Shown here: positions 1 to 64,000 of the stretch, piece by piece
How positions within the stretch are numbered: the stretch's first letter is position 1
How the letters are laid out: every line of letters starts with the position of its first letter
NCBI RefSeq assembly: GCF_006345805.1
Contig: NW_021832224.1
Span: forward strand, 124,001 to 188,000
Length of the DNA: 64,000 nt
Source: Octopus sinensis
Taxonomy: Eukaryota
Reading direction: 5' to 3'
Notes under the pieces: generated by a model
Seen by the model: only the letters and a program-made list of their open reading frames with translations
Told to the model about the DNA's origin: nothing
Database searches by the model: none
Translations under genes and position numbers: made by a program

Positions 1-10
1 GTATTCCTAG

Positions 11-1174
<1,164 letters not shown>

Positions 1175-1844
1175 TTGGTTGGCTTTAATTTCTTGACTGT
1201 CTTTATTTTTGGTGGAATCTTTTTTTAATGTCAATTATTTGCTAATTGTTTCGAATGTCGGTGTATATTAGTGATAGTGAGGAATGCTATATTTCCATCA
1301 AAGGTCGGTTGTGAGTTTTTCTTTTTCGAATATGCACTGATTAATCAACAAAAAACAAGACATTGTGATAGAAGATGGATTCTAAATTTCACAGAATCTA
1401 AATTAGGAATTGTCAGTATTATTATTCAACCAAGACCACCGTCTAAAAACACAAAATAACTAATCAGGTGATCCCAGCTTCTCTAAGGTGAATCCTCATT
1501 TTTGAATAAAAATTCTGAGAATGTCGAGTTTCTTTATCACGTGTCTTGCAGTCGTCGGTTATCAACGGAATTGAACAGTATTCAATTTCATTACAAAATT
1601 GTTGAAAACGCAAAAATAAAATTGTTGAAGGAACTTGAGACTTTCTCGAGCGTGTCTCCCTCTTGTCTCTCTGGTGGGCAGTGATGTTCTATGTCATCAC
1701 AAAGCGACTTTCCATCAGTAAGACACGCGACGTTTGCTTCTTTTGCTTTAAGCATTAATGTCAAAGCTCTAAATATTATCCCTTCAAATCGTATATTAGC
1801 AAGCATTAACGTTTTTCTAAAATTTTTGTGTTAGAGCAAGAGCT

Positions 1845-2385
1845 ATGAAGAAAAAGAAATACTATTAAACATTCAATTAATGGAAAATCTAACACAAAAA
1901 TAAGTGACAATCTAAATATGCCTCAATCCTCCATAAACCGAATACTTTGTTGATTTAGAAAATCCGGAGATATTGAGAGTAATTATACAAGCTACGTGTG
2001 GCGTAAATCAAAAAATGAATATTGTTCAAAAAATACCATACAAACAGTTAAACATGGCGGTGGAGTATTATGTTATAGGGGTGTTTTTCTTTTGGGGAGT
2101 TGGGGGACTTCATATAATAGACGGAATATTGAGTGCTTTTATATAGTGTGATATTTTGGAAAAAAATATTTTTTGTCAATTGAGAAATGGCTAATACATT
2201 TAATTAATATCCTTGAATCGTTAAGTCAGTCCACAGATCTAAATCTGATTGAAAATCTTTGGAAAGAATTAAAAGTCAAAGTATGGGCAGATAATTTAAA
2301 AATATCACAGAATTAAAATTATTTTGTTTCAAAGAATGAAATAAAATTTCCGTAGAAACTTGTAAAAAGCTTTTAAACAATTACA
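1845..2385 (+). mobile_element. Degenerate Tc1-like transposase remnant (N-terminal HTH fragment plus C-terminal fragment)
   Basis: ~1850-1980 reads KHSINGKSNTKISDNLNMPQSSINRILC*FRKSGDI (paired-type HTH). ~2225-2385 reads SQSTDLNLIENLWKELKVKV...ITELKLFCFKE*NKISVETCKKLLNNY, matching the Tc1 WPSQSPDLNPIENLW..LK region. Confidence 0.7.
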
Positions 2386-4575
2386 TTATTATTCACCCCC
2401 AAGCTTGCTTAGAATAGCAAACCCGGCACAAACAGTCATAGCAAACTAATCGAATAAAGAAGCCAAGAAAGAAGGAACTGTCCGTGCTGATCAACATTAG
2501 CCTCCAAATCTTCAATACAGCTTTCCGGATCCAAAGAGAGGTGGGAAGTATCTGGTTCGCTCAGTTCCCATTTGTCAGCCTTCTACCGTCGTTCACCGCA
2601 CGTCATTTGTTTCCGGAAGGGTTTTACATACTGAAGATTTTTCATTGGTAAGTAATCAAGGGAGGTGGAGGTCCCCTTTTGACATCTGTGTCGTGCCAGA
2701 TGGACTCGTCGCCTCACGGGTGGGAACAGTGACAAGATTTGATCACACCTGGAAACTTGCGTCCTTCGGAATAGTGATGGGCCCATCGGGTAGTGTCGTA
2801 ACCAATTCTTCATGACAGTTTTTAGGGCAACAGCAGCCAGTGTTTTTCTACGCATTATGTCTTCCCGGTCACCAAGCACTGAGCCAAGCTTCTTGGATAG
2901 TCTCCATGTTTCCATAAGTTGAGTGTCTGAGCGTGATATCTCAACCACTTCCCTCTTGTCCGGGTTCATTTTTAAAACCATTCCCCGAGTTTTCCTGGTG
3001 CAATCTCCAGGAGTCTAGCCAGTGCTGATCTGTCGCTCGACACCAAGTCGACATCATCCGCGTAGATAATTTCGGTGATTGACTCCCCGTATAGGCTTCT
3101 CAGCTCTCGTTGGGCAGATTCAAGGTAAATCACGAAGAGCAGTGGTAAAAGGGAGTCACCCTGAGGAGTTCCCACATTTGTTAAGAAGGGTCTGGACAAA
3201 GTCCTCCCAGTAAGTTCCGTGTTTGTCAGTAGTACCTGGATCATTTTGGTTTTATCTTCTTCTAAGAAGCTTCCTCAGGGAGATTAATGAGAGAATCTTC
3301 CTCAGGGAGTTCAGCAGGGTAACCGGGCGGAGGTTTTCTACTGGGCCACTAGGTTTGTTAGATTTTTGAATAGGTATTAGAATCCAGGATCCGAGTGGGA
3401 GTAAGTCGTTTTCAGTAAACATATTATTCAGAATTTTCGCTATATTGCTTAAGAGAGACTCGGGTCCGTATTTTAAAAGCTCCGCACTGATGTCGTCCTG
3501 CCTCGCAGCTCTATTGTTTTTTATCCTGTTATCTGCCTTTTTAACTTCATCCGAAGTAATTTTATTCCTTAGAGGTCGTATGGGGACAGAGAAAAGTGAT
3601 ATCGGCTCCGTGTTCGTGTTGAATCGTTGTTTAAAGAAATCCGCTATAAGGCTTACCTGTTCCACCGAGTCAGATACTTTAGTTCTTTTGTTGGTTAGGA
3701 GTCGAAGTTTGGGGCTGCTTTTCTTCCTATTGAGTAGCCTCAATGCTTAAAACATTTGTGCATTGTCCTTGAGAGATTCCAGCTCCTTAAGTTGGGAGGT
3801 CAGAATATCCCGACCGTATTGGAGATTCAGTCGTCTTATTTGTTTCTGAATAATTGCTCGTCTGGCTTTCAGTGCATGTTTGGTATCCGAATCCGTAGTG
3901 TTCTCAATCGTCAACTTGAGCTCCTTTTGTTCAGCCGATAGGGCGAAAACATCCGGATGGCATAGTCTGGTAGTGTTCTTGTTCTTTAAGTGTTTTCCAA
4001 CACATTTATCTGCGGCCTGATGGATGCCACTAGACATAACTTTCCAAGCGACAGTCGGCGTTAGTCCAGGCTTCATGTTTTTGAGTGATTCTTCAATCGA
4101 TGATTTGTAGATGTTTCGGGTAGATGGTGAGAAGACCAGTTTTTCCGTCAGGTATCTGCCCGGTGTATGAGTCATTCGATGATTTCATTTTTTCAGCAAG
4201 TATGATTTCTGCAGACTGAATCTGCTGACGAGTGATCCACCATAAAAGCGAGAGTCCAATAGGAGACATACATCTTTTTGTCGGCAGATGATGTAGCCAA
4301 TTTGGTTATAAATAGGCCGCAGTTTTTTTTTTTTTGTCCCATTTTTGTCACGTCGCCTTCCCGTCCAGGCGATTTATGTCGAGCAGGGGTTCAAAAGCCG
4401 TGTTGCATAAGAAGAAAAGTCCAAGCGTTTTGCAGAATTTGGCTAATATGGTTCCTGGCAGGTTTCTATATCCTCTTCCGTGTCGTCCAATAAAGGTTGT
4501 GCTACAGCAAATACCAGCTTTTGAGTTCCAATCGCCGGCGATGAATAGGAGTGTAGATGATTTTAAGGACAAATT
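2386..4575 (-). mobile_element. Non-LTR retrotransposon (RTE-like; APE endonuclease + RT), 5'-truncated and frameshifted
   Basis: Minus-strand ORF pieces: FIAGDWNSK (APE), NLRPVTLLNSLRKILS, GTPQGDSLLPLLFVIYLE, YADDVDL (RT). The 3' end near 2386 has a short (AAT)n tail. Confidence 0.9.
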
Positions 4576-4634
4576 GAAAATAAAATTTTATTAAAAATAA
4601 ACAAGTGTCTCAAGACTAATTTGATCCACTTTAT

Positions 4635-4775
4635 ATATGAAAAAAGATCTGAGTGTATTGAACATTCAATTAGTGGAATATCTAACGAATAAATAAGTGA
4701 CTATCTAAATATGCCTCAATCCTCTATAAACTGAATACTTTGTCGATTGAGAAAATCCGGAGATATTCAGTCCAA
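4635..4775 (+). mobile_element. Second copy of the Tc1-like HTH fragment (paralogous to 1850-1980)
   Basis: Clear nucleotide similarity to 1855-1975 (aacattcaatta...ataagtgac.atctaaatatgcctcaatcctc.ataaac.gaatactttgt.gatt.agaaaatccggagatatt). Confidence 0.7.
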
Positions 4776-4812
4776 ACCCTGTGATGGAGACTATTCTTTC
4801 AAATTGAATGAT

Positions 4813-5760
4813 TTACACAAGCAATAAATTATTAGTTTGATCGACGATTTTATTGACAATATCAACGTTAAAAGACATGTTGTTTTCCGAATATACGATA
4901 AAAATCAAAGTACATTTGAAAGATGTCTTAAATGTCGAGCAGAAAGTAATAATTAATGAACAGCTACTTTGATACTTTAAAAATGTTGTTTTGTGACTTG
5001 ACAACGTGCTTTGGACCGACTAACTTATGAGCTTTGACATTAATGTTTGATTTTTAACGTTAAAGGTCGGAAAACCCTGTATATTGCTATTAATTGCTCC
5101 ATTTCAACTTTGAATCCGACGACACAAGTGCAATACCGTGTCTAACATAGATTCGAAGAATGGTTTTCTCAACGCAATATCGGTCTCTGCTATGGAATAA
5201 TTATTAGATTTTTTTCTGATAGAATAATTATCTATCTGAATTAAGATGCAGAAGATAAGAAAACCAGTAACATCAAGACGAGCTGGACAAATAAGATTGG
5301 ACAGGTTTATGAGTGTCTTCTGTACAGATTTTTCAAATAAATCTGAGGAGAAGCCGCTGTGAGAAATATCTTGATCTTCAGCAACCACCAAATATTCTTC
5401 AAAAACAAATAACAGCGAAATGACAATCTTTTAGAATGGGCAGTTATTACCTGTCAATCTTAGAAATCCCGTGACTGATACGGAAAAAGATGACAGTGGG
5501 CCTAAAAAGAGGTGGTTGACTAAGAAAGCCACATCTTGATCAGTTTAAAGTTCTATTCAGCGCAAGGAGTGAGCACAGCGTAATTTCGCGATTTGTATCT
5601 GCAATCTGGAGAGTATTCACAGAGCAAAGTTGTCTGATCGCAGATGGATAGTTTAAACCTCGATCTGGGTCAGTCTTTCAAGATAAAGTGATAGACGAAT
5701 GCTCTTATTGATATAACTAACAATTTAACCCACAATAATAACAAAATTAAGAAATTCAGT
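4813..5760 (-). CDS. Possible multi-exon hypothetical protein
   Basis: Several adjoining minus-strand open frames separated by 23-30 nt GT..AG segments. No family recognised and the exon chain is not resolved. Confidence 0.3.
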
Positions 5761-6252
5761 TCCATCTTATTCTGCTGCCTAATTAAATACTAACAGTAAT
5801 AAACTAAAGTAATTTTCATTAAAATTAAGAAATTATCTGCTAAAGATGTGCTAAAACTGTGTACATTATTGATAACAATGAATGATTGATATTTTCCACA
5901 GACAAAACAATTCGCTTCCATTAAAGCTAAAAACCACTTCTAATCTACATCTTCTATCAACTTAATAAAACAATATTGATTTTAGCCGATAAGGATTATC
6001 ATAAAATATGTTTAGTTTAAGTACTTTCACAAGTTTTCAAGATTTTCTCCAAGTAAAATAAATTTCAATTATTGTTAATTATATCATAAAATTATTCAAG
6101 ATTGTGCCTGTACATAATTTCCGTTTCATCAGTGATTGTACATAAATAAATATTTGAAGATAAGTGTCATTATCAAGATTACTACATATTCTATCAATTA
6201 ATGTCGTGTGAGTTCGATATTATTTAGGTATGAACGTTAAAAAAGCATTTTT

Positions 6253-6868
6253 ATGACATCTCAGTGTTGCTGTCTCATTCCTTTTCTAAGTATGACACAT
6301 TTTTCCAATTTCAGGAAAAAAAGAAAAAAACAATGAGACCTACAAAAAAATTGTAATCGTCGGAGATGGATTTTGTGGCAAAACTTCGCTTCTGACCACG
6401 TACACCACCGGATTCTTTTTAACAGAATATGAACCGACCATATTCGACAATGACGTAATTGAAGTTCATGTTGAAGGAAAAACTGTTGATTGATGTTTAC
6501 ATTTTTAGGTTAAGGCCTCACTTTGGGATACAGCTGGACAAGAATCGTTTAAGAATCTTCGGCCATGTTGTTATGCTGATACAGACTGCTTTATTGTCGT
6601 CTATGCAGTCAATAATCCAGCAAGTTACAGGAATGTGGAGACCACGTGGATTTGTGAAATTATGTCGAGCTCTCCTAAGGCACGTGTAATATTAGTGGCC
6701 GCAAAAGTGGACTTACGAAAATCTAATTCTGGACACGTTTCATATGAAATGGGCAGAGCTATGCAAAGAAGGATTAAAGCGTTGGATTTTATTGAAACTT
6801 CAGCTCGTATGAATATTGGTGTCAGGGAAACAATCATGGCTGCTGCAAAAGCGGCTATCAATCATTGA
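6253..6868 (+). CDS. Atypical Rho-family small GTPase (3 exons)
   Basis: Exons 6253-6289, 6315-6484, 6509-6868 give MTSQCCCLIPFLRKKEKNNETYKKIVIVGDGFCGKTSLL...YEPTIFDN...LWDTAGQE...AKVD...ETSA...AAINH*. G1 and effector-loop motifs are Rho-type. Confidence 0.9.
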
Positions 6869-7566
6869 CATTGTTATATTAATAAAAAATCAATGGAAAG
6901 TTAAAAGCATTGCCAATTGGTCATTTAAACTACCTAAATAGCTATTTTAGAGAAACTCATTTATCATTTATAAATCGAAATTTTTCCTGATATTTCAGTC
7001 TTAAATTGAGTGAACGGATTATAGGTAAGGTCAGAAAATACATTTAGTTTACTCACAACTGCTAACGAATAATGATTAATAGACACGTTTTAAGCGTCAT
7101 AAGGTAAATAAATGGATGGTTAAGATTTTGATAAAAGCGGGCATTGGCTACATGGTTTGAGTGGACTCTTGGAACGAGATTTCGTCAGAATTGGTTATGA
7201 AATAAGTCCTCAAATGCAAAATTTTAAATTCTAACAAAGGAAGTGACACTTTTTAGTAAGCGTGTAAGTACCAGAACATAGAGAAATGGAGCATTTTTAT
7301 CAACTGTTTGAAAAAAGCGGCAACGAATAATTTTAATTTTTTTGAAATTTTTGTTCTTGTAGTCAGAAATCCAAATATCATTTAAAAATCTCAAAATTAG
7401 GTTTCTGTTAATTTCCATTTTTCATATCACATTACCTACTTTCATCCCGACAATCTCTCACGTAATGATAGGACCACTCTTATAAGCAAATCGTTTTATA
7501 CATAAAAATACGGTAACTATTTTTAAGAGTAAAAAGAATAAAAAGTTGTAACAAAAATTATGATCT

Positions 7567-8086
7567 TTAACTCTTTGGACATTGAAAAATACATTTAAGA
7601 TCAGCCAAACTCTTTGAAGACAGTTTTTTATCGCGAATTGACCTTGATTGACTACAATAAATAATTAACCAACAACAAACATAATCCGACGACTATTTTT
7701 AGATTTCCAGTATAATTTCTCAGATGATTCAAATACATAATTTTCTGGGTTATTTGGAATCTCAGATCCATTCAAATCTGCGAGTATTTTATCAAAATCA
7801 TTATTGAAATTGTTTGGTTGTTCGGTGGGACAGGAGAGGCCTTTGATGAAATAAGAATTAATTTTCACCACAAAGACCGTCGTTTCTTTTAGCGACGATG
7901 TTAGTTGTGATCCCATTCTCAAATTTACCGAGTCCTTTGCCCTTTTTCCAACCCATTTTTTCTAGCATTTTTTGTCCAAATTTATTATCGTCTAAATTAA
8001 TTAAATTTTAATATACCTTGGGACCATTTCATTCCTCGAGGATCTTTCGATCTTTTATCTTTTTTTCGTTTTTTTTCTGCCCACAT
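7567..8086 (-). CDS. PINX1: PinX1-like G-patch protein (short form)
   Basis: MWAEKKRKK...DPRG...DDNKFGQKMLEKMGWKKGKGLG (G-patch)...DFDKILADLN...KKLSSKSLADLKCIF follows the PinX1 N-terminal region; 3 short introns. Confidence 0.8.
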
Positions 8087-8301
8087 AAAAACGTGAGTCG
8101 TTCTTAAAATAAAACTATTTTAAATAAAAATATTAAAAATAAAAATATTGAAAATAATGAAATTCTTTATTTTTCTATCGAATTATGCTGGCACATTTAT
8201 AATGACATTTTTTTTATTTCTTTTGAACGATTTTAAATATAAAAATTAAACTTATTAATATATTTAAAAGTAATGAAAAACATTAAAAACGATTAAACAA
8301 A

Positions 8302-9638
8302 TTAATCTTTTGCGTCGTTAATTCCCCCATCAGTAATTGCAAATGTCGCCTCATTCTCGGCAAATTCAGGACTTTTTTCCACTAAAATACACAAATAAAA
8401 CCTATCAAAAATCTTGGCTATTCTATTCTCAGCTCTCCCCTTCCTCAACGATATTCTCGTAGTACTCGCGTGGGCTAAAACATGTCCTCCTATCGGCTTC
8501 TTAGGATCAGCTTGGAAACTGGCATTCTATGTGAGGACCAACCTCATTCCTGCTCCAGGATCTGATGTCATTTGATTAGTTATCATAACAGCCACGTTAT
8601 ATTCTATTTATGTGAGGATTAAAGAAACCTTCTGATATTTTTTGTAGTTTAGATAGAAATTGGCCTAATTTTTGTTGTCGGTCGGCCAATTCTCCTCTCC
8701 CAGAGTAATCAACTCGATACAATGCCATAACAGAATCCACAATCTATCCAATTAATCAATCAATCAAACTAATAGTCTGAAAACACCAGGCTCCTCATAA
8801 AATTTGGCTGCCACATGATCCATAATTTCCATTTGATGTTCGCCTACAGTCAATAATCTGAATAAACTGGTATAAACACGACTGTAAAGCACATTTTCCA
8901 AAGCTTCGTCCAAATTGACTTTAAATCGAAGTGCAATTGGACGCAATCTAGAAGGTCTACTACCAAATTTGGATTAATATCCCAACAATGTGTTTTCTGT
9001 ATCAACATACATCACTTTATGGCCATTTAGTTGCCCAGTTGAATTGTCGATTTGTGAACTCACTTATATTGACTGGACAGGACTAACCACACAGAGTATG
9101 GGCTAACTGAGTCTTCCCACAACGGAATTCCCCAAAGAACTCAGTGATTGCCATACTTTCGATTCCTCCACCCAAAATTGAACTTTTTTCTAACAATATT
9201 CAACTTACTCTAATTCAGTGCTTCCTGTTTGTACTCTGAAACACTGTTCTCTCCTCATTGAATATTCAGAGGCACTTATAAACGTGTTTTCCTAATAAAG
9301 TGGGGATTAGTCAGTCTACGGTTATTTTACGAGCGCTTTCTTTGATTTTTTCAACTTTGGTGTCGGAAATTCCTTTAATTCCGAGGAGTTTCTTGGTTGT
9401 GGTCATTTGGATTCCCTTAAATTATTTATTGCTATATAAACTCTAATTGTGCATATTCCTGCTGATTTGAGTTTTTTGATGTCGGCGACGTTCTATGTTT
9501 ATAACAAAAATAAACGATTCCGTAGTTTTCAAGCAAGTCAATGTCGTGGTAGCCAAAGAACTAAACATTATTTTTATGGATAACGATTTCATCCCCATTT
9601 ATAGATGTTTCAAGTTGTGATTTGTTCGTTGAAGACAT
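8302..9638 (-). CDS. DMC1: Meiotic recombinase DMC1 (13 exons)
   Basis: [88 protein letters not shown]: DMC1-type rather than RAD51-type residues. 12 introns of about 23-30 nt. Confidence 0.96.
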
Positions 9639-9973
9639 TTTATGACTAGAATTTGTATGATTAGTATTAATGAAAAACCCACAAGACAAAAAACGCTAAA
9701 GAAAATTTTTTCGCTCCATTTTGAACATTTATTTTAAATTTATGTTGACCATCAAAGATCAATTTCACAAATAAAAATATAAATTTGATCATTATAAATT
9801 AAATTTTTTTTGATTATTCTTAAAAAAATATACAAGTCTCAATAATTTTTTTATAAAAATAATAGTCTGACCTGTTATTTTATACAAAATATATAATATT
9901 TATTTTTATTTATTTATTTTTATTCCTTCAATTAAATTTATAATAAATTAACATCAAAGATAAAATTTTCAAA

Positions 9974-12900
9974 ATGGTATTCGAATCTGTTGCGGTTGAA
10001 TTCTGTAATTCATTTCTCGGTCAATACTTTGAAAATCTCGACAAATCTCAACTAAAAGTAAACATATGGCAAGGTGAACTTCCAATTCAACATAAATAGG
10101 AAATATTCATTTAACAAACTTAAAACTTAAAGCATCTGCCTTCGTATACTACTTTTTTGTTAATTTTTTGCTAGAATCAACTAGACCTGCCATTTGTCTT
10201 ACTACATGGCAATATTGGTTAGAAATAATTCATTTATTCACAATAGAACGCCTTTTGCTTAAAATCCCCTGGAAAAACTTATATTCGGCACCGATTGAAG
10301 TCGTTTTGGACGATTTGTTGTTATGCACATCTCCTTTGGACAGTCCTACTTTTTAATTTATAAATCTTAGAATGGAATGAAGTCATTTTGGACCCACAAG
10401 AGGAAATTAGACTTAAAATTGCCAAGAAATTGAGTGATCTGGCCTCGTTAGAGTCACTGGAAAACACAGAAACTGAGGACACAAAAAACACGACATTTTT
10501 ACAAATGTTGACTATAAGAATGCTCAAAAATTTGGAAATTGTCATAAATCGTGTACATATTCGCTTTGAAGACATGAATTGTGAAATGCCCTTCATTTCT
10601 GGACTGACTCTCAAGAGTGCAACCCTTAAGGTCCATAAATATATAATATTGGGTAGACTACTGACTCAGAGTGGCACGAGGCACCCTGTTCTGACAGCAA
10701 TTTTATCTTCAATAAGGTTTGAATTGAACATTTATTTGATTAGTTGTTTAAAGTTGATTCGATTGGTTTTTATTTTAATCAAACAAATAAAGTTAAAGAA
10801 ATAAACGAGAATTCATATAGTATTTTGAGTATTTAATTTAGTCATACGTCCGATCCATGCTGTCTGTATGATTAGAATAGACTCTCGGCCTGATCTGACC
10901 GAGTACCAGCAGCCAAAGGTATTTGCCGATATCCGTGTTGACGAAGTTGAAATCAATCTTATAAACACGCAGGTTTTGCTTATAAATATATTTTGCAGTA
11001 TTTTGGATTCATGGGGTTTTGTGATTCCATAATTCTGTCCCAAAGAAGGACCAAGTTCAGAAAATTTAGAAATGACATGGATTTGCACACGAATTGGAGA
11101 CATATGTACCATTAGTAATATTTTGATTCTTTTTAGGTGGCAATATGCTATAAAATGTGTAATGGACACCCAATCTCATAGAAAGATGAGAAATATAGCT
11201 CAGATGATGGCACATAGACGGCTGTTTAAGCAATATTCGGAAGCATATTTTCATAAATTAAACAAATCGAATAATCCCTCACATGACGAGGATATAAATG
11301 TTGATTTTTGTTCAAAATTGGCAGAAAGGGGAACGGGATTTGGACGTCTTTAATATTTTTCTTGCACGAAAGTTGGCTTCTCTCAAAGTGACTGTAAAGT
11401 TGTCGGATAAAGCAAATAACTCTAAAAAAACCACTTGGGGTAAAATTACTAGTTGGTTTGATACCAAACTTGAATCTGCCGAGTCGAGAGAATTTACCGC
11501 CGAAGAGAAGACAAAGTTATGTAAGGCTATTGGATATGTCGGAGAAATGTCAAAATATCCAGATTCTGTATTATTTTAGTTAATTTTGTAAGTATGTGAT
11601 TTTTAAATGTGAATTTCTGCTAAAAAATGTGACTTTATCTCTGTTTGACAATCAACTGATGTTTTGCTACTAAAATAATGTTTAGCAGATCGCTGGCAGT
11701 GTTTAGAAGCAAAAAACTAATGTCGACTTACGAGGCTATTTCAGACGGATTCAGAATTGACATTTCGTTGGAGGATTTGTTTGTTTGTGGCAAAACAAAT
11801 GCGGGACGTGAGAGAATTTTGTTGTGCAAAGAATCTACAAACACAAAACAAAATTTGCCTGTACTGGACCTCCAATTTGTAAAAAACCCAATCAACCAAC
11901 CATTTGACAGCATTTGTAATGTGTTCTCAAGTCCAATGTCCATGGCATATGATTACGTAAGTCTAAATTTATGATTTTAGGAATCCATCAACAAAATTTA
12001 TAACTTTTTTATACCTCCAAAGTCCGTAGCTTTCCAAAAGTTGTTGAATTTGGATATTTTAGATTCAAAACTATGGCGTACGAGAAACTAGAAGAACTGA
12101 AGGACATTTCAGCGACCACACTCACAAAGCTTGCCGATAGTAAAGACCGAATGGACCTCAACGTTGAACTGAATCCTCTCCATATTATAATCCCGGATAA
12201 CGGAAATTTGGGAGAGTACATATTGTTTATGACGTAAGGGGATCTCGTGCACTTATTGTGGATCTCGGGTATTTGAGGATTACTTCTGACCACGAGATTT
12301 ATTGTGGTCCAATCAACAAGTATATTTTGTTGCTTGAAGGGATACAAATATTATATGCTCACAAAGGTTAGGTTTGTTCGTTCTACAATAGAAAGTGATT
12401 GGCAGACTGCCCGCGTTTTAAAAAATTCTGAATTTCATATTCTGAGACCTATCAATGTCTCTCTATGTCTAAGTCATTGTACGATTCCCTGTCTTGATAC
12501 TCCACGGTTTTAATGTCACGTAATTCTGATAGATTGTCAATTGCTGCGAATTTGCCTGATCTTCACGTAAATGTGAGCGATCAACAAATTAAACAGTTGG
12601 TCAATAATTTTGTGAAATTTCCACTTCCACACACATTCACAGATTCTACAAATGTTTTTAAAAATCACTAATCTTAGATTTTTGAATATTCACAGGAAAT
12701 TGGGGGAAGTGTCCACGCCGATAAAATGGTTTATGACGATATTGTTTCGTGCATGTCTCTCAAGTATTGCCATGTGTGCTTACTTAGTAGAAAAACCTCG
12801 TGGAAGAAAACGATTATCTGTTTCACTACGTTTTGAAATAAATTCAGTATTTTAAACTTTTTAATAACTTTAAAGCTTAAATTGCGACTGTCTAAGGATG

Positions 12901-15900
12901 TCCCTTTTTTGACTTTTGAGGTTAACAATTTAATTCTCGCGTTATCAACTCGTACAATAGATTCTGAAATAAATTTTCAATTAAAGTCTATTGGACTCGT
13001 TCATTTTTCGGGTTTTAACTTTTAATTTTAGTTTAGGAAATAAACAAACTCAAATTATATCATCGCCCAGCAATAAGAAAGAATCTGTTCGGTCGCTTAG
13101 AATTTCTTATCAATCCACGGTTATTGCACATTTATTTATTTTTAGAATTGTGGGGTTCTAGAAGGTCAGAATTGTAGAAGACGTGCGACGTTTGATATTT
13201 CGACTTTAGACTGTTTTATTGTCGATTCTTCAATTGCTGAAATTGTGAACAATCTATCAAGTATTTCTTGCGAATTTCCCAAAGAAGAAACACGTTTTTA
13301 TTTTTGATAATATTTTTGTTAGCTCAAGATGACAAAAACGTAGAAAAGTTGTCAAAAGCACCTTATGGTGTGGATCTGGTTATTGTGGCGGACATCCAGG
13401 AGATAATGATGACATTGAAGACTGTGAACTCTGAAGGAATAGATTTTAATGTCCGCGGAATGCACTCCACCGTAGAATTTACAAAAGGTAGAACAGAAAT
13501 GACATTTTCTCTGTCGAATATTTTATTGTCACAAAAGAGTCAATCTCCTGGACTTTATCGCCACATTATTGCCAATGTGGAGAATGAGCTAGTTTTTCAT
13601 GCAAATTTTGTTTTTTGGACTCGCCGAACACACGACGAAACGTTTCCTGACATTGAAGTGACATCCAACATTTCAAAACTCTATATTGTGTACTATCCTC
13701 CCGTATTTATGGAAATTATCCAATTTTTCAACAACTACGAATACATCAGGTCTTCATTTGATTCAAAGTTGACGTCACTTGCCAAACGCACTACAGAAAT
13801 GGTCACTTGTGAACAGTCTAAACTCATTTACTTAAATGTTTTGTTTTATGATGAATTTTAGATTGAACTCGACGCTCCGGAGATCATTATCCCCCATCCT
13901 GTCAAGCTTGGTCAATCTCTCATTCTCGATTTTGGGAGATTAAGAATTATTAATAGTTTTGAAAAAAGTCCTTTGGCTGAAAATATTAAAATTTTTCTTA
14001 CTGACTTATCCATTTCCAGGTTATCAATTATTTCTACGAATCGTAGGAGTATTAAAAGTGAAACTGACCAGAACTATATGCTTGTTCTTCCCATAACTAC
14101 AAATTTGTCAATTAAAAGGCTTCTCAATAATTTGCGTGTTTCGAATTGTCCTCAAATTGAGGTAAATGCGGATCTTCAGTCGATTAAAGTTTTCAATTTG
14201 AATATTATTTTTAAGATTGAACTAAATTTTGATGATTATACCTTTTTTACTGAAATATTGGATGGTGTTTCAACTTTTTCGGAATTAGGAGATTCACTGG
14301 AAAGTACACAAATCGGTAGATATTTTTTTAATGTCTAAACAGATCAAAATATTGAGTTTAATCCAGTGAGGGCATATATTAGTTTATTCGCCATCTTAGA
14401 AGTTTCTAATATTGAGATTGCGTTGTTTTTTGACGAAAAAATCGTTACAAATATCGTTTTTATATCAATAGGGCAGACATACTCCGCACGAAGTTCAGTT
14501 CAGTTATACCTGCTTTAAATTATCACAAAATGTCGTAAAATATACAAAATATGACAATTGTGAAGCAGAGTGTTCAATCTTCTTTGATGATTGACTATTC
14601 TGGACACCAGAATAAGCAGACATGATAAAATAAACAGGTTTTTTTACTTAAATTCAATATTTTTTTTGTTGACTTAATTCGTTTAGATTTTTTAGTCGAA
14701 AAATCAATCCAAACTCGATTGATAAGCTCGTGAAAATTCACTGCTTGATTAATCCAAACCAAATTTCTTGTTCAGTATTTAATTTCCTATTTTATAGTAA
14801 ATGTTGAAATTTGTGATATCGTTCTTATTTTAAATTTGGAATTCATTTTGCGTCTTTTGAGTATTTTTGAACAAGATGACTCGGGAAAGAAGGCTACCAC
14901 ACAAAGCAGTGACAAAAAATGTATATTGGAGATTTATTTCAATATTAGATGTCAGAAAGTCACAGAAATGTGTTATTCTCAAGACTGCTGCTCGCGCTGA
15001 TTTTGTTTTAGTCGAGAATGCATCTGTTCTCGATTCTCGTGCTTTTGTCTTACAGGTTAATATTGATTTCAAATTTTTAGTGTATTTTTAAAATGGTTTA
15101 TACTGCTAATTCAAACCAGACAACTCTAAAAATAGAGTTTGGTGATTTGATAATATATGCTTCCAAATTTGATCGAGATTTAAAACTTAAATGCGGATCA
15201 TATGTTTATTTTATCATTAAATGTGTTAGATTCTGGAACGTACTTTGATTACGTGTTTTTATTCTGTTGGTTTATTGGATGAGATACTATTGGTGACAAT
15301 ACCTGAGGTTTATGTTCACTGGTCCCCTGCGATAATTGCAAGTCTGTCTATAGCTTTGAGTTCTTTGTTTTCCCCTGAGGTGTAATTTCTGAGTGAGCTA
15401 AATTTAGGTAATAACGGAAAAACGTGAAAAAGATTTGAATCTTTTATTACGCGAAAGGAATATTATTGAATCTGATTTTCCTTTTCTAAAGAAAAATTTT
15501 AATGTTGGGAGCAGTGAGGATTCGATTTGTCCGATACTTTCACCTAAGACTAAAAAAGTGTTTTTCAACTAATTTTAGTTTAAGTTTGAATTTGCGATTT
15601 TGTCGATGTCAATATTTTTCTATTCTGGGTTTTGTCCAACTGCAATGCCTTTGGTTTTAATTGAAAGTTCTCTCCACGCGAAGGGGGAAAATTTGTCAAA
15701 TAAAGTTTGTGAAAACCTTATTTTGTATTTTAGGTGTCTTTAAAAATGGATTTAAAGTTAAGTATTGGATATTACAATAAACAATTTCTATGCTGGGAAC
15801 CGATTTTAGAACCTCTGGAAGCAGGGGAGTGTTTTAAACCATGGACTGCTTCAGTTGAAGTTTGTATTTATACTTTGATTAATTAGGCGGAAATTAGTTT

Positions 15901-18900
15901 ATGTGAACCAAAAAAAATTTTAGTGGATCTTTCGTCGAATGACTGTCTTGAATTTACAGTTACCACACATTTAATCGATCTTCTAAGAAGTCTGACTAAT
16001 GTTTATTTTATGTTGTATATTTTAGGAATTTGACGATTCATCAGAATTGATTAACATTAGTTTCGGAACTCACGAAAATAAACCAGAATTTATTTTTTCA
16101 AACTATTGTGGAATTCCTGTTAAAATTATATTTGACGAAACTCTGATGACGTCGACGGGAGAAAAATCGACTGTTATAATGCCGGGAACTGATGATTTGA
16201 GAGTTTTTAACAGAAATAACGATTTTCTTTCCAAAGAAAAATATCTTGAATTTTCAAAGAAATCTGAATATAAATCAAAAATGTTCACACTCAAAGTCAA
16301 AAATTATAAATAATGTGATAGTTGAAAGAACATGGAGATTGTTTTGTGATCAAGGTGAGAGGTGCACACAAGACTGTACTTAACCTAAAAAATTTTGAAA
16401 CGGGACAAATAATCCAGCTTATGATCGACGTAGTAACACTCCAGTTTGGATTGGGGATAATTTTACGGTCTACTGTGGAGGTGATATTAATCATTTTGAA
16501 TCGTAGATTTGCAATAATCACTCACTCGATTTTTGTGTCTATCTGGAAGGATCAGAGAAAATGATTGTTTATGCGGGAAAGTCTATATATCTCTCTATTC
16601 CTTTTCTTAATATGTGTGATGGAAAGGTTTTATGTTCTCCTATTCTGGATAAAGAGTATTTTTTTTATTTGATGTTTTAGAATAGTTGTTCCATCTAAAT
16701 CCGTTAAAATTAATAAATCAGGTGATTTTAAGGGTCGTCAGAATGTGGACTGTTCTGACGTGAATGGGAACATTATTTTTACATATTCGGTTTTTAGGGA
16801 AATTTCATGTTTCAGTCATTTTTGGATGAAAATTTCATCTTAAATGACGAAACTGGAGTTTTAGACGTATCTACAACAATTGGACTGTTTCCTGTTCTTA
16901 GAATCCGTAATCTTCTGCCATATCGAATTGCATATTTGTCTTGTTATGATTCATACACTTTTGTGGATTCCGATTCTCAGTCTGATATTTATTTGGTCGG
17001 TAATTTTATTTTTTTGAAGGTATTTTTAATTCTTTTTGCCAGCTCTTTGATTATTTGACTGAAGTTTGGGAATGTTGTGTCTCCGTCGCGAATTTTATTG
17101 AATCAAACATTCAATATTTGGAATTCAGATCTCAGAGTGGAAAGATTGTGAGAAATAAATTCAGCTAATTTGCTAATTTAGTCACTCAGACTGTCCTGTA
17201 CGGTTAGAGAAGGATTGGTGATGTGGGATGTCTATTCTCCCTATTGGATGCTCAATAAAACTGGATTAAATATAACTTATAAAATAGTTACTTTTTATTT
17301 TGTACGATTAAGAACAAATCGACATATGGACATCCTGATATCAGCAGCAATTATCTCCTATTTGATACTCGTGCATTCGATTCGTCCAGCGCGGTTTTTT
17401 GGTATTAAAATTAATTTTGAACAGCTTTCGATTAAAGTTGGAAATTCTTGTTGGTCGGACAAGTTTTCTCTCGACACTGCTGGCAGTTCAGGGTCTCTTT
17501 CTTTTAAAGAAGGTACTCGGAAATTTCAAGTTTTTTTAAAAAAAAATAATTTTAGATTGGAATCAGAATTAAAATGTCAAGTTATCCATTAACAAAAATA
17601 ATACTATTGACTCCTTCCATGTCTATCCACAACCTCTCTTCCATAGATCTCCTAATAAAAAGGGACATTTGGGAATGCTTGTCTATTGGTTTTATTTTTG
17701 AATAATGTGATTGCAGATAGTTGCATTCCTTTGTGGCAAAGTAATGACGAAACTCTAAAAAAGAAGGACGAACACTTTTTTATTCTCGCAGATAAAAGAG
17801 ATTTAAATACATGCTCGAATCTCGTTTCGATATCTTCTTTGCAAAACCAGTCTGTCCCTTTAATTAACCAATCAGTATTATAAGGCGGATTATGTTTAGA
17901 CTGGGGAGATTGTACTCATTGTGTATATCACTTTTAACATAAGTGAAGGAAACATTTTGTTGTCAGTGGTCGATTTTCTAGAGCATCACGCGGCTGTGAG
18001 GCTGATAAACCACTGCAAGGAAACAACATTTTTATATCGTCAAAAGAATGTCACATATTCGCGTCTTTCAAGCAATTCTACGATAGTTTGCGTTGGAATG
18101 GATAGCAGTGTTGAAAGTTGTATTGAATGGACTGTCGGGAGTCAGAAATCACATAAAACTGATTTAAAAACTGTTAATTTGTTCATAATACAAAATAGGA
18201 TTCGATTTCGTGCTGCACTAACGAAAAGTATGATGATGTTTATTTGGTTTCATTCCTTTTCGGTTTGCTTCGAGTATTTTTGTTGACGGAAGATCGAATT
18301 TTAGCCCATAATTTATATCAAGTTGATATTTTTGTATTTTAGTTTTTGGATGAGTGAGCACGAGGATCCGTGGATTGTGGTCAAAGTTAATTTGGATTCA
18401 ATTGGGCTATCATTAATAAATAAAAAAACAAATTCAGAGTTATTATATTGCTCAATTACTTGGTTTGCTATGTAATGTGAATATGTTCAGTCCTTTGCGA
18501 AAGTGGGGATCTGAGAACAAGAATTGTAAATTTAGCGCGTTCTCAAAAGACCAATGTGACTTCTTGGATAGAGCACATGCTTTATATAAATCTTTCACGC
18601 AAGAGAAATCTTCAGATGACTATATTGTGACATTTAATGGGATATCAGTAAAATTTGTTTGTTTATTTCAGTATAACTTTTCAAAAATGATATACATTGT
18701 CAACGGGAATCATAAAAAGATGTATCAAAGGGATCAATCTGCTTTTTGGCTCATGTGGAGCTCGTCTTTAAATTCGAGACGTCTTCATTTCAAGCTATAT
18801 CGCCTCCAAGTAGATTCACAATCCAAAAATATGATTTTTCCTGTCGTGATTATGCCTATTTCTGCAAATTCTGATCAGAACGTGAGACCATTCATCGAAG

Positions 18901-20599
18901 GAAGTTTATTTGTGCAAAAACGCCTTCATGCCACAGCCTTGCAAATAAAGTATCAAATTCTTTGATGAATGGACAGATATTGCCATTTATTAATCCAAGA
19001 GTTGTCAGTGAACTTGGATTCTTATTTTCTATTGGATTGCGTCAATTTCTTTCAATCTTCTTTTGCTAGAATGGTTGGAGGTTCAGAGTTGTCTAAAGAT
19101 ATTCATTTGGCCATGCAACCATTGCAATACATTTTTGAGTGCGGTTTATTTAGAGAGTCGAAGCAGAATTTTTATGATTTTTTGCACATTTCTCCGCTTA
19201 AAATCACATTTAGCTTATCTTTGGAGGAATTCTTTGGAGGATTTGATCGTTTTGATTTCTTAGCTTTATTGAAACTGAGTTTAATGGGGCTTGAGTCTAC
19301 CATTGTCAATATGAAAAAGGTGGAACTCAGATTAGGCTATTTTGAACGAAAATCTCATACATATGGATTTGATCAACTCTATTCTGAAATTTACAGACAT
19401 TACTTGAACCAGGTATGACACGAAGATACAAATTTCAAGATTTTAAAACAATTTTATGCACTTGTTCTGGGTTTGGATGTCTTGGGGAATCCTTTGGCTC
19501 TGATTCGGGGGCTAAAGTCAGGGGTTGTTGACTTGTTTTACGAGCCAATAAACGGCGCCATTCAAGGACCAGGAGAGTTTGCTGATGGTTTAATGACTGG
19601 TACTCGCAGTTTCATTGGAAATACGATTGGTCTGGCTAAAATGAATATTTTTAGGAGGAGCTGCTGGGGCTGTCTCTCGAGTGACGGATAGTGTGGCTAA
19701 AGGCTTGGCTACTATTTCGATGGACAGGGAGCACCAGAAGTATAGGTCTGTCAGAAAACAAGAACAACTCGGTGTCGGGAAAGAGTTTGTAAAATCGAGT
19801 CAAGGATTAGTTAAGGTTTAAAATAATTTTCATTTTCAGGGAATTGCTGACGGAATTACGGGGATTGTGAATAAACCGATTAAAGGAGCTCAATCGGAAG
19901 GGATTGGGGGATTCATGAAAGGCTGCCAATGAATGATATAACTAATTAGGAATTGGAAAGGGTCTAGTTGGAGCTGTAGCCAAACCTGTCGGTGGTATTG
20001 CTGATTTCGCCAGTTCTTCAATGGATATTATTCAAAAAATTACAAAACCTAGCGAGGACCCTTGTTTTCATGCAAGGCCTGGTCGCTTAATGACTCCAGA
20101 TGGAATAACTCGACCTTATTCGTTCATAAAAGCAGAAATTGAATCAATTTTGAAAGTAATTTTGTGTGTTTATATTCAAAGTTAGCAAAAGACACGGAAT
20201 TTGTCGGATCAGATAAATATATTTCTCACTATATGTGTGCTGATGGAATGACTCTTTTTATGGTCACTGATCGGTTATTTGTTTTATTAAAACATAATTT
20301 TAGTCGTGTCCTGATTGTTAAGAGGTGCAATAGACAGTGGGTTCATGAATCAGAGATTTGTTATTCTGATTACAAAGGTTTGCCTACAGTGAGTGGAAAC
20401 GAAATTAAATTTACTTATAAAGTATATAAACGTTATCAGTTATGTAATAGGGCTCCATTGGGAAATTGAAAACATGGCCTCAGACTAAAGTTCTGGTAAT
20501 AGCTGATAAAGGGCGATTGCAAGTAATTTTATATTTTGTACGTTTTAGCAAATTTATAATGATATTCTACTTGCTCAGAAAATGTTTCAGCAAAATTAA
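9974..20599 (+). CDS. VPS13: VPS13A/C-like bridge lipid-transfer protein, many micro-introns
   Basis: Chorein-N start [34 protein letters not shown] and [20 protein letters not shown]; [11 protein letters not shown]; C-terminal [41 protein letters not shown] and [20 protein letters not shown]. Middle exons were not individually resolved. Confidence 0.93.
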
Positions 20600-20755
20600 A
20601 GACAGTGATCGTTATCTGTACTAATAAAGTTTGTTTTTAACGAAAAATTGCGATGTTTTATTACAACGAGAATATAAAACTAGCGAATAACCAGCAAATG
20701 TGTATTAATCAAATAGAATTAAGAGCTGACAACTGAATAAGCAAAAATCGTTAAA

Positions 20756-21650
20756 TCAGGCCGAATTCAGAAACCAGTTAAAAAAGAAAACTCCTGCCAA
20801 GACTCCAGTGACGGCAAGTAAGTACAATTCGTCGTATCTTTTTTGACTGGCCTTACAGTAAAGTCTACTGAAGGGAAACAGTCCTCCGAAATTCTCCTCA
20901 GAAGTCTAACTAGGCGAGGCATTTTCAACAAATTGGAAGATATTGCATTCTCAGGAAATAGTGGATGCATGAAAGGTCCCAAATATCCCATAACCAAACA
21001 ATCAAGCTTTCCAAAACTAAAATAGATTTACAAAAATACGTGTTTCCACTCAAAAACACAAATTCATTCTCATTATTGAGACATTTTTCGTCTAATCGTC
21101 TTTCTAACAGTTTAAGCATTCCGATGGCCTTTTCTATGACCTAAAATGAGGAAATTGAATAGCAAACATTATTTTTATAATCTTTTAAAGAAGAAAATTC
21201 ATCCACACATCTACTGACTTGACTGGAGTGTCTGTATTTCGCAATTTGACGACGAACCACCCCTGAATAGCCGGTGAAAGTTCGTGCAGTAACCGAATTA
21301 AAGATTTCGATGTCTGTCCAATACAAACACTCCTAAATTAAGTCAATTTTTCGTTAGTTTTAACGATCGCAGGCAAAATTGTGCGATTTAAAGCTCTGAT
21401 TAATATTTCGGTGAGATCGTCGATGTTTGAATCTGTGAGAATTGAATAGATTTCGTTGAAATTGTTAATAATATTTAAATCTTGCGTTATTAATGAGGGA
21501 GACTCGCAATTTCTGTATTTGAGTGGAATTTTTAATTTGTTATGATTAATGAGGGTCTAAATTTTATTAGAAATTAATTACAATTATCGATAAACATTCA
21601 GGGTCGAGGGAATCAAAGCCCCACAAGCCAGGACTAACCAACAACTCCAT
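20756..21650 (-). CDS. MTX1: Metaxin-1/3-like mitochondrial SAM-associated protein
   Basis: N-terminus MELLVSPGLWGFDSLDPECLSII; GST-C-like LDCLVMGYLGPF...LVRLLRRISEDCFP; a probable C-terminal anchor ELYLLAVTGVLAGVFFFNWFL in a shifted frame. Confidence 0.75.
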
Positions 21651-21849
21651 TATATTTAAAAATTAAGAAACTAAAATATTAAACTAACGTGTAATATAAT
21701 CGATTATATTTTAGTGGATCTTTAACCTTTTTAATAAACATAGTTACTAACCGACCACTGATTTTAAGAATATAAAACGATCAAAAATTAAAAATTAAGT
21801 AAAACAAAAAAACCGTCAATCTCTTCCGATCAGTGAGTTGGTCATCTGC

Positions 21850-22590
21850 CTTGTCGCTATTGAGCGGTCACAAAGCCTGCTAGAGCTGATCAACCTGATG
21901 GCAGTGGTGGCGGAGGCGTCCTCACTCTTGTCAAAAACTCAATTTCGTTCACGTACTCAAATGCTACTCGTCCCTTACTAAATCAAGACATGAAAAATCA
22001 TAGCGGATACTAACGGCTCTCCGTATACACTGATTAAAATATACATTCCTCATTTCTCCTACTTAAAAATTGGGTATTGTCTCAACCTATCGGACTGTTA
22101 GCAATAAAAAACCTCATTTATTGTGGTGATCTCAATTCAAAGATGTAACTATGCCTCTCTAACCTACTTAAGAATCACAAGGGTGACTAAGTAATTTCTG
22201 ATCTAACGCAAGTAAAATCGAAGGGAGATTTCAAAAACCCAGCATCATATCGACCAATTCTACTTATATCATTTGTTTCAAAAATCACTGAAATAGTTAT
22301 ATTGAAAATGATCTATCTTCTTTTTTCCATTTGAAAAATTACAGAATGGTTTTCGTCCACACTATTTCACCAACACATTTAATAACCTTAATTCAATTTA
22401 CCGAAGATTGATTTAACAATTTTAAACCCCCTCAAAGAACTATACTTGTGTCGGTCAATTTCACTAAGACCTTTGATCGCACTTTAAAACATATTCTGAG
22501 TAATAAAATTGCTATGACTGCTATTTCAACAACTCTGAAACGTTGGCTAATAACCTTTTTATTATGTCGCTAAAGTCAAACAGGGGTCAG
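21850..22590 (+). mobile_element. Heavily degraded APE-RT LINE remnant
   Basis: Fragments GGGGVLTLVKNSI, CGDLNS, SYRPILLISFVSKITE, NGFRP, VNFTKTFDR interrupted by stops and deletions. Confidence 0.7.
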
Positions 22591-22794
22591 AGAATACACG
22601 CTAAGAGGACCGTATTTCTGATCGACGAAAAGCAGCTAATGTCTAGCTCTAAAGAGACAAGGAAAGTAAACGAGTCTTGACTTTCAGATCGCTTAACTAA
22701 CTCGAGGACAGGCAAGATAGCTGGAAAGAAATGTCCTGAATTTATCGTGGTTAATAAGTGTTAGTAGATTAAACGAATGTCCAGGAAAGTTAGA

Positions 22795-24287
22795 TTATAT
22801 GTCGTAGTAATAATCACAAAAGTGAAGCCATTGAAGAGTGGAGGCGGGAATGTCGCGACTACCAAATATAAACAAATTAAGTACGAGTTCATTCTGCACT
22901 TAATTTGACTGATTTCATCTTGGTCAATCGGTGAAAATGGGTGCCACATTCTCATCGCAAATTCTGAACAAGTCGGCCTAGACATGGCTGAAATATATAT
23001 ACCAAAGAGTGGGGAGAATGTTATATTCGTCTACCTCATTGACATACATCTCCAATCCGATCAGGTTATTTGAGATATATTCATGTTTTTTGAACTTTTT
23101 TAGCCGATCATGTCGGACTGTAATTAAATAATTATTTTTCGGGTAATCATATGTCAAAGGGTCACAATTGTTGTAGCCCTTTTGTGCACCGAAAATGATT
23201 GTACGGTTTATTTCTTTTTTTCTAAAAGTGAGTTTTTAAAACAAACATTTCTTCTATAAAAGAAGTAAATTCTAAGACCTGGTGTTTTTGCGCTTTCACG
23301 TAAAGATATTTGTCTGGAAATAGCTGTTCTATCTCTTCTATTAGTTGCAATAAGAAAAAGGTGGATATGTTTGAATAAAAGTCTATTTTTCCGTCTGATA
23401 ATACTATCTCGGGGTATCCTTTGCTCAACGGAAATAGATCCACTGTTATATTAGTAAGACTTTTACAAAACAAATTAAACTGAGGAATAACCCTAATCCC
23501 CCTCAAGGCCGCATATTGAACAATCTCCCTGATATCGTCTGCCGTATAAATCAATTCCTCACTATAGGCTCCCTTATACCTTAATACACCAAATATATAC
23601 TTGGCTCATGTTTGGGTGCACTTTACTCTCATAGGGAACTGATGTGTTTCCAGAAAGAGTCCAATGAAATACATTTAGTTTATTGTAGGCCATCGCGTCC
23701 TATTTACTCATTAACAATTTATCGACCAAGCTCAGCTTGATTACTTCCATGGGAAGATATCGCTCAGAAGTGTCCAAATGAAGTCCACGATAAGAAAAAT
23801 AAGGTTCGCCTGTTATTTCTGCAGTAGGGACAATAAACTAAGCATGAATTGCCGGAGTACTCACTTCTCCAATATCGGAACGACAAATCAGTTGGCTAAA
23901 TGTTTCCAATCCTCTCAAAATCCCCCAAACAGTATCGGAAGACACGTGTATATTCCCAGATTCGATGCTGATACGATCTACCATTGAATGATTATATTCC
24001 AAACATGACTCGTTCATGTTTTCGTAGGGAATGGACTCACATTCCCCGAACATGTCAATTTTCACAGTCGAGATTAGTCCATATGATGACCCAGGGAGCT
24101 CAACTGGTCCACATTTGAGTCTGGTGTTCAAGACAATATCTTCATAGCGAGAACTAGCAGATTGTAGAATTAGACAGCCCTGGTTATAGTTCAGTTGGAA
24201 ATTAAAATTATCATAGTCCAGTTGAAAAGTTTTCAGATAGTCAATTACACTCGTTGTCAGAATTAGACAAGTGAAAATAAGGATCAT
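22795..24287 (-). CDS. GH20 beta-hexosaminidase homologue lacking the catalytic residues
   Basis: Hydrophobic N-terminus; SDTVWGILRGLETFSQL, YRGLHLDTSERY, DAMAYNKLNVFHW, YTADDIREIVQYAALRGIRVIP, TLWPTCSEFAMRMW, CRMNSRDIP. The HxGGDE position reads YVKAQK. Confidence 0.85.
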
Positions 24288-24351
24288 TTAGTTATTTGAC
24301 GAGGAAATGTACTTATAAATTTAAATCATATTCCTGGAAATCGTCATTTTT

Positions 24352-24890
24352 TGCATATTCAATAATTAAATAGGTCAGTGACAAGAAAAGAAAACCGTAA
24401 AATCAGACTTATGGAAGAGAAATACCTAAAATTCGTCACTTCAGATATAAAATGCTTTTTAGTTGTACAAGAAAAAACATACACAAAAAAGATCTGATTC
24501 TCCAAAAGAACTTTTTGCTGCAAACCAATTTTTAGCATTATCTCCAATCCGGAAAGAAATCATTCATTGAAGATGCTTCCAGTCTTTATTGGATAAGGCG
24601 TTCCCTCACTGTGAAATAAGGATCTCTTAATTCGTAAAAAATAACATCGTTCTTATAAGAAAATGCAGTTGTCCGACCAGTCCTCATGTAAAAGGCAGCC
24701 ATTTGGGAAACGTCTAAGAAAAACATGAAACAACTTGATTCTTTTCAGACAAACTAAAAAAAACTCTAATTATTTGTAACGAAAGAAAATTTCGAACAAA
24801 AAAGGCGCCTCTTTGGTCGTATTTTAAGGAATGAATTTTTCTGCCATAATTGCATATTCAATAATTAAATAGGTCAGTGACAAGAAAAGA
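24352..24890 (+). repeat. Perfect 40-bp direct repeat (24352-24391 and 24851-24890)
   Basis: tgcatattcaataattaaataggtcagtgacaagaaaaga occurs twice, 499 bp apart. Confidence 0.95.
24420..24830 (+). mobile_element. Possible MULE-like transposase debris between the 40-bp repeats
   Basis: Broken reading LDKAFPHCEIRI...WSYFKE loosely resembles the MULE FP....C.FH and FISYF motifs. Confidence 0.25.
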
Positions 24891-25242
24891 GAAGCAAAAT
24901 TAGAAATTAGAAGACGAGCAAGGCAACGAAACAGATGGAAAAGACTAACTACAAAAATAGTCAAGAACAAATCATAAACACTTTTATTGGTAGCACCAAC
25001 ATACATTAACTAGCTTATAAAAAATATTCTTCGAGGCCACTTTGGGAGATTATAGGACTGGATGTCTACAAATTATGGCACAAACTGCACACTAATCGCC
25101 CTTTCATCCCCATTTTAGGGTTGTTGGGTGAATTTATTAGACCTATTGTGTGGATAAACAAATGACCTTTAATGACACCTGTGCTAATATGTGACTTCCG
25201 GGCTACTAACTAACTAACTTTTTAATTTTCAATTAATTTTAG

Positions 25243-25867
25243 TCAACAATCTTGTGAAAAATAACTTTTAATCACTTTTCCGTCCAAATCAACGGCAAAA
25301 TTACAATCAACTGGATCACTGTCCAGCATCTCATCAATTGCCTCATCAATCTTATCCTCAGAAATAAATCCATTCAACTTTAAATCGTCAATTAAAAAAT
25401 ACCGCCTCATCCGGGAGTGACTTGAAGGCCAGTAACTCTGAGTGTCCCAACTGGTCATTTATCATTTTTTGTGCTCTATTTTGATCAAACAGCATTGCCT
25501 CGACAACATTATTTTTACTAAAATATAAAGATTGACTTAAACCTGCGCAAATTGACTATTTCCATATTCCATTTGTCATTAAGTTCGTTTATTTTTTCCC
25601 AATTGAAAGAATCGTTTGATTTTTGATGAGATATTGTGCCGGCCTGGGCAACTGAATCTCTCAGTTTTTGTCTTTGATTGTTGTAAAATGATACCTTATG
25701 GACTCCATTTCCCGCTTATATATATCAAATTTATTCGAAATCCAATTACGTTCTACTGGGTCGGAATTAGTTTTCTGTCTGACTTTGTAATATTGCTTGG
25801 CACTTTTTGGAAGAAAACGGGGCTTTTGGAGCCCTCTTTGGATCATTTTCATAATAGAGGGTTTCAT
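25243..25867 (-). CDS. MRPS26: Mitochondrial ribosomal protein mS26-like
   Basis: KPRFLPKSAK...DPVE...YKREMESIR; NELNDKWN.EI.NLR; GFISEDKIDEAIDEMLDSDPVDCNFAVDLDG matches the mS26 FITxENLDxxIExALD.P..YNFAID motif. 3 introns of 23-25 nt. Confidence 0.7.
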
Positions 25868-26013
25868 TGATATTCAATATTGACGGATCACTAATAGCGT
25901 GACAAAAATAATTTTATTTTTACATATATAAATACTTTAGCTTTTATTTCTATTAAATTAAAAAGTATCACGTCCATGGATTGAAAGAGAAACATAAACA
26001 GCAGATTTAATAA

Positions 26014-26420
26014 GTGTGACCGGTTGAATACAAACCGTTAAAAAAGCCGTCACTGATTTTTAATAAAAAAATCAATCAATTAATCCTCATCTTTAAAATG
26101 ATGGAGACTTAGTGAAGTTAGTATAAAGCAGAAGATAGTAAGTGATTTAGGAAATGGCGGAGACCTGAGAATTTAGAATAGATTAATCAAAATTTAATTT
26201 AATGGCATTTATATTATCAAAAATAAAAATGATTTGCTAATGTTGTGAATAATTTCACTACTTTAAAGCAACCTTTGTTATGATATAAAACTTCATTTTT
26301 TCAAAAATTTAAGGTTCAATGATTAGTACAAAACGTTTGTTGTTTTTTAATTTACTTTTTAAAACGGTATATTAAGTATCGATTCTTTAGCGGCTCGTAT
26401 TCAATTGTCAACCGGTCACA
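26014..26420. mobile_element. Short non-autonomous Tc1/mariner-like element with imperfect TIRs
   Basis: Left end tgtgaccggttgaatac versus the reverse complement of the right end tgtgaccggttgacaattgaatac. Confidence 0.5.
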
Positions 26421-27654
26421 ATAAGTGACTTAACATTAAAAAAACTCACTATATGGAGTAGACAGGGGACTAAAATAGAGGATGAAGTTGATAAGAACTA
26501 CGGAGAATTTAGACTTATACTAATAGACTCCAAACCACCCTGACAGGGTTTTTATAAATCTCAATAAACTTGTTTTACATGTCACTTTTGAGCAGTTCGT
26601 TTTTGCAAAGAGGAGTTCAAACTTACGAATATTCGTATTCACGACAGTCAAGGAAGAAATGTATTGGATAATACCGAAAAAACTGAGACCCATTCTCTCT
26701 TAACTTGGTGATGGAATTTTGAATATTCTTAATGTTTTATGTGTGTAAATCGCTGTCAATCTACTCATAAAGGTCTTGAAAGCTTCTTAGACAAAGATGA
26801 TATCAGAATCATAAAAGTTTTACTGATAAAACACGTTTTTTGACTAAAACAGACCTCTCTGCTTTGATTAAAATAAAAATTAGAGCATGGTTGTCAGACT
26901 GGATTATCCAGAATCATTTTTATTAGCAGCACTTTCACAGGACCGAAAACGTTGTGTTGACTAAGGTCCCGTTCGTGCCATTCAAACATTTATTTTTAAC
27001 ATGATAAAAAGACCACGTAACTATTTAATCTAATTAATCTGAAATGAGTTTCATCTTGTCTTTTTTTCTTGTTATTAGCGTGTGACCTAAGAAGATTGGG
27101 AAGACATCTAATCCGGAGTTCAATTTATATAATGAATCCTAAAACTAAACAAAAGATGGTCATTTTGAGAATAAAATAGTGTGATTGATATCAAACAAAT
27201 AAATCCAGATTAATAAGGTTGAAAAGTAATAACAGCTTATTTAAAAAAATAAAATCCCCGTTGTTAGTTTAAATTCCTAGAGCGGGAAAACTCACATTTA
27301 CGAAGAAAGTTGTCTGCGTGTGGGGAGAAGCAGAGGTATATGTCGAGGGTTACGACTAGATCCGTCTGAAGATTTGAACAAGAAGACTCACAATAAAACA
27401 GAAATGTCAAGCCGATTATTTTAAATTTATTTTGATGTTTGACTTAATTAAAAAAATGACCTACAAATCCAAAAATTGACCAAATTGATCGAACAAACTT
27501 TTTATAGAAACCTTTTTGGTACATTTTTTCAATTAATCATTATTTTCAGACTAAAGTCTAATTCTAAATTGAAATTGACTTTATTGACTTATGTTGCCCT
27601 CCTAATGATAAAGAAAACTCAAATTAATGAATTTTATTAATAAATCGATTAATG

Positions 27655-29270
27655 TCACTTTTTCCTGACAAATACTTCTCTTTGTTCACCAAGAGAGCGA
27701 GTCTCGTGTTTAGATAAGTCACAATTTGCTAGTATTTGTGAGACACTTTCCAATGACAGTCCATTTTGAGCGAACTCGTTAATCGACCAATTAATTGCAA
27801 TCACACATTAACTGATTATTCTTTTTGCTTGCTCATCCCATTTCATTTGGCCGAATCGAGTTTAGGGACTCCATATTTTGTACCACGTCGAAGACTTTTT
27901 ACACATTTCTTGATTTTTGGGGTCATTTTGTGTTGTGGTAAGTCATAAAAATACTCTACTCTCACTACTCCCCAGGTCGGCTGTCAATAATCCGAATATG
28001 CCACAGTCCTCCGACTTTCCGTAGAAGGCACATTTCCGAATGGCAATCTAGGAGGTCCCAAAAAAGATTTGAACAATAAAACTCACGTAGAAATACAACA
28101 TTTCACAATTCCAATTCTTCAGTACTCAATTACTACAACAACTAGGCGAGATGACTCCTCTCCAGTCCCCCTACCACTAACACTCTGCTGCCCCAGTTTG
28201 GCACATGTCTGCAATAGTTGGAGAGCCGCCAAACTTCTCTTGGCTGGCTCGGCCAGAACAGTCATGGTGGTCACGGAATATAGCCTAGTCGGTCCACACA
28301 GACAGTCCAAGGAACTTGGTTAGTTCATTCAAATAAGTGGACTGACTGACAATCCGCCAGACCTCGACTGTGTGGTAGAGAAGGGGACTCTCATCGTGGA
28401 AGGTGCCTTCAGTTTCTGTACGGAAAAGGACTCGCAGGATGTCCTCAACCAGGACGAGTTTGACATGGAGGACTGGCCAGTCTCTGTACAGGTGGACCAG
28501 ACATTGGAAATCCACGAATGAGGAGTATTAGCCTACCTTCGTAGTAAAGGAGAAGTCTCCATGCAAAGTCGGAGAAAATCATGGGCGAAGGAGTGACAGT
28601 ACAGTCTGAAGAATACACTTTCTAACATCTCAGATTGAGGGGCTCTCATTACAGTGATTAGTTTTATTTCGGAGTTCAGTCAAAGTCTCCTTTTTGTTCT
28701 ATTGAGCATTATATATGCTTTTTGGCAGTTTCGTTCTCGTCCTTTGCCTTTTTGTAACTCTCTACAAACTCGTTGGTGACAATCCAAGAATATTCTAATT
28801 TTATTGGGCAGTCATACTCGGATCCTTCAAACTCATTACAAAAGGAGACAAGGCTATTGAAGTACTCTTTTAATGTTGCCTGGAGTTGTTGCTTTAAATT
28901 TCCCTAAAGTATCCCAAACTGAACTTCTGAGAATAAACTGATTATCGTCAGTACCCTAACTACACCGACTTATTAGAATTCATTTCATTAAACTAATTCA
29001 ACAACACCTAACTATATAAATAGATTTTGAACACTTTTTGTTAAACTAAAATGGGTGATTTAATGAAATGTATTTTGCATGGTTTATCTGATTGTTGCCA
29101 AAAAGATGATGGAATATGCAAAGCAGCGACGAATCGCCTTTAATGTATGCTATGTGGCATGGACAAATCTGTACTGCAGCTTCCACAGCCATTAATAGCA
29201 AATTGATAACCAAAAATAGGAAGAAACTAAAACGCACTACATAACAGATATGCACATGCTCTTGTCAAAT
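27655..29270 (-). CDS. Possible Integrator complex subunit 10-like protein, multi-exon
   Basis: Collinear weak matches to INTS10 as recalled: ACAYLL, KLVLVEDILRV, YHTVEVWRIVSQSTYLNELTKF, AIRKCAFYGKSEDCGI, FDVVQNMESL. Exon chain incomplete. Confidence 0.4.
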
Positions 29271-29339
29271 ATTATATTTAAAATAAGGTTAACCAATCAT
29301 TAATGCTTCTTATTAATAAATATAAATAAAAAATTAGAC

Positions 29340-29900
29340 CGACAACATACATAGAGAAATAATTCACAGGCGAACTGACAACCCTCATTACAAAGATTTT
29401 TAATATGTTATTTGATACCCATTCACTCTTAAAACTTGGTGATGGAATTTTGATTTTTCTGCATAAACCAGAAAGAGCAAGCGATTGATAAAAAATCCAA
29501 GACTTGTGATATTACTCGAATCATTGAGGAAGATACTATCTCTGATAACTCTTAGTAAAATGTCTTCTAATGTTTATAAATTTTTGTTCCCGAGATCGAG
29601 TGGTTTGAAAGGAAAGCTCGACCCCAGATACTGTTTGGTCCCACAAGTGGATATGTGTCATGTATTAACGATAAAAGAGTAATTTTAAGATTTCTGAAAT
29701 AGACATATCTAGTGCGTTTCCACTGTCAACAAAAAAACATTGTTTGACGTTGCTGGGAGTTTTATTGATGAGAATAATACAAGACTTGTCTGTTTCTATT
29801 ATAAAACACTAAATTAACAGTGTAAACACAAAATCAAACATTTCGAGACAACATTGGAATATCTTAAAGAGACTCTATTTACGGTTCTATTTATTATATA
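29340..29900 (+). mobile_element. Degenerate fragment of the same RTE-like LINE family as 2386-4575 (a shorter piece lies at ~26680-26800)
   Basis: LKLGDGILIFLHKP...PRLVILLESLRKILSLITL parallels LPLGSWILIPIQKS...RPVTLLNSLRKILSLISL. Confidence 0.7.
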
Positions 29901-30334
29901 CCTAAAAGCGGCATTGAGAGCTCTTAAAACAACATATTTTTGTCAGAAAATAATCAAGAACTTGTTTTAGAAAAAATCCCTGAAGAATTTAAGTTAAGTA
30001 GTCCCAAACAAGAAATTATGCACACTCGAGGCCAAACATTAACATTATTGAATCAAGTTGGATACTGTTCGGGCAATAATGGACAGTTACGTTAACAATG
30101 AAAACAAACCAAAGTGAACAAAAATCTTAACTGGATTAGAAGAAATTTGCAGAAAACCAAAAACATCTAAAAAAATATCCACAAAGCAGAGGACAATAGG
30201 GAATCCTAATGAAACAGATTATTGAACGTGTGGCACAAACGGGACTAACGTTCTTTGTTTCTACGAAAGTGATTTTTAATAATAAATCAAAAAACAATCG
30301 AAAAAGAAAGGAAATCCATAGAATAATTAAATTA

Positions 30335-32164
30335 TCACTCGTTAGAGCATGTGATGATCTCATCAATCCTCAATATATTCTTAGCCACCTGTGCTGCCAA
30401 TCTCAACTGCTGTGCCTTAGAAGAATAAGTCTCAATAACTTTCTGTTTCTTCATATCTAAAACAATAACCAACACTCCCCACCGTTAGTCCCCGCAAACA
30501 TACAGTCCACTCCAATATACGGATTCTTACTACTCACTTGCTCTGACTTTAGACTGGTGAGAGTATCAATACAACAATAGCCAGAATTCCTGGCCAAACT
30601 CATAGGAATCACATCGAGGGCATCAGCATAGGCTCGAATAGCATATTGCTCAACAGTGGATATCTACACTCCCCAAAACAACACACCTTCTCTGCCACAC
30701 TCTTTAGTTTGAGAGAACAGGACATCTCAACCGACCCTCCTCCATACACCACTCTGTTATCTCTGACCAGGTTACGAATAGCACACAAAGCGTCGTGTAT
30801 TCCACGTTTGGCTTCCTCCACTATCTTACAATTATTCAGTCAAAAAACCGTCCTGTTTGAGCCTCGAACTAAAATCGTGACGGTTTTTGAGTTTTTGCAG
30901 TCCTCGACGACCATCATGGGCTCCCGGGCAGTCCCAAAAACAATCTCCCTCACCACCCCACAATGACCAAGTCTCGAACTATTCAACTCATCAAATCTAG
31001 GCACAATCCTTCCTCCAGTAGCAATAGCCAATAACTGACATTAACACTCAATAAAAGACCTCAATTTCTGGTCCGCCAACCCATCTAACAGCAGGAAGGT
31101 CATTTTGGAGTAACAGGTGGTTAGCCTCATCATCAAACCCCCATTGACACATCACCACATTGGCACCAGTATCTTTAACCTACACTAAAAAAACATATCC
31201 ACCTTTTTAATCATATTATTAAAAGTATCCCGTTCATATTCACGGAGTTTATTATAATCTTCAACACACGTCACATCCAGTTTATGCTTAGTTTTGGGCT
31301 TTGGGGGCTCAAAAGGACAAGTAAGGATTGCAATTTTCGCATTCTCGACCTTCTTAGGCATTTGTGGGTGAGAAAAGTCTTTGTCGATGACAACTCCGTT
31401 GACCAGCATGGCCTCCTCTAGACGACCTCCGACCTTCCCAATGACCTTTATAAGTTCAAAATTGACGTCCTTTCGTTCAAAATCAGCCACAGCCATCACA
31501 GCATCCACTGCTATTCGGGCCATTTGTTCCTGACATCGACTCACACTAAAAATAAGCCCAAAAAACACATTTTTGATCCCAAAGTAGTTCTGGCCAGTTC
31601 ATATAACTGTTCTCTATCGGCAAAGTCTACTTTGAAGTCTTCTGAGATGTCTAATAGATGTTTGACTGCTATTTCTGTCGCCATTTCAAATCCGTCGCTA
31701 ATTCTCCGCGGATGTATCCCCTTGTCGATTAGAGCCTCTGCCTTATCAAGAAGAGCCCCTGCCAGTACTTTGAGGGGTATAATAGTAAGGGACTAACCCA
31801 CAACCCCTGTGGTCCCATCTCCGATCTCGTCGTCCTGGGATTGGGAGACTTGGACAATCAATTTGGCTACAGGATTCTCAATGTCCATTTCCTTCATGAT
31901 TGTGGCTCCGTCGTTGGTTATAATAGAGTCACCGTCGCAGTTAACAAGTAATTTGTCCATTCCTTTAGGGCCGAGAGAGGTGCTGAGTGTATTGGATATG
32001 GCTTTGGCTGCCATTATGTTTTTCTGGGGAAATTAGGGTAGGGAGGGTACTTTGACTGCATTTGTGCCTACAGCTTCTGTCTGGGTTTGGCCGGAGAATA
32101 GTACAATTGGATTTCCGTTTTCATCAAATGTCAAATAGCCCAATTGTTGCTCAGTTTCAGTCAT
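30335..32164 (-). CDS. CCT5: T-complex protein 1 subunit epsilon
   Basis: [90 protein letters not shown]. Confidence 0.97.
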
Positions 32165-32289
32165 ATATTTCTAATTATATAAATTTAATTGAATACATAC
32201 ACCACTACAATTAAGCTGAACAAAATGTGCTTGTCAACTATTTATTATATCTTAAAACAATATTTAGAATTAAGTTATTTAATAATAAT

Positions 32290-32680
32290 ATTTATGGAAT
32301 TTTTTTATCCCTTATTAAATTTTGCCTACCTCCTGAGATGGTGTTATTCATTTTCCGAGTAGCCATTCTTCCTGTGCTGATATATGGGCTGGAAGGGTGG
32401 ATCTTGTCCCCTTCTAAGGCAAAAATTATTAAACTACTGAAAAAAACGAGGAGACTAATGGTCGAGGTTGCCTTTGGAGTAAATCTATGAGAGCAAATTG
32501 GTAACCTTGTCGAAAGCCAGTTACAAAAGTTTCTTGTAAAGCCTCCTACTGGCTCTTAACTTTATGTCCGATATCTTTTTTGTAAAAATAAACTTGACTT
32601 ATCTTAATTTAAAAAAATATATTTGGCAATATTTTAATAATATGCTGAAAGATTTCAATGTCGTCAGAAACCAAGTCGAC
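32290..32680. mobile_element. Two LINE fragments in opposite orientations
   Basis: Plus strand IFRVAILPVLIYGLEGWIL (RTE post-RT region). Minus strand VDLVSDDIEIFQHIIKILP (follows YADD), cut by the adjacent pogo insertion. Confidence 0.55.
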
Positions 32681-32683
32681 ATA

Positions 32684-33794
32684 CAGTCCGACCTCTAATT
32701 GGGGCGCACCTCCAGGGGTGGGGCACCTCTTTTTTGGGGAAAACTCTGTTTTGGGGCATTATAAATTTTTTTAACCAAATTATAAAAAATCAATTAATTT
32801 TAACATCTCTATTTGGGGCATTGATTTTTTATTAAATAAAATTAATTATACCAATTTAAAAAATAAATATTTTAAGGCACGTTTCATTTCAAATTTCTTG
32901 TGTAATGCCTTTGAATTATGAAACCAAGTTGAAGATTGCTGATCATCTTTTAAAGAAAGAACATTCTGAGAGGAGATTATCCATAATGTACAATACTAGC
33001 AATGGAACTATTTTTCGTATAAAAAAGAATATTCTTCCATTTATCATAAAGGATTTCTTTCCTCATCATTAAGTGAAAATAAAAACGGATTTGATGAAAA
33101 AGTCCTTGATATTTTTCAGCGTCTAAGGGATCAGAATGTTCCAGTTTCTGAACTCTTTAAAAAAAAATTTCCCTAACTGTTTCTTCGAGAATGGGCTTAA
33201 ACAAGTTTAAAGCTCCAAATGATGGTTAGAAAAATTCAAGCAGAGGCATGAATTAAAATTCCGAACATTGTCAGGCGAATCCGCATCTGCTGATCATGCG
33301 ATAATTTTGAATTTTTTATCAGAATTAAATATCAAAGTTGAACAATATGGAAAGGAGAACATTTTTAATTGTTTTTCGCCAATCTCCATGGAAAGGTTTT
33401 TCGCCAATCTCCATCAGACTCGAGTTGCATAAATGAATTATCTGAAGAAATATTTAATAATGTTATTGATGAATGTTTTGATGAAATAGAAGATAATGAT
33501 CCAAATATCTATGAGAATATAAGCTGCGAACCATCAATATCACAAATTTCAAGTTTGATGGAAAACTTAGAGACAAACATCTTTGATTTGATTCCAGATT
33601 CTCTTCATGATTTTTATGAATTCAGAAAGAAAGTGTCGTTAGGAATAAAAATAAATATAAATATGGAGAAAAATTAACTGATTATTTTAAAAAATAATGA
33701 TCTTTTTCTTTATTTATTGAGCTTTTTGAAAAACCTCTTTTTTGGGGAAACCTCTGATTTGAGGCACTTAGTGCCCCATTTAGAGGTCGGACTG
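32684..33794 (+). mobile_element. Internally deleted pogo/Tigger DNA transposon
   Basis: TIRs CAGTCCGACCTCTAA at both ends flanked by TA (32682-83, 33795-96); CENP-B-type WLEKFKQRHELKFRTLSGESAS; DDE domain missing. Confidence 0.92.
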
Positions 33795-33809
33795 TATCTC
33801 GTTGTTTCT

Positions 33810-34430
33810 CTCACTGCCATCAGCCTATACATTTTAGAATCCTCAATATAGTTTTCAGAAGATTGTAGCCCATCTTTGTAACTATTTTTAGAATGATTTC
33901 CCCAATTGGAATTACACCACTCACGTGTCAAATATTACCACAAGTTTTAGATACTCTATGTCGATTCTGGTTGGTTTATAAACGGTTTTTGAGATAAATT
34001 GTGATTTGTGGCTCTTTCGGGGAACTTCAATTGGGCTGAAACCCACATTTCTGAATTGAGGCAGGTTTTCACACAGGTTTGGGTTGTGTAATTAAAAGTC
34101 AGTCGCGTTAGGGCTTTTGAATTAATTGTTGTTTGTTTATTTTCGTTTCGTTGAGTCATTTTCAGTTTTTTGAAAGTAAGTTGGATGGAAGTGACTGAGA
34201 ATTAGTTTTTTGGATGGTAATTTAGAGTTGGGTTTTGTTTTTGGTTTGTTATTTGGCTGTTGTTGTGTCTCGAAATGACATTTTTGAACGTCTTATGAAA
34301 CTGATTGTTGATTTTGTGTTTTTTGAGTATTAAAAGCTATTGGTGGACAAGAATTATGTATCCTCGTTTGTGATCAGGTTTTCAGGGGACTTAGATTTTG
34401 TTTTCATGGCAAGGAAGCAGAAGGATTGTC
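33810..34430 (-). CDS. Possible low-complexity hypothetical protein
   Basis: Q/N/K/P-rich open stretches on the minus strand just downstream of iRhom; no family match. Confidence 0.2.
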
Positions 34431-34606
34431 AATGATTTCTTTTTTGTGTGTTTTTTAGACCATAAAATTGGATTATTTCGCAACGAATTTTGCAGATATG
34501 TTCAATAATTATTTCTGTCAATTAATTCTGAGAACATTTGTGTCTTAAATTAAAATATAATTTAAAAAATTGATTATTTAAGTCAAAACATAATAAATTT
34601 TTTGAT

Positions 34607-36681
34607 TCAAGGCTGTGGACGCAATCTTCTAATCTCAATTCGAATATTTCGACAAAACCCATCCACAAGTGGAATACAATTCAAATACTCACACCCACGA
34701 CACTCCAAAAAAATATCAAAATAAAACAAAGCCATAAGCAACACAAAAAACAAAATAGCAGCCACAGAGAACCCCAATAAATTGAGTAGCCTACACTTCC
34801 TCCTCCACGGACATACCGTCATATGCGGAACCAAAACAAACGACATAAAAATGCCCATAATAAACCCCCCAATTCGAGCAGTATTATCAATATACGGCAA
34901 AAAACCAAACAAAAAATGAATAAAAACAATTCCACACAACTTGAACAAAACAATCCCCGGCCTACACACCACATTCCACTGGTGAATCAACTCCACAAAG
35001 GGGACAGCCAGGACACCCAGGAGACCCCCACTGGGCCCACTCTAAAATATCAGGACCACACTCACATGGACTACGTAGGGCATCAACACAGCAGATGTGA
35101 GTGTCCCAGCCACTCCACTGGCTAGGAAAATGATAGCAATTCTGAGGGATCCCACAAATTTTTCAATATCGCACATTACGAGGTATTCGGCCAGCAATGT
35201 GAGCACTAAGTGGAATATTCTACAGTCTAAAATCCCCAGTCTACCCAGCATTCATAAACATGGTGGTAAAAACACGGTAGAACTGGTCTGGGGTGTCCTT
35301 TTGAGAGAAGGGAGCATTCCACATATATTTTGGAGACAGTTGACCTATAAATAGAGGGGTGGGGGTGCCTGGAACACAGGGTGGCCTCCGGGTGGTAGAA
35401 TCCGTGGAGGAATGTGCAGTGTTGGTGGGTGGTGATGATACATTCAGCCTGTAGACGGACACAACAGGGTCTTCCGGTGAGGGTACATCGCATGTGATTT
35501 AGATTGTCGTTTATTAGTTTGGTTGTTTTGTTGAAATTGACTGATTTTAAACAAATCTAATTAATTATTTTATTTATTAATTTAAATAGATATTTAAATT
35601 TAATACAGGCCAGTTAGTTATGGTGGGGCTCCATTTTGAGATACCTACAGAAGCGGGATCAAGGCACCATCTACGAAATTATACAATCTAAATATACAGA
35701 GGGTCCTGTCCACAAACAGAACCACCAGTATTGTGCTTATTCCAGATAGCATTCCTAATCTAATGTATTTATTACAAAAATGAGAACAGAACATTGTGTT
35801 TGTAGTGACTGATAACATCCACTCCCATCATTAAGAACACAGCATGCAGTCTTCTCCTCCAGCTGTCTATCCCTTTCAACTGCCTGTTTAATGTTCAGGT
35901 CAGGCCGCATGCAGGGAGAGTATTTTGCCCCCAAAAGTATTAGGTCTTTCTACGCATAAAATATTAGTTTTTACATGTTCTGGTCCAAGCCAAATATTTT
36001 CACTGACATAACGTACTTCTGGCACAATTCCCATATCAGGTTTTAAGACCTAAAATGTCTTTTTGGTTTATAAATACGAAATCTCTTATCGTTTTTAACT
36101 GGTAGCCAATTGGAGCAAAACCGTGGACTGAAATGGCCACAATTGTGACCATAATTTGTACGAACATTAACCAATATGTAAAATAAGGTCTTTGTTTAAA
36201 AAATGGAATAAACCGGTAATTCGACGTGTTATTTTGTCCGGTGGGTCTTTGTTTGAGTCTTATTCCTAAAAGTCCCCACAAAATCGATGAAGTCCGGGTT
36301 CGAATCCCAGTCACCGCATTATTTGGATGTTGATTTCTTGGTAGCAATTCTCTGGGTCTAAAAATCTAAAGTTTTGTGATTACGTTATTCGGTTTTCTCG
36401 GTTATTTTCATTTTGATTTTTCTGAATTATAATAAACAATATTTTACAGTAAATGTGTTTAGTATTTTGTGGGTAGCCAATTCTACAATAGATGGTTTGT
36501 TTCTGTGTGGACTGTCCACGGAATGAGTTTCCTGTGTAGTGTTTCCCCTCATGAAGCTCCTGTTCATAAAATAGGTTCTTCGATTGTCCCAATCTTGGTC
36601 TGAACCATTTTCTGATAGGCCAAAAAAGTCAACAACTCCATCAGAGATCTTTTTCTGTAGGGAACTTCTTCCCTCTTCCAT
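34607..36681 (-). CDS. RHBDF: Inactive rhomboid (iRhom)
   Basis: SLQKKISDGVVDFFGLS, RPYFTYW, HGFAPIG, WPIC...HMRCTLTGRPCC, EATLCS, PDQFYR, GPSGG (Pro before the Ser site), LPYIDNTARIGG, C-terminal CEYLNCIP. The true start may be further upstream. Confidence 0.93.
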
Positions 36682-36800
36682 CTATGCAATAACTGTATTA
36701 CAAAGTTATAAAATACTTAAATCAATTGTTAACGTTACAATCAATTGGCTGTTATTTTTTAAAAATTAGTTTAATAATAATTAAAAGAAAATAAAAAGTA

Positions 36801-37330
36801 CAGTGGTCTTAACCGGCATTTAAATATACCGGATCTCTCTCTAAACCGAATAAAATAATTCCCAGAAAAAGATTACTTTTTTAAAAACACAATTTATTAT
36901 TAAAAAAGGGAAATAAGATTAATGAGAAGGTTGATGTTTTTTTGATGCAATTTTTTCAAATCATCTTCAGTTTTTCACAATGAGTATTTTTATATTGAGA
37001 AGTGCTGAAAAGCCATGTTTGCATAAATAGGTTTCGGAAAATAAGCAAAAAATTTAATGCGCTTACGAAAGGATAAAAATTACACATTTCTCACCAAAAT
37101 TCTGACAAAGAAGTTTATCATACAATTTTTAGTAATCGAAATATTGATTATATCAATAAAAGCCTCTTGAATATTTTCATCGACTAGACGTGGATCTGGA
37201 AAGTATTTATTTACTGTACGAATTAATTTTAAATCAAAATTGGCCAATTCTGGAAAGTATTTATTTACTTTTTTTGAATATCTGTTAAATGTGCATAAAT
37301 AAGGTCGAGTATTTTTTGGTTTCAAATTGA
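36801..37330 (-). mobile_element. hAT (Buster/Charlie-like) transposase 3' remnant
   Basis: KYFPE...FSETYLCKHGFSALLNIK...KKHQPSH* matches the Buster C-terminus; a CAGTGGTCTT terminus-like sequence at 36801. Confidence 0.65.
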
Positions 37331-37779
37331 TCTATTTTAGCAGATTTTTTTAAAAAGATTCAAACATAATAAAATTATTCAACTTTTTCTTTCCACAGTT
37401 GTAACTTCATAACAAAGGCATTAATAGTTAATATTAAACAGTTCACAAACTTAATTTTATCCACAAATTCTGATAGATTTTCTTAATAAATAGAATCTTA
37501 TTTAAAGTCCATCTGATAAGATGATTTTTATAAATCTAGAAACCTTGGTAAACCAAACCTCTCCATCAACCTGACAATTTTCGTGATCCTATCACGGTCT
37601 AGTTTAGACAAGTTCTCCGGTCCAAAATTTTTACAGTTTTTTAAATACAGCAGACAAAACTAAATTGACTTGCATAGTCCAGTTTAGACAAGTTCAAATT
37701 TATCAGACAATTTTAAAATGACTTAAACTCTTTATTACCGTTAAAATAAGATTAAAGAAAAACGAACAAAGTTGAGGAC

Positions 37780-40164
37780 TTAAAATCGGTCAAGAGTTCG
37801 AATGTGTATATCTTCTTGTTTTACATAATACTGTCCCCAAAGACGACTATAAATTATAAGAAACATGACGATGATTTGAGATATTAAAAATTTGGTCAAA
37901 TATAACTCTTTTCGAATCGTAGTATTTCCAAGTGGAAAAGAAAATATTAAATACATAAAGTTTAAAATAAAGCAAAACGAACCAGCTGCCAATAAGAAAG
38001 AAGTCTCTCTATAATTGGCCGGGACTTTTGCAGTATGAATAGCGATAATTATAACGATAATTTGCATCACAATTGCAATCACTGATTCGCTAAAAAACAA
38101 ATTTGTGTCAAAATTGCAAGATTTTATGGCCTGAGTCCCCTCGTAGATATAAGTAATTGGCGGATAGTAAAATATTTTTACTGCCGCCACAATAATCTAA
38201 ACGTTAATAAATATAACGGCACTGGTAAGCTCGAAATCAGCAAAATAATGACAACGATGAATTTTTTAGATACTAAGAATTTTATTATTTTTGTGTGTGA
38301 AAAATATGAAACGTTGAAAATTATCAGGATTCGACTCCCTTTAACAATCAAAGCCGAATTTATTAAAGATTCGGATATGATCATGGCTATTCGTACAAAC
38401 TAAAAAATTCACCAATAAAATACTCTGCAAATATTTTTTGAAGTATATAAAATGATCACAAAATTTGAAGCGTTGCCAATTAAAAGACCAATAAATATAA
38501 TTGCAATAGTATCCAGACCTGAAGCTTTGATTAATTGAGATTTATAATTTATAATAAATAAAATCAAAGCAAAAACAACAAATAAAAGCTCCAATGAAAG
38601 AAATACAAAATAAACAATTTCTATTTTGTTCAATGGAGCGTGAATAATATTTCTTTTAACACATCTATTAGGTAAATATCAAATATTTAACTTTTGTTTT
38701 GATTCATCCGGAAAATATAGAAAATCGCATTTTTGGCAAATTGTGTTGTTGATAATTATTTCATCTTGGCTGCACTTTAAACATGACCAGCAACATTTAA
38801 GACTTAAATGATATCTTTTGATTTCAAATTGTTTGCAAGGTTTATTACATTTTTCGTTAAGTCTGAATTTTGGAATGTTGATGTACTTAACTAAATTCAA
38901 ATTCGACTCTCCAATGATAAATGGCTTGAATCCCTTTGAATTATTGACACCATTAAGAATAAGAAAGGCACCAGAGTCGCCATTTTTATCAATTTTTATA
39001 GTTTCTCCAGCAAATTCAAAGCTTTTTGAAATGAAATATTTGTTCAGATTTGTTGCACTCATACATTCATGCAAAACTTGACAAAATAATCAAAAATTAA
39101 AAACCTTGATTCATGCACTCTTCTCTGTAACTATTCGTCGCAGCTTGAAGACCGACGTAGACTGTACGGACAAATGGTGAAAAAAAAGAATCGTTCACTT
39201 TACTGAGATTTACGTTTGGAAATAATGTATTTAGATGAATTTTGTTTATATTTTTATTTGTAAGATAAATCAAATTATGGATGTTTTTCATATGTGATCG
39301 ATTAAAACGATGTATATTTACTGAATCACCGGTGATGATTGAAATATTTTTAAACCTTGTATCAAGTCTGTTTAAAAACGATGTTAAAGTTGTTTCAAGA
39401 AAAAAAGCCAATATGATTCCAATACGAGAATCAATGATTTGATTGGGCAATGTTTCTTGGTTAGTTTCTTCGTAATTTATTTCGAAACTTATGCATGCTT
39501 CCGAAATATCTCTTAATTTATTTTTGAATAAAATTAACATATCGTTAGAATATAATGACTTGTCATATAAAATTCCAAAAATGTTGGTATTTGTAGCATT
39601 TAGAAAATTGATTATAAATAATATTTGATCGATGTTTGAAGATATAATTCTTACAAAATTGGGATATTGTGTTTTATCGGAAAAACGACTTAGCGTAGAA
39701 TCGTAAGTCATTTTCATAATACCAAAATTGTTATGGATCGGAAAAGATTTTTGACTAAGATCACTACTACCAAAACCAACTACCAATGGAATGTAACTCT
39801 CGTCACTAAAAAGTGACGAAGAGTTTAATTTTGGATTTGTTATCCCAAAAACGGAGTCAATTGTTAAATATCGTATTGGAGATATTTGAATAGCCCCGAG
39901 AACGAGAATACGAGATTTGTAAGAATTGTTAATAAAAATTGCCCCAAATAAGTCAAAGTTGTAAGTTTCCTTCAAATTTTGATTGAACTTATTTATTAAG
40001 TCTATGGCTGCTTGAGTTTCATCATTTGTGATTGGGGCGTTTATGGCAATAATAATTTTTCCATGAGGATTGTAAACTCGATAATATGATTTGTTCAGTA
40101 ATTGTAGATAAGCAGTAATTTGTACAAATGATAAAACAATGAGTGATAAAAATACTTTTTCCAT
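37780..40164 (-). CDS. Class C GPCR (mGluR/CaSR-like: Venus flytrap + cysteine-rich domain + 7TM)
   Basis: Signal peptide; VVGFGSS...TYDST...FSDKTQYPNFVRI; CNKPC...KCCWSCLKC...ICQKC; 7 hydrophobic helices with LIKASG and KVPANYRET. About 4 short introns. Confidence 0.9.
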
Positions 40165-40329
40165 TCATTAATAACAAAATATTTATTCTTAAATATATTT
40201 AATTCATACGAATAATTTATTTATGAATACATTATTGACAATTTTGCAATTAACGAAAAAATTAAATATTCTGGATTATTATGTTGATTTTTTTAATCGC
40301 CTAAACTAACCTATATACAGTAAAAACTA

Positions 40330-41193
40330 TATTTCTCGTTATATACAAATGACTGAATACATAAAATTATTTATTCGCAAAATATTTTCGTAATCATCTA
40401 TATGTGCATTTATTTGAGAAACATAAGTTTTAATAATCTCTAAAGCTCTGAAAGCTTCTGAAAGATTAACTCTTTTCTCATTTGATTCTTCTTTAATAAT
40501 TGTTTCCTAAGTATAATTATTAAATAAAATCATTAACTGATTGAACTTTTTTTGACTGTAACGTATCAGCTTGTTTAGATTTTTCCAAAATTCCATTAGC
40601 TCTTCATTTTCAGTATATCTATAATCAAGATATTGGATTGTCAATTTGAAATTTCTTAATTATTTCTTCATAATTATTTTTGTAGTTCTTAGATTCACTT
40701 TGATTGTGATTGTTTCATTAAAATGAGCAATAGATTTTTCATCATGATTTACTGATCTACTGTCTTCATGAAATTTTCTTAACTTGATACCATTTCGTAA
40801 TTTAAACTTTTCTAGCCATCCACGACTTGCTTTAAATTCTGGATCATTTTTTCCAATTTTAAAAGCTTTTTCAATTAACATCGAATCTGATAGAATTGCT
40901 TCACTAGATTCCATTAAGTCGATCCATGTTATCATCGCTACATCAATTTCATTAAATTTGAGTTTTGGAATTCTCGCTATGTTTAATTTTTTGATATCAG
41001 TCCTATTCAAAAGGTCAGATTTTGATTTAAGGTCGTTTATAGTTCTCGGAGAAATTTTCTTTTTTAATCGTGAAGAAAAAATCCTGGAAATTTGAGGTGC
41101 AGAAACAAATGGGTTGTCAGAAATATAACGTAGTATAGAAATTTTTTCGTTGATAGAAAGTCTAACACAACGACGCATCACGGTTAATCCCAC
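40330..41193 (-). mobile_element. pogo/Tigger transposase remnant (psq-HTH + CENP-B HTH, DDE deleted)
   Basis: RLSINEKISIL...EIDVAMITWI...LSDSMLIEKA...FKASRGWLEKFKLRNGI. Confidence 0.85.
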
Positions 41194-41312
41194 TGATGCG
41201 TCGAGCTGAAAAAGCTAATTGTGAAATTGAGATTCGAGCCTAAAAAAGCTAATTGTGAAATTAACAAAATCAAGAGTAAGGAATTTGTTGAAAAATATTT
41301 AAAATTTCAATC

Positions 41313-41432
41313 GGTGTTAATCCCATTTAGTTTGCTATTAATCCCTTTGGTATTATCCCACGTAGTTTGATGTTAATCCCATTTAGTTTACTGCTAATCC
41401 CACTTAGTTTGGTGTTAATCCCATTTAGTATG
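41313..41432 (+). repeat. Degenerate ~21-bp tandem repeat, 6 units with core TAATCCC
   Basis: tgttaatcccatttagtttgc / tattaatccctttgg / tattatcccacgtagtttga / tgttaatcccatttagtttac / tgctaatcccacttagtttgg / tgttaatcccatttagtatgg. Confidence 0.85.
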
Positions 41433-41638
41433 GGAAATGGTATAGATCACGGCCTTCTTTTAATATAGCTTTTTTTAAAAAAAGTCATGAAAATTATTTT
41501 TTTTATTGACTTTTTACGATTTATTGTTATTTAATTGTTATTTTTTAATACTAAAAAATTCTAAACATATTTTTTAATTTAAAACTAGTTGTTGTTTTTT
41601 AATTACATAATCACATTACAGAACACTGAATTAGTATC

Positions 41639-44105
41639 ATGAATCCTGAAATCATTCCTACCTTATACTCACTCTGTATAAATCACTTAAGAAAAAATCC
41701 AAATTCTATCCCAAATCTTCCTGAAATAGAAATAAATAAAAAATCCCTAAACATGATTTCCCACGGAATACACAACGACCTAAAGTATCTAAAAGGCAAA
41801 ATCCCTGAAATATTGACGAATGTGTTCAATGTTTCTCTTAGTTTGAAAGAATTGCCGTCTTCCCAAACAGAAATAGTATCACTAGACATTACATCAACCC
41901 CCATCGACGTCGAACATATTTTCAAAATATGTCAAAAATATCCAACTTTGATAAAATTACGATTGCTAAAAATCACTTCTGTTGTAGAAGTTCCTGCACT
42001 TCCAAAAAGCCCCAACAATGTGGAAGAATTTACAATTTTAGAATATGAAGATCCAGATTTATTAGAAACCTTATTTTTGACTGGATTTATCAACATTCGT
42101 GAACTCACGATTTTCTCACACGGCAAGGCCCAAGAAAACAAAATTCCTCAGCCTTTCAAGCCCTCTATTCTCAGAATCACACCTTATTTACAAAAAATTG
42201 ATTTTGATAATTGCATAATCTCAGATTTTGATATTTTTGCACAAAATATCTGCAATCCTCATTTCCTCAAGTTGTGAAATAAATAAATTATATTTTTTAG
42301 ACATTTTTATTACACAGGGACCGTTGTTGTTGTCCCCGTCGATCATACTTTTGTATCTCTGTTGACACGTGCAGTTAATTTGGAACATCTCGACCTTTCG
42401 GGATGTCTTCTTGATGATGTGGTGATTAAGTTTTGTTTGTTTTTTCATTCCAAGTGAACTTTCAAGACACAAATTTAAATTCCTAAGTCTTTTTAAATGC
42501 CCTGGTATATATGATCTCCAACAGTTTAATTCCGAAGTGGTTTGGTTTATTGTTGGATTGTAGTACGGAGGGGACATGCACTTGGACAAGACCATTCAAG
42601 CAGCTTTTAATTTTGAGCACAAACCGCTTTTTTTACACCAAGCAATGATAGAAATTGAAGAAATTCACCTTCATTTGAATCACTCTTTATACAGCAAGTT
42701 TTTTCTGGTATGTCCCCAAATTGACTGGCTAGTTTGTTGTGCGTTTAATCGAAGAATCGAAGGAATCATTTTTTCTTGAATCACTTCTGTTTTTTCTGCT
42801 TTTACTTATTTTAGTAATATAACCATTGATTTATTGCATTGCGATCAGATTACTCAAGTACGGAGATGGTTTGTACGTTTTTTGTATTTGTAGGCTCGTT
42901 TTCAGCACGATTTTACCGGTTGTCAAACTCAACATTGAGATTCCCGATGTATCAGCTGATTTGTGACTATTCCAGATCGTGAATAAATTTGCTTTTATCA
43001 TATTGCAGCTAAAACCCTGGAACCACTCAGTTTTGAACATTTTTTGTATGTAAAGTTGCCAGGAATGAACGAACTGTTTTATGTGGTGATGATGGGAATG
43101 GTTGAACACGCAGATTCGTCAATAATCTTCAACCGTCTTGTCAATATTCTCAACACTGGGATATGTTGGTCGAGGTCTGCTCTAAAGTACTATCTCGATT
43201 TTTCTGAGTGCATAGAGGTATGGTAGTTGTATGTTATACAAGTTCGCGTTAGAACGTATTAAAGTTGAGATTAACATGCCTAATTTTGAAAAAAAATTAC
43301 GTTTGTCCACTCTTGACAAATGGTGGATTTTTCTGTGGAGTATTACCGGTATTCTAAATTTGTCACGTTTTAGATGAAGCTGACGAAAACGTCATGTTGA
43401 TTGTAGACAAAAAAGGCATCGAAATTGCCAAAGAATGTATGGAAATATTGCTAATTGTCACACCGTCGAAAAGGGGCGCAGAATTTCATGAGATTGTCAA
43501 GTCAATTGTGGGCGCACTTGGAAACTTTGCGGAAGTTGCTGCAGCAAGGAAAATAATGGGAGTTTCGGGGATAATCGGGCTTTTATTGTACGGGCTTGTT
43601 TATAGATGTAGTGAAAAAATGGACAAGACTGTGCACTGTTTTGAAACGACGTACAGTGCCTGTGGAGCAATGTGCCATTTATTGAGTGACCGAGCAGACA
43701 TTTTAGCCGATTATGTCTTCCCAGAAACAGGATCTATTCCTGCGAAAGATTTTATTCTTATCCACATGAAGGAACTTATCACATCCTGGCCATTGTCGAC
43801 GAATACAAGTATTAATTATAGGTTGTGTCTGTGTGATATAATCTTTCAGGTCGTTAGTTCCAATTGTGAGACTTTTGGACGAGCAGTTGGATGAGCGGAT
43901 TTGGTTCTGGGCCATTTGGGTGTGTGCCAATCTTACTTGTATTGACGGTATGGTTATAAGTTCACGTTAAGTGGCGAAATATGTCCCCATGCTTGTATCC
44001 GTTAATGGGTTTGAACGTATTAATTATCTTCGGGAATGTTATAATCCTGAATTTTCTGCTTTTCATGATTTTGTGGATTTGTGCAATCGAAATTATGAGG
44101 TATGA
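41639..44105 (+). CDS. ZER1/ZYG11-family CRL2 substrate receptor (BC-box, LRR, ARM)
   Basis: N-terminal IPTLYSLCINHL (BC/VHL-box-like), LRR region, ARM region with WIFLWSITDE, TTYSACGAMCHLLSD, INYRSLVPIVRLL, WFWAIWVCANL, KYVPML. Confidence 0.8.
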
Positions 44106-45551
44106 TTTTGCATCAAAGCTTTATTAGAGATATTACTTCAATCCTGTTTAATTTAAACTGCATTATTTTTTGATCATTCTATAAATTTATTTTTATAACT
44201 GAAAGCTTATTGACCTTAGTTTATTTATAGTATCTTTGTTTAAAAATCAAAAAAACTCATAATATTTAATAATTAATCTATCATTAACAGTTGTTTTTGT
44301 GCTTAATTATCTGATAAAATGTAATTATGTGAATTTAATCGATCGTCTCTTTATGTTTGTTTGAAAATAATTTTTAGAATCGTAAAAACTAATATTTTGC
44401 TATATTAAGTGCATGTAAGAATAAATGGCGCATGAGTCAGTCCCTGAAAAGAACGGAGAGCATCAAACTTTAGCTGAATTTTTATTATAAATTCCAAATT
44501 AATGAATTAATTGGAGTGGAAGAATATCTTATCATGCAAAACTATTTATTTTAGTAAAAATCAAAAATATGAAAATCTAAATATATGATCACCATCTTTT
44601 AATCGTGCTTAGACCGACTTCTGAATGATTGACATATTTTTTTAATACCGTTTTTGATATGCAGGACTCAATTAGTCGTGTAGTCCGACTTTAATTAAAG
44701 CCGACATATTTTCATCTGTGAGTCGTGTTCTACATACAATTTTTGTGAATTTCATAAATGAAAAAAGTTGTTCACACACATATGTCAAACTAAACATAAC
44801 AATTATTTTGGAGGCAAAATTTCTAAAGTATTTAAACATGTGGCATGTGGTTTATTTGGGTATTTGAGGCATGATTTGGGGTACATTTTGTGGAGGAATT
44901 CGTCACACGGTCGTGATTTATTCAGGCGTTTTGTGCGTGTGTGGCTGTGTTTTGTGGAGAGTTGGATTTGATGAAAATTGTTTTTCGGGCTTCACATTTG
45001 GTTGCATTTGAGTTTGAATCGAACGTGGAGAGGATTTTTGGTGGTAAGAAACAGGTCCCTCAAATGGTTTCCACCTTGACTAAAGATATTTACTTGTGAA
45101 TTGTGGTCTAACTTTGTCTAATTATGTTCCATGGTCAGGAAAGAGACCATGGACATATATTTAGCCAGATCGGCGAATATAGCTAACAAAATGGGGATTA
45201 ATTAGTTTTGTATTAGGAAGAAGAAAATGACTACATTTTTGTGTATAAGTAGGCTTACTATCCGTCTCTGAATTACCCTGGACAGATCGATATTTTTACA
45301 TATCACATTGGTAATATCATTCCATATTTCAGGAATACCACAAGGGATATCTATATTCTTAATGCACTCAACAGCCACTCAAGATAACTCTGGGGAATAT
45401 CACTATACCATTTCATAGTCTTTTGTAATTTTTTTTAAAATTCAGCAGGTTAAATCTCATCCGTTCATAGAGATCACAGTTATGTCGTGTGTTATGTGTT
45501 TATTGACAAGTGTCCATTTGCGAGGACTTTAATAAGTCTGCTGTCAGAGAT

Positions 45552-46138
45552 ACTAGGGTCCGTAATAAATTATTATTGGGAAGGAAGAGGCAAAGAAGTA
45601 TTCTTGAATAAATTCTTTAGAGGAGGCATAGTCAATTTATGCAAGGGTATATCGCATTGAATAAATGCTTTAGTGACTTGCATTGACCAGTCATCATTGG
45701 GTAACTCGTCCAAACAAGGCTGATAGAAATTATTCTCTAAAAATTATATTAATTTGTAAAAACTTAATAAATTTGAGTGCTTCTTCGATTCTCGGTGAGA
45801 ATTCACAAAATGCTTTTTCTCACACCTGACTGTGCATAAGCAAAGTTGACATTGCAACTCGCCATTCTCTCGTAATAAAAACTCCAGCGGATATTCAATA
45901 ACAATTTTTTTTGCCTTAAAATACATTGTTTTTGCAGTTCTTGGCATACTAAACACCCACGCGCTATTTTAAATAAAGTTAAAATTTTTAACTTTATAAA
46001 AAAATTTTTTTTAACTTTTTAACTTTATTTTTTTCTTTAATAAGTAACTATTTCATTTAAAAAATACTTTATTTTTACTTTTAAGCCAAAATACACATTT
46101 TCATATATTTTAACTTTTTTAACTTAAATTGCCCTAGT
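45552..46138 (-). mobile_element. CGGBP1-like (hAT-related) zinc-finger transposon fragment
   Basis: EYPLEFLLRENGELQCQLCLCTVRCEKKHFVNSHRESKKH followed by QVTKAFIQCDIPLHKL. Bracketed by a 7-bp inverted repeat ACTAGGG...CCCTAGT; no TSD seen. Confidence 0.6.
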
Positions 46139-46149
46139 AATAATAAACC

Positions 46150-46400
46150 CTACATGTTTGTCTGCGACAAGGTTCGGAACATCATTACGCACATCCAAGT
46201 TTTGATTACTTCTCAGCAATCTTTGAAGCATGTAAAAGTCAAGAAATTACATAAATACGATCTCTTGGCAGGCGAATTGAAATTAATCCACAATGCGAAA
46301 ATGGACGTCGTACCATTGATTCTCACATGAGACGGAATAGTGGAACCTGTCGAACACAAGGACCCTGTATTCCGGCCCATGAGTCTGGCAAAAAGAGGCG
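46150..46400 (+). mobile_element. RLE-type (R4/NeSL-like) non-LTR retrotransposon C-terminal fragment
   Basis: MFVCDKVRNIITHIQVLITSQQSLKHVKVKKLHKYDLLAGELKLIH...VVPLILT*DG resembles the PD.....K....IEV......K..KYD.L RLE domain. Confidence 0.6.
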
Positions 46401-46909
46401 AATCAGAAGTAAAGAAAAGGAAGCTGAAATCAATATTATCTGGATAAGATATTATTACTATTAATAAGTTATTTAATGTTAAAAACAGGCCGAATCGACG
46501 AGGTCCAACAAAGGGCTCACAGATTAACAAAACGTTGGTCGCACGGTAACAAACGCCTCGGACCGGCTTCTCTGGAGGACCTGATTAAGCAGAACTCCAG
46601 TTTTTTTGGCAATGTCAAAGGGAACGCGGATAATAATCTGATAGATGTGATATAACAAGTTTTAGATAAAGTTTCGGAAAGCAGGAAAAGCAGCGATAAA
46701 GTTTTGGAAAACAAGAAATTTTGTATGATGTGCAAAATAAAAAGACGACGCTCAAAAAAGTAGCAAAAAATTAATGAATTGGATGTCTTAAACATTGTTC
46801 CAGGCTCGTTTAAAGATTTTTGCTGCTTTAGACAAAGTTTCTTCAGTAGGTTGAACGAAACTATGGATATGAAAAAAGAATTAATGATTATTTTAATAAA
46901 TAATGATTT

Positions 46910-48390
46910 TCATGAATTTTTTTTATATTGGTGCTAATTTTTGGATTGTACATGTTTAGTCCATATCTCAAAAGTTTATAAATTCAAAAGACCGTTTACA
47001 GAAAGTTAATTTGTATATTTCACAATTAAAATTTTTCATTATATAAACTAGAATCCGTTTTTATCACTTTGATACACCGAAATAACTCATCTATTTCCAA
47101 AAATTAGTAGCTAGCCCTTGAACTTTGTTTGGCTTAATTTTTATTGTGTGAGATAACAGACTGTGTTCTTGAGGAGGAATTTGCGAGGATTGGAATCTGC
47201 TTACGCCTCAGGTCTACCCGTATCAACCAAATACCAATTTGGCGTACAAACCGACGAGCTTGACTATCACTCCCTCTCACTTCTTCATGGAAAGAGAGAT
47301 ATCCTTTGCGAATAATTAGATATCTTATCTATAAAACAAAACTCATAATATATGATCGAGTTTATAATAACTCACCGGCAAATTGATTTGTTTTGATGTT
47401 TTCTCTATTTTTTCTATTTAATCCAAAATCTACGTAGAAAACAAAGTATGTCTTAACAATTTAACTGGATCCTTTTCCTGCACGTGATAGATTCTGTCAC
47501 ACTGATAGCTCAAAAATCAGCGGATATCTACTATCCGAAAACTAAATTCGCATTGAACTGCAAATTTAATCAACAAAAGTAAAGAAGACAGTTTACAGAT
47601 TTAGTCCCTTTCTGCTCACTAATACTTGGCCTCCTACACTGTATTCCACGGAATCTGACGGGTCATTTCTAAAACTGATTTCTGCAAACATTTCTAATTG
47701 GAATTATCAGTGCTATTATTTAAGCACAGGACAATCTATTTATTTCCAGGTTGCATGGCTCCCTGGTAACTTTTGTTTTGTTAATTTTGTATAGAAACTG
47801 ACCTAGCTACTCAAATTGTCAATCTTAATTGCGGCACTGGCGGGATAATGTTGGGCTGTGCTTCATATGCTCCCTCGTTTCCAGAAGGACTTGTCGATGG
47901 TCAGATCACGATCAAATACACGAACTACGAGGGAAATTTAATTATATTAAAGGTTATAGCATTGTGGTTTACTCCAGATAAAATATTTATTGGAAATTCC
48001 ACTCCAGAGCTAATAATGATGGCTCAATGTGCGTTCTTTTACAGAACCCAATTAATTAAAAAAACCTATCCAATACTTTCTAAAAATCACCCTTCTTGGT
48101 CAGAGTATAACTCCAGAAACCCTTCAAAATACACGTGTTTAGATTTTTTTGAGTATTTTGGGGATCCTAAAATTCGGGAACTTTGTCCCCGTTTGAAGGC
48201 GTCCACCAATTTGTTATTGTGTAGACTTTACCGTCAAGGAATGGCTCCGGAGAGGAACACTTTGGTATTTTATGGGGAGAGTCGCTGAAGAAGGATGCCA
48301 ACATACTTGGATTCGAATCTAGAATCCTCGATACTTCGATTTGTTTATGACTAACGGCAGATTTGACGTCGTTGTTTTGTTTTACGTAGT
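46910..48390 (+). CDS. Possible secreted orphan protein, multi-exon
   Basis: Signal-peptide-like FFILVLIFGLYMFSP (one base out of frame with the ATG at a T8 run), then several open exon-like blocks including the 146-aa ORF 47848-48288. No family recognised. Confidence 0.3.
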
Positions 48391-48979
48391 TAAATAATGT
48401 GGTCTGCTTTGATTTGGAGTATTTGTGCCTTTTGTTGAGCTGAGATGTATTTTAACTATAAAAACTAACAGGAATTGAAGAAGTACCCGGTAATTTAATA
48501 TATAGTTGACAGGGTTGACAGGGTGACCCACATAGTTTGACACTAATTACTGACTCAACAAAAACCTTAACATTTTTTAACTCTATTCATAGTAACTATC
48601 TTGGTTTCATTTCGTAATTCGATCTAAATGTTAGGAAAGACAACTAACCATTAATCTGTTATTAGACATTATATTTTTTACTTTTCCCTTTTTTTCATAT
48701 GGGGATTCAATGACGGATTCATCCCACAATCTTTTAAGATTCAAACCTAAACTGTTATTATTCAATTATACCTCATTCCCTTTTTCAAAATCATATTTTG
48801 ACCTGTGTACTCCGATCTTTTTATTCATTCTTTTAAAATAAGATGAATTCATGTCTGGAGGAGTGAAATTAAAAATTTTATTATTTGTTTCTAAAAATAA
48901 ATGCATCGTAAATTTACCATTGAGTTCATCTTGGACAAACGATGCCTCAATATTTTTATCTAAATTATAAATAAGATTA

Positions 48980-50851
48980 CAGTACGACCCCGGTTTGGGG
49001 CAGCATTTTTATCATAGTGCCCCAAAAAGCGGGGGTGCCCCAAAATGCGAGGGTAAAGATTTTTTGCTTTTATTTTCTCCTCAATAGATTTTTATTGCAT
49101 TTTAGACTATAAATTAAAATTATTTAATATTAATAAAAATTCTAACATAGTCCTTTCTTAATAAAATTTAAAAATTTTAATAAATCCAACAAAAAATACT
49201 ATTAAAAGTAATCAGTAATTTTCTCACCGAATTGGTTTTTTTTCAGTTCTCCTGATAGGTTTTTTATAAATTCGTAGTAGATTTTCAAAAATTGTGGACA
49301 TGTACTGAAAATATTATCTTCTAGAGAATTCACGATGTTTATGATTTCTTTAATTGATGATTTTTTAGATTCATATCCATCATAAGTAATTTTGTCCTCA
49401 ATAATATCTGTCGAATCCATTGAAATAACATCTGAAATCACGTCATCTATTAATTCTTCGTCCAACTGTACATTATCCGAAATTTTTGATCTGTTTTCAT
49501 TTATTTTCTGCCAGCAATTAATTATCGTTGTCTCTGACATCATTTTCCATGCCTCCCCGACAACTGTAATGACTTGTCTAAGATTGACATTATTCAAATT
49601 CAAATCAGAAAGCTGTTCTTTTTCAAATATAAGAGTAAAATCAATCAGTTTATTGAAATAGAGGGACTTGAAGGATTTTATTATTCCCATATCTAGGGGT
49701 TGAATTAAAGCGGTCGTATTTTGGGAAGAAAAGAAAAAGTAAATAAACATTGGAATATTCTGTATTTCTGTGACAGCTCGCATTATCCAGTATTAAGACA
49801 ATTTTTCTCTTTTCATTGATCATATCTTGATTTACTTTCCATAACCATTTCGCAAAAATATCACTACTCAACGACAAATTTTTGAGGCAGCATATAGTAC
49901 TCCGTAATCCTCGGCGTTATAATTTTTTAAACACCTAGGAGATTTGAATTTTCCAATTAATAGAGGTTTTAACTTTTCACTAAGTGCATTACAACAAAGA
50001 AGGGGAACCTTCTCTTTTTAATTGCATTGCATTTATCATTAAATTGAACAAAGGATTTCTAAGGCGTTCGCTGTATGTATAAAGCAGTTTCGTCACAGTT
50101 GAAAATATTTTCATATCCTACAGTTTTCAAACAGTTGTCATAATCAGAAAAAAAATTGGATAATGAAGAAGAGTCAGAAGAATTCTTTTCTCCACTTATA
50201 GTTTTAAATAGCAACTCGTGTCTTTTCTTGAACCGGTCTAGCCATCCATTTGATGCCTTAAATGATTCATAATTTATCTTTTTAGATAATTTTTTTGCAA
50301 TCAGTTTTAAGATAGTTCCAGAAATTGGAAGAAATTCATCTCTCAGACGTAGAAAAGTTTCAAAAACTAATCTATCTAATTCATTATTTGGATCATGTGA
50401 TTCTTGATTCTATCGGATTCAGTTAATCCCGCGTCAAAATAATAAACAAAATTTTGTTTAATGCGAGAAATAGTACCTGTAAAATAATTAGTTAAAAAAG
50501 ATACCTTTGCTCGTTTTATACTTTTTAGCAAGATCTCTTTCTGAAAATTGACCATGTTTTATATCTTTAGCGATTTTAATTTTTGTTTCATAATTAATCT
50601 TTGAATTCTTTTTACGAACCATACTAAAGTCAAAATAAACACGTGAAATAATAGTATTAATTAATAATTAATAAATAAACTAACATTTTGTAATTAAATA
50701 AATTAAATAAGTGCCCCAAACCGGGGTCATCAAAAATAAATAATAGAATGAAAAATTTACTGTTTTCAAAAACTGCCCCTAAAAGCGGGGGTGCCCCAAA
50801 ACCTGAGGGTTGCCCCACCCATGGGGTCTGCCCCAAACCGGGGTCGTACTG
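48980..50851 (-). mobile_element. Near full-length pogo/Tigger element with decayed DDE_1 transposase
   Basis: TIRs CAGTACGACCCCGGTTTGGGGCAG flanked by TA (48978-79, 50852-53); FKASNGWLDRFKKRH, IFNCDETALY, KIVLILDNASCH, PNTTALIQPLDMGIIKSFK; several frameshifts. Confidence 0.95.
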
Positions 50852-51420
50852 TATAACCTAGTATTTATGAATCCATGAATCACAGTGTTAAATTTAATGA
50901 AAAAAAAATTTTAACGGCGCAGCAAAATTTAAAAATTCGCATTCTTTTATAATTTGTTCGATAATAGGGCGTTTCACAGTAAAATAAAATTCACAGCACT
51001 TCTTATAAAGCTTTAGTATTCCCCAGTGGCATTCTTGGTGAATAGAAAATGCCAGTGTCTTCATCTCCATTCATTGTCCAAACAGATAACCAATTTGTGT
51101 TTTTGATTATTATCGTCCTTTAATTAGAGACTATGAATTGGAATATCAAATATACCGATCATCAATTATCATAAATTGATTCGCTTTTTTGTTAACATTG
51201 TATTTTCGGTTAGAGAGCCAAAAACTCGCTCAGAGATATGGTGATCTAAACAGAAAAATTTAGGTCTGTTATTAAAAGTGCACTTCAATTTAATTCCTCT
51301 CAAGTCGGCACTCAAGAAGAGCAGTTAGATAAACCTCGTTATGGGGCATTTAATATTATATATATTTTTTAGTTTTAATTTTTGAATTTTATTTTATAAT
51401 CTTAATAATAAAATGGTATG

Positions 51421-51472
51421 GTGTGTGTCTGTCTGTCTGTCTGTGTGTCTGTCTGTCTGTCTGTCTGTCTGT
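51421..51472 (+). repeat. (GT)n/(GTCT)n microsatellite near the Helitron 5' end
   Basis: gtgtgtgtctgtctgtctgtctgtgtgtctgtctgtct... Confidence 0.95.
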
Positions 51473-51603
51473 GCACACCCACATTCAAATTGTTACAAAC
51501 CAGATCAAATTGTCAAAACCTTCCCTTTTGTAGTTATTCGATAATGAGGCACAATAAAAGGTTGATATCCTCTAAGAACCTTCCTGTCAAAAAATTTTAA
51601 TAA

Positions 51604-53255
51604 GAAAGAATATCCTCGATGATGAGGTCCCCCAAAACCTTCGAGTCAATTTTCTCGCGTTTTTGTTAAATGAACAACAAGAAAGTCCTCGACTCACATG
51701 ATGTGGTCCCCCAAAACCTTCAAGCCAAAAAATTAAAAAAAAATTATTTTCTGCGTTTTTGTTAAAATACAACAAGAAAGTCCTCGACTCACATGATGTG
51801 GTCCCCCAAAACCTTCAAGCCAAAAAATAAAAAAAAATTATTTTCTGCGTTTTTGTTAAAATGAACAACAAGAAAGTCCTCGACTCACATGATGTGGTCC
51901 CCCAAAACCTTCAAGCCAAAAATTAAAAAAAATTATTTTCTGCGTTTTTTTAAAATGAACAACAAGAAAGTCCTCGACTCACATGATGTGGTCCCCCAAA
52001 ACCTTCAAACCAAAAATTAAAAAAATTATTTTCTGCGTTTTTGTTAAATGAACAACAGAAAGTCCTCGACTCACATGATGTGGTCCCCCAAAACCTTCAA
52101 GCCAAAAAATTAAAAAAAATTATTTTCTGCGTTTTTGTTAAAATGAACAACAAGAAAGTCCTCGACTCACATGATGTGGTCCCCCAAAACCTTCAAGCCA
52201 AAAAATTAAAAAAATTATTTTCTGCGTTTTTGTTAAATGAACAACAAGAAAGTCCTCGACTCACATGATGTGGTCCCCCAAAACCTTCAAGCTAAAAAAT
52301 TAAAAAAATTATTTTCTGCGTTTTTGTTAAAATGAACAACAAGAAAGTCCTCGACTCACATGATGTGGTCCCCCAAAACCTTCAAGCCAAAAAATTAAAA
52401 AAAATTATTTTCTGCGTTTTTGTTAAAATGAACAACAAGAAAGTCCTCGACTCACATGATGTGGTCCCCCCCCAAAACCTTCAAGCCAAAAAATTAAAAA
52501 AATTATTTTCTGCGTTTTTGTTAAAATGAACAACAAGAAAGTCCTCGACTCACATGATGTGGTCCCCCAAAACTTTCAAGCCAAAAAATTAAAAAAAATA
52601 TTTTCTGCGTTTTTGTTAAAATAAACAACAAGAAAGTCCTCGACTCACATGATGTGGTCCCCCAAAACCTTCAAGCCAAAAAATTAAAAAAAAAAAAATT
52701 ATTTTCTGCGTTTTTGTTAAAATGAACAACAAGAAAGTCCTCGACTCACATGATGTGGTCCCTCAAAACCTTCAAGCCAAAAAATTAAAAAAAATTATTT
52801 TCTGCGTTTTTGTTAAAATGAACAACAAGAAAGTCCTCGACTCACATGATGTGGTCCCCCAAAACCTTCAAGCCAAAAAATTAAAAAAATTATTTTCTGC
52901 GTTTTTGTTAAAATGAACAACAAGAAAGTCCTCGACTCACATGATGTGGTCCCCCAAAACCTTCAAGCCAAAAAATAAAAAAAATTATTTTCTGCGTTTT
53001 TGTTAAAATGAACAACAAGAAAGTCCTCGACTCACATGATGTGGTCCCTCAAAACCTTCAAGCCAAAAAATTAAAAAAAAATTATTTTCTGCGTTTTTGT
53101 TAAATGAACAACAAGAAAGTCCTCGACTCACATGATGTGGTCCCCCAAAACCTTCAAGCCAAAAATTAAAAAAAATATTTTCTGCGTTTTTGTTAAAATG
53201 AACGACAAGAAAGTCCTCGACTCACATGATGAGGTCCTCCACAACCTTCAAGCCT
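51604..53255 (+). repeat. Tandem array of a ~94-98 bp unit: 17 near-identical copies plus 1 diverged lead copy
   Basis: Unit aacaacaagaaagtcctcgactcacatgatgtggtcccccaaaaccttcaagccaaaaaattaaaaaaaattattttctgcgtttttgttaaaatg; variation is mostly in homopolymer lengths. Confidence 0.98.
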
Positions 53256-53934
53256 CGTGAGGCCATTAATTAGCTTAGCTATCTTTTTTCGATGACATAA
53301 ATTCTTTTTTGTTAAATTTTCGTTAAAAAAATAAAATAAAAGCTCTAATTGTTATCGACCATGAATAGACTGTGCAATTATCAGATTTTGAAAACCACTA
53401 AAAAGGAAAAAGCAAAAATTATTAGAGATTTACATAATTGATTCTTTTTAACTGCCGAAACTGACAAATTCGATTATGCTACTGTTTAGATTTCTTAAAA
53501 GATAGAGGCAAATAAAATTTAAATTAGTCATGTAAATTTCAATTTGCCTATATTTAAATCTCCTTGATTTAACAGGCTTTAATTTTTTTCCTTATAATAC
53601 TACAAAGATGAAGCTGATTATCATTTTCTTTACCGAAACAGACAAGTTCGATTATGCTAAAGTTTCAATTCCTTTAAACATAGAGGCAATTAAGTATAAT
53701 GGCTTTGATTGGATAATACACTTTACATAAATTTCACTAAATAAATTTACGTAGAAAATTTAATATAAATTACTGATTCGCGTTTACAAAATCATAAGAA
53801 TGTCCTATAAAGAGAGATCTGAGAATGTTAACAAACAAGAGAATATGAACCATATAACAAAAAGAGAAACGAGGGAAGATGTGCTTAAATGGTGAGGGAA
53901 CTTAGACAACAGCTGAACAAGGTCAGGACTGCTG

Positions 53935-54770
53935 TTAGACTCAACTACGGGTAATAGAATTATGCATTCTAGGTTAATTGTTTGGGATGAATGTACGATG
54001 GCTCATAAAGGCGCATTCAAGCAGTTGACCGAACATATAGAGATATCAAGAATTGTAGCGACCATTTGTTTGGGGGAGCATTAGTTGTATTGGCAGGTGA
54101 TTTTAGACAGACGCTGCCAATTATTCAAAGAGGGACGCCTGCGGATGAATTGAATGCCTGCCTCAAATCGTCATATTTGTGGACACACGTGAAAAAGGTA
54201 AGCTTAGATGTAAATGTACATGCACATTTACAAGGCGTTAATAGCATATTCCCACAAATCCTTCTAGATATTGGAAATGGGGCAATCACTTCAGAAATGC
54301 ACGACCAGAAAATTAGGCTACCGGAAGAATTATGTATTTTCGTAGAAACAGCAGAAGAATTATTGAATGCCGTCTATTCCGAACTATCTGAACACTACGT
54401 GAATTTCGACTGGCTGCGTGAACGAGCTATATTAGCTCCACTTAATGATGAGGTACTTAATATAAATTTAGATTTATTAATGAAAATCCCTGGCAGAGAA
54501 AGAATATATAAATCGGTCGACGTTATTATGGACCATGAAAGGGCCTGCGATAGATTTAAGAGACTACAATTTCCGCTGAAGATAAGTTTTGCTATGACAA
54601 TAAACAAGGCCCAGGGACAGTCTTTAAAGGTAGTAGGCTTATTTTTAGAGAACGAGTGCTTTTCACATGGCCAGCTGTATGTGGGGTGCTCAAGGGTAGG
54701 TAGAAGAGAAATTTATTTATATTTGCCAAGGATGGACGGACTGCAAACATCGTTTATCCACAGGCCTTAG
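53935..54770 (+). pseudogene. Helitron PIF1-type helicase fragment with internal deletion
   Basis: IVWDECTMAHK, FGGALVVLAGDFRQTLPII, RERAILAPLND, RLQFPLKISFAMTINKAQGQSL, FSHGQLYVGCSRV. The segment between YKSVD and FKRLQFP is missing, and there is no Rep domain. Confidence 0.92.
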
Positions 54771-54932
54771 AATAAGGTTATATCAAAGCAGGTCGCATTT
54801 ATATATCTACATAAATTTATAGTTATTTAAGGAAACTGCGAGCGTAGCGAGCAGGGCCTCCGCAGGAGCTAGCTCGCAGTGAGCGAAGCGAACTGCTGAG
54901 CTAGTAAATAATAATAACGTGTTTGTATTTCT

Positions 54933-55400
54933 ATGCCGAAGAGAATTTCTGTCAAAGACAAATTAGAGATTGCGAAGGCTTTAAAAACTAAAAATATGTC
55001 TGAAAGGACAAGATTGTTTTTACTTCATTTCAAAGTAATAATTAAATATGCCTAAATTAGATCTGGGAATAATTCTTAAAACATGTTACTCACACGAATT
55101 GGTTAAATTTATATGCTTTTTTGAAGGCGAAGAATTAATATTAAATGGTATTCACAGTAGACAAATATGAAATAATCTTTTAAGGTCTATCAAATATAAA
55201 TATGAGAAATGTTTTGTTAGCAATTGAAGATGCTTAGATCAGTGTTACTATTAAAACGATCATGAATTGCTGGAATAAAATTAATGAGCAACGTACAGAT
55301 GATGTTCAAAAAAAATGTATTTAAATAAATGAAGAAAAGATCGAAGAAACTGTCAAGGAAATTATATCAGTAGAAATCTCTTGTATAAAAAATGACGAGG
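54933..55400 (+). mobile_element. Third pogo/Tigger remnant, apparently interrupted by the Helitron
   Basis: MPKRISVKDKLEIAKALK (psq-HTH start) and NVLLAIEDA*ISVTIKTIMNCWNKI (post-DDE). A TIR-like ...cctcgttatggggca lies at ~51325-51350 on the other side of the Helitron. Confidence 0.6.
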
Positions 55401-55449
55401 CGTTAGACCGTATTACATAACTTAGTTAGCTTAACTTTTTGTTCTTGTA

Positions 55450-58170
55450 GTTAACATTTGTCTGAAATAGATTGTGTAGCATATACCAGACACTTGATTA
55501 CTGACAAGTATGTAAAGCAGAAGAAAATGAATAAATAAGAAAAATACAAAAAAATACATTCAAATAAAAAGCGTGTCCTCTTTTGATTTAACACGTTAAT
55601 AACCCCAGCCTTCCAACTGGACTCCATTCATTGATATATATTGATAATACATTACCAACAAAAAATAGACAGGAACCTATGAATATTCCCCAAAAAACCC
55701 AAAATTTAAAAACATTTCAGCCCTCTTCAAAGAATATCTGAAATTGATATTCCTTCATTCAATACGGCAACTTAAAATGACTTTCTATTCTTTTACTGGC
55801 AATTTTAGGGAAACTTTTTTTATTAATTACATATGTATTTATGACTGTTAATAAACTATTTTCTATATTTTTTTATTTGAAAATACGCTTGCGATCAGAG
55901 CAAATGCCGGATCCAGGGAAAAACCGGTGACATAATATATCGCTGAGTTTAATCCAATTAAAATATCAGCTTTAACATATTTTCTTGGAATTTTATGAGT
56001 AGGCTTGCGAGCCTCTTTCGGTATCGATTTAACCTCCTTAATTTGAAAGTTTCCACATCTGGACGACTCCCCAAGCCACTACTCTTCCCCAAGACATCCA
56101 ACCCATCCCCAATGACCCGCCCAAAAATCAACCATAAACGTCTTTATATTCACAAAAATCCAGCAGAAACTCAGTTCATTCCCGCAAAGGCAGTCACTTC
56201 AAATGCCTGGGAAGTCACCAAACCAGAAACAAGAAATGTGAATCATCCAGACTGCAGGTAATAATTCTACTTAATCGATAGTGCCACTGTCCACGTGGTG
56301 AGTAAGAAGTCGGTCGTCGGCAGTGGAATGTCAGCTAAATTTCAGATACTTTGCATTTATATCCCCGCATATGATGGCTACATTGATGCATACCAGTTTA
56401 GAGAAATTTGACAATATATAAATCTTTGAGATCCATAGTTTAAATATTACATTTGTTATGTCATTCCAAAAACGTAAGTTGTATACTGTTTGAATATTCT
56501 AAAAATTTTTTTTATTAAGGTTACTTTTTTTCCTTATACAAATTCATATTTTAGTCTTTTTTAAGCAGTCGAAAAGGATTTTTGATAAAAGGCTGCAAGT
56601 AGAGTTAGTATCTTTGATAAGTTTTCTCTGTTTGACAATTGAAGTCAATGATGGAGTTCAAGTTAGCCCTGTTCAGTAAAAATGATTACGATAATATTAA
56701 ATAAAATTTACGTAACTTTATTACAAAATATTTTATATAAAAACTCGAATAATTAATTGATAATTATATGTTTTAAAATGTTGATGATTTAAAATTAATA
56801 ATTCTAAAACATTATAACTGTCCAGATTAAAAAACGAAAACTCAAGGAACATAGTAAATTTTAAAACAATATTAAAACTCACTTTTCATACAAAGTTTAT
56901 CACGCAACATTTTCATGCAAATTTATCATTTTACATTAGAAAATCATTCAAACAAAAGACGTATTAGTGTTGCTGAATTGTTGTTTTTAGAAGACAATTC
57001 TCCGTTCTGGAAGAAATAGAAGGTTTTAGTCACCTAGAATTTTTAATAAGTTTTCTCCGTTTGACAATTGAGGAACACTAATTATAACCACAAACACAAA
57101 CTTTCTCGCCGCACAGTTATAAACATCAATACTGGATTTAACCACGTGCCATTCAGCACAATTCCATTTCTTTATGTTGGCTATTTTTTTGCTGATTTTG
57201 TATAGTCTAACAGGTTTCCGCCAACATGACATACAAAGCACGTGGGCGTATCTGGGGTTTTTTCCGTGGTTTGGCAGTACTCATTGAACAAATTAGGATG
57301 GAATGATTGAGGATTTATACTAATATTAAAAAGTATTATTACTAAATATTTTGTATATTAAATGTAAAAAGATTTAGATTTGAAATTGAGATAATATTTA
57401 CGTAAATATACTAGGAAATGAAAAACACATTCAATGGCCAAGTTCAAATGCAATAGCACATCCAGATTATTTTCGATTATAAAAATACTCATATTCTCTT
57501 CTCTTACCGTAATTTCAGTTTTCTTTACATTTATGCTAAGAAACTATTTTTCAAGCTCCGAAGGTGCATTTTCCAGTAGGTTTAGAGTGAAGCTAACGCC
57601 TACGAACAAATTAAGGCAAAGAATTCACCCGTCGAAGAGTTAGGCGTTTATTATATAAAAAGTCTTTCTAAAGTGTTTGTTCACTTTTTAAAATAACTCT
57701 TTGTGATGGTTTGATTGAATTCTCAACAATTTACTAACTGGAGTTGAATGATTTGCTCTTGGTTGGGGTCGCTCACAATGTACTGGAGGTAGGGGAAATA
57801 GAATACCAAATATCCGAACATTATTCCTATCAGCAACACTCCTGAAGCAAACAGAAATTCCAATTTCCTGAATCCGTAGCGGTCCACAAGCAAGAAAATG
57901 AAAGTATCGAAAACAGTTATAATAAGTGGAGTAGGATCCTAGAAATTCTACAAGTTGACTACTTTTGGCGAGAAAGAATATATAAGGCAATCAAGGTCCC
58001 GATCACTTCCTGCATGTCTGAGCCCACAATCCACATTGTTATATTTACTGCTTTGGGTAAATATAATTGACAGTTCTGTGCCAAATCCTTTCCAGTGACA
58101 ACTCCCTACAAAGAGAAAACAACAACAGCCACAAAAGCCAGAAATTGCAAAATAGGGACCATCTTATATT
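55450..58170 (-). pseudogene. NRAMP/SLC11 divalent-metal transporter, disrupted
   Basis: [61 protein letters not shown]. In-frame deletions, a frameshift near 57930, and no DPGN exon found. The 3' half is very diverged and may be a separate gene. Confidence 0.75.
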
Positions 58171-58325
58171 CCGCCAACTTTCCTGAAAAACTAATTACAA
58201 AATTTAAACGTAATGCTCTTTAAAAAAATAAGAGTTCCAGATAAATTTTAGCTTATAAATATATTTTTACTCTTTTATTACTAAAATTTCTTAAGAAACT
58301 AATTGAATGTGATTTAAAAAATAAG

Positions 58326-58722
58326 ACCTGTGTCGACTCGTTTTCCTCGTCATCTCTCATGGACTCTGCCTCCCGCCCTGGCTCAGCCTCCGCACATGCC
58401 GAAACAAAAAAATAACAAAGTATGTCTCATTGGAGAACACCTGCCTTTTCGTCCCCCTGGCTTTCGAAACGAGCGGGATAATCGGCCCAAAAGCTCTTGA
58501 GTTCCTTTCGGAAATCGGCTTGATGATCTCAAGGAAGAGTCACGAGAGACGTGAGTCTAGTTGGCTTTTTCAGCGCATTTCGCTCGCGATATTGCGCGGA
58601 AACTGCCTATCTATTCGCGCGTCCTCTCAATCAAAGAATTAACATCATTAATTTACTTAATTAACAATTATTTTAGTTTAATAAAAAAAATGAAAAAAAA
58701 AATTCATCAAAAAAAAAAAAAA
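58326..58722 (+). mobile_element. 5'-truncated CRE-clade non-LTR retrotransposon with A-rich tail
   Basis: TCVDSF...AETKKITKY...FVPLAFETSGIIGPKALEFL...LFQRISLAILRGN, the typical CRE RLE C-terminus; poly(A) at ~58709-58722. Confidence 0.85.
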
Positions 58723-58847
58723 AGTAATTCTTTCGGAATTTAAAAAATGCCAATAATTCAAACTAGATACGAGAATTATATGTGAACTTATACACAAATA
58801 AAATTAACAAAAAATTAATCAAGATAATAAACTTTTAGATAATTTTT

Positions 58848-59295
58848 TTATTTCATCGAAATTATGTTCTTTGGAATGACTGAATATTTGAAATTACCTT
58901 GATTTAATTGCTCCCTCATTTCGTTCATTTTTATTAGCTCATTTAAGCAAAAATTTTCTAATTTTGAATCTGGAGAACGAAAAAACATATTTTCAAGATG
59001 TTTTATCTTATTTTCTATACATTCGTTGCTGATTCTCAAGCTATCTGAGCGTTCAAATAATAGCGATATGTATTGCTTAGAAGCCTTTAAAATATTACGT
59101 CTAGAAATCTATTTGCATTAAACATAAAAATTACATTTCTGTCTGAATTTGGGATGATTTGATTCAGATTCTGAAAACTTTTTTGAATTTTATCTCGTCG
59201 TTTTTTTTCTTGATAATTGTGATAAAGGCGTTCATCAATCTAAACGATAAGTATTGTTCATTGACCAATTTATCTGAATTGATATCAGAATTCAT
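58848..59295 (-). CDS. MAX: Max-like bHLH-ZIP transcription factor
   Basis: Spliced: ERLYHNYQEKKRRDKIQKSFQNLNQIIP...ISRRNILKASKQYISLL...IENKIKHLE. H5-E9-R13 basic residues retained; 2 introns. Confidence 0.7.
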
Positions 59296-59879
59296 TGTTC
59301 TGTTATTAAAGAATTATTTTTATTATTGACCTTAAAAAAATTTTAAACATAAATACAATGATTAATTTTTAATATTTATAAATTTCAAATCAGGGAAACA
59401 TCAACAGAGATTGAAAAATCAAAAGTTTAATAATTTAACTAGTAAAAGTAATTCTCATCCTAGGCAACTGCATAGTTGACCAGTCAGCTCTCTATATGTT
59501 TCCACCTGAATTTCCACTCAGTATTCAAGTAAGGACGATGACTCCTCAGTTATATCAACTGATAGTTTTTTCCTTTCTGATAAGATGAACTGTTGTTTTT
59601 AAACTTTTATCGTTAAAGTTTTTAATTTTCAAGTAAAGTTTAACTATTGCACATTTAATTAGTAAGAATTAGTAAGAAATCAATAAATTGAAAAAACCAG
59701 TTTTAAACATTGCTTCAAGTTGAAACAAAAACCATGGATGTGAAAATAAAATTGATTTTTATTTTTATATCATTTGACTATGATAAAATATAGTTTTAAT
59801 AATATAATTGCTATTTTAATAACTTACACTGAATTATATAAAATTTTTAAACAAGTGTAATTTCTATTCAGGTGTGCCA

Positions 59880-62206
59880 ATGTTCGTGAAAATAAACAGT
59901 AAAGTATCCGCAAAATTCAATGGCTATTTTTGTCAAGCAGTTGTAAAATCAGTAAACAAAAATGCCCTAATAAAGGTACCATAATCAAACCTCACTAAAC
60001 AAAGGTACAAGACAAAGACGGAAAAACATTTAAAGTAGACTACAAAGATCATATTTTAGGAAATTTAACTGTAAATATAAATATCATTATATTCTAGCCT
60101 TCCTCTCTCATCCGTGTGAGAGATCCCAGCGGAACAGGCGAGAGAGAAGTCACTGTAGTCAAATTTTACGACCTGAGTGAATATATCGTGGGTTATCCCT
60201 AATTAAAAAAATAAAAGTTTTTGATGACGGAGAAGAGCGGACTTTATCCATAAAACAACTCATAAATATAAACGAACCAAAATTTGAATATTTTTCCGAA
60301 ATTGACAAAAATTCAATCGAAGAAAAAAATCATCCCCCCAAAAAAATTGTCCGTAAAAAACAACTAATTGGGTTATTTCCCTTCATTTCTAACCACAGTG
60401 CCCCAAAGTCATCTTTGACTGAGACTGTGGCCATCGGGGACGTAATTTGGCTAGAACCCTCAAGAGAGGATGAATTGGCCCATCCTGGCCTGGTTTGTGT
60501 AAATTCTGCCAATTCTTTGGGAGAAGGATTGGTTGGGACACAAGTTCTTGTCCGTTCATTTTACAACGATGAATTGTAGAGGGATTAAATAAGAATTAGT
60601 GTGGTTGTGGATAAATCTGAGTTGTCTACCTTCAATAGAAGTAAGACAAGGGCACCGTTGAATACCAGTTTGTTCAAAGCAGTCGAAAAGGCCTGCATTT
60701 ATTACGATTTGGACAACCTCCCTGAAAACTGGTCAAAAAACGAATTACTAGGCCAATCTGCAGAAACAAACAGTCAGATTGAATTAAGCAATGTAAATGG
60801 CTTAATTTATTCAAGTCTGTGTCTTATTCCTCGTCCTCTGACGAAAATTGCGATCGAGAGCACAAGGATTTGTTTGTGGCTCATTTCTACAAGTTTTTTG
60901 AAGACTGTGCTTCGCCGATAACCACAACTCCTATGCTTGGTGGAAAAGAACTTGATTTCTACGAATTTTTTCGAGTGGTAAAAAACTACGGAGGATATAA
61001 GAAGGTCATAAAATGTGTAATAAAAAAGGTTTCCCGCGATATAAAGTGGCATTTTGTTCGGGAGAAAATGAAGGATTACGAATGTGAGACTCACCAAATC
61101 AAACAAGCCTATATGAAGTAATCTACGATTCACATTTTATAGATATTTGAGTCAATTTGAAGATTTTAATAAAAAATTTGGGTTTGTTGTCCACAATAGA
61201 TCGACGGGTATTATTTCCGGTGCTTCTTGGAGAGAGAATAACGTGAGAGTAATTCGACAGTCCTTCACTCCACAAAAAGTGGGAGATTTTATTATTTGGG
61301 TAGAAAAGAGTATTTTTGCATTCCAAGATGAGCACAAATCCAGCACCGCGAAAAAAAATTTCAAAAATGGTCAAATTTTAGTTTTAAATATTTTTTAGGA
61401 GTTTGAGTCGTTTGTGAAAGATGAGGAGTACTGCAGGTTGAGAGATCAATACATTTTGGTGGGAAATGTGTTTGAAATATTATCAGAGGACTCGAACATG
61501 TCCTACAAAGTGAAGGTAGTCATTTCTGGTGATTAGAAGGTCTCGGGAGTGGAAGAAAGGGAGGACGGAAAGCACTACACAGTCCACTACGTTGGCTGGA
61601 ATGTTGACGGAAATGTTAGTTTTTTAGAATCGATTTGACGAGGTTTTTGACGAAGTGACTCTGTGGTTGTTGTTAAGACAAGTGAAGAGTAATTTTGTGG
61701 GAATGCGGACAGTTTGTGAGAGTTCTCAATGTACATCAGAAGGTGTTGATAAAAGTATATTTCAGTTTCAGAAAATGCGGTTGATTTGGCAATTGAGGCA
61801 AAACTTTGTGAGGATAAAATGAATGTTTCTAATGAGAGTAAAAAAGAACAGGGAGAACACATAAATGTTCAATATGACGGGAAACCGAGTTCATATATTC
61901 CATATTTGGTCCAAAGTAAATTTGATATAAGAATTTGAGATTTGAGAGAGCTGAGTGATGATAGTGACAGAATGAACTTTATTCGAGAGTTTAATAAGAA
62001 GGTGTTAGATTTGGGTATTTGAAATGGGGGTGATGTGGTAGAGGAAGGAGATATGCTTACTGGGGATGAACAGTGCGCTTTCTGGGAGTCTAAACTGCAA
62101 CAAATCCATAAACTATATAAACGGACTCGCAATGTGAGGAATCGTAATTTTGACAAGACTAAGAAAGTTTTTTTACTATAAATAGTTGATAGAAACGGGA
62201 TTCTGA
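59880..62206 (+). CDS. ARID4: ARID4 (RBBP1/ARID4B/hat-trick)-like chromatin protein, compact
   Basis: KVSAKFNGYFCQA and VFDDGEERTL (Tudor), VLVRSF...LPENW (RBB1NT/PWWP-like), PMLGGKELDFYEFFRVVKNYGGY (ARID), YTVHYVGWN (chromobarrel), ESKLQQIHKLY (C-terminus). The start may be ATG 59734. Confidence 0.88.
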
Positions 62207-62417
62207 ACTAAAGAGAGTTTGATTTTTCTGTTTTTAATTTATTTTAACTCATTTTTAAAAGTTTTTCTGTACTGAGACTTGATTTTTTGGGGTAGTATAT
62301 TCTATTATGGATAAATGAGAAAACTTTATTGATAATAGTAAAAATACTTTTTGTTAAATTAATCAAAAAAATTAAACAAAATAATAATTGTTGAACGCGT
62401 GGTGTGGTTGTTTCATA

Positions 62418-63414
62418 ATGTCGTTGCCTAAATTTAATAATTTTAAAAATATAATTGGAGGAGGAGCAGGATTATTGGCACTAGTGGGAGGGTCAGTGTA
62501 TGTTGCCAGTCAGTGCTTTTACACAGGCATGATAAAATGATTTTTATTTAATAGTAAATGGAGGACATCGTGCCATTATTTTCAGCAGACTTTCCGGTGT
62601 TAGAAAAGAGATATTTCCAGAAGGACTTCATTTCAGAGTACCTTGGTTCCAATGGCCAATACTTTTCGATGTCCGTAGCAGACCATACCGACTAAATACT
62701 CTGACCGGCAGCAAAGGTTTCCGGACTTTTAAACATCTCAGATTTACAAATCGTAAATATTACATTGAGAGTGCTTTCCCGACCTGATCAGAGTGCACTG
62801 CCCGACGTGTATAGACGACTGGGTCAAGATTATGACGAAAAAGTACTCCCCTCAATCTGTAATGAGGTTATTCATAAAAATGATATAATTTAGGTCCTTA
62901 AAAGTATTGTGGCCAAGTTCAATGCCTCGCAGCTCATAACTCAGAGACAGAGTGTAAGTACAATGGTTAGGTCGGCTCTTGCAGCCAGAGCCAGGGAATT
63001 TAATATAATTGTGGATGATGTGTCTATTGTGGAACTGAGTTTTGGAAAAGAATATTCGGCTGCTGTGGAGGCCAAGCAAGTCGCTCAACAGGAGGCACAG
63101 CGGGCACAATTTGTGGTGGAGAAAGCCAAGCAGGAAAAATATCAAAAAATTCTCATGCAAAGGGAGAGGCTGAATCGGCTGTTTTGGTTGTTTGTTTGCT
63201 GAAATTGTAGATTGGGAAATCTATAAGGGAAAATCCCTCATTCATTGATTTGAGAAGGATTTCTACCGCAAGGAACATTGCAAAATCTGTGAGTGTTTTG
63301 TTCAGTATTTTTTAGATTTCGGGGTCAAAAAATCACGTGATTTTGGATGGGCAATCTCTCTTGCTCAATTTGTATGATAATAATGCAACAAAACAGTCAT
63401 CTCAAACCAAATGA
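62418..63414 (+). CDS. PHB2: Prohibitin-2
   Basis: [94 protein letters not shown]. First intron 62527-62554 is GC-AG; apparent 1-nt frameshift near 63152. Confidence 0.96.
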
Positions 63415-64000
63415 CCTAATTTGACTAATTTCTCTTTGTTTTTCATGTTCTACATTTTGATAGATTTAGGTTTAATAGTTTGTAAAATTCGAACATAAAA
63501 GTAATTCTAGATCATTTTTCATGCAGAGATTTATAAGGGTTAATTGATAGGGGACTAAAGTACTGTTTAGTGTCTTGTAAAATTTAATAACTAATTCTGT
63601 TCCGAGGTTATTCTTAATAAGATTGGTCTTTAATGTCAGCTATTGTTGGTAGGGTTGTTGGTCATTTAGTTTGTGTCTACTAAAAGGCTTTTTTAATTCA
63701 CTATTTGGACTTTCCCATGTGAGTTTTATTTGGAAATCGTTAATAAGGTAAACATTCACTCGTTTTTATTCTTCAAACGGGACAAATAAAATTCTGGCAC
63801 GTCTTAAGAGGGTTCTTATTATTCCCTGATTTTCCTCACGTGAGTCGGCACAAGTGAGTCTTGGATGTGTAGCCCTGGTCTTCGCGATTACATTATATCT
63901 CTGTCCATGTGAGTGTAAGAGGGCTTCCATGTTCGTGGGAGCTGAGGACTTGCCTCCGATATAACGCTTTTAAGTTTAAAGGCTCTTTTCAGCCTCGCCT

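Follow-up and report, generated by a model that had tools for sequence, protein, structure and literature searches.

Can a Rho GTPase dispense with the lipid at its C-terminus and be held on the membrane by its N-terminus instead? Rho GTPases are the textbook C-terminally prenylated switches, with a membrane cycle run by RhoGDI. The question is raised by a gene at 6253-6868 (+) of a 64,000-nucleotide stretch of DNA (the window) labelled Octopus sinensis; the window is positions 124001-188000 of its contig, and the gene lies at VCDQ01001464.1:130253-130868. The best explanation of the locus, to which a probability of about 0.5 is given, is that it encodes a fast-evolving, lineage-specific Rho GTPase of a likely dicyemid, with a predicted palmitoylation-only anchor at the N-terminus.

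Gene Structure and Tiny Introns

Read directly and translated piecewise, the region contains a Rho-like GTPase gene of three exons, with a predicted product of 188 amino acids. Exon 1 (6253..6289, +; 37 nt) begins with the ATG at 6253 and encodes MTSQCCCLIPFL, its last base opening the Arg13 codon. Intron 1 (6290..6314, +) is a GT-AG intron of 25 nt (GTATGA...TTTCAG), and the codon split across it, A|GA, gives Arg, followed in exon 2 by KKEK. Exon 2 (6315..6484, +), whose translation after the Arg reads KKEKNNETYKKIVIVGDGFCGKT...VEGKT, carries the basic stretch RKKEKNNETYKK, the G1 P-loop GDGFCGKT (6362-6385, +) and the switch I sequence YEPTIFDN. Intron 2 (6485..6508, +; 24 nt, GT-AG, GTTGAT...TTTTAG) contains an in-frame TGA, so that the reading frame closes unless the intron is removed. 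Exon 3 (6509..6868, +) runs from VKASLWDTAGQE to AAINH and the stop codon TGA (6866-6868, +), and holds G3 (6527-6544, +) with switch II WDTAGQESFKNLRPCCY, G4 AKVD (6701-6712, +), what is left of the Rho insert (the deletion falls between 6727 and 6728, +), G5 SAR (6800-6808, +) and helix alpha5. The coordinates, the 37-nt size of exon 1 and every motif quoted in a first-pass annotation of this DNA proved correct on this direct reading and translation.

Exon 2 has no in-frame ATG 5' of the P-loop, and an upstream start exon is therefore required. GT donors in the 600 nt upstream were enumerated for exons that join in frame to the acceptor at 6314, create no stop and have an ATG before the next upstream stop. 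Four solutions were obtained, and only the 37-nt exon 1 uses an intron of normal size (25 nt; none of the others is below 280 nt). The three alternative ATG exons encode just MF, MFSL or MFSLSTFT (2-8 residues) and could be joined only through introns of 282-300 nt. On reading the sequence, use of the alternative GT donors within exon 1 gives rise to a TGA at the junction, and extension of exon 1 upstream is blocked by the TAA at 6238-6240, four codons 5' of the ATG. The joining of exon 1 to exon 2, which the first-pass annotation had named as a point on which its reading could fail, is thus not refuted: the predicted model is the sole one with a typical intron, exon 1 being the only in-frame ATG exon reached through an intron of normal size.

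Introns of 25 and 24 nt are believable because those of another gene in the window span 23-30 nt. This gene, encoding CCT5 (CCT-epsilon), lies at 32164-30335 (-) and is complete but unannotated; its 542 amino acids are spread over nine exons, and its eight GT-AG introns of 27, 30, 23, 23, 25, 24, 23 and 26 nt must all go for the full protein to be made. Three of the eight have a length divisible by three, and each of these, like intron 2 of the Rho gene, is interrupted by an in-frame stop. Apart from the GT and AG themselves, the splice motifs at both intron ends are weak. TGA is the stop codon of CCT5 as well as of the Rho gene. Octopus genes are not known to have 25-nt introns.

A Rho-Type G Domain

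The two large exons match the Pfam Ras family (PF00071), exon 2 at 7e-10 and exon 3 at 3.6e-28, and the best 60 solved-structure matches of each are all Rho, Rac or Cdc42: Rho1, Cdc42, RhoA and Rac come first for exon 2, RhoB and RhoA for exon 3, the latter with a 10-residue gap at the insert. G1-G5 of the Ras-superfamily G domain are present as GDGFCGKT, T54, DTAGQE, AKVD and SAR, and the residues that contact the nucleotide and Mg are all kept (P-loop Lys/Thr, switch I Thr, G4 Asp, G5 SAR). Phe, Tyr and the Mg-binding Thr of switch I are conserved, Trp precedes DTAGQE as in Rho, and L86, R87, P88 and Y91 (LRPxxY) are kept when the window's switch II, DTAGQESFKNLRPCCY, is set against the Rho type, DTAGQEDYDRLRPLSY. 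The Gly12 and Gln61 equivalents, reported as retained in the first-pass annotation, are indeed seen in GDGFCGKT and WDTAGQE. By these motifs, the gene encodes a Rho-type switch that is intact and has kept the residues needed for catalysis.

Three departures from consensus to which the first-pass annotation had drawn attention are present, but each is less distinctive than it was taken to be. The Rho insert, which lies between beta5 and alpha4 and typically has ~13 residues, lacks 10 residues relative to RhoA, RhoB and Rac, but it is cut back in the same way in a Rhynocoris (bug) Rho and in proteins that carry the annotation insect RhoL, and the insert appears to be family-typical rather than universal among the proteins filed there. 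GDGFCGKT has Phe at the Ras-G13 position, but divergent Rho relatives vary here, carrying I, M, V, D, N or T. G4 is AKVD, whose Ala stands in place of the Asn of Rho or the Thr of Rac, but this is just one residue (Thr to Ala) from the TKxD of Rac and RhoL. What is unusual about the protein is not these details of the G domain but the joint occurrence of an N-terminal Cys cluster and a lost C-terminal Cys.

As a separate observation, switch II reads LRPCCY where the Rho consensus is LRPLSY, placing Cys89-Cys90 (6566-6571, +) in the effector- and GEF-binding surface.

The C-Terminus

In alignment with RhoB and RhoA, the protein ends (AAINH) two residues past helix alpha5, which is where the G domain of RhoB ends; other Rho proteins continue for 12-15 more residues beyond this point to the CAAX box. 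A C-terminal hypervariable region ending in CAAX or CXX is absent, the last Cys is Cys118, and the last 70 residues are Cys-free. The alignment thus bears out the earlier claim that the open reading frame stops at AAINH with neither a hypervariable tail nor a CAAX box. A likely polyadenylation signal, AATAAA (6881..6886, +), begins 13 nt beyond the stop codon and supports a true 3' end at this place.

Could a further exon supply the missing box, as the first-pass annotation had recognized? None usable was found within 2.1 kb. The sole frame in the downstream 2.1 kb that ends in Cys-x-x-x-stop does so at 8551, and a CAAX exon there would call for an intron of ~1.7 kb lying across a minus-strand open reading frame, with a donor that removes G5 or alpha5. 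Judged from its predicted sequence, the protein has no possible prenylation site.

The N-Terminal Extension and a Possible Anchor

The 17-residue N-terminal extension consists of CCC, hydrophobic LIPFL and basic RKKEK, with one Pro and no PxxP motif. The codons for Cys5-Cys6-Cys7 (TGT TGC TGT; 6265..6273, +) form the proposed S-acylation cluster, acylation itself being predicted. Palmitoylation-only N-terminal anchors, as in GAP-43, G-alpha-q and PSD-95, have Cys followed by hydrophobic and basic residues at the N-terminus, and MTSQCCCLIPFLRKKEK matches the sequence pattern of the GAP-43 type: Cys within the first ~10 residues, hydrophobic and basic flanks, and no Gly2. Residue 2 is Thr, so that the Gly2 myristoylation motif is absent and the protein could be S-acylated only.

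The anchor swap put forward in the first-pass annotation is found in the DNA as far as its architecture goes: a Rho G domain with neither tail nor CAAX box, and an extension made up of CCC, LIPFL and RKKEK. Given the gene, the analogy with known anchors puts the chances at about even that an N-terminal S-acyl anchor stands in place of prenylation. On this proposal, the hydrophobic and basic residues would confer a weak membrane affinity through which the cysteines could reach DHHC acyltransferases, and once S-acylated, in a reversible manner, they would keep the GTPase attached to the membrane by its N-terminus; the net positive RKKEK..KK stretch, taken with CCC and LIPFL, would be the make-up of a GAP-43-type anchor. 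RhoGDI binds its clients by their prenyl group; with no site for one, the protein would be expected to escape RhoGDI. More speculatively, the Phe at position 13 and the Ala in G4 may shift GAP sensitivity or nucleotide affinity, and the altered G1 and G4 might make this an atypical Rho, fast-cycling or mostly GTP-bound.

Another possibility, judged unlikely, is that this is a functional Rho with no lipid anchor at all, either cytosolic or recruited by partners or by its basic patch, as with CHW-1 or RhoBTB. The N-terminal cysteines would then be incidental, or would serve redox sensing or disulfide formation. Caenorhabditis elegans CHW-1, the RhoU/RhoV orthologue, has no C-terminal lipid motif and an atypical P-loop residue, and it functions genetically without CAAX or CXX (PMC5982818); loss of the CAAX box therefore need not imply a replacement anchor. 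Loss of the C-terminal Cys is also far from unique: among 172 single-domain Rho-like database matches with a P-loop, 15 (~9%, several of them fragments) have no Cys in their last six residues. The window protein is, moreover, Cys-rich in general (8 Cys, 4.3%, including the CC in switch II), TGT TGC TGT could be a slippage product, and the odd features of the protein may be drift in a fast-evolving genome. On the other hand, a Cys triplet at the very start of a protein, with a hydrophobic and then a basic stretch directly behind it, is how palmitoylation-only anchors are classically built, and this Cys/hydrophobic/basic motif is the one content of the 17-residue extension. In an exon of 12 codons drawn at random from the same base composition, CCC would arise with a probability of ~3e-4, which argues that the cluster is not noise.

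The same 172 matches give some measure of how rare a replacement anchor of the proposed kind would be. At least two Cys in an N-terminal extension occur in 3 of them, while none of the 172 has an N-terminal Cys cluster and at the same time lacks the C-terminal Cys. The earlier suggestion that no animal Rho subfamily has this architecture is supported by these 172 for the combination but not for its halves, each of which has an animal precedent (CHW-1 for the missing C-terminal motif, RhoJ for the N-terminal cysteines).

Comparison With Known Systems

RhoJ/TCL, of the vertebrate Cdc42 subfamily, resembles the window protein in being a Rho GTPase extended at its N-terminus, by ~20 residues, with cysteines there that are treated as palmitoylation sites; it has been modelled with N-terminal palmitates at Cys3 and Cys11, based on earlier work (bioRxiv 10.64898/2026.10.14.758331). 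It differs in keeping its polybasic tail, farnesylated CAAX box and full Rho insert, its N-terminal lipids being an addition and not a replacement, and in its subfamily, since no placement of the window protein in the Cdc42 clade was obtained. CHW-1 is alike in being an animal Rho GTPase with neither CAAX nor CXX and with an atypical residue in the P-loop. Unlike the window protein, it is a member of the RhoU/V group and lacks both the N-terminal extension and the Cys cluster; membrane targeting is presumed to be dispensable for it. RhoU (Wrch-1) and RhoV (Chp) offer a palmitate-only anchor, being unprenylated, and cycle nucleotides atypically; their palmitoylated Cys, however, lies in a C-terminal CXX, and their N-terminal extensions are proline-rich and regulatory, with no Cys cluster (PMC6959303, PMC10917059). 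As regards membership of the RhoU/RhoV group, the window protein has no C-terminal Cys and no PxxP.

Insect RhoL proteins are among the best matches of exon 3 (41-44% identity) and share with it a deletion of 9-10 residues in the insert, an A-x-K-x-D type of G4 context and a variable position 13, but most of them end in CAAX and start without an extension. The tree does not group the window protein with RhoL, nor is such a grouping rejected (p-AU 0.23). Yeast Rho3, for which Wu and Brennwald are said to have shown in 2010 that a palmitoylated Cys in the N-terminal extension sets the distribution at the cell surface, differs in retaining its CAAX box.

The closest parallels in mechanism come from outside the Rho family. 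The Rab5 GTPases ARA6/RabF1 of plants and PfRab5b of Plasmodium have swapped prenylation for N-terminal acylation (PMC3912013, PMC3871812), and in euglenozoan Rheb a dually acylated N-terminus replaces C-terminal prenylation (PMC5869587). In all three the anchor has moved from the C- to the N-terminus, as proposed here for the window protein. They differ from it in family (Rab5 or Rheb) and in relying on Gly2 myristoylation with a nearby Cys, where the window protein has Thr2 and a Rho-like G domain. The likeness to ARA6 and PfRab5b would thus be one of mechanism, drawn by analogy, and not of membership.

If the proposed anchor is real, the protein would tentatively be the first Rho-family GTPase with an N-terminal S-acyl cluster as its sole anchor, evolved in a parasite of ~30 cells after loss of the tail, the CAAX box and the insert; this fuller account is rated somewhat below an even chance.

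Family Placement and Relatives

The predicted protein is 41%, 40% and 38% identical to human RhoA, Rac1 and Cdc42 (124-134 bits) and 28% identical to HRas and Rap1A (65-70 bits). A maximum-likelihood tree places it on the Rho side of the 100/100 branch that splits off Ras and Rap, on a long branch of its own (1.58) that belongs neither to the RhoA clade (84/89) nor to the Rac/Cdc42 clade (91/91). When its placement was forced in AU tests, neither RhoA (p 0.22) nor Rac/Cdc42 (0.14) nor RhoL (0.23) was rejected, and nor was a position beside the outgroup, at the base of the Rho family (p likewise within 0.14-0.23). The phylogeny that the first-pass annotation had proposed as a check accordingly supports the family and leaves the subfamily unfixed by the AU tests; on its sequence the protein is best called an orphan, a divergent Rho-family member fitting no subfamily.

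The first-pass annotation had also suggested looking for orthologues in related genomes. None was found when the spliced protein was run against 5.8 billion clusters in a word-indexed search (best matches 39-46% identity, with no match to itself); exon 3 alone gave nothing closer in the same search, and a full HMMER scan with exon 3 of 1.84 billion representatives returned none above 50% identity. Nor did tblastn find any Rho paralogue within the 64-kb window.

The public annotation bears on these results. A pogo-like DDE fragment at ~49202-49783 (-), a single-exon open reading frame, is the sole window ORF found at NCBI, and it is also the only called gene in the 20 kb around it. With only this ORF called there, CCT5 and the Rho gene are missing from protein databases. 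Exact protein look-up of a family-C GPCR ORF and eight other window ORFs put none on record, the DDE ORF alone being found; on this contig, gene calls in the public annotation seem limited to single-exon ORFs.

Is the Rho gene alive at all? It could be dying or dead, or its 5' model wrong, with exon 1 unused, the gene silent and the tail lost by decay in a reduced parasite genome. Such a reading would fit the lack of orthologues in the clusters and representatives searched, the long branch (1.58), the non-consensus G1, G4, switch II and insert, and a public annotation with no gene at the locus. It is nevertheless considered improbable. The frame is intact over three exons, and the estimated chance, from base composition, of 188 open codons in DNA of 33% GC is ~1e-7; both introns are GT-AG and of typical length, and every nucleotide- and Mg-contacting residue is preserved. 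A start exon is needed upstream of exon 2, and one candidate alone fits. The annotation, for its part, also misses the plainly functional CCT5, so that the absence of a gene call says nothing. The locus is considered, with good confidence, to be a real and intact Rho-family gene without a CAAX box.

Origin of the Contig

Contig VCDQ01001464.1 (484,969 bp) is most likely dicyemid DNA, from Dicyema japonicum or a relative, left in the Octopus sinensis assembly. This attribution follows from the tiny introns, from a CCT5 far from that of molluscs, and from the fact that O. sinensis is a dicyemid host. Aligned almost end to end, the window's CCT5 shares 63-66% identity with its counterparts in many animals; its end branch in the tree measures 1.06 against a median of 0.11. 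As read from this branch, the host genome evolves very fast, which would explain part of the divergence of the Rho protein.

That the Rho gene is an octopus gene, as its GenBank label implies, is very improbable: the window is identical to part of VCDQ01001464.1 in the O. sinensis assembly GCA_006345805.1 (bioRxiv 10.1101/2023.05.16.540928), but introns as short as the 23-30 nt found here (<30 nt, with weak splice sites) have been reported in animals just for myxobolid myxozoans and D. japonicum (PMC13644364), the CCT5 is only 64-65% identical to mollusc CCT5 on a branch some ten times the median, and D. japonicum, a parasite of the renal sacs of O. sinensis, was collected from that host for genome sequencing (PMC6736024). 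A myxozoan source is less likely than a dicyemid one, the contig coming from an octopus sample and no myxozoan CCT5 appearing among the best matches. A ciliate or apicomplexan parasite was rejected as the source, since every named CCT5 match among the 120 listed is metazoan and the standard genetic code, with TGA as a stop, fits.

Other Features of the Window

From ~10100 to 19800 (+) there is a long run of short open reading frames in alternating frames, with a match to the VPS13 N-terminal (chorein) domain; a large VPS13-like gene, interrupted many times by tiny introns, is its probable source. At 37780-40164 (-) lies a family-C GPCR-like gene, in which a 355-residue ORF matches the ANF_receptor ligand-binding domain and an ORF downstream resembles transmembrane helices. 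Gene fragments at 23222-24287 (-), 34607-34996 (-), 43394-43894 (+) and 7858-7968 (-) comprise a beta-hexosaminidase (Glycohydro_20b2), a rhomboid domain, a ZER1-like domain and a G-patch-like ORF. The last of these, a short ORF just 3' of the Rho gene on the opposite strand, carries the motif GWKKGKGLG, recognized by eye. Rfam and tRNA scans of the window found nothing.

Transposon remains occur at 40660-41193 (-), 49202-49783 (-), 54066-54770 (+) and 2583-4175 (-), and include a Tc5/pogo-type HTH, a DDE_1 fragment, a Helitron-type PIF1-like helicase and three retroelement-like ORFs with no Pfam match. They are consistent with the repeat-rich genome of D. japonicum, 49% of which is repeats (PMC6736024).

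Implications

For users of the assembly, ~485 kb of probable dicyemid DNA labelled Octopus sinensis merits notice, as does the fact that the tiny-intron genes on the contig (Rho, CCT5) are invisible to standard annotation. For the Rho family, the consequences depend on the proposed N-terminal anchor. If it is real, this would be a Rho switch free of both prenylation and RhoGDI, with a membrane cycle set by palmitoylation and depalmitoylation, and it would represent a third independent shift of the anchor from the C- to the N-terminus in the Ras superfamily, after Rab5 and Rheb. It would also mean that a Rho G domain can work while tethered by its N-terminus, and the protein would provide a minimal natural scaffold in which to study orientation and GDI-independent regulation.
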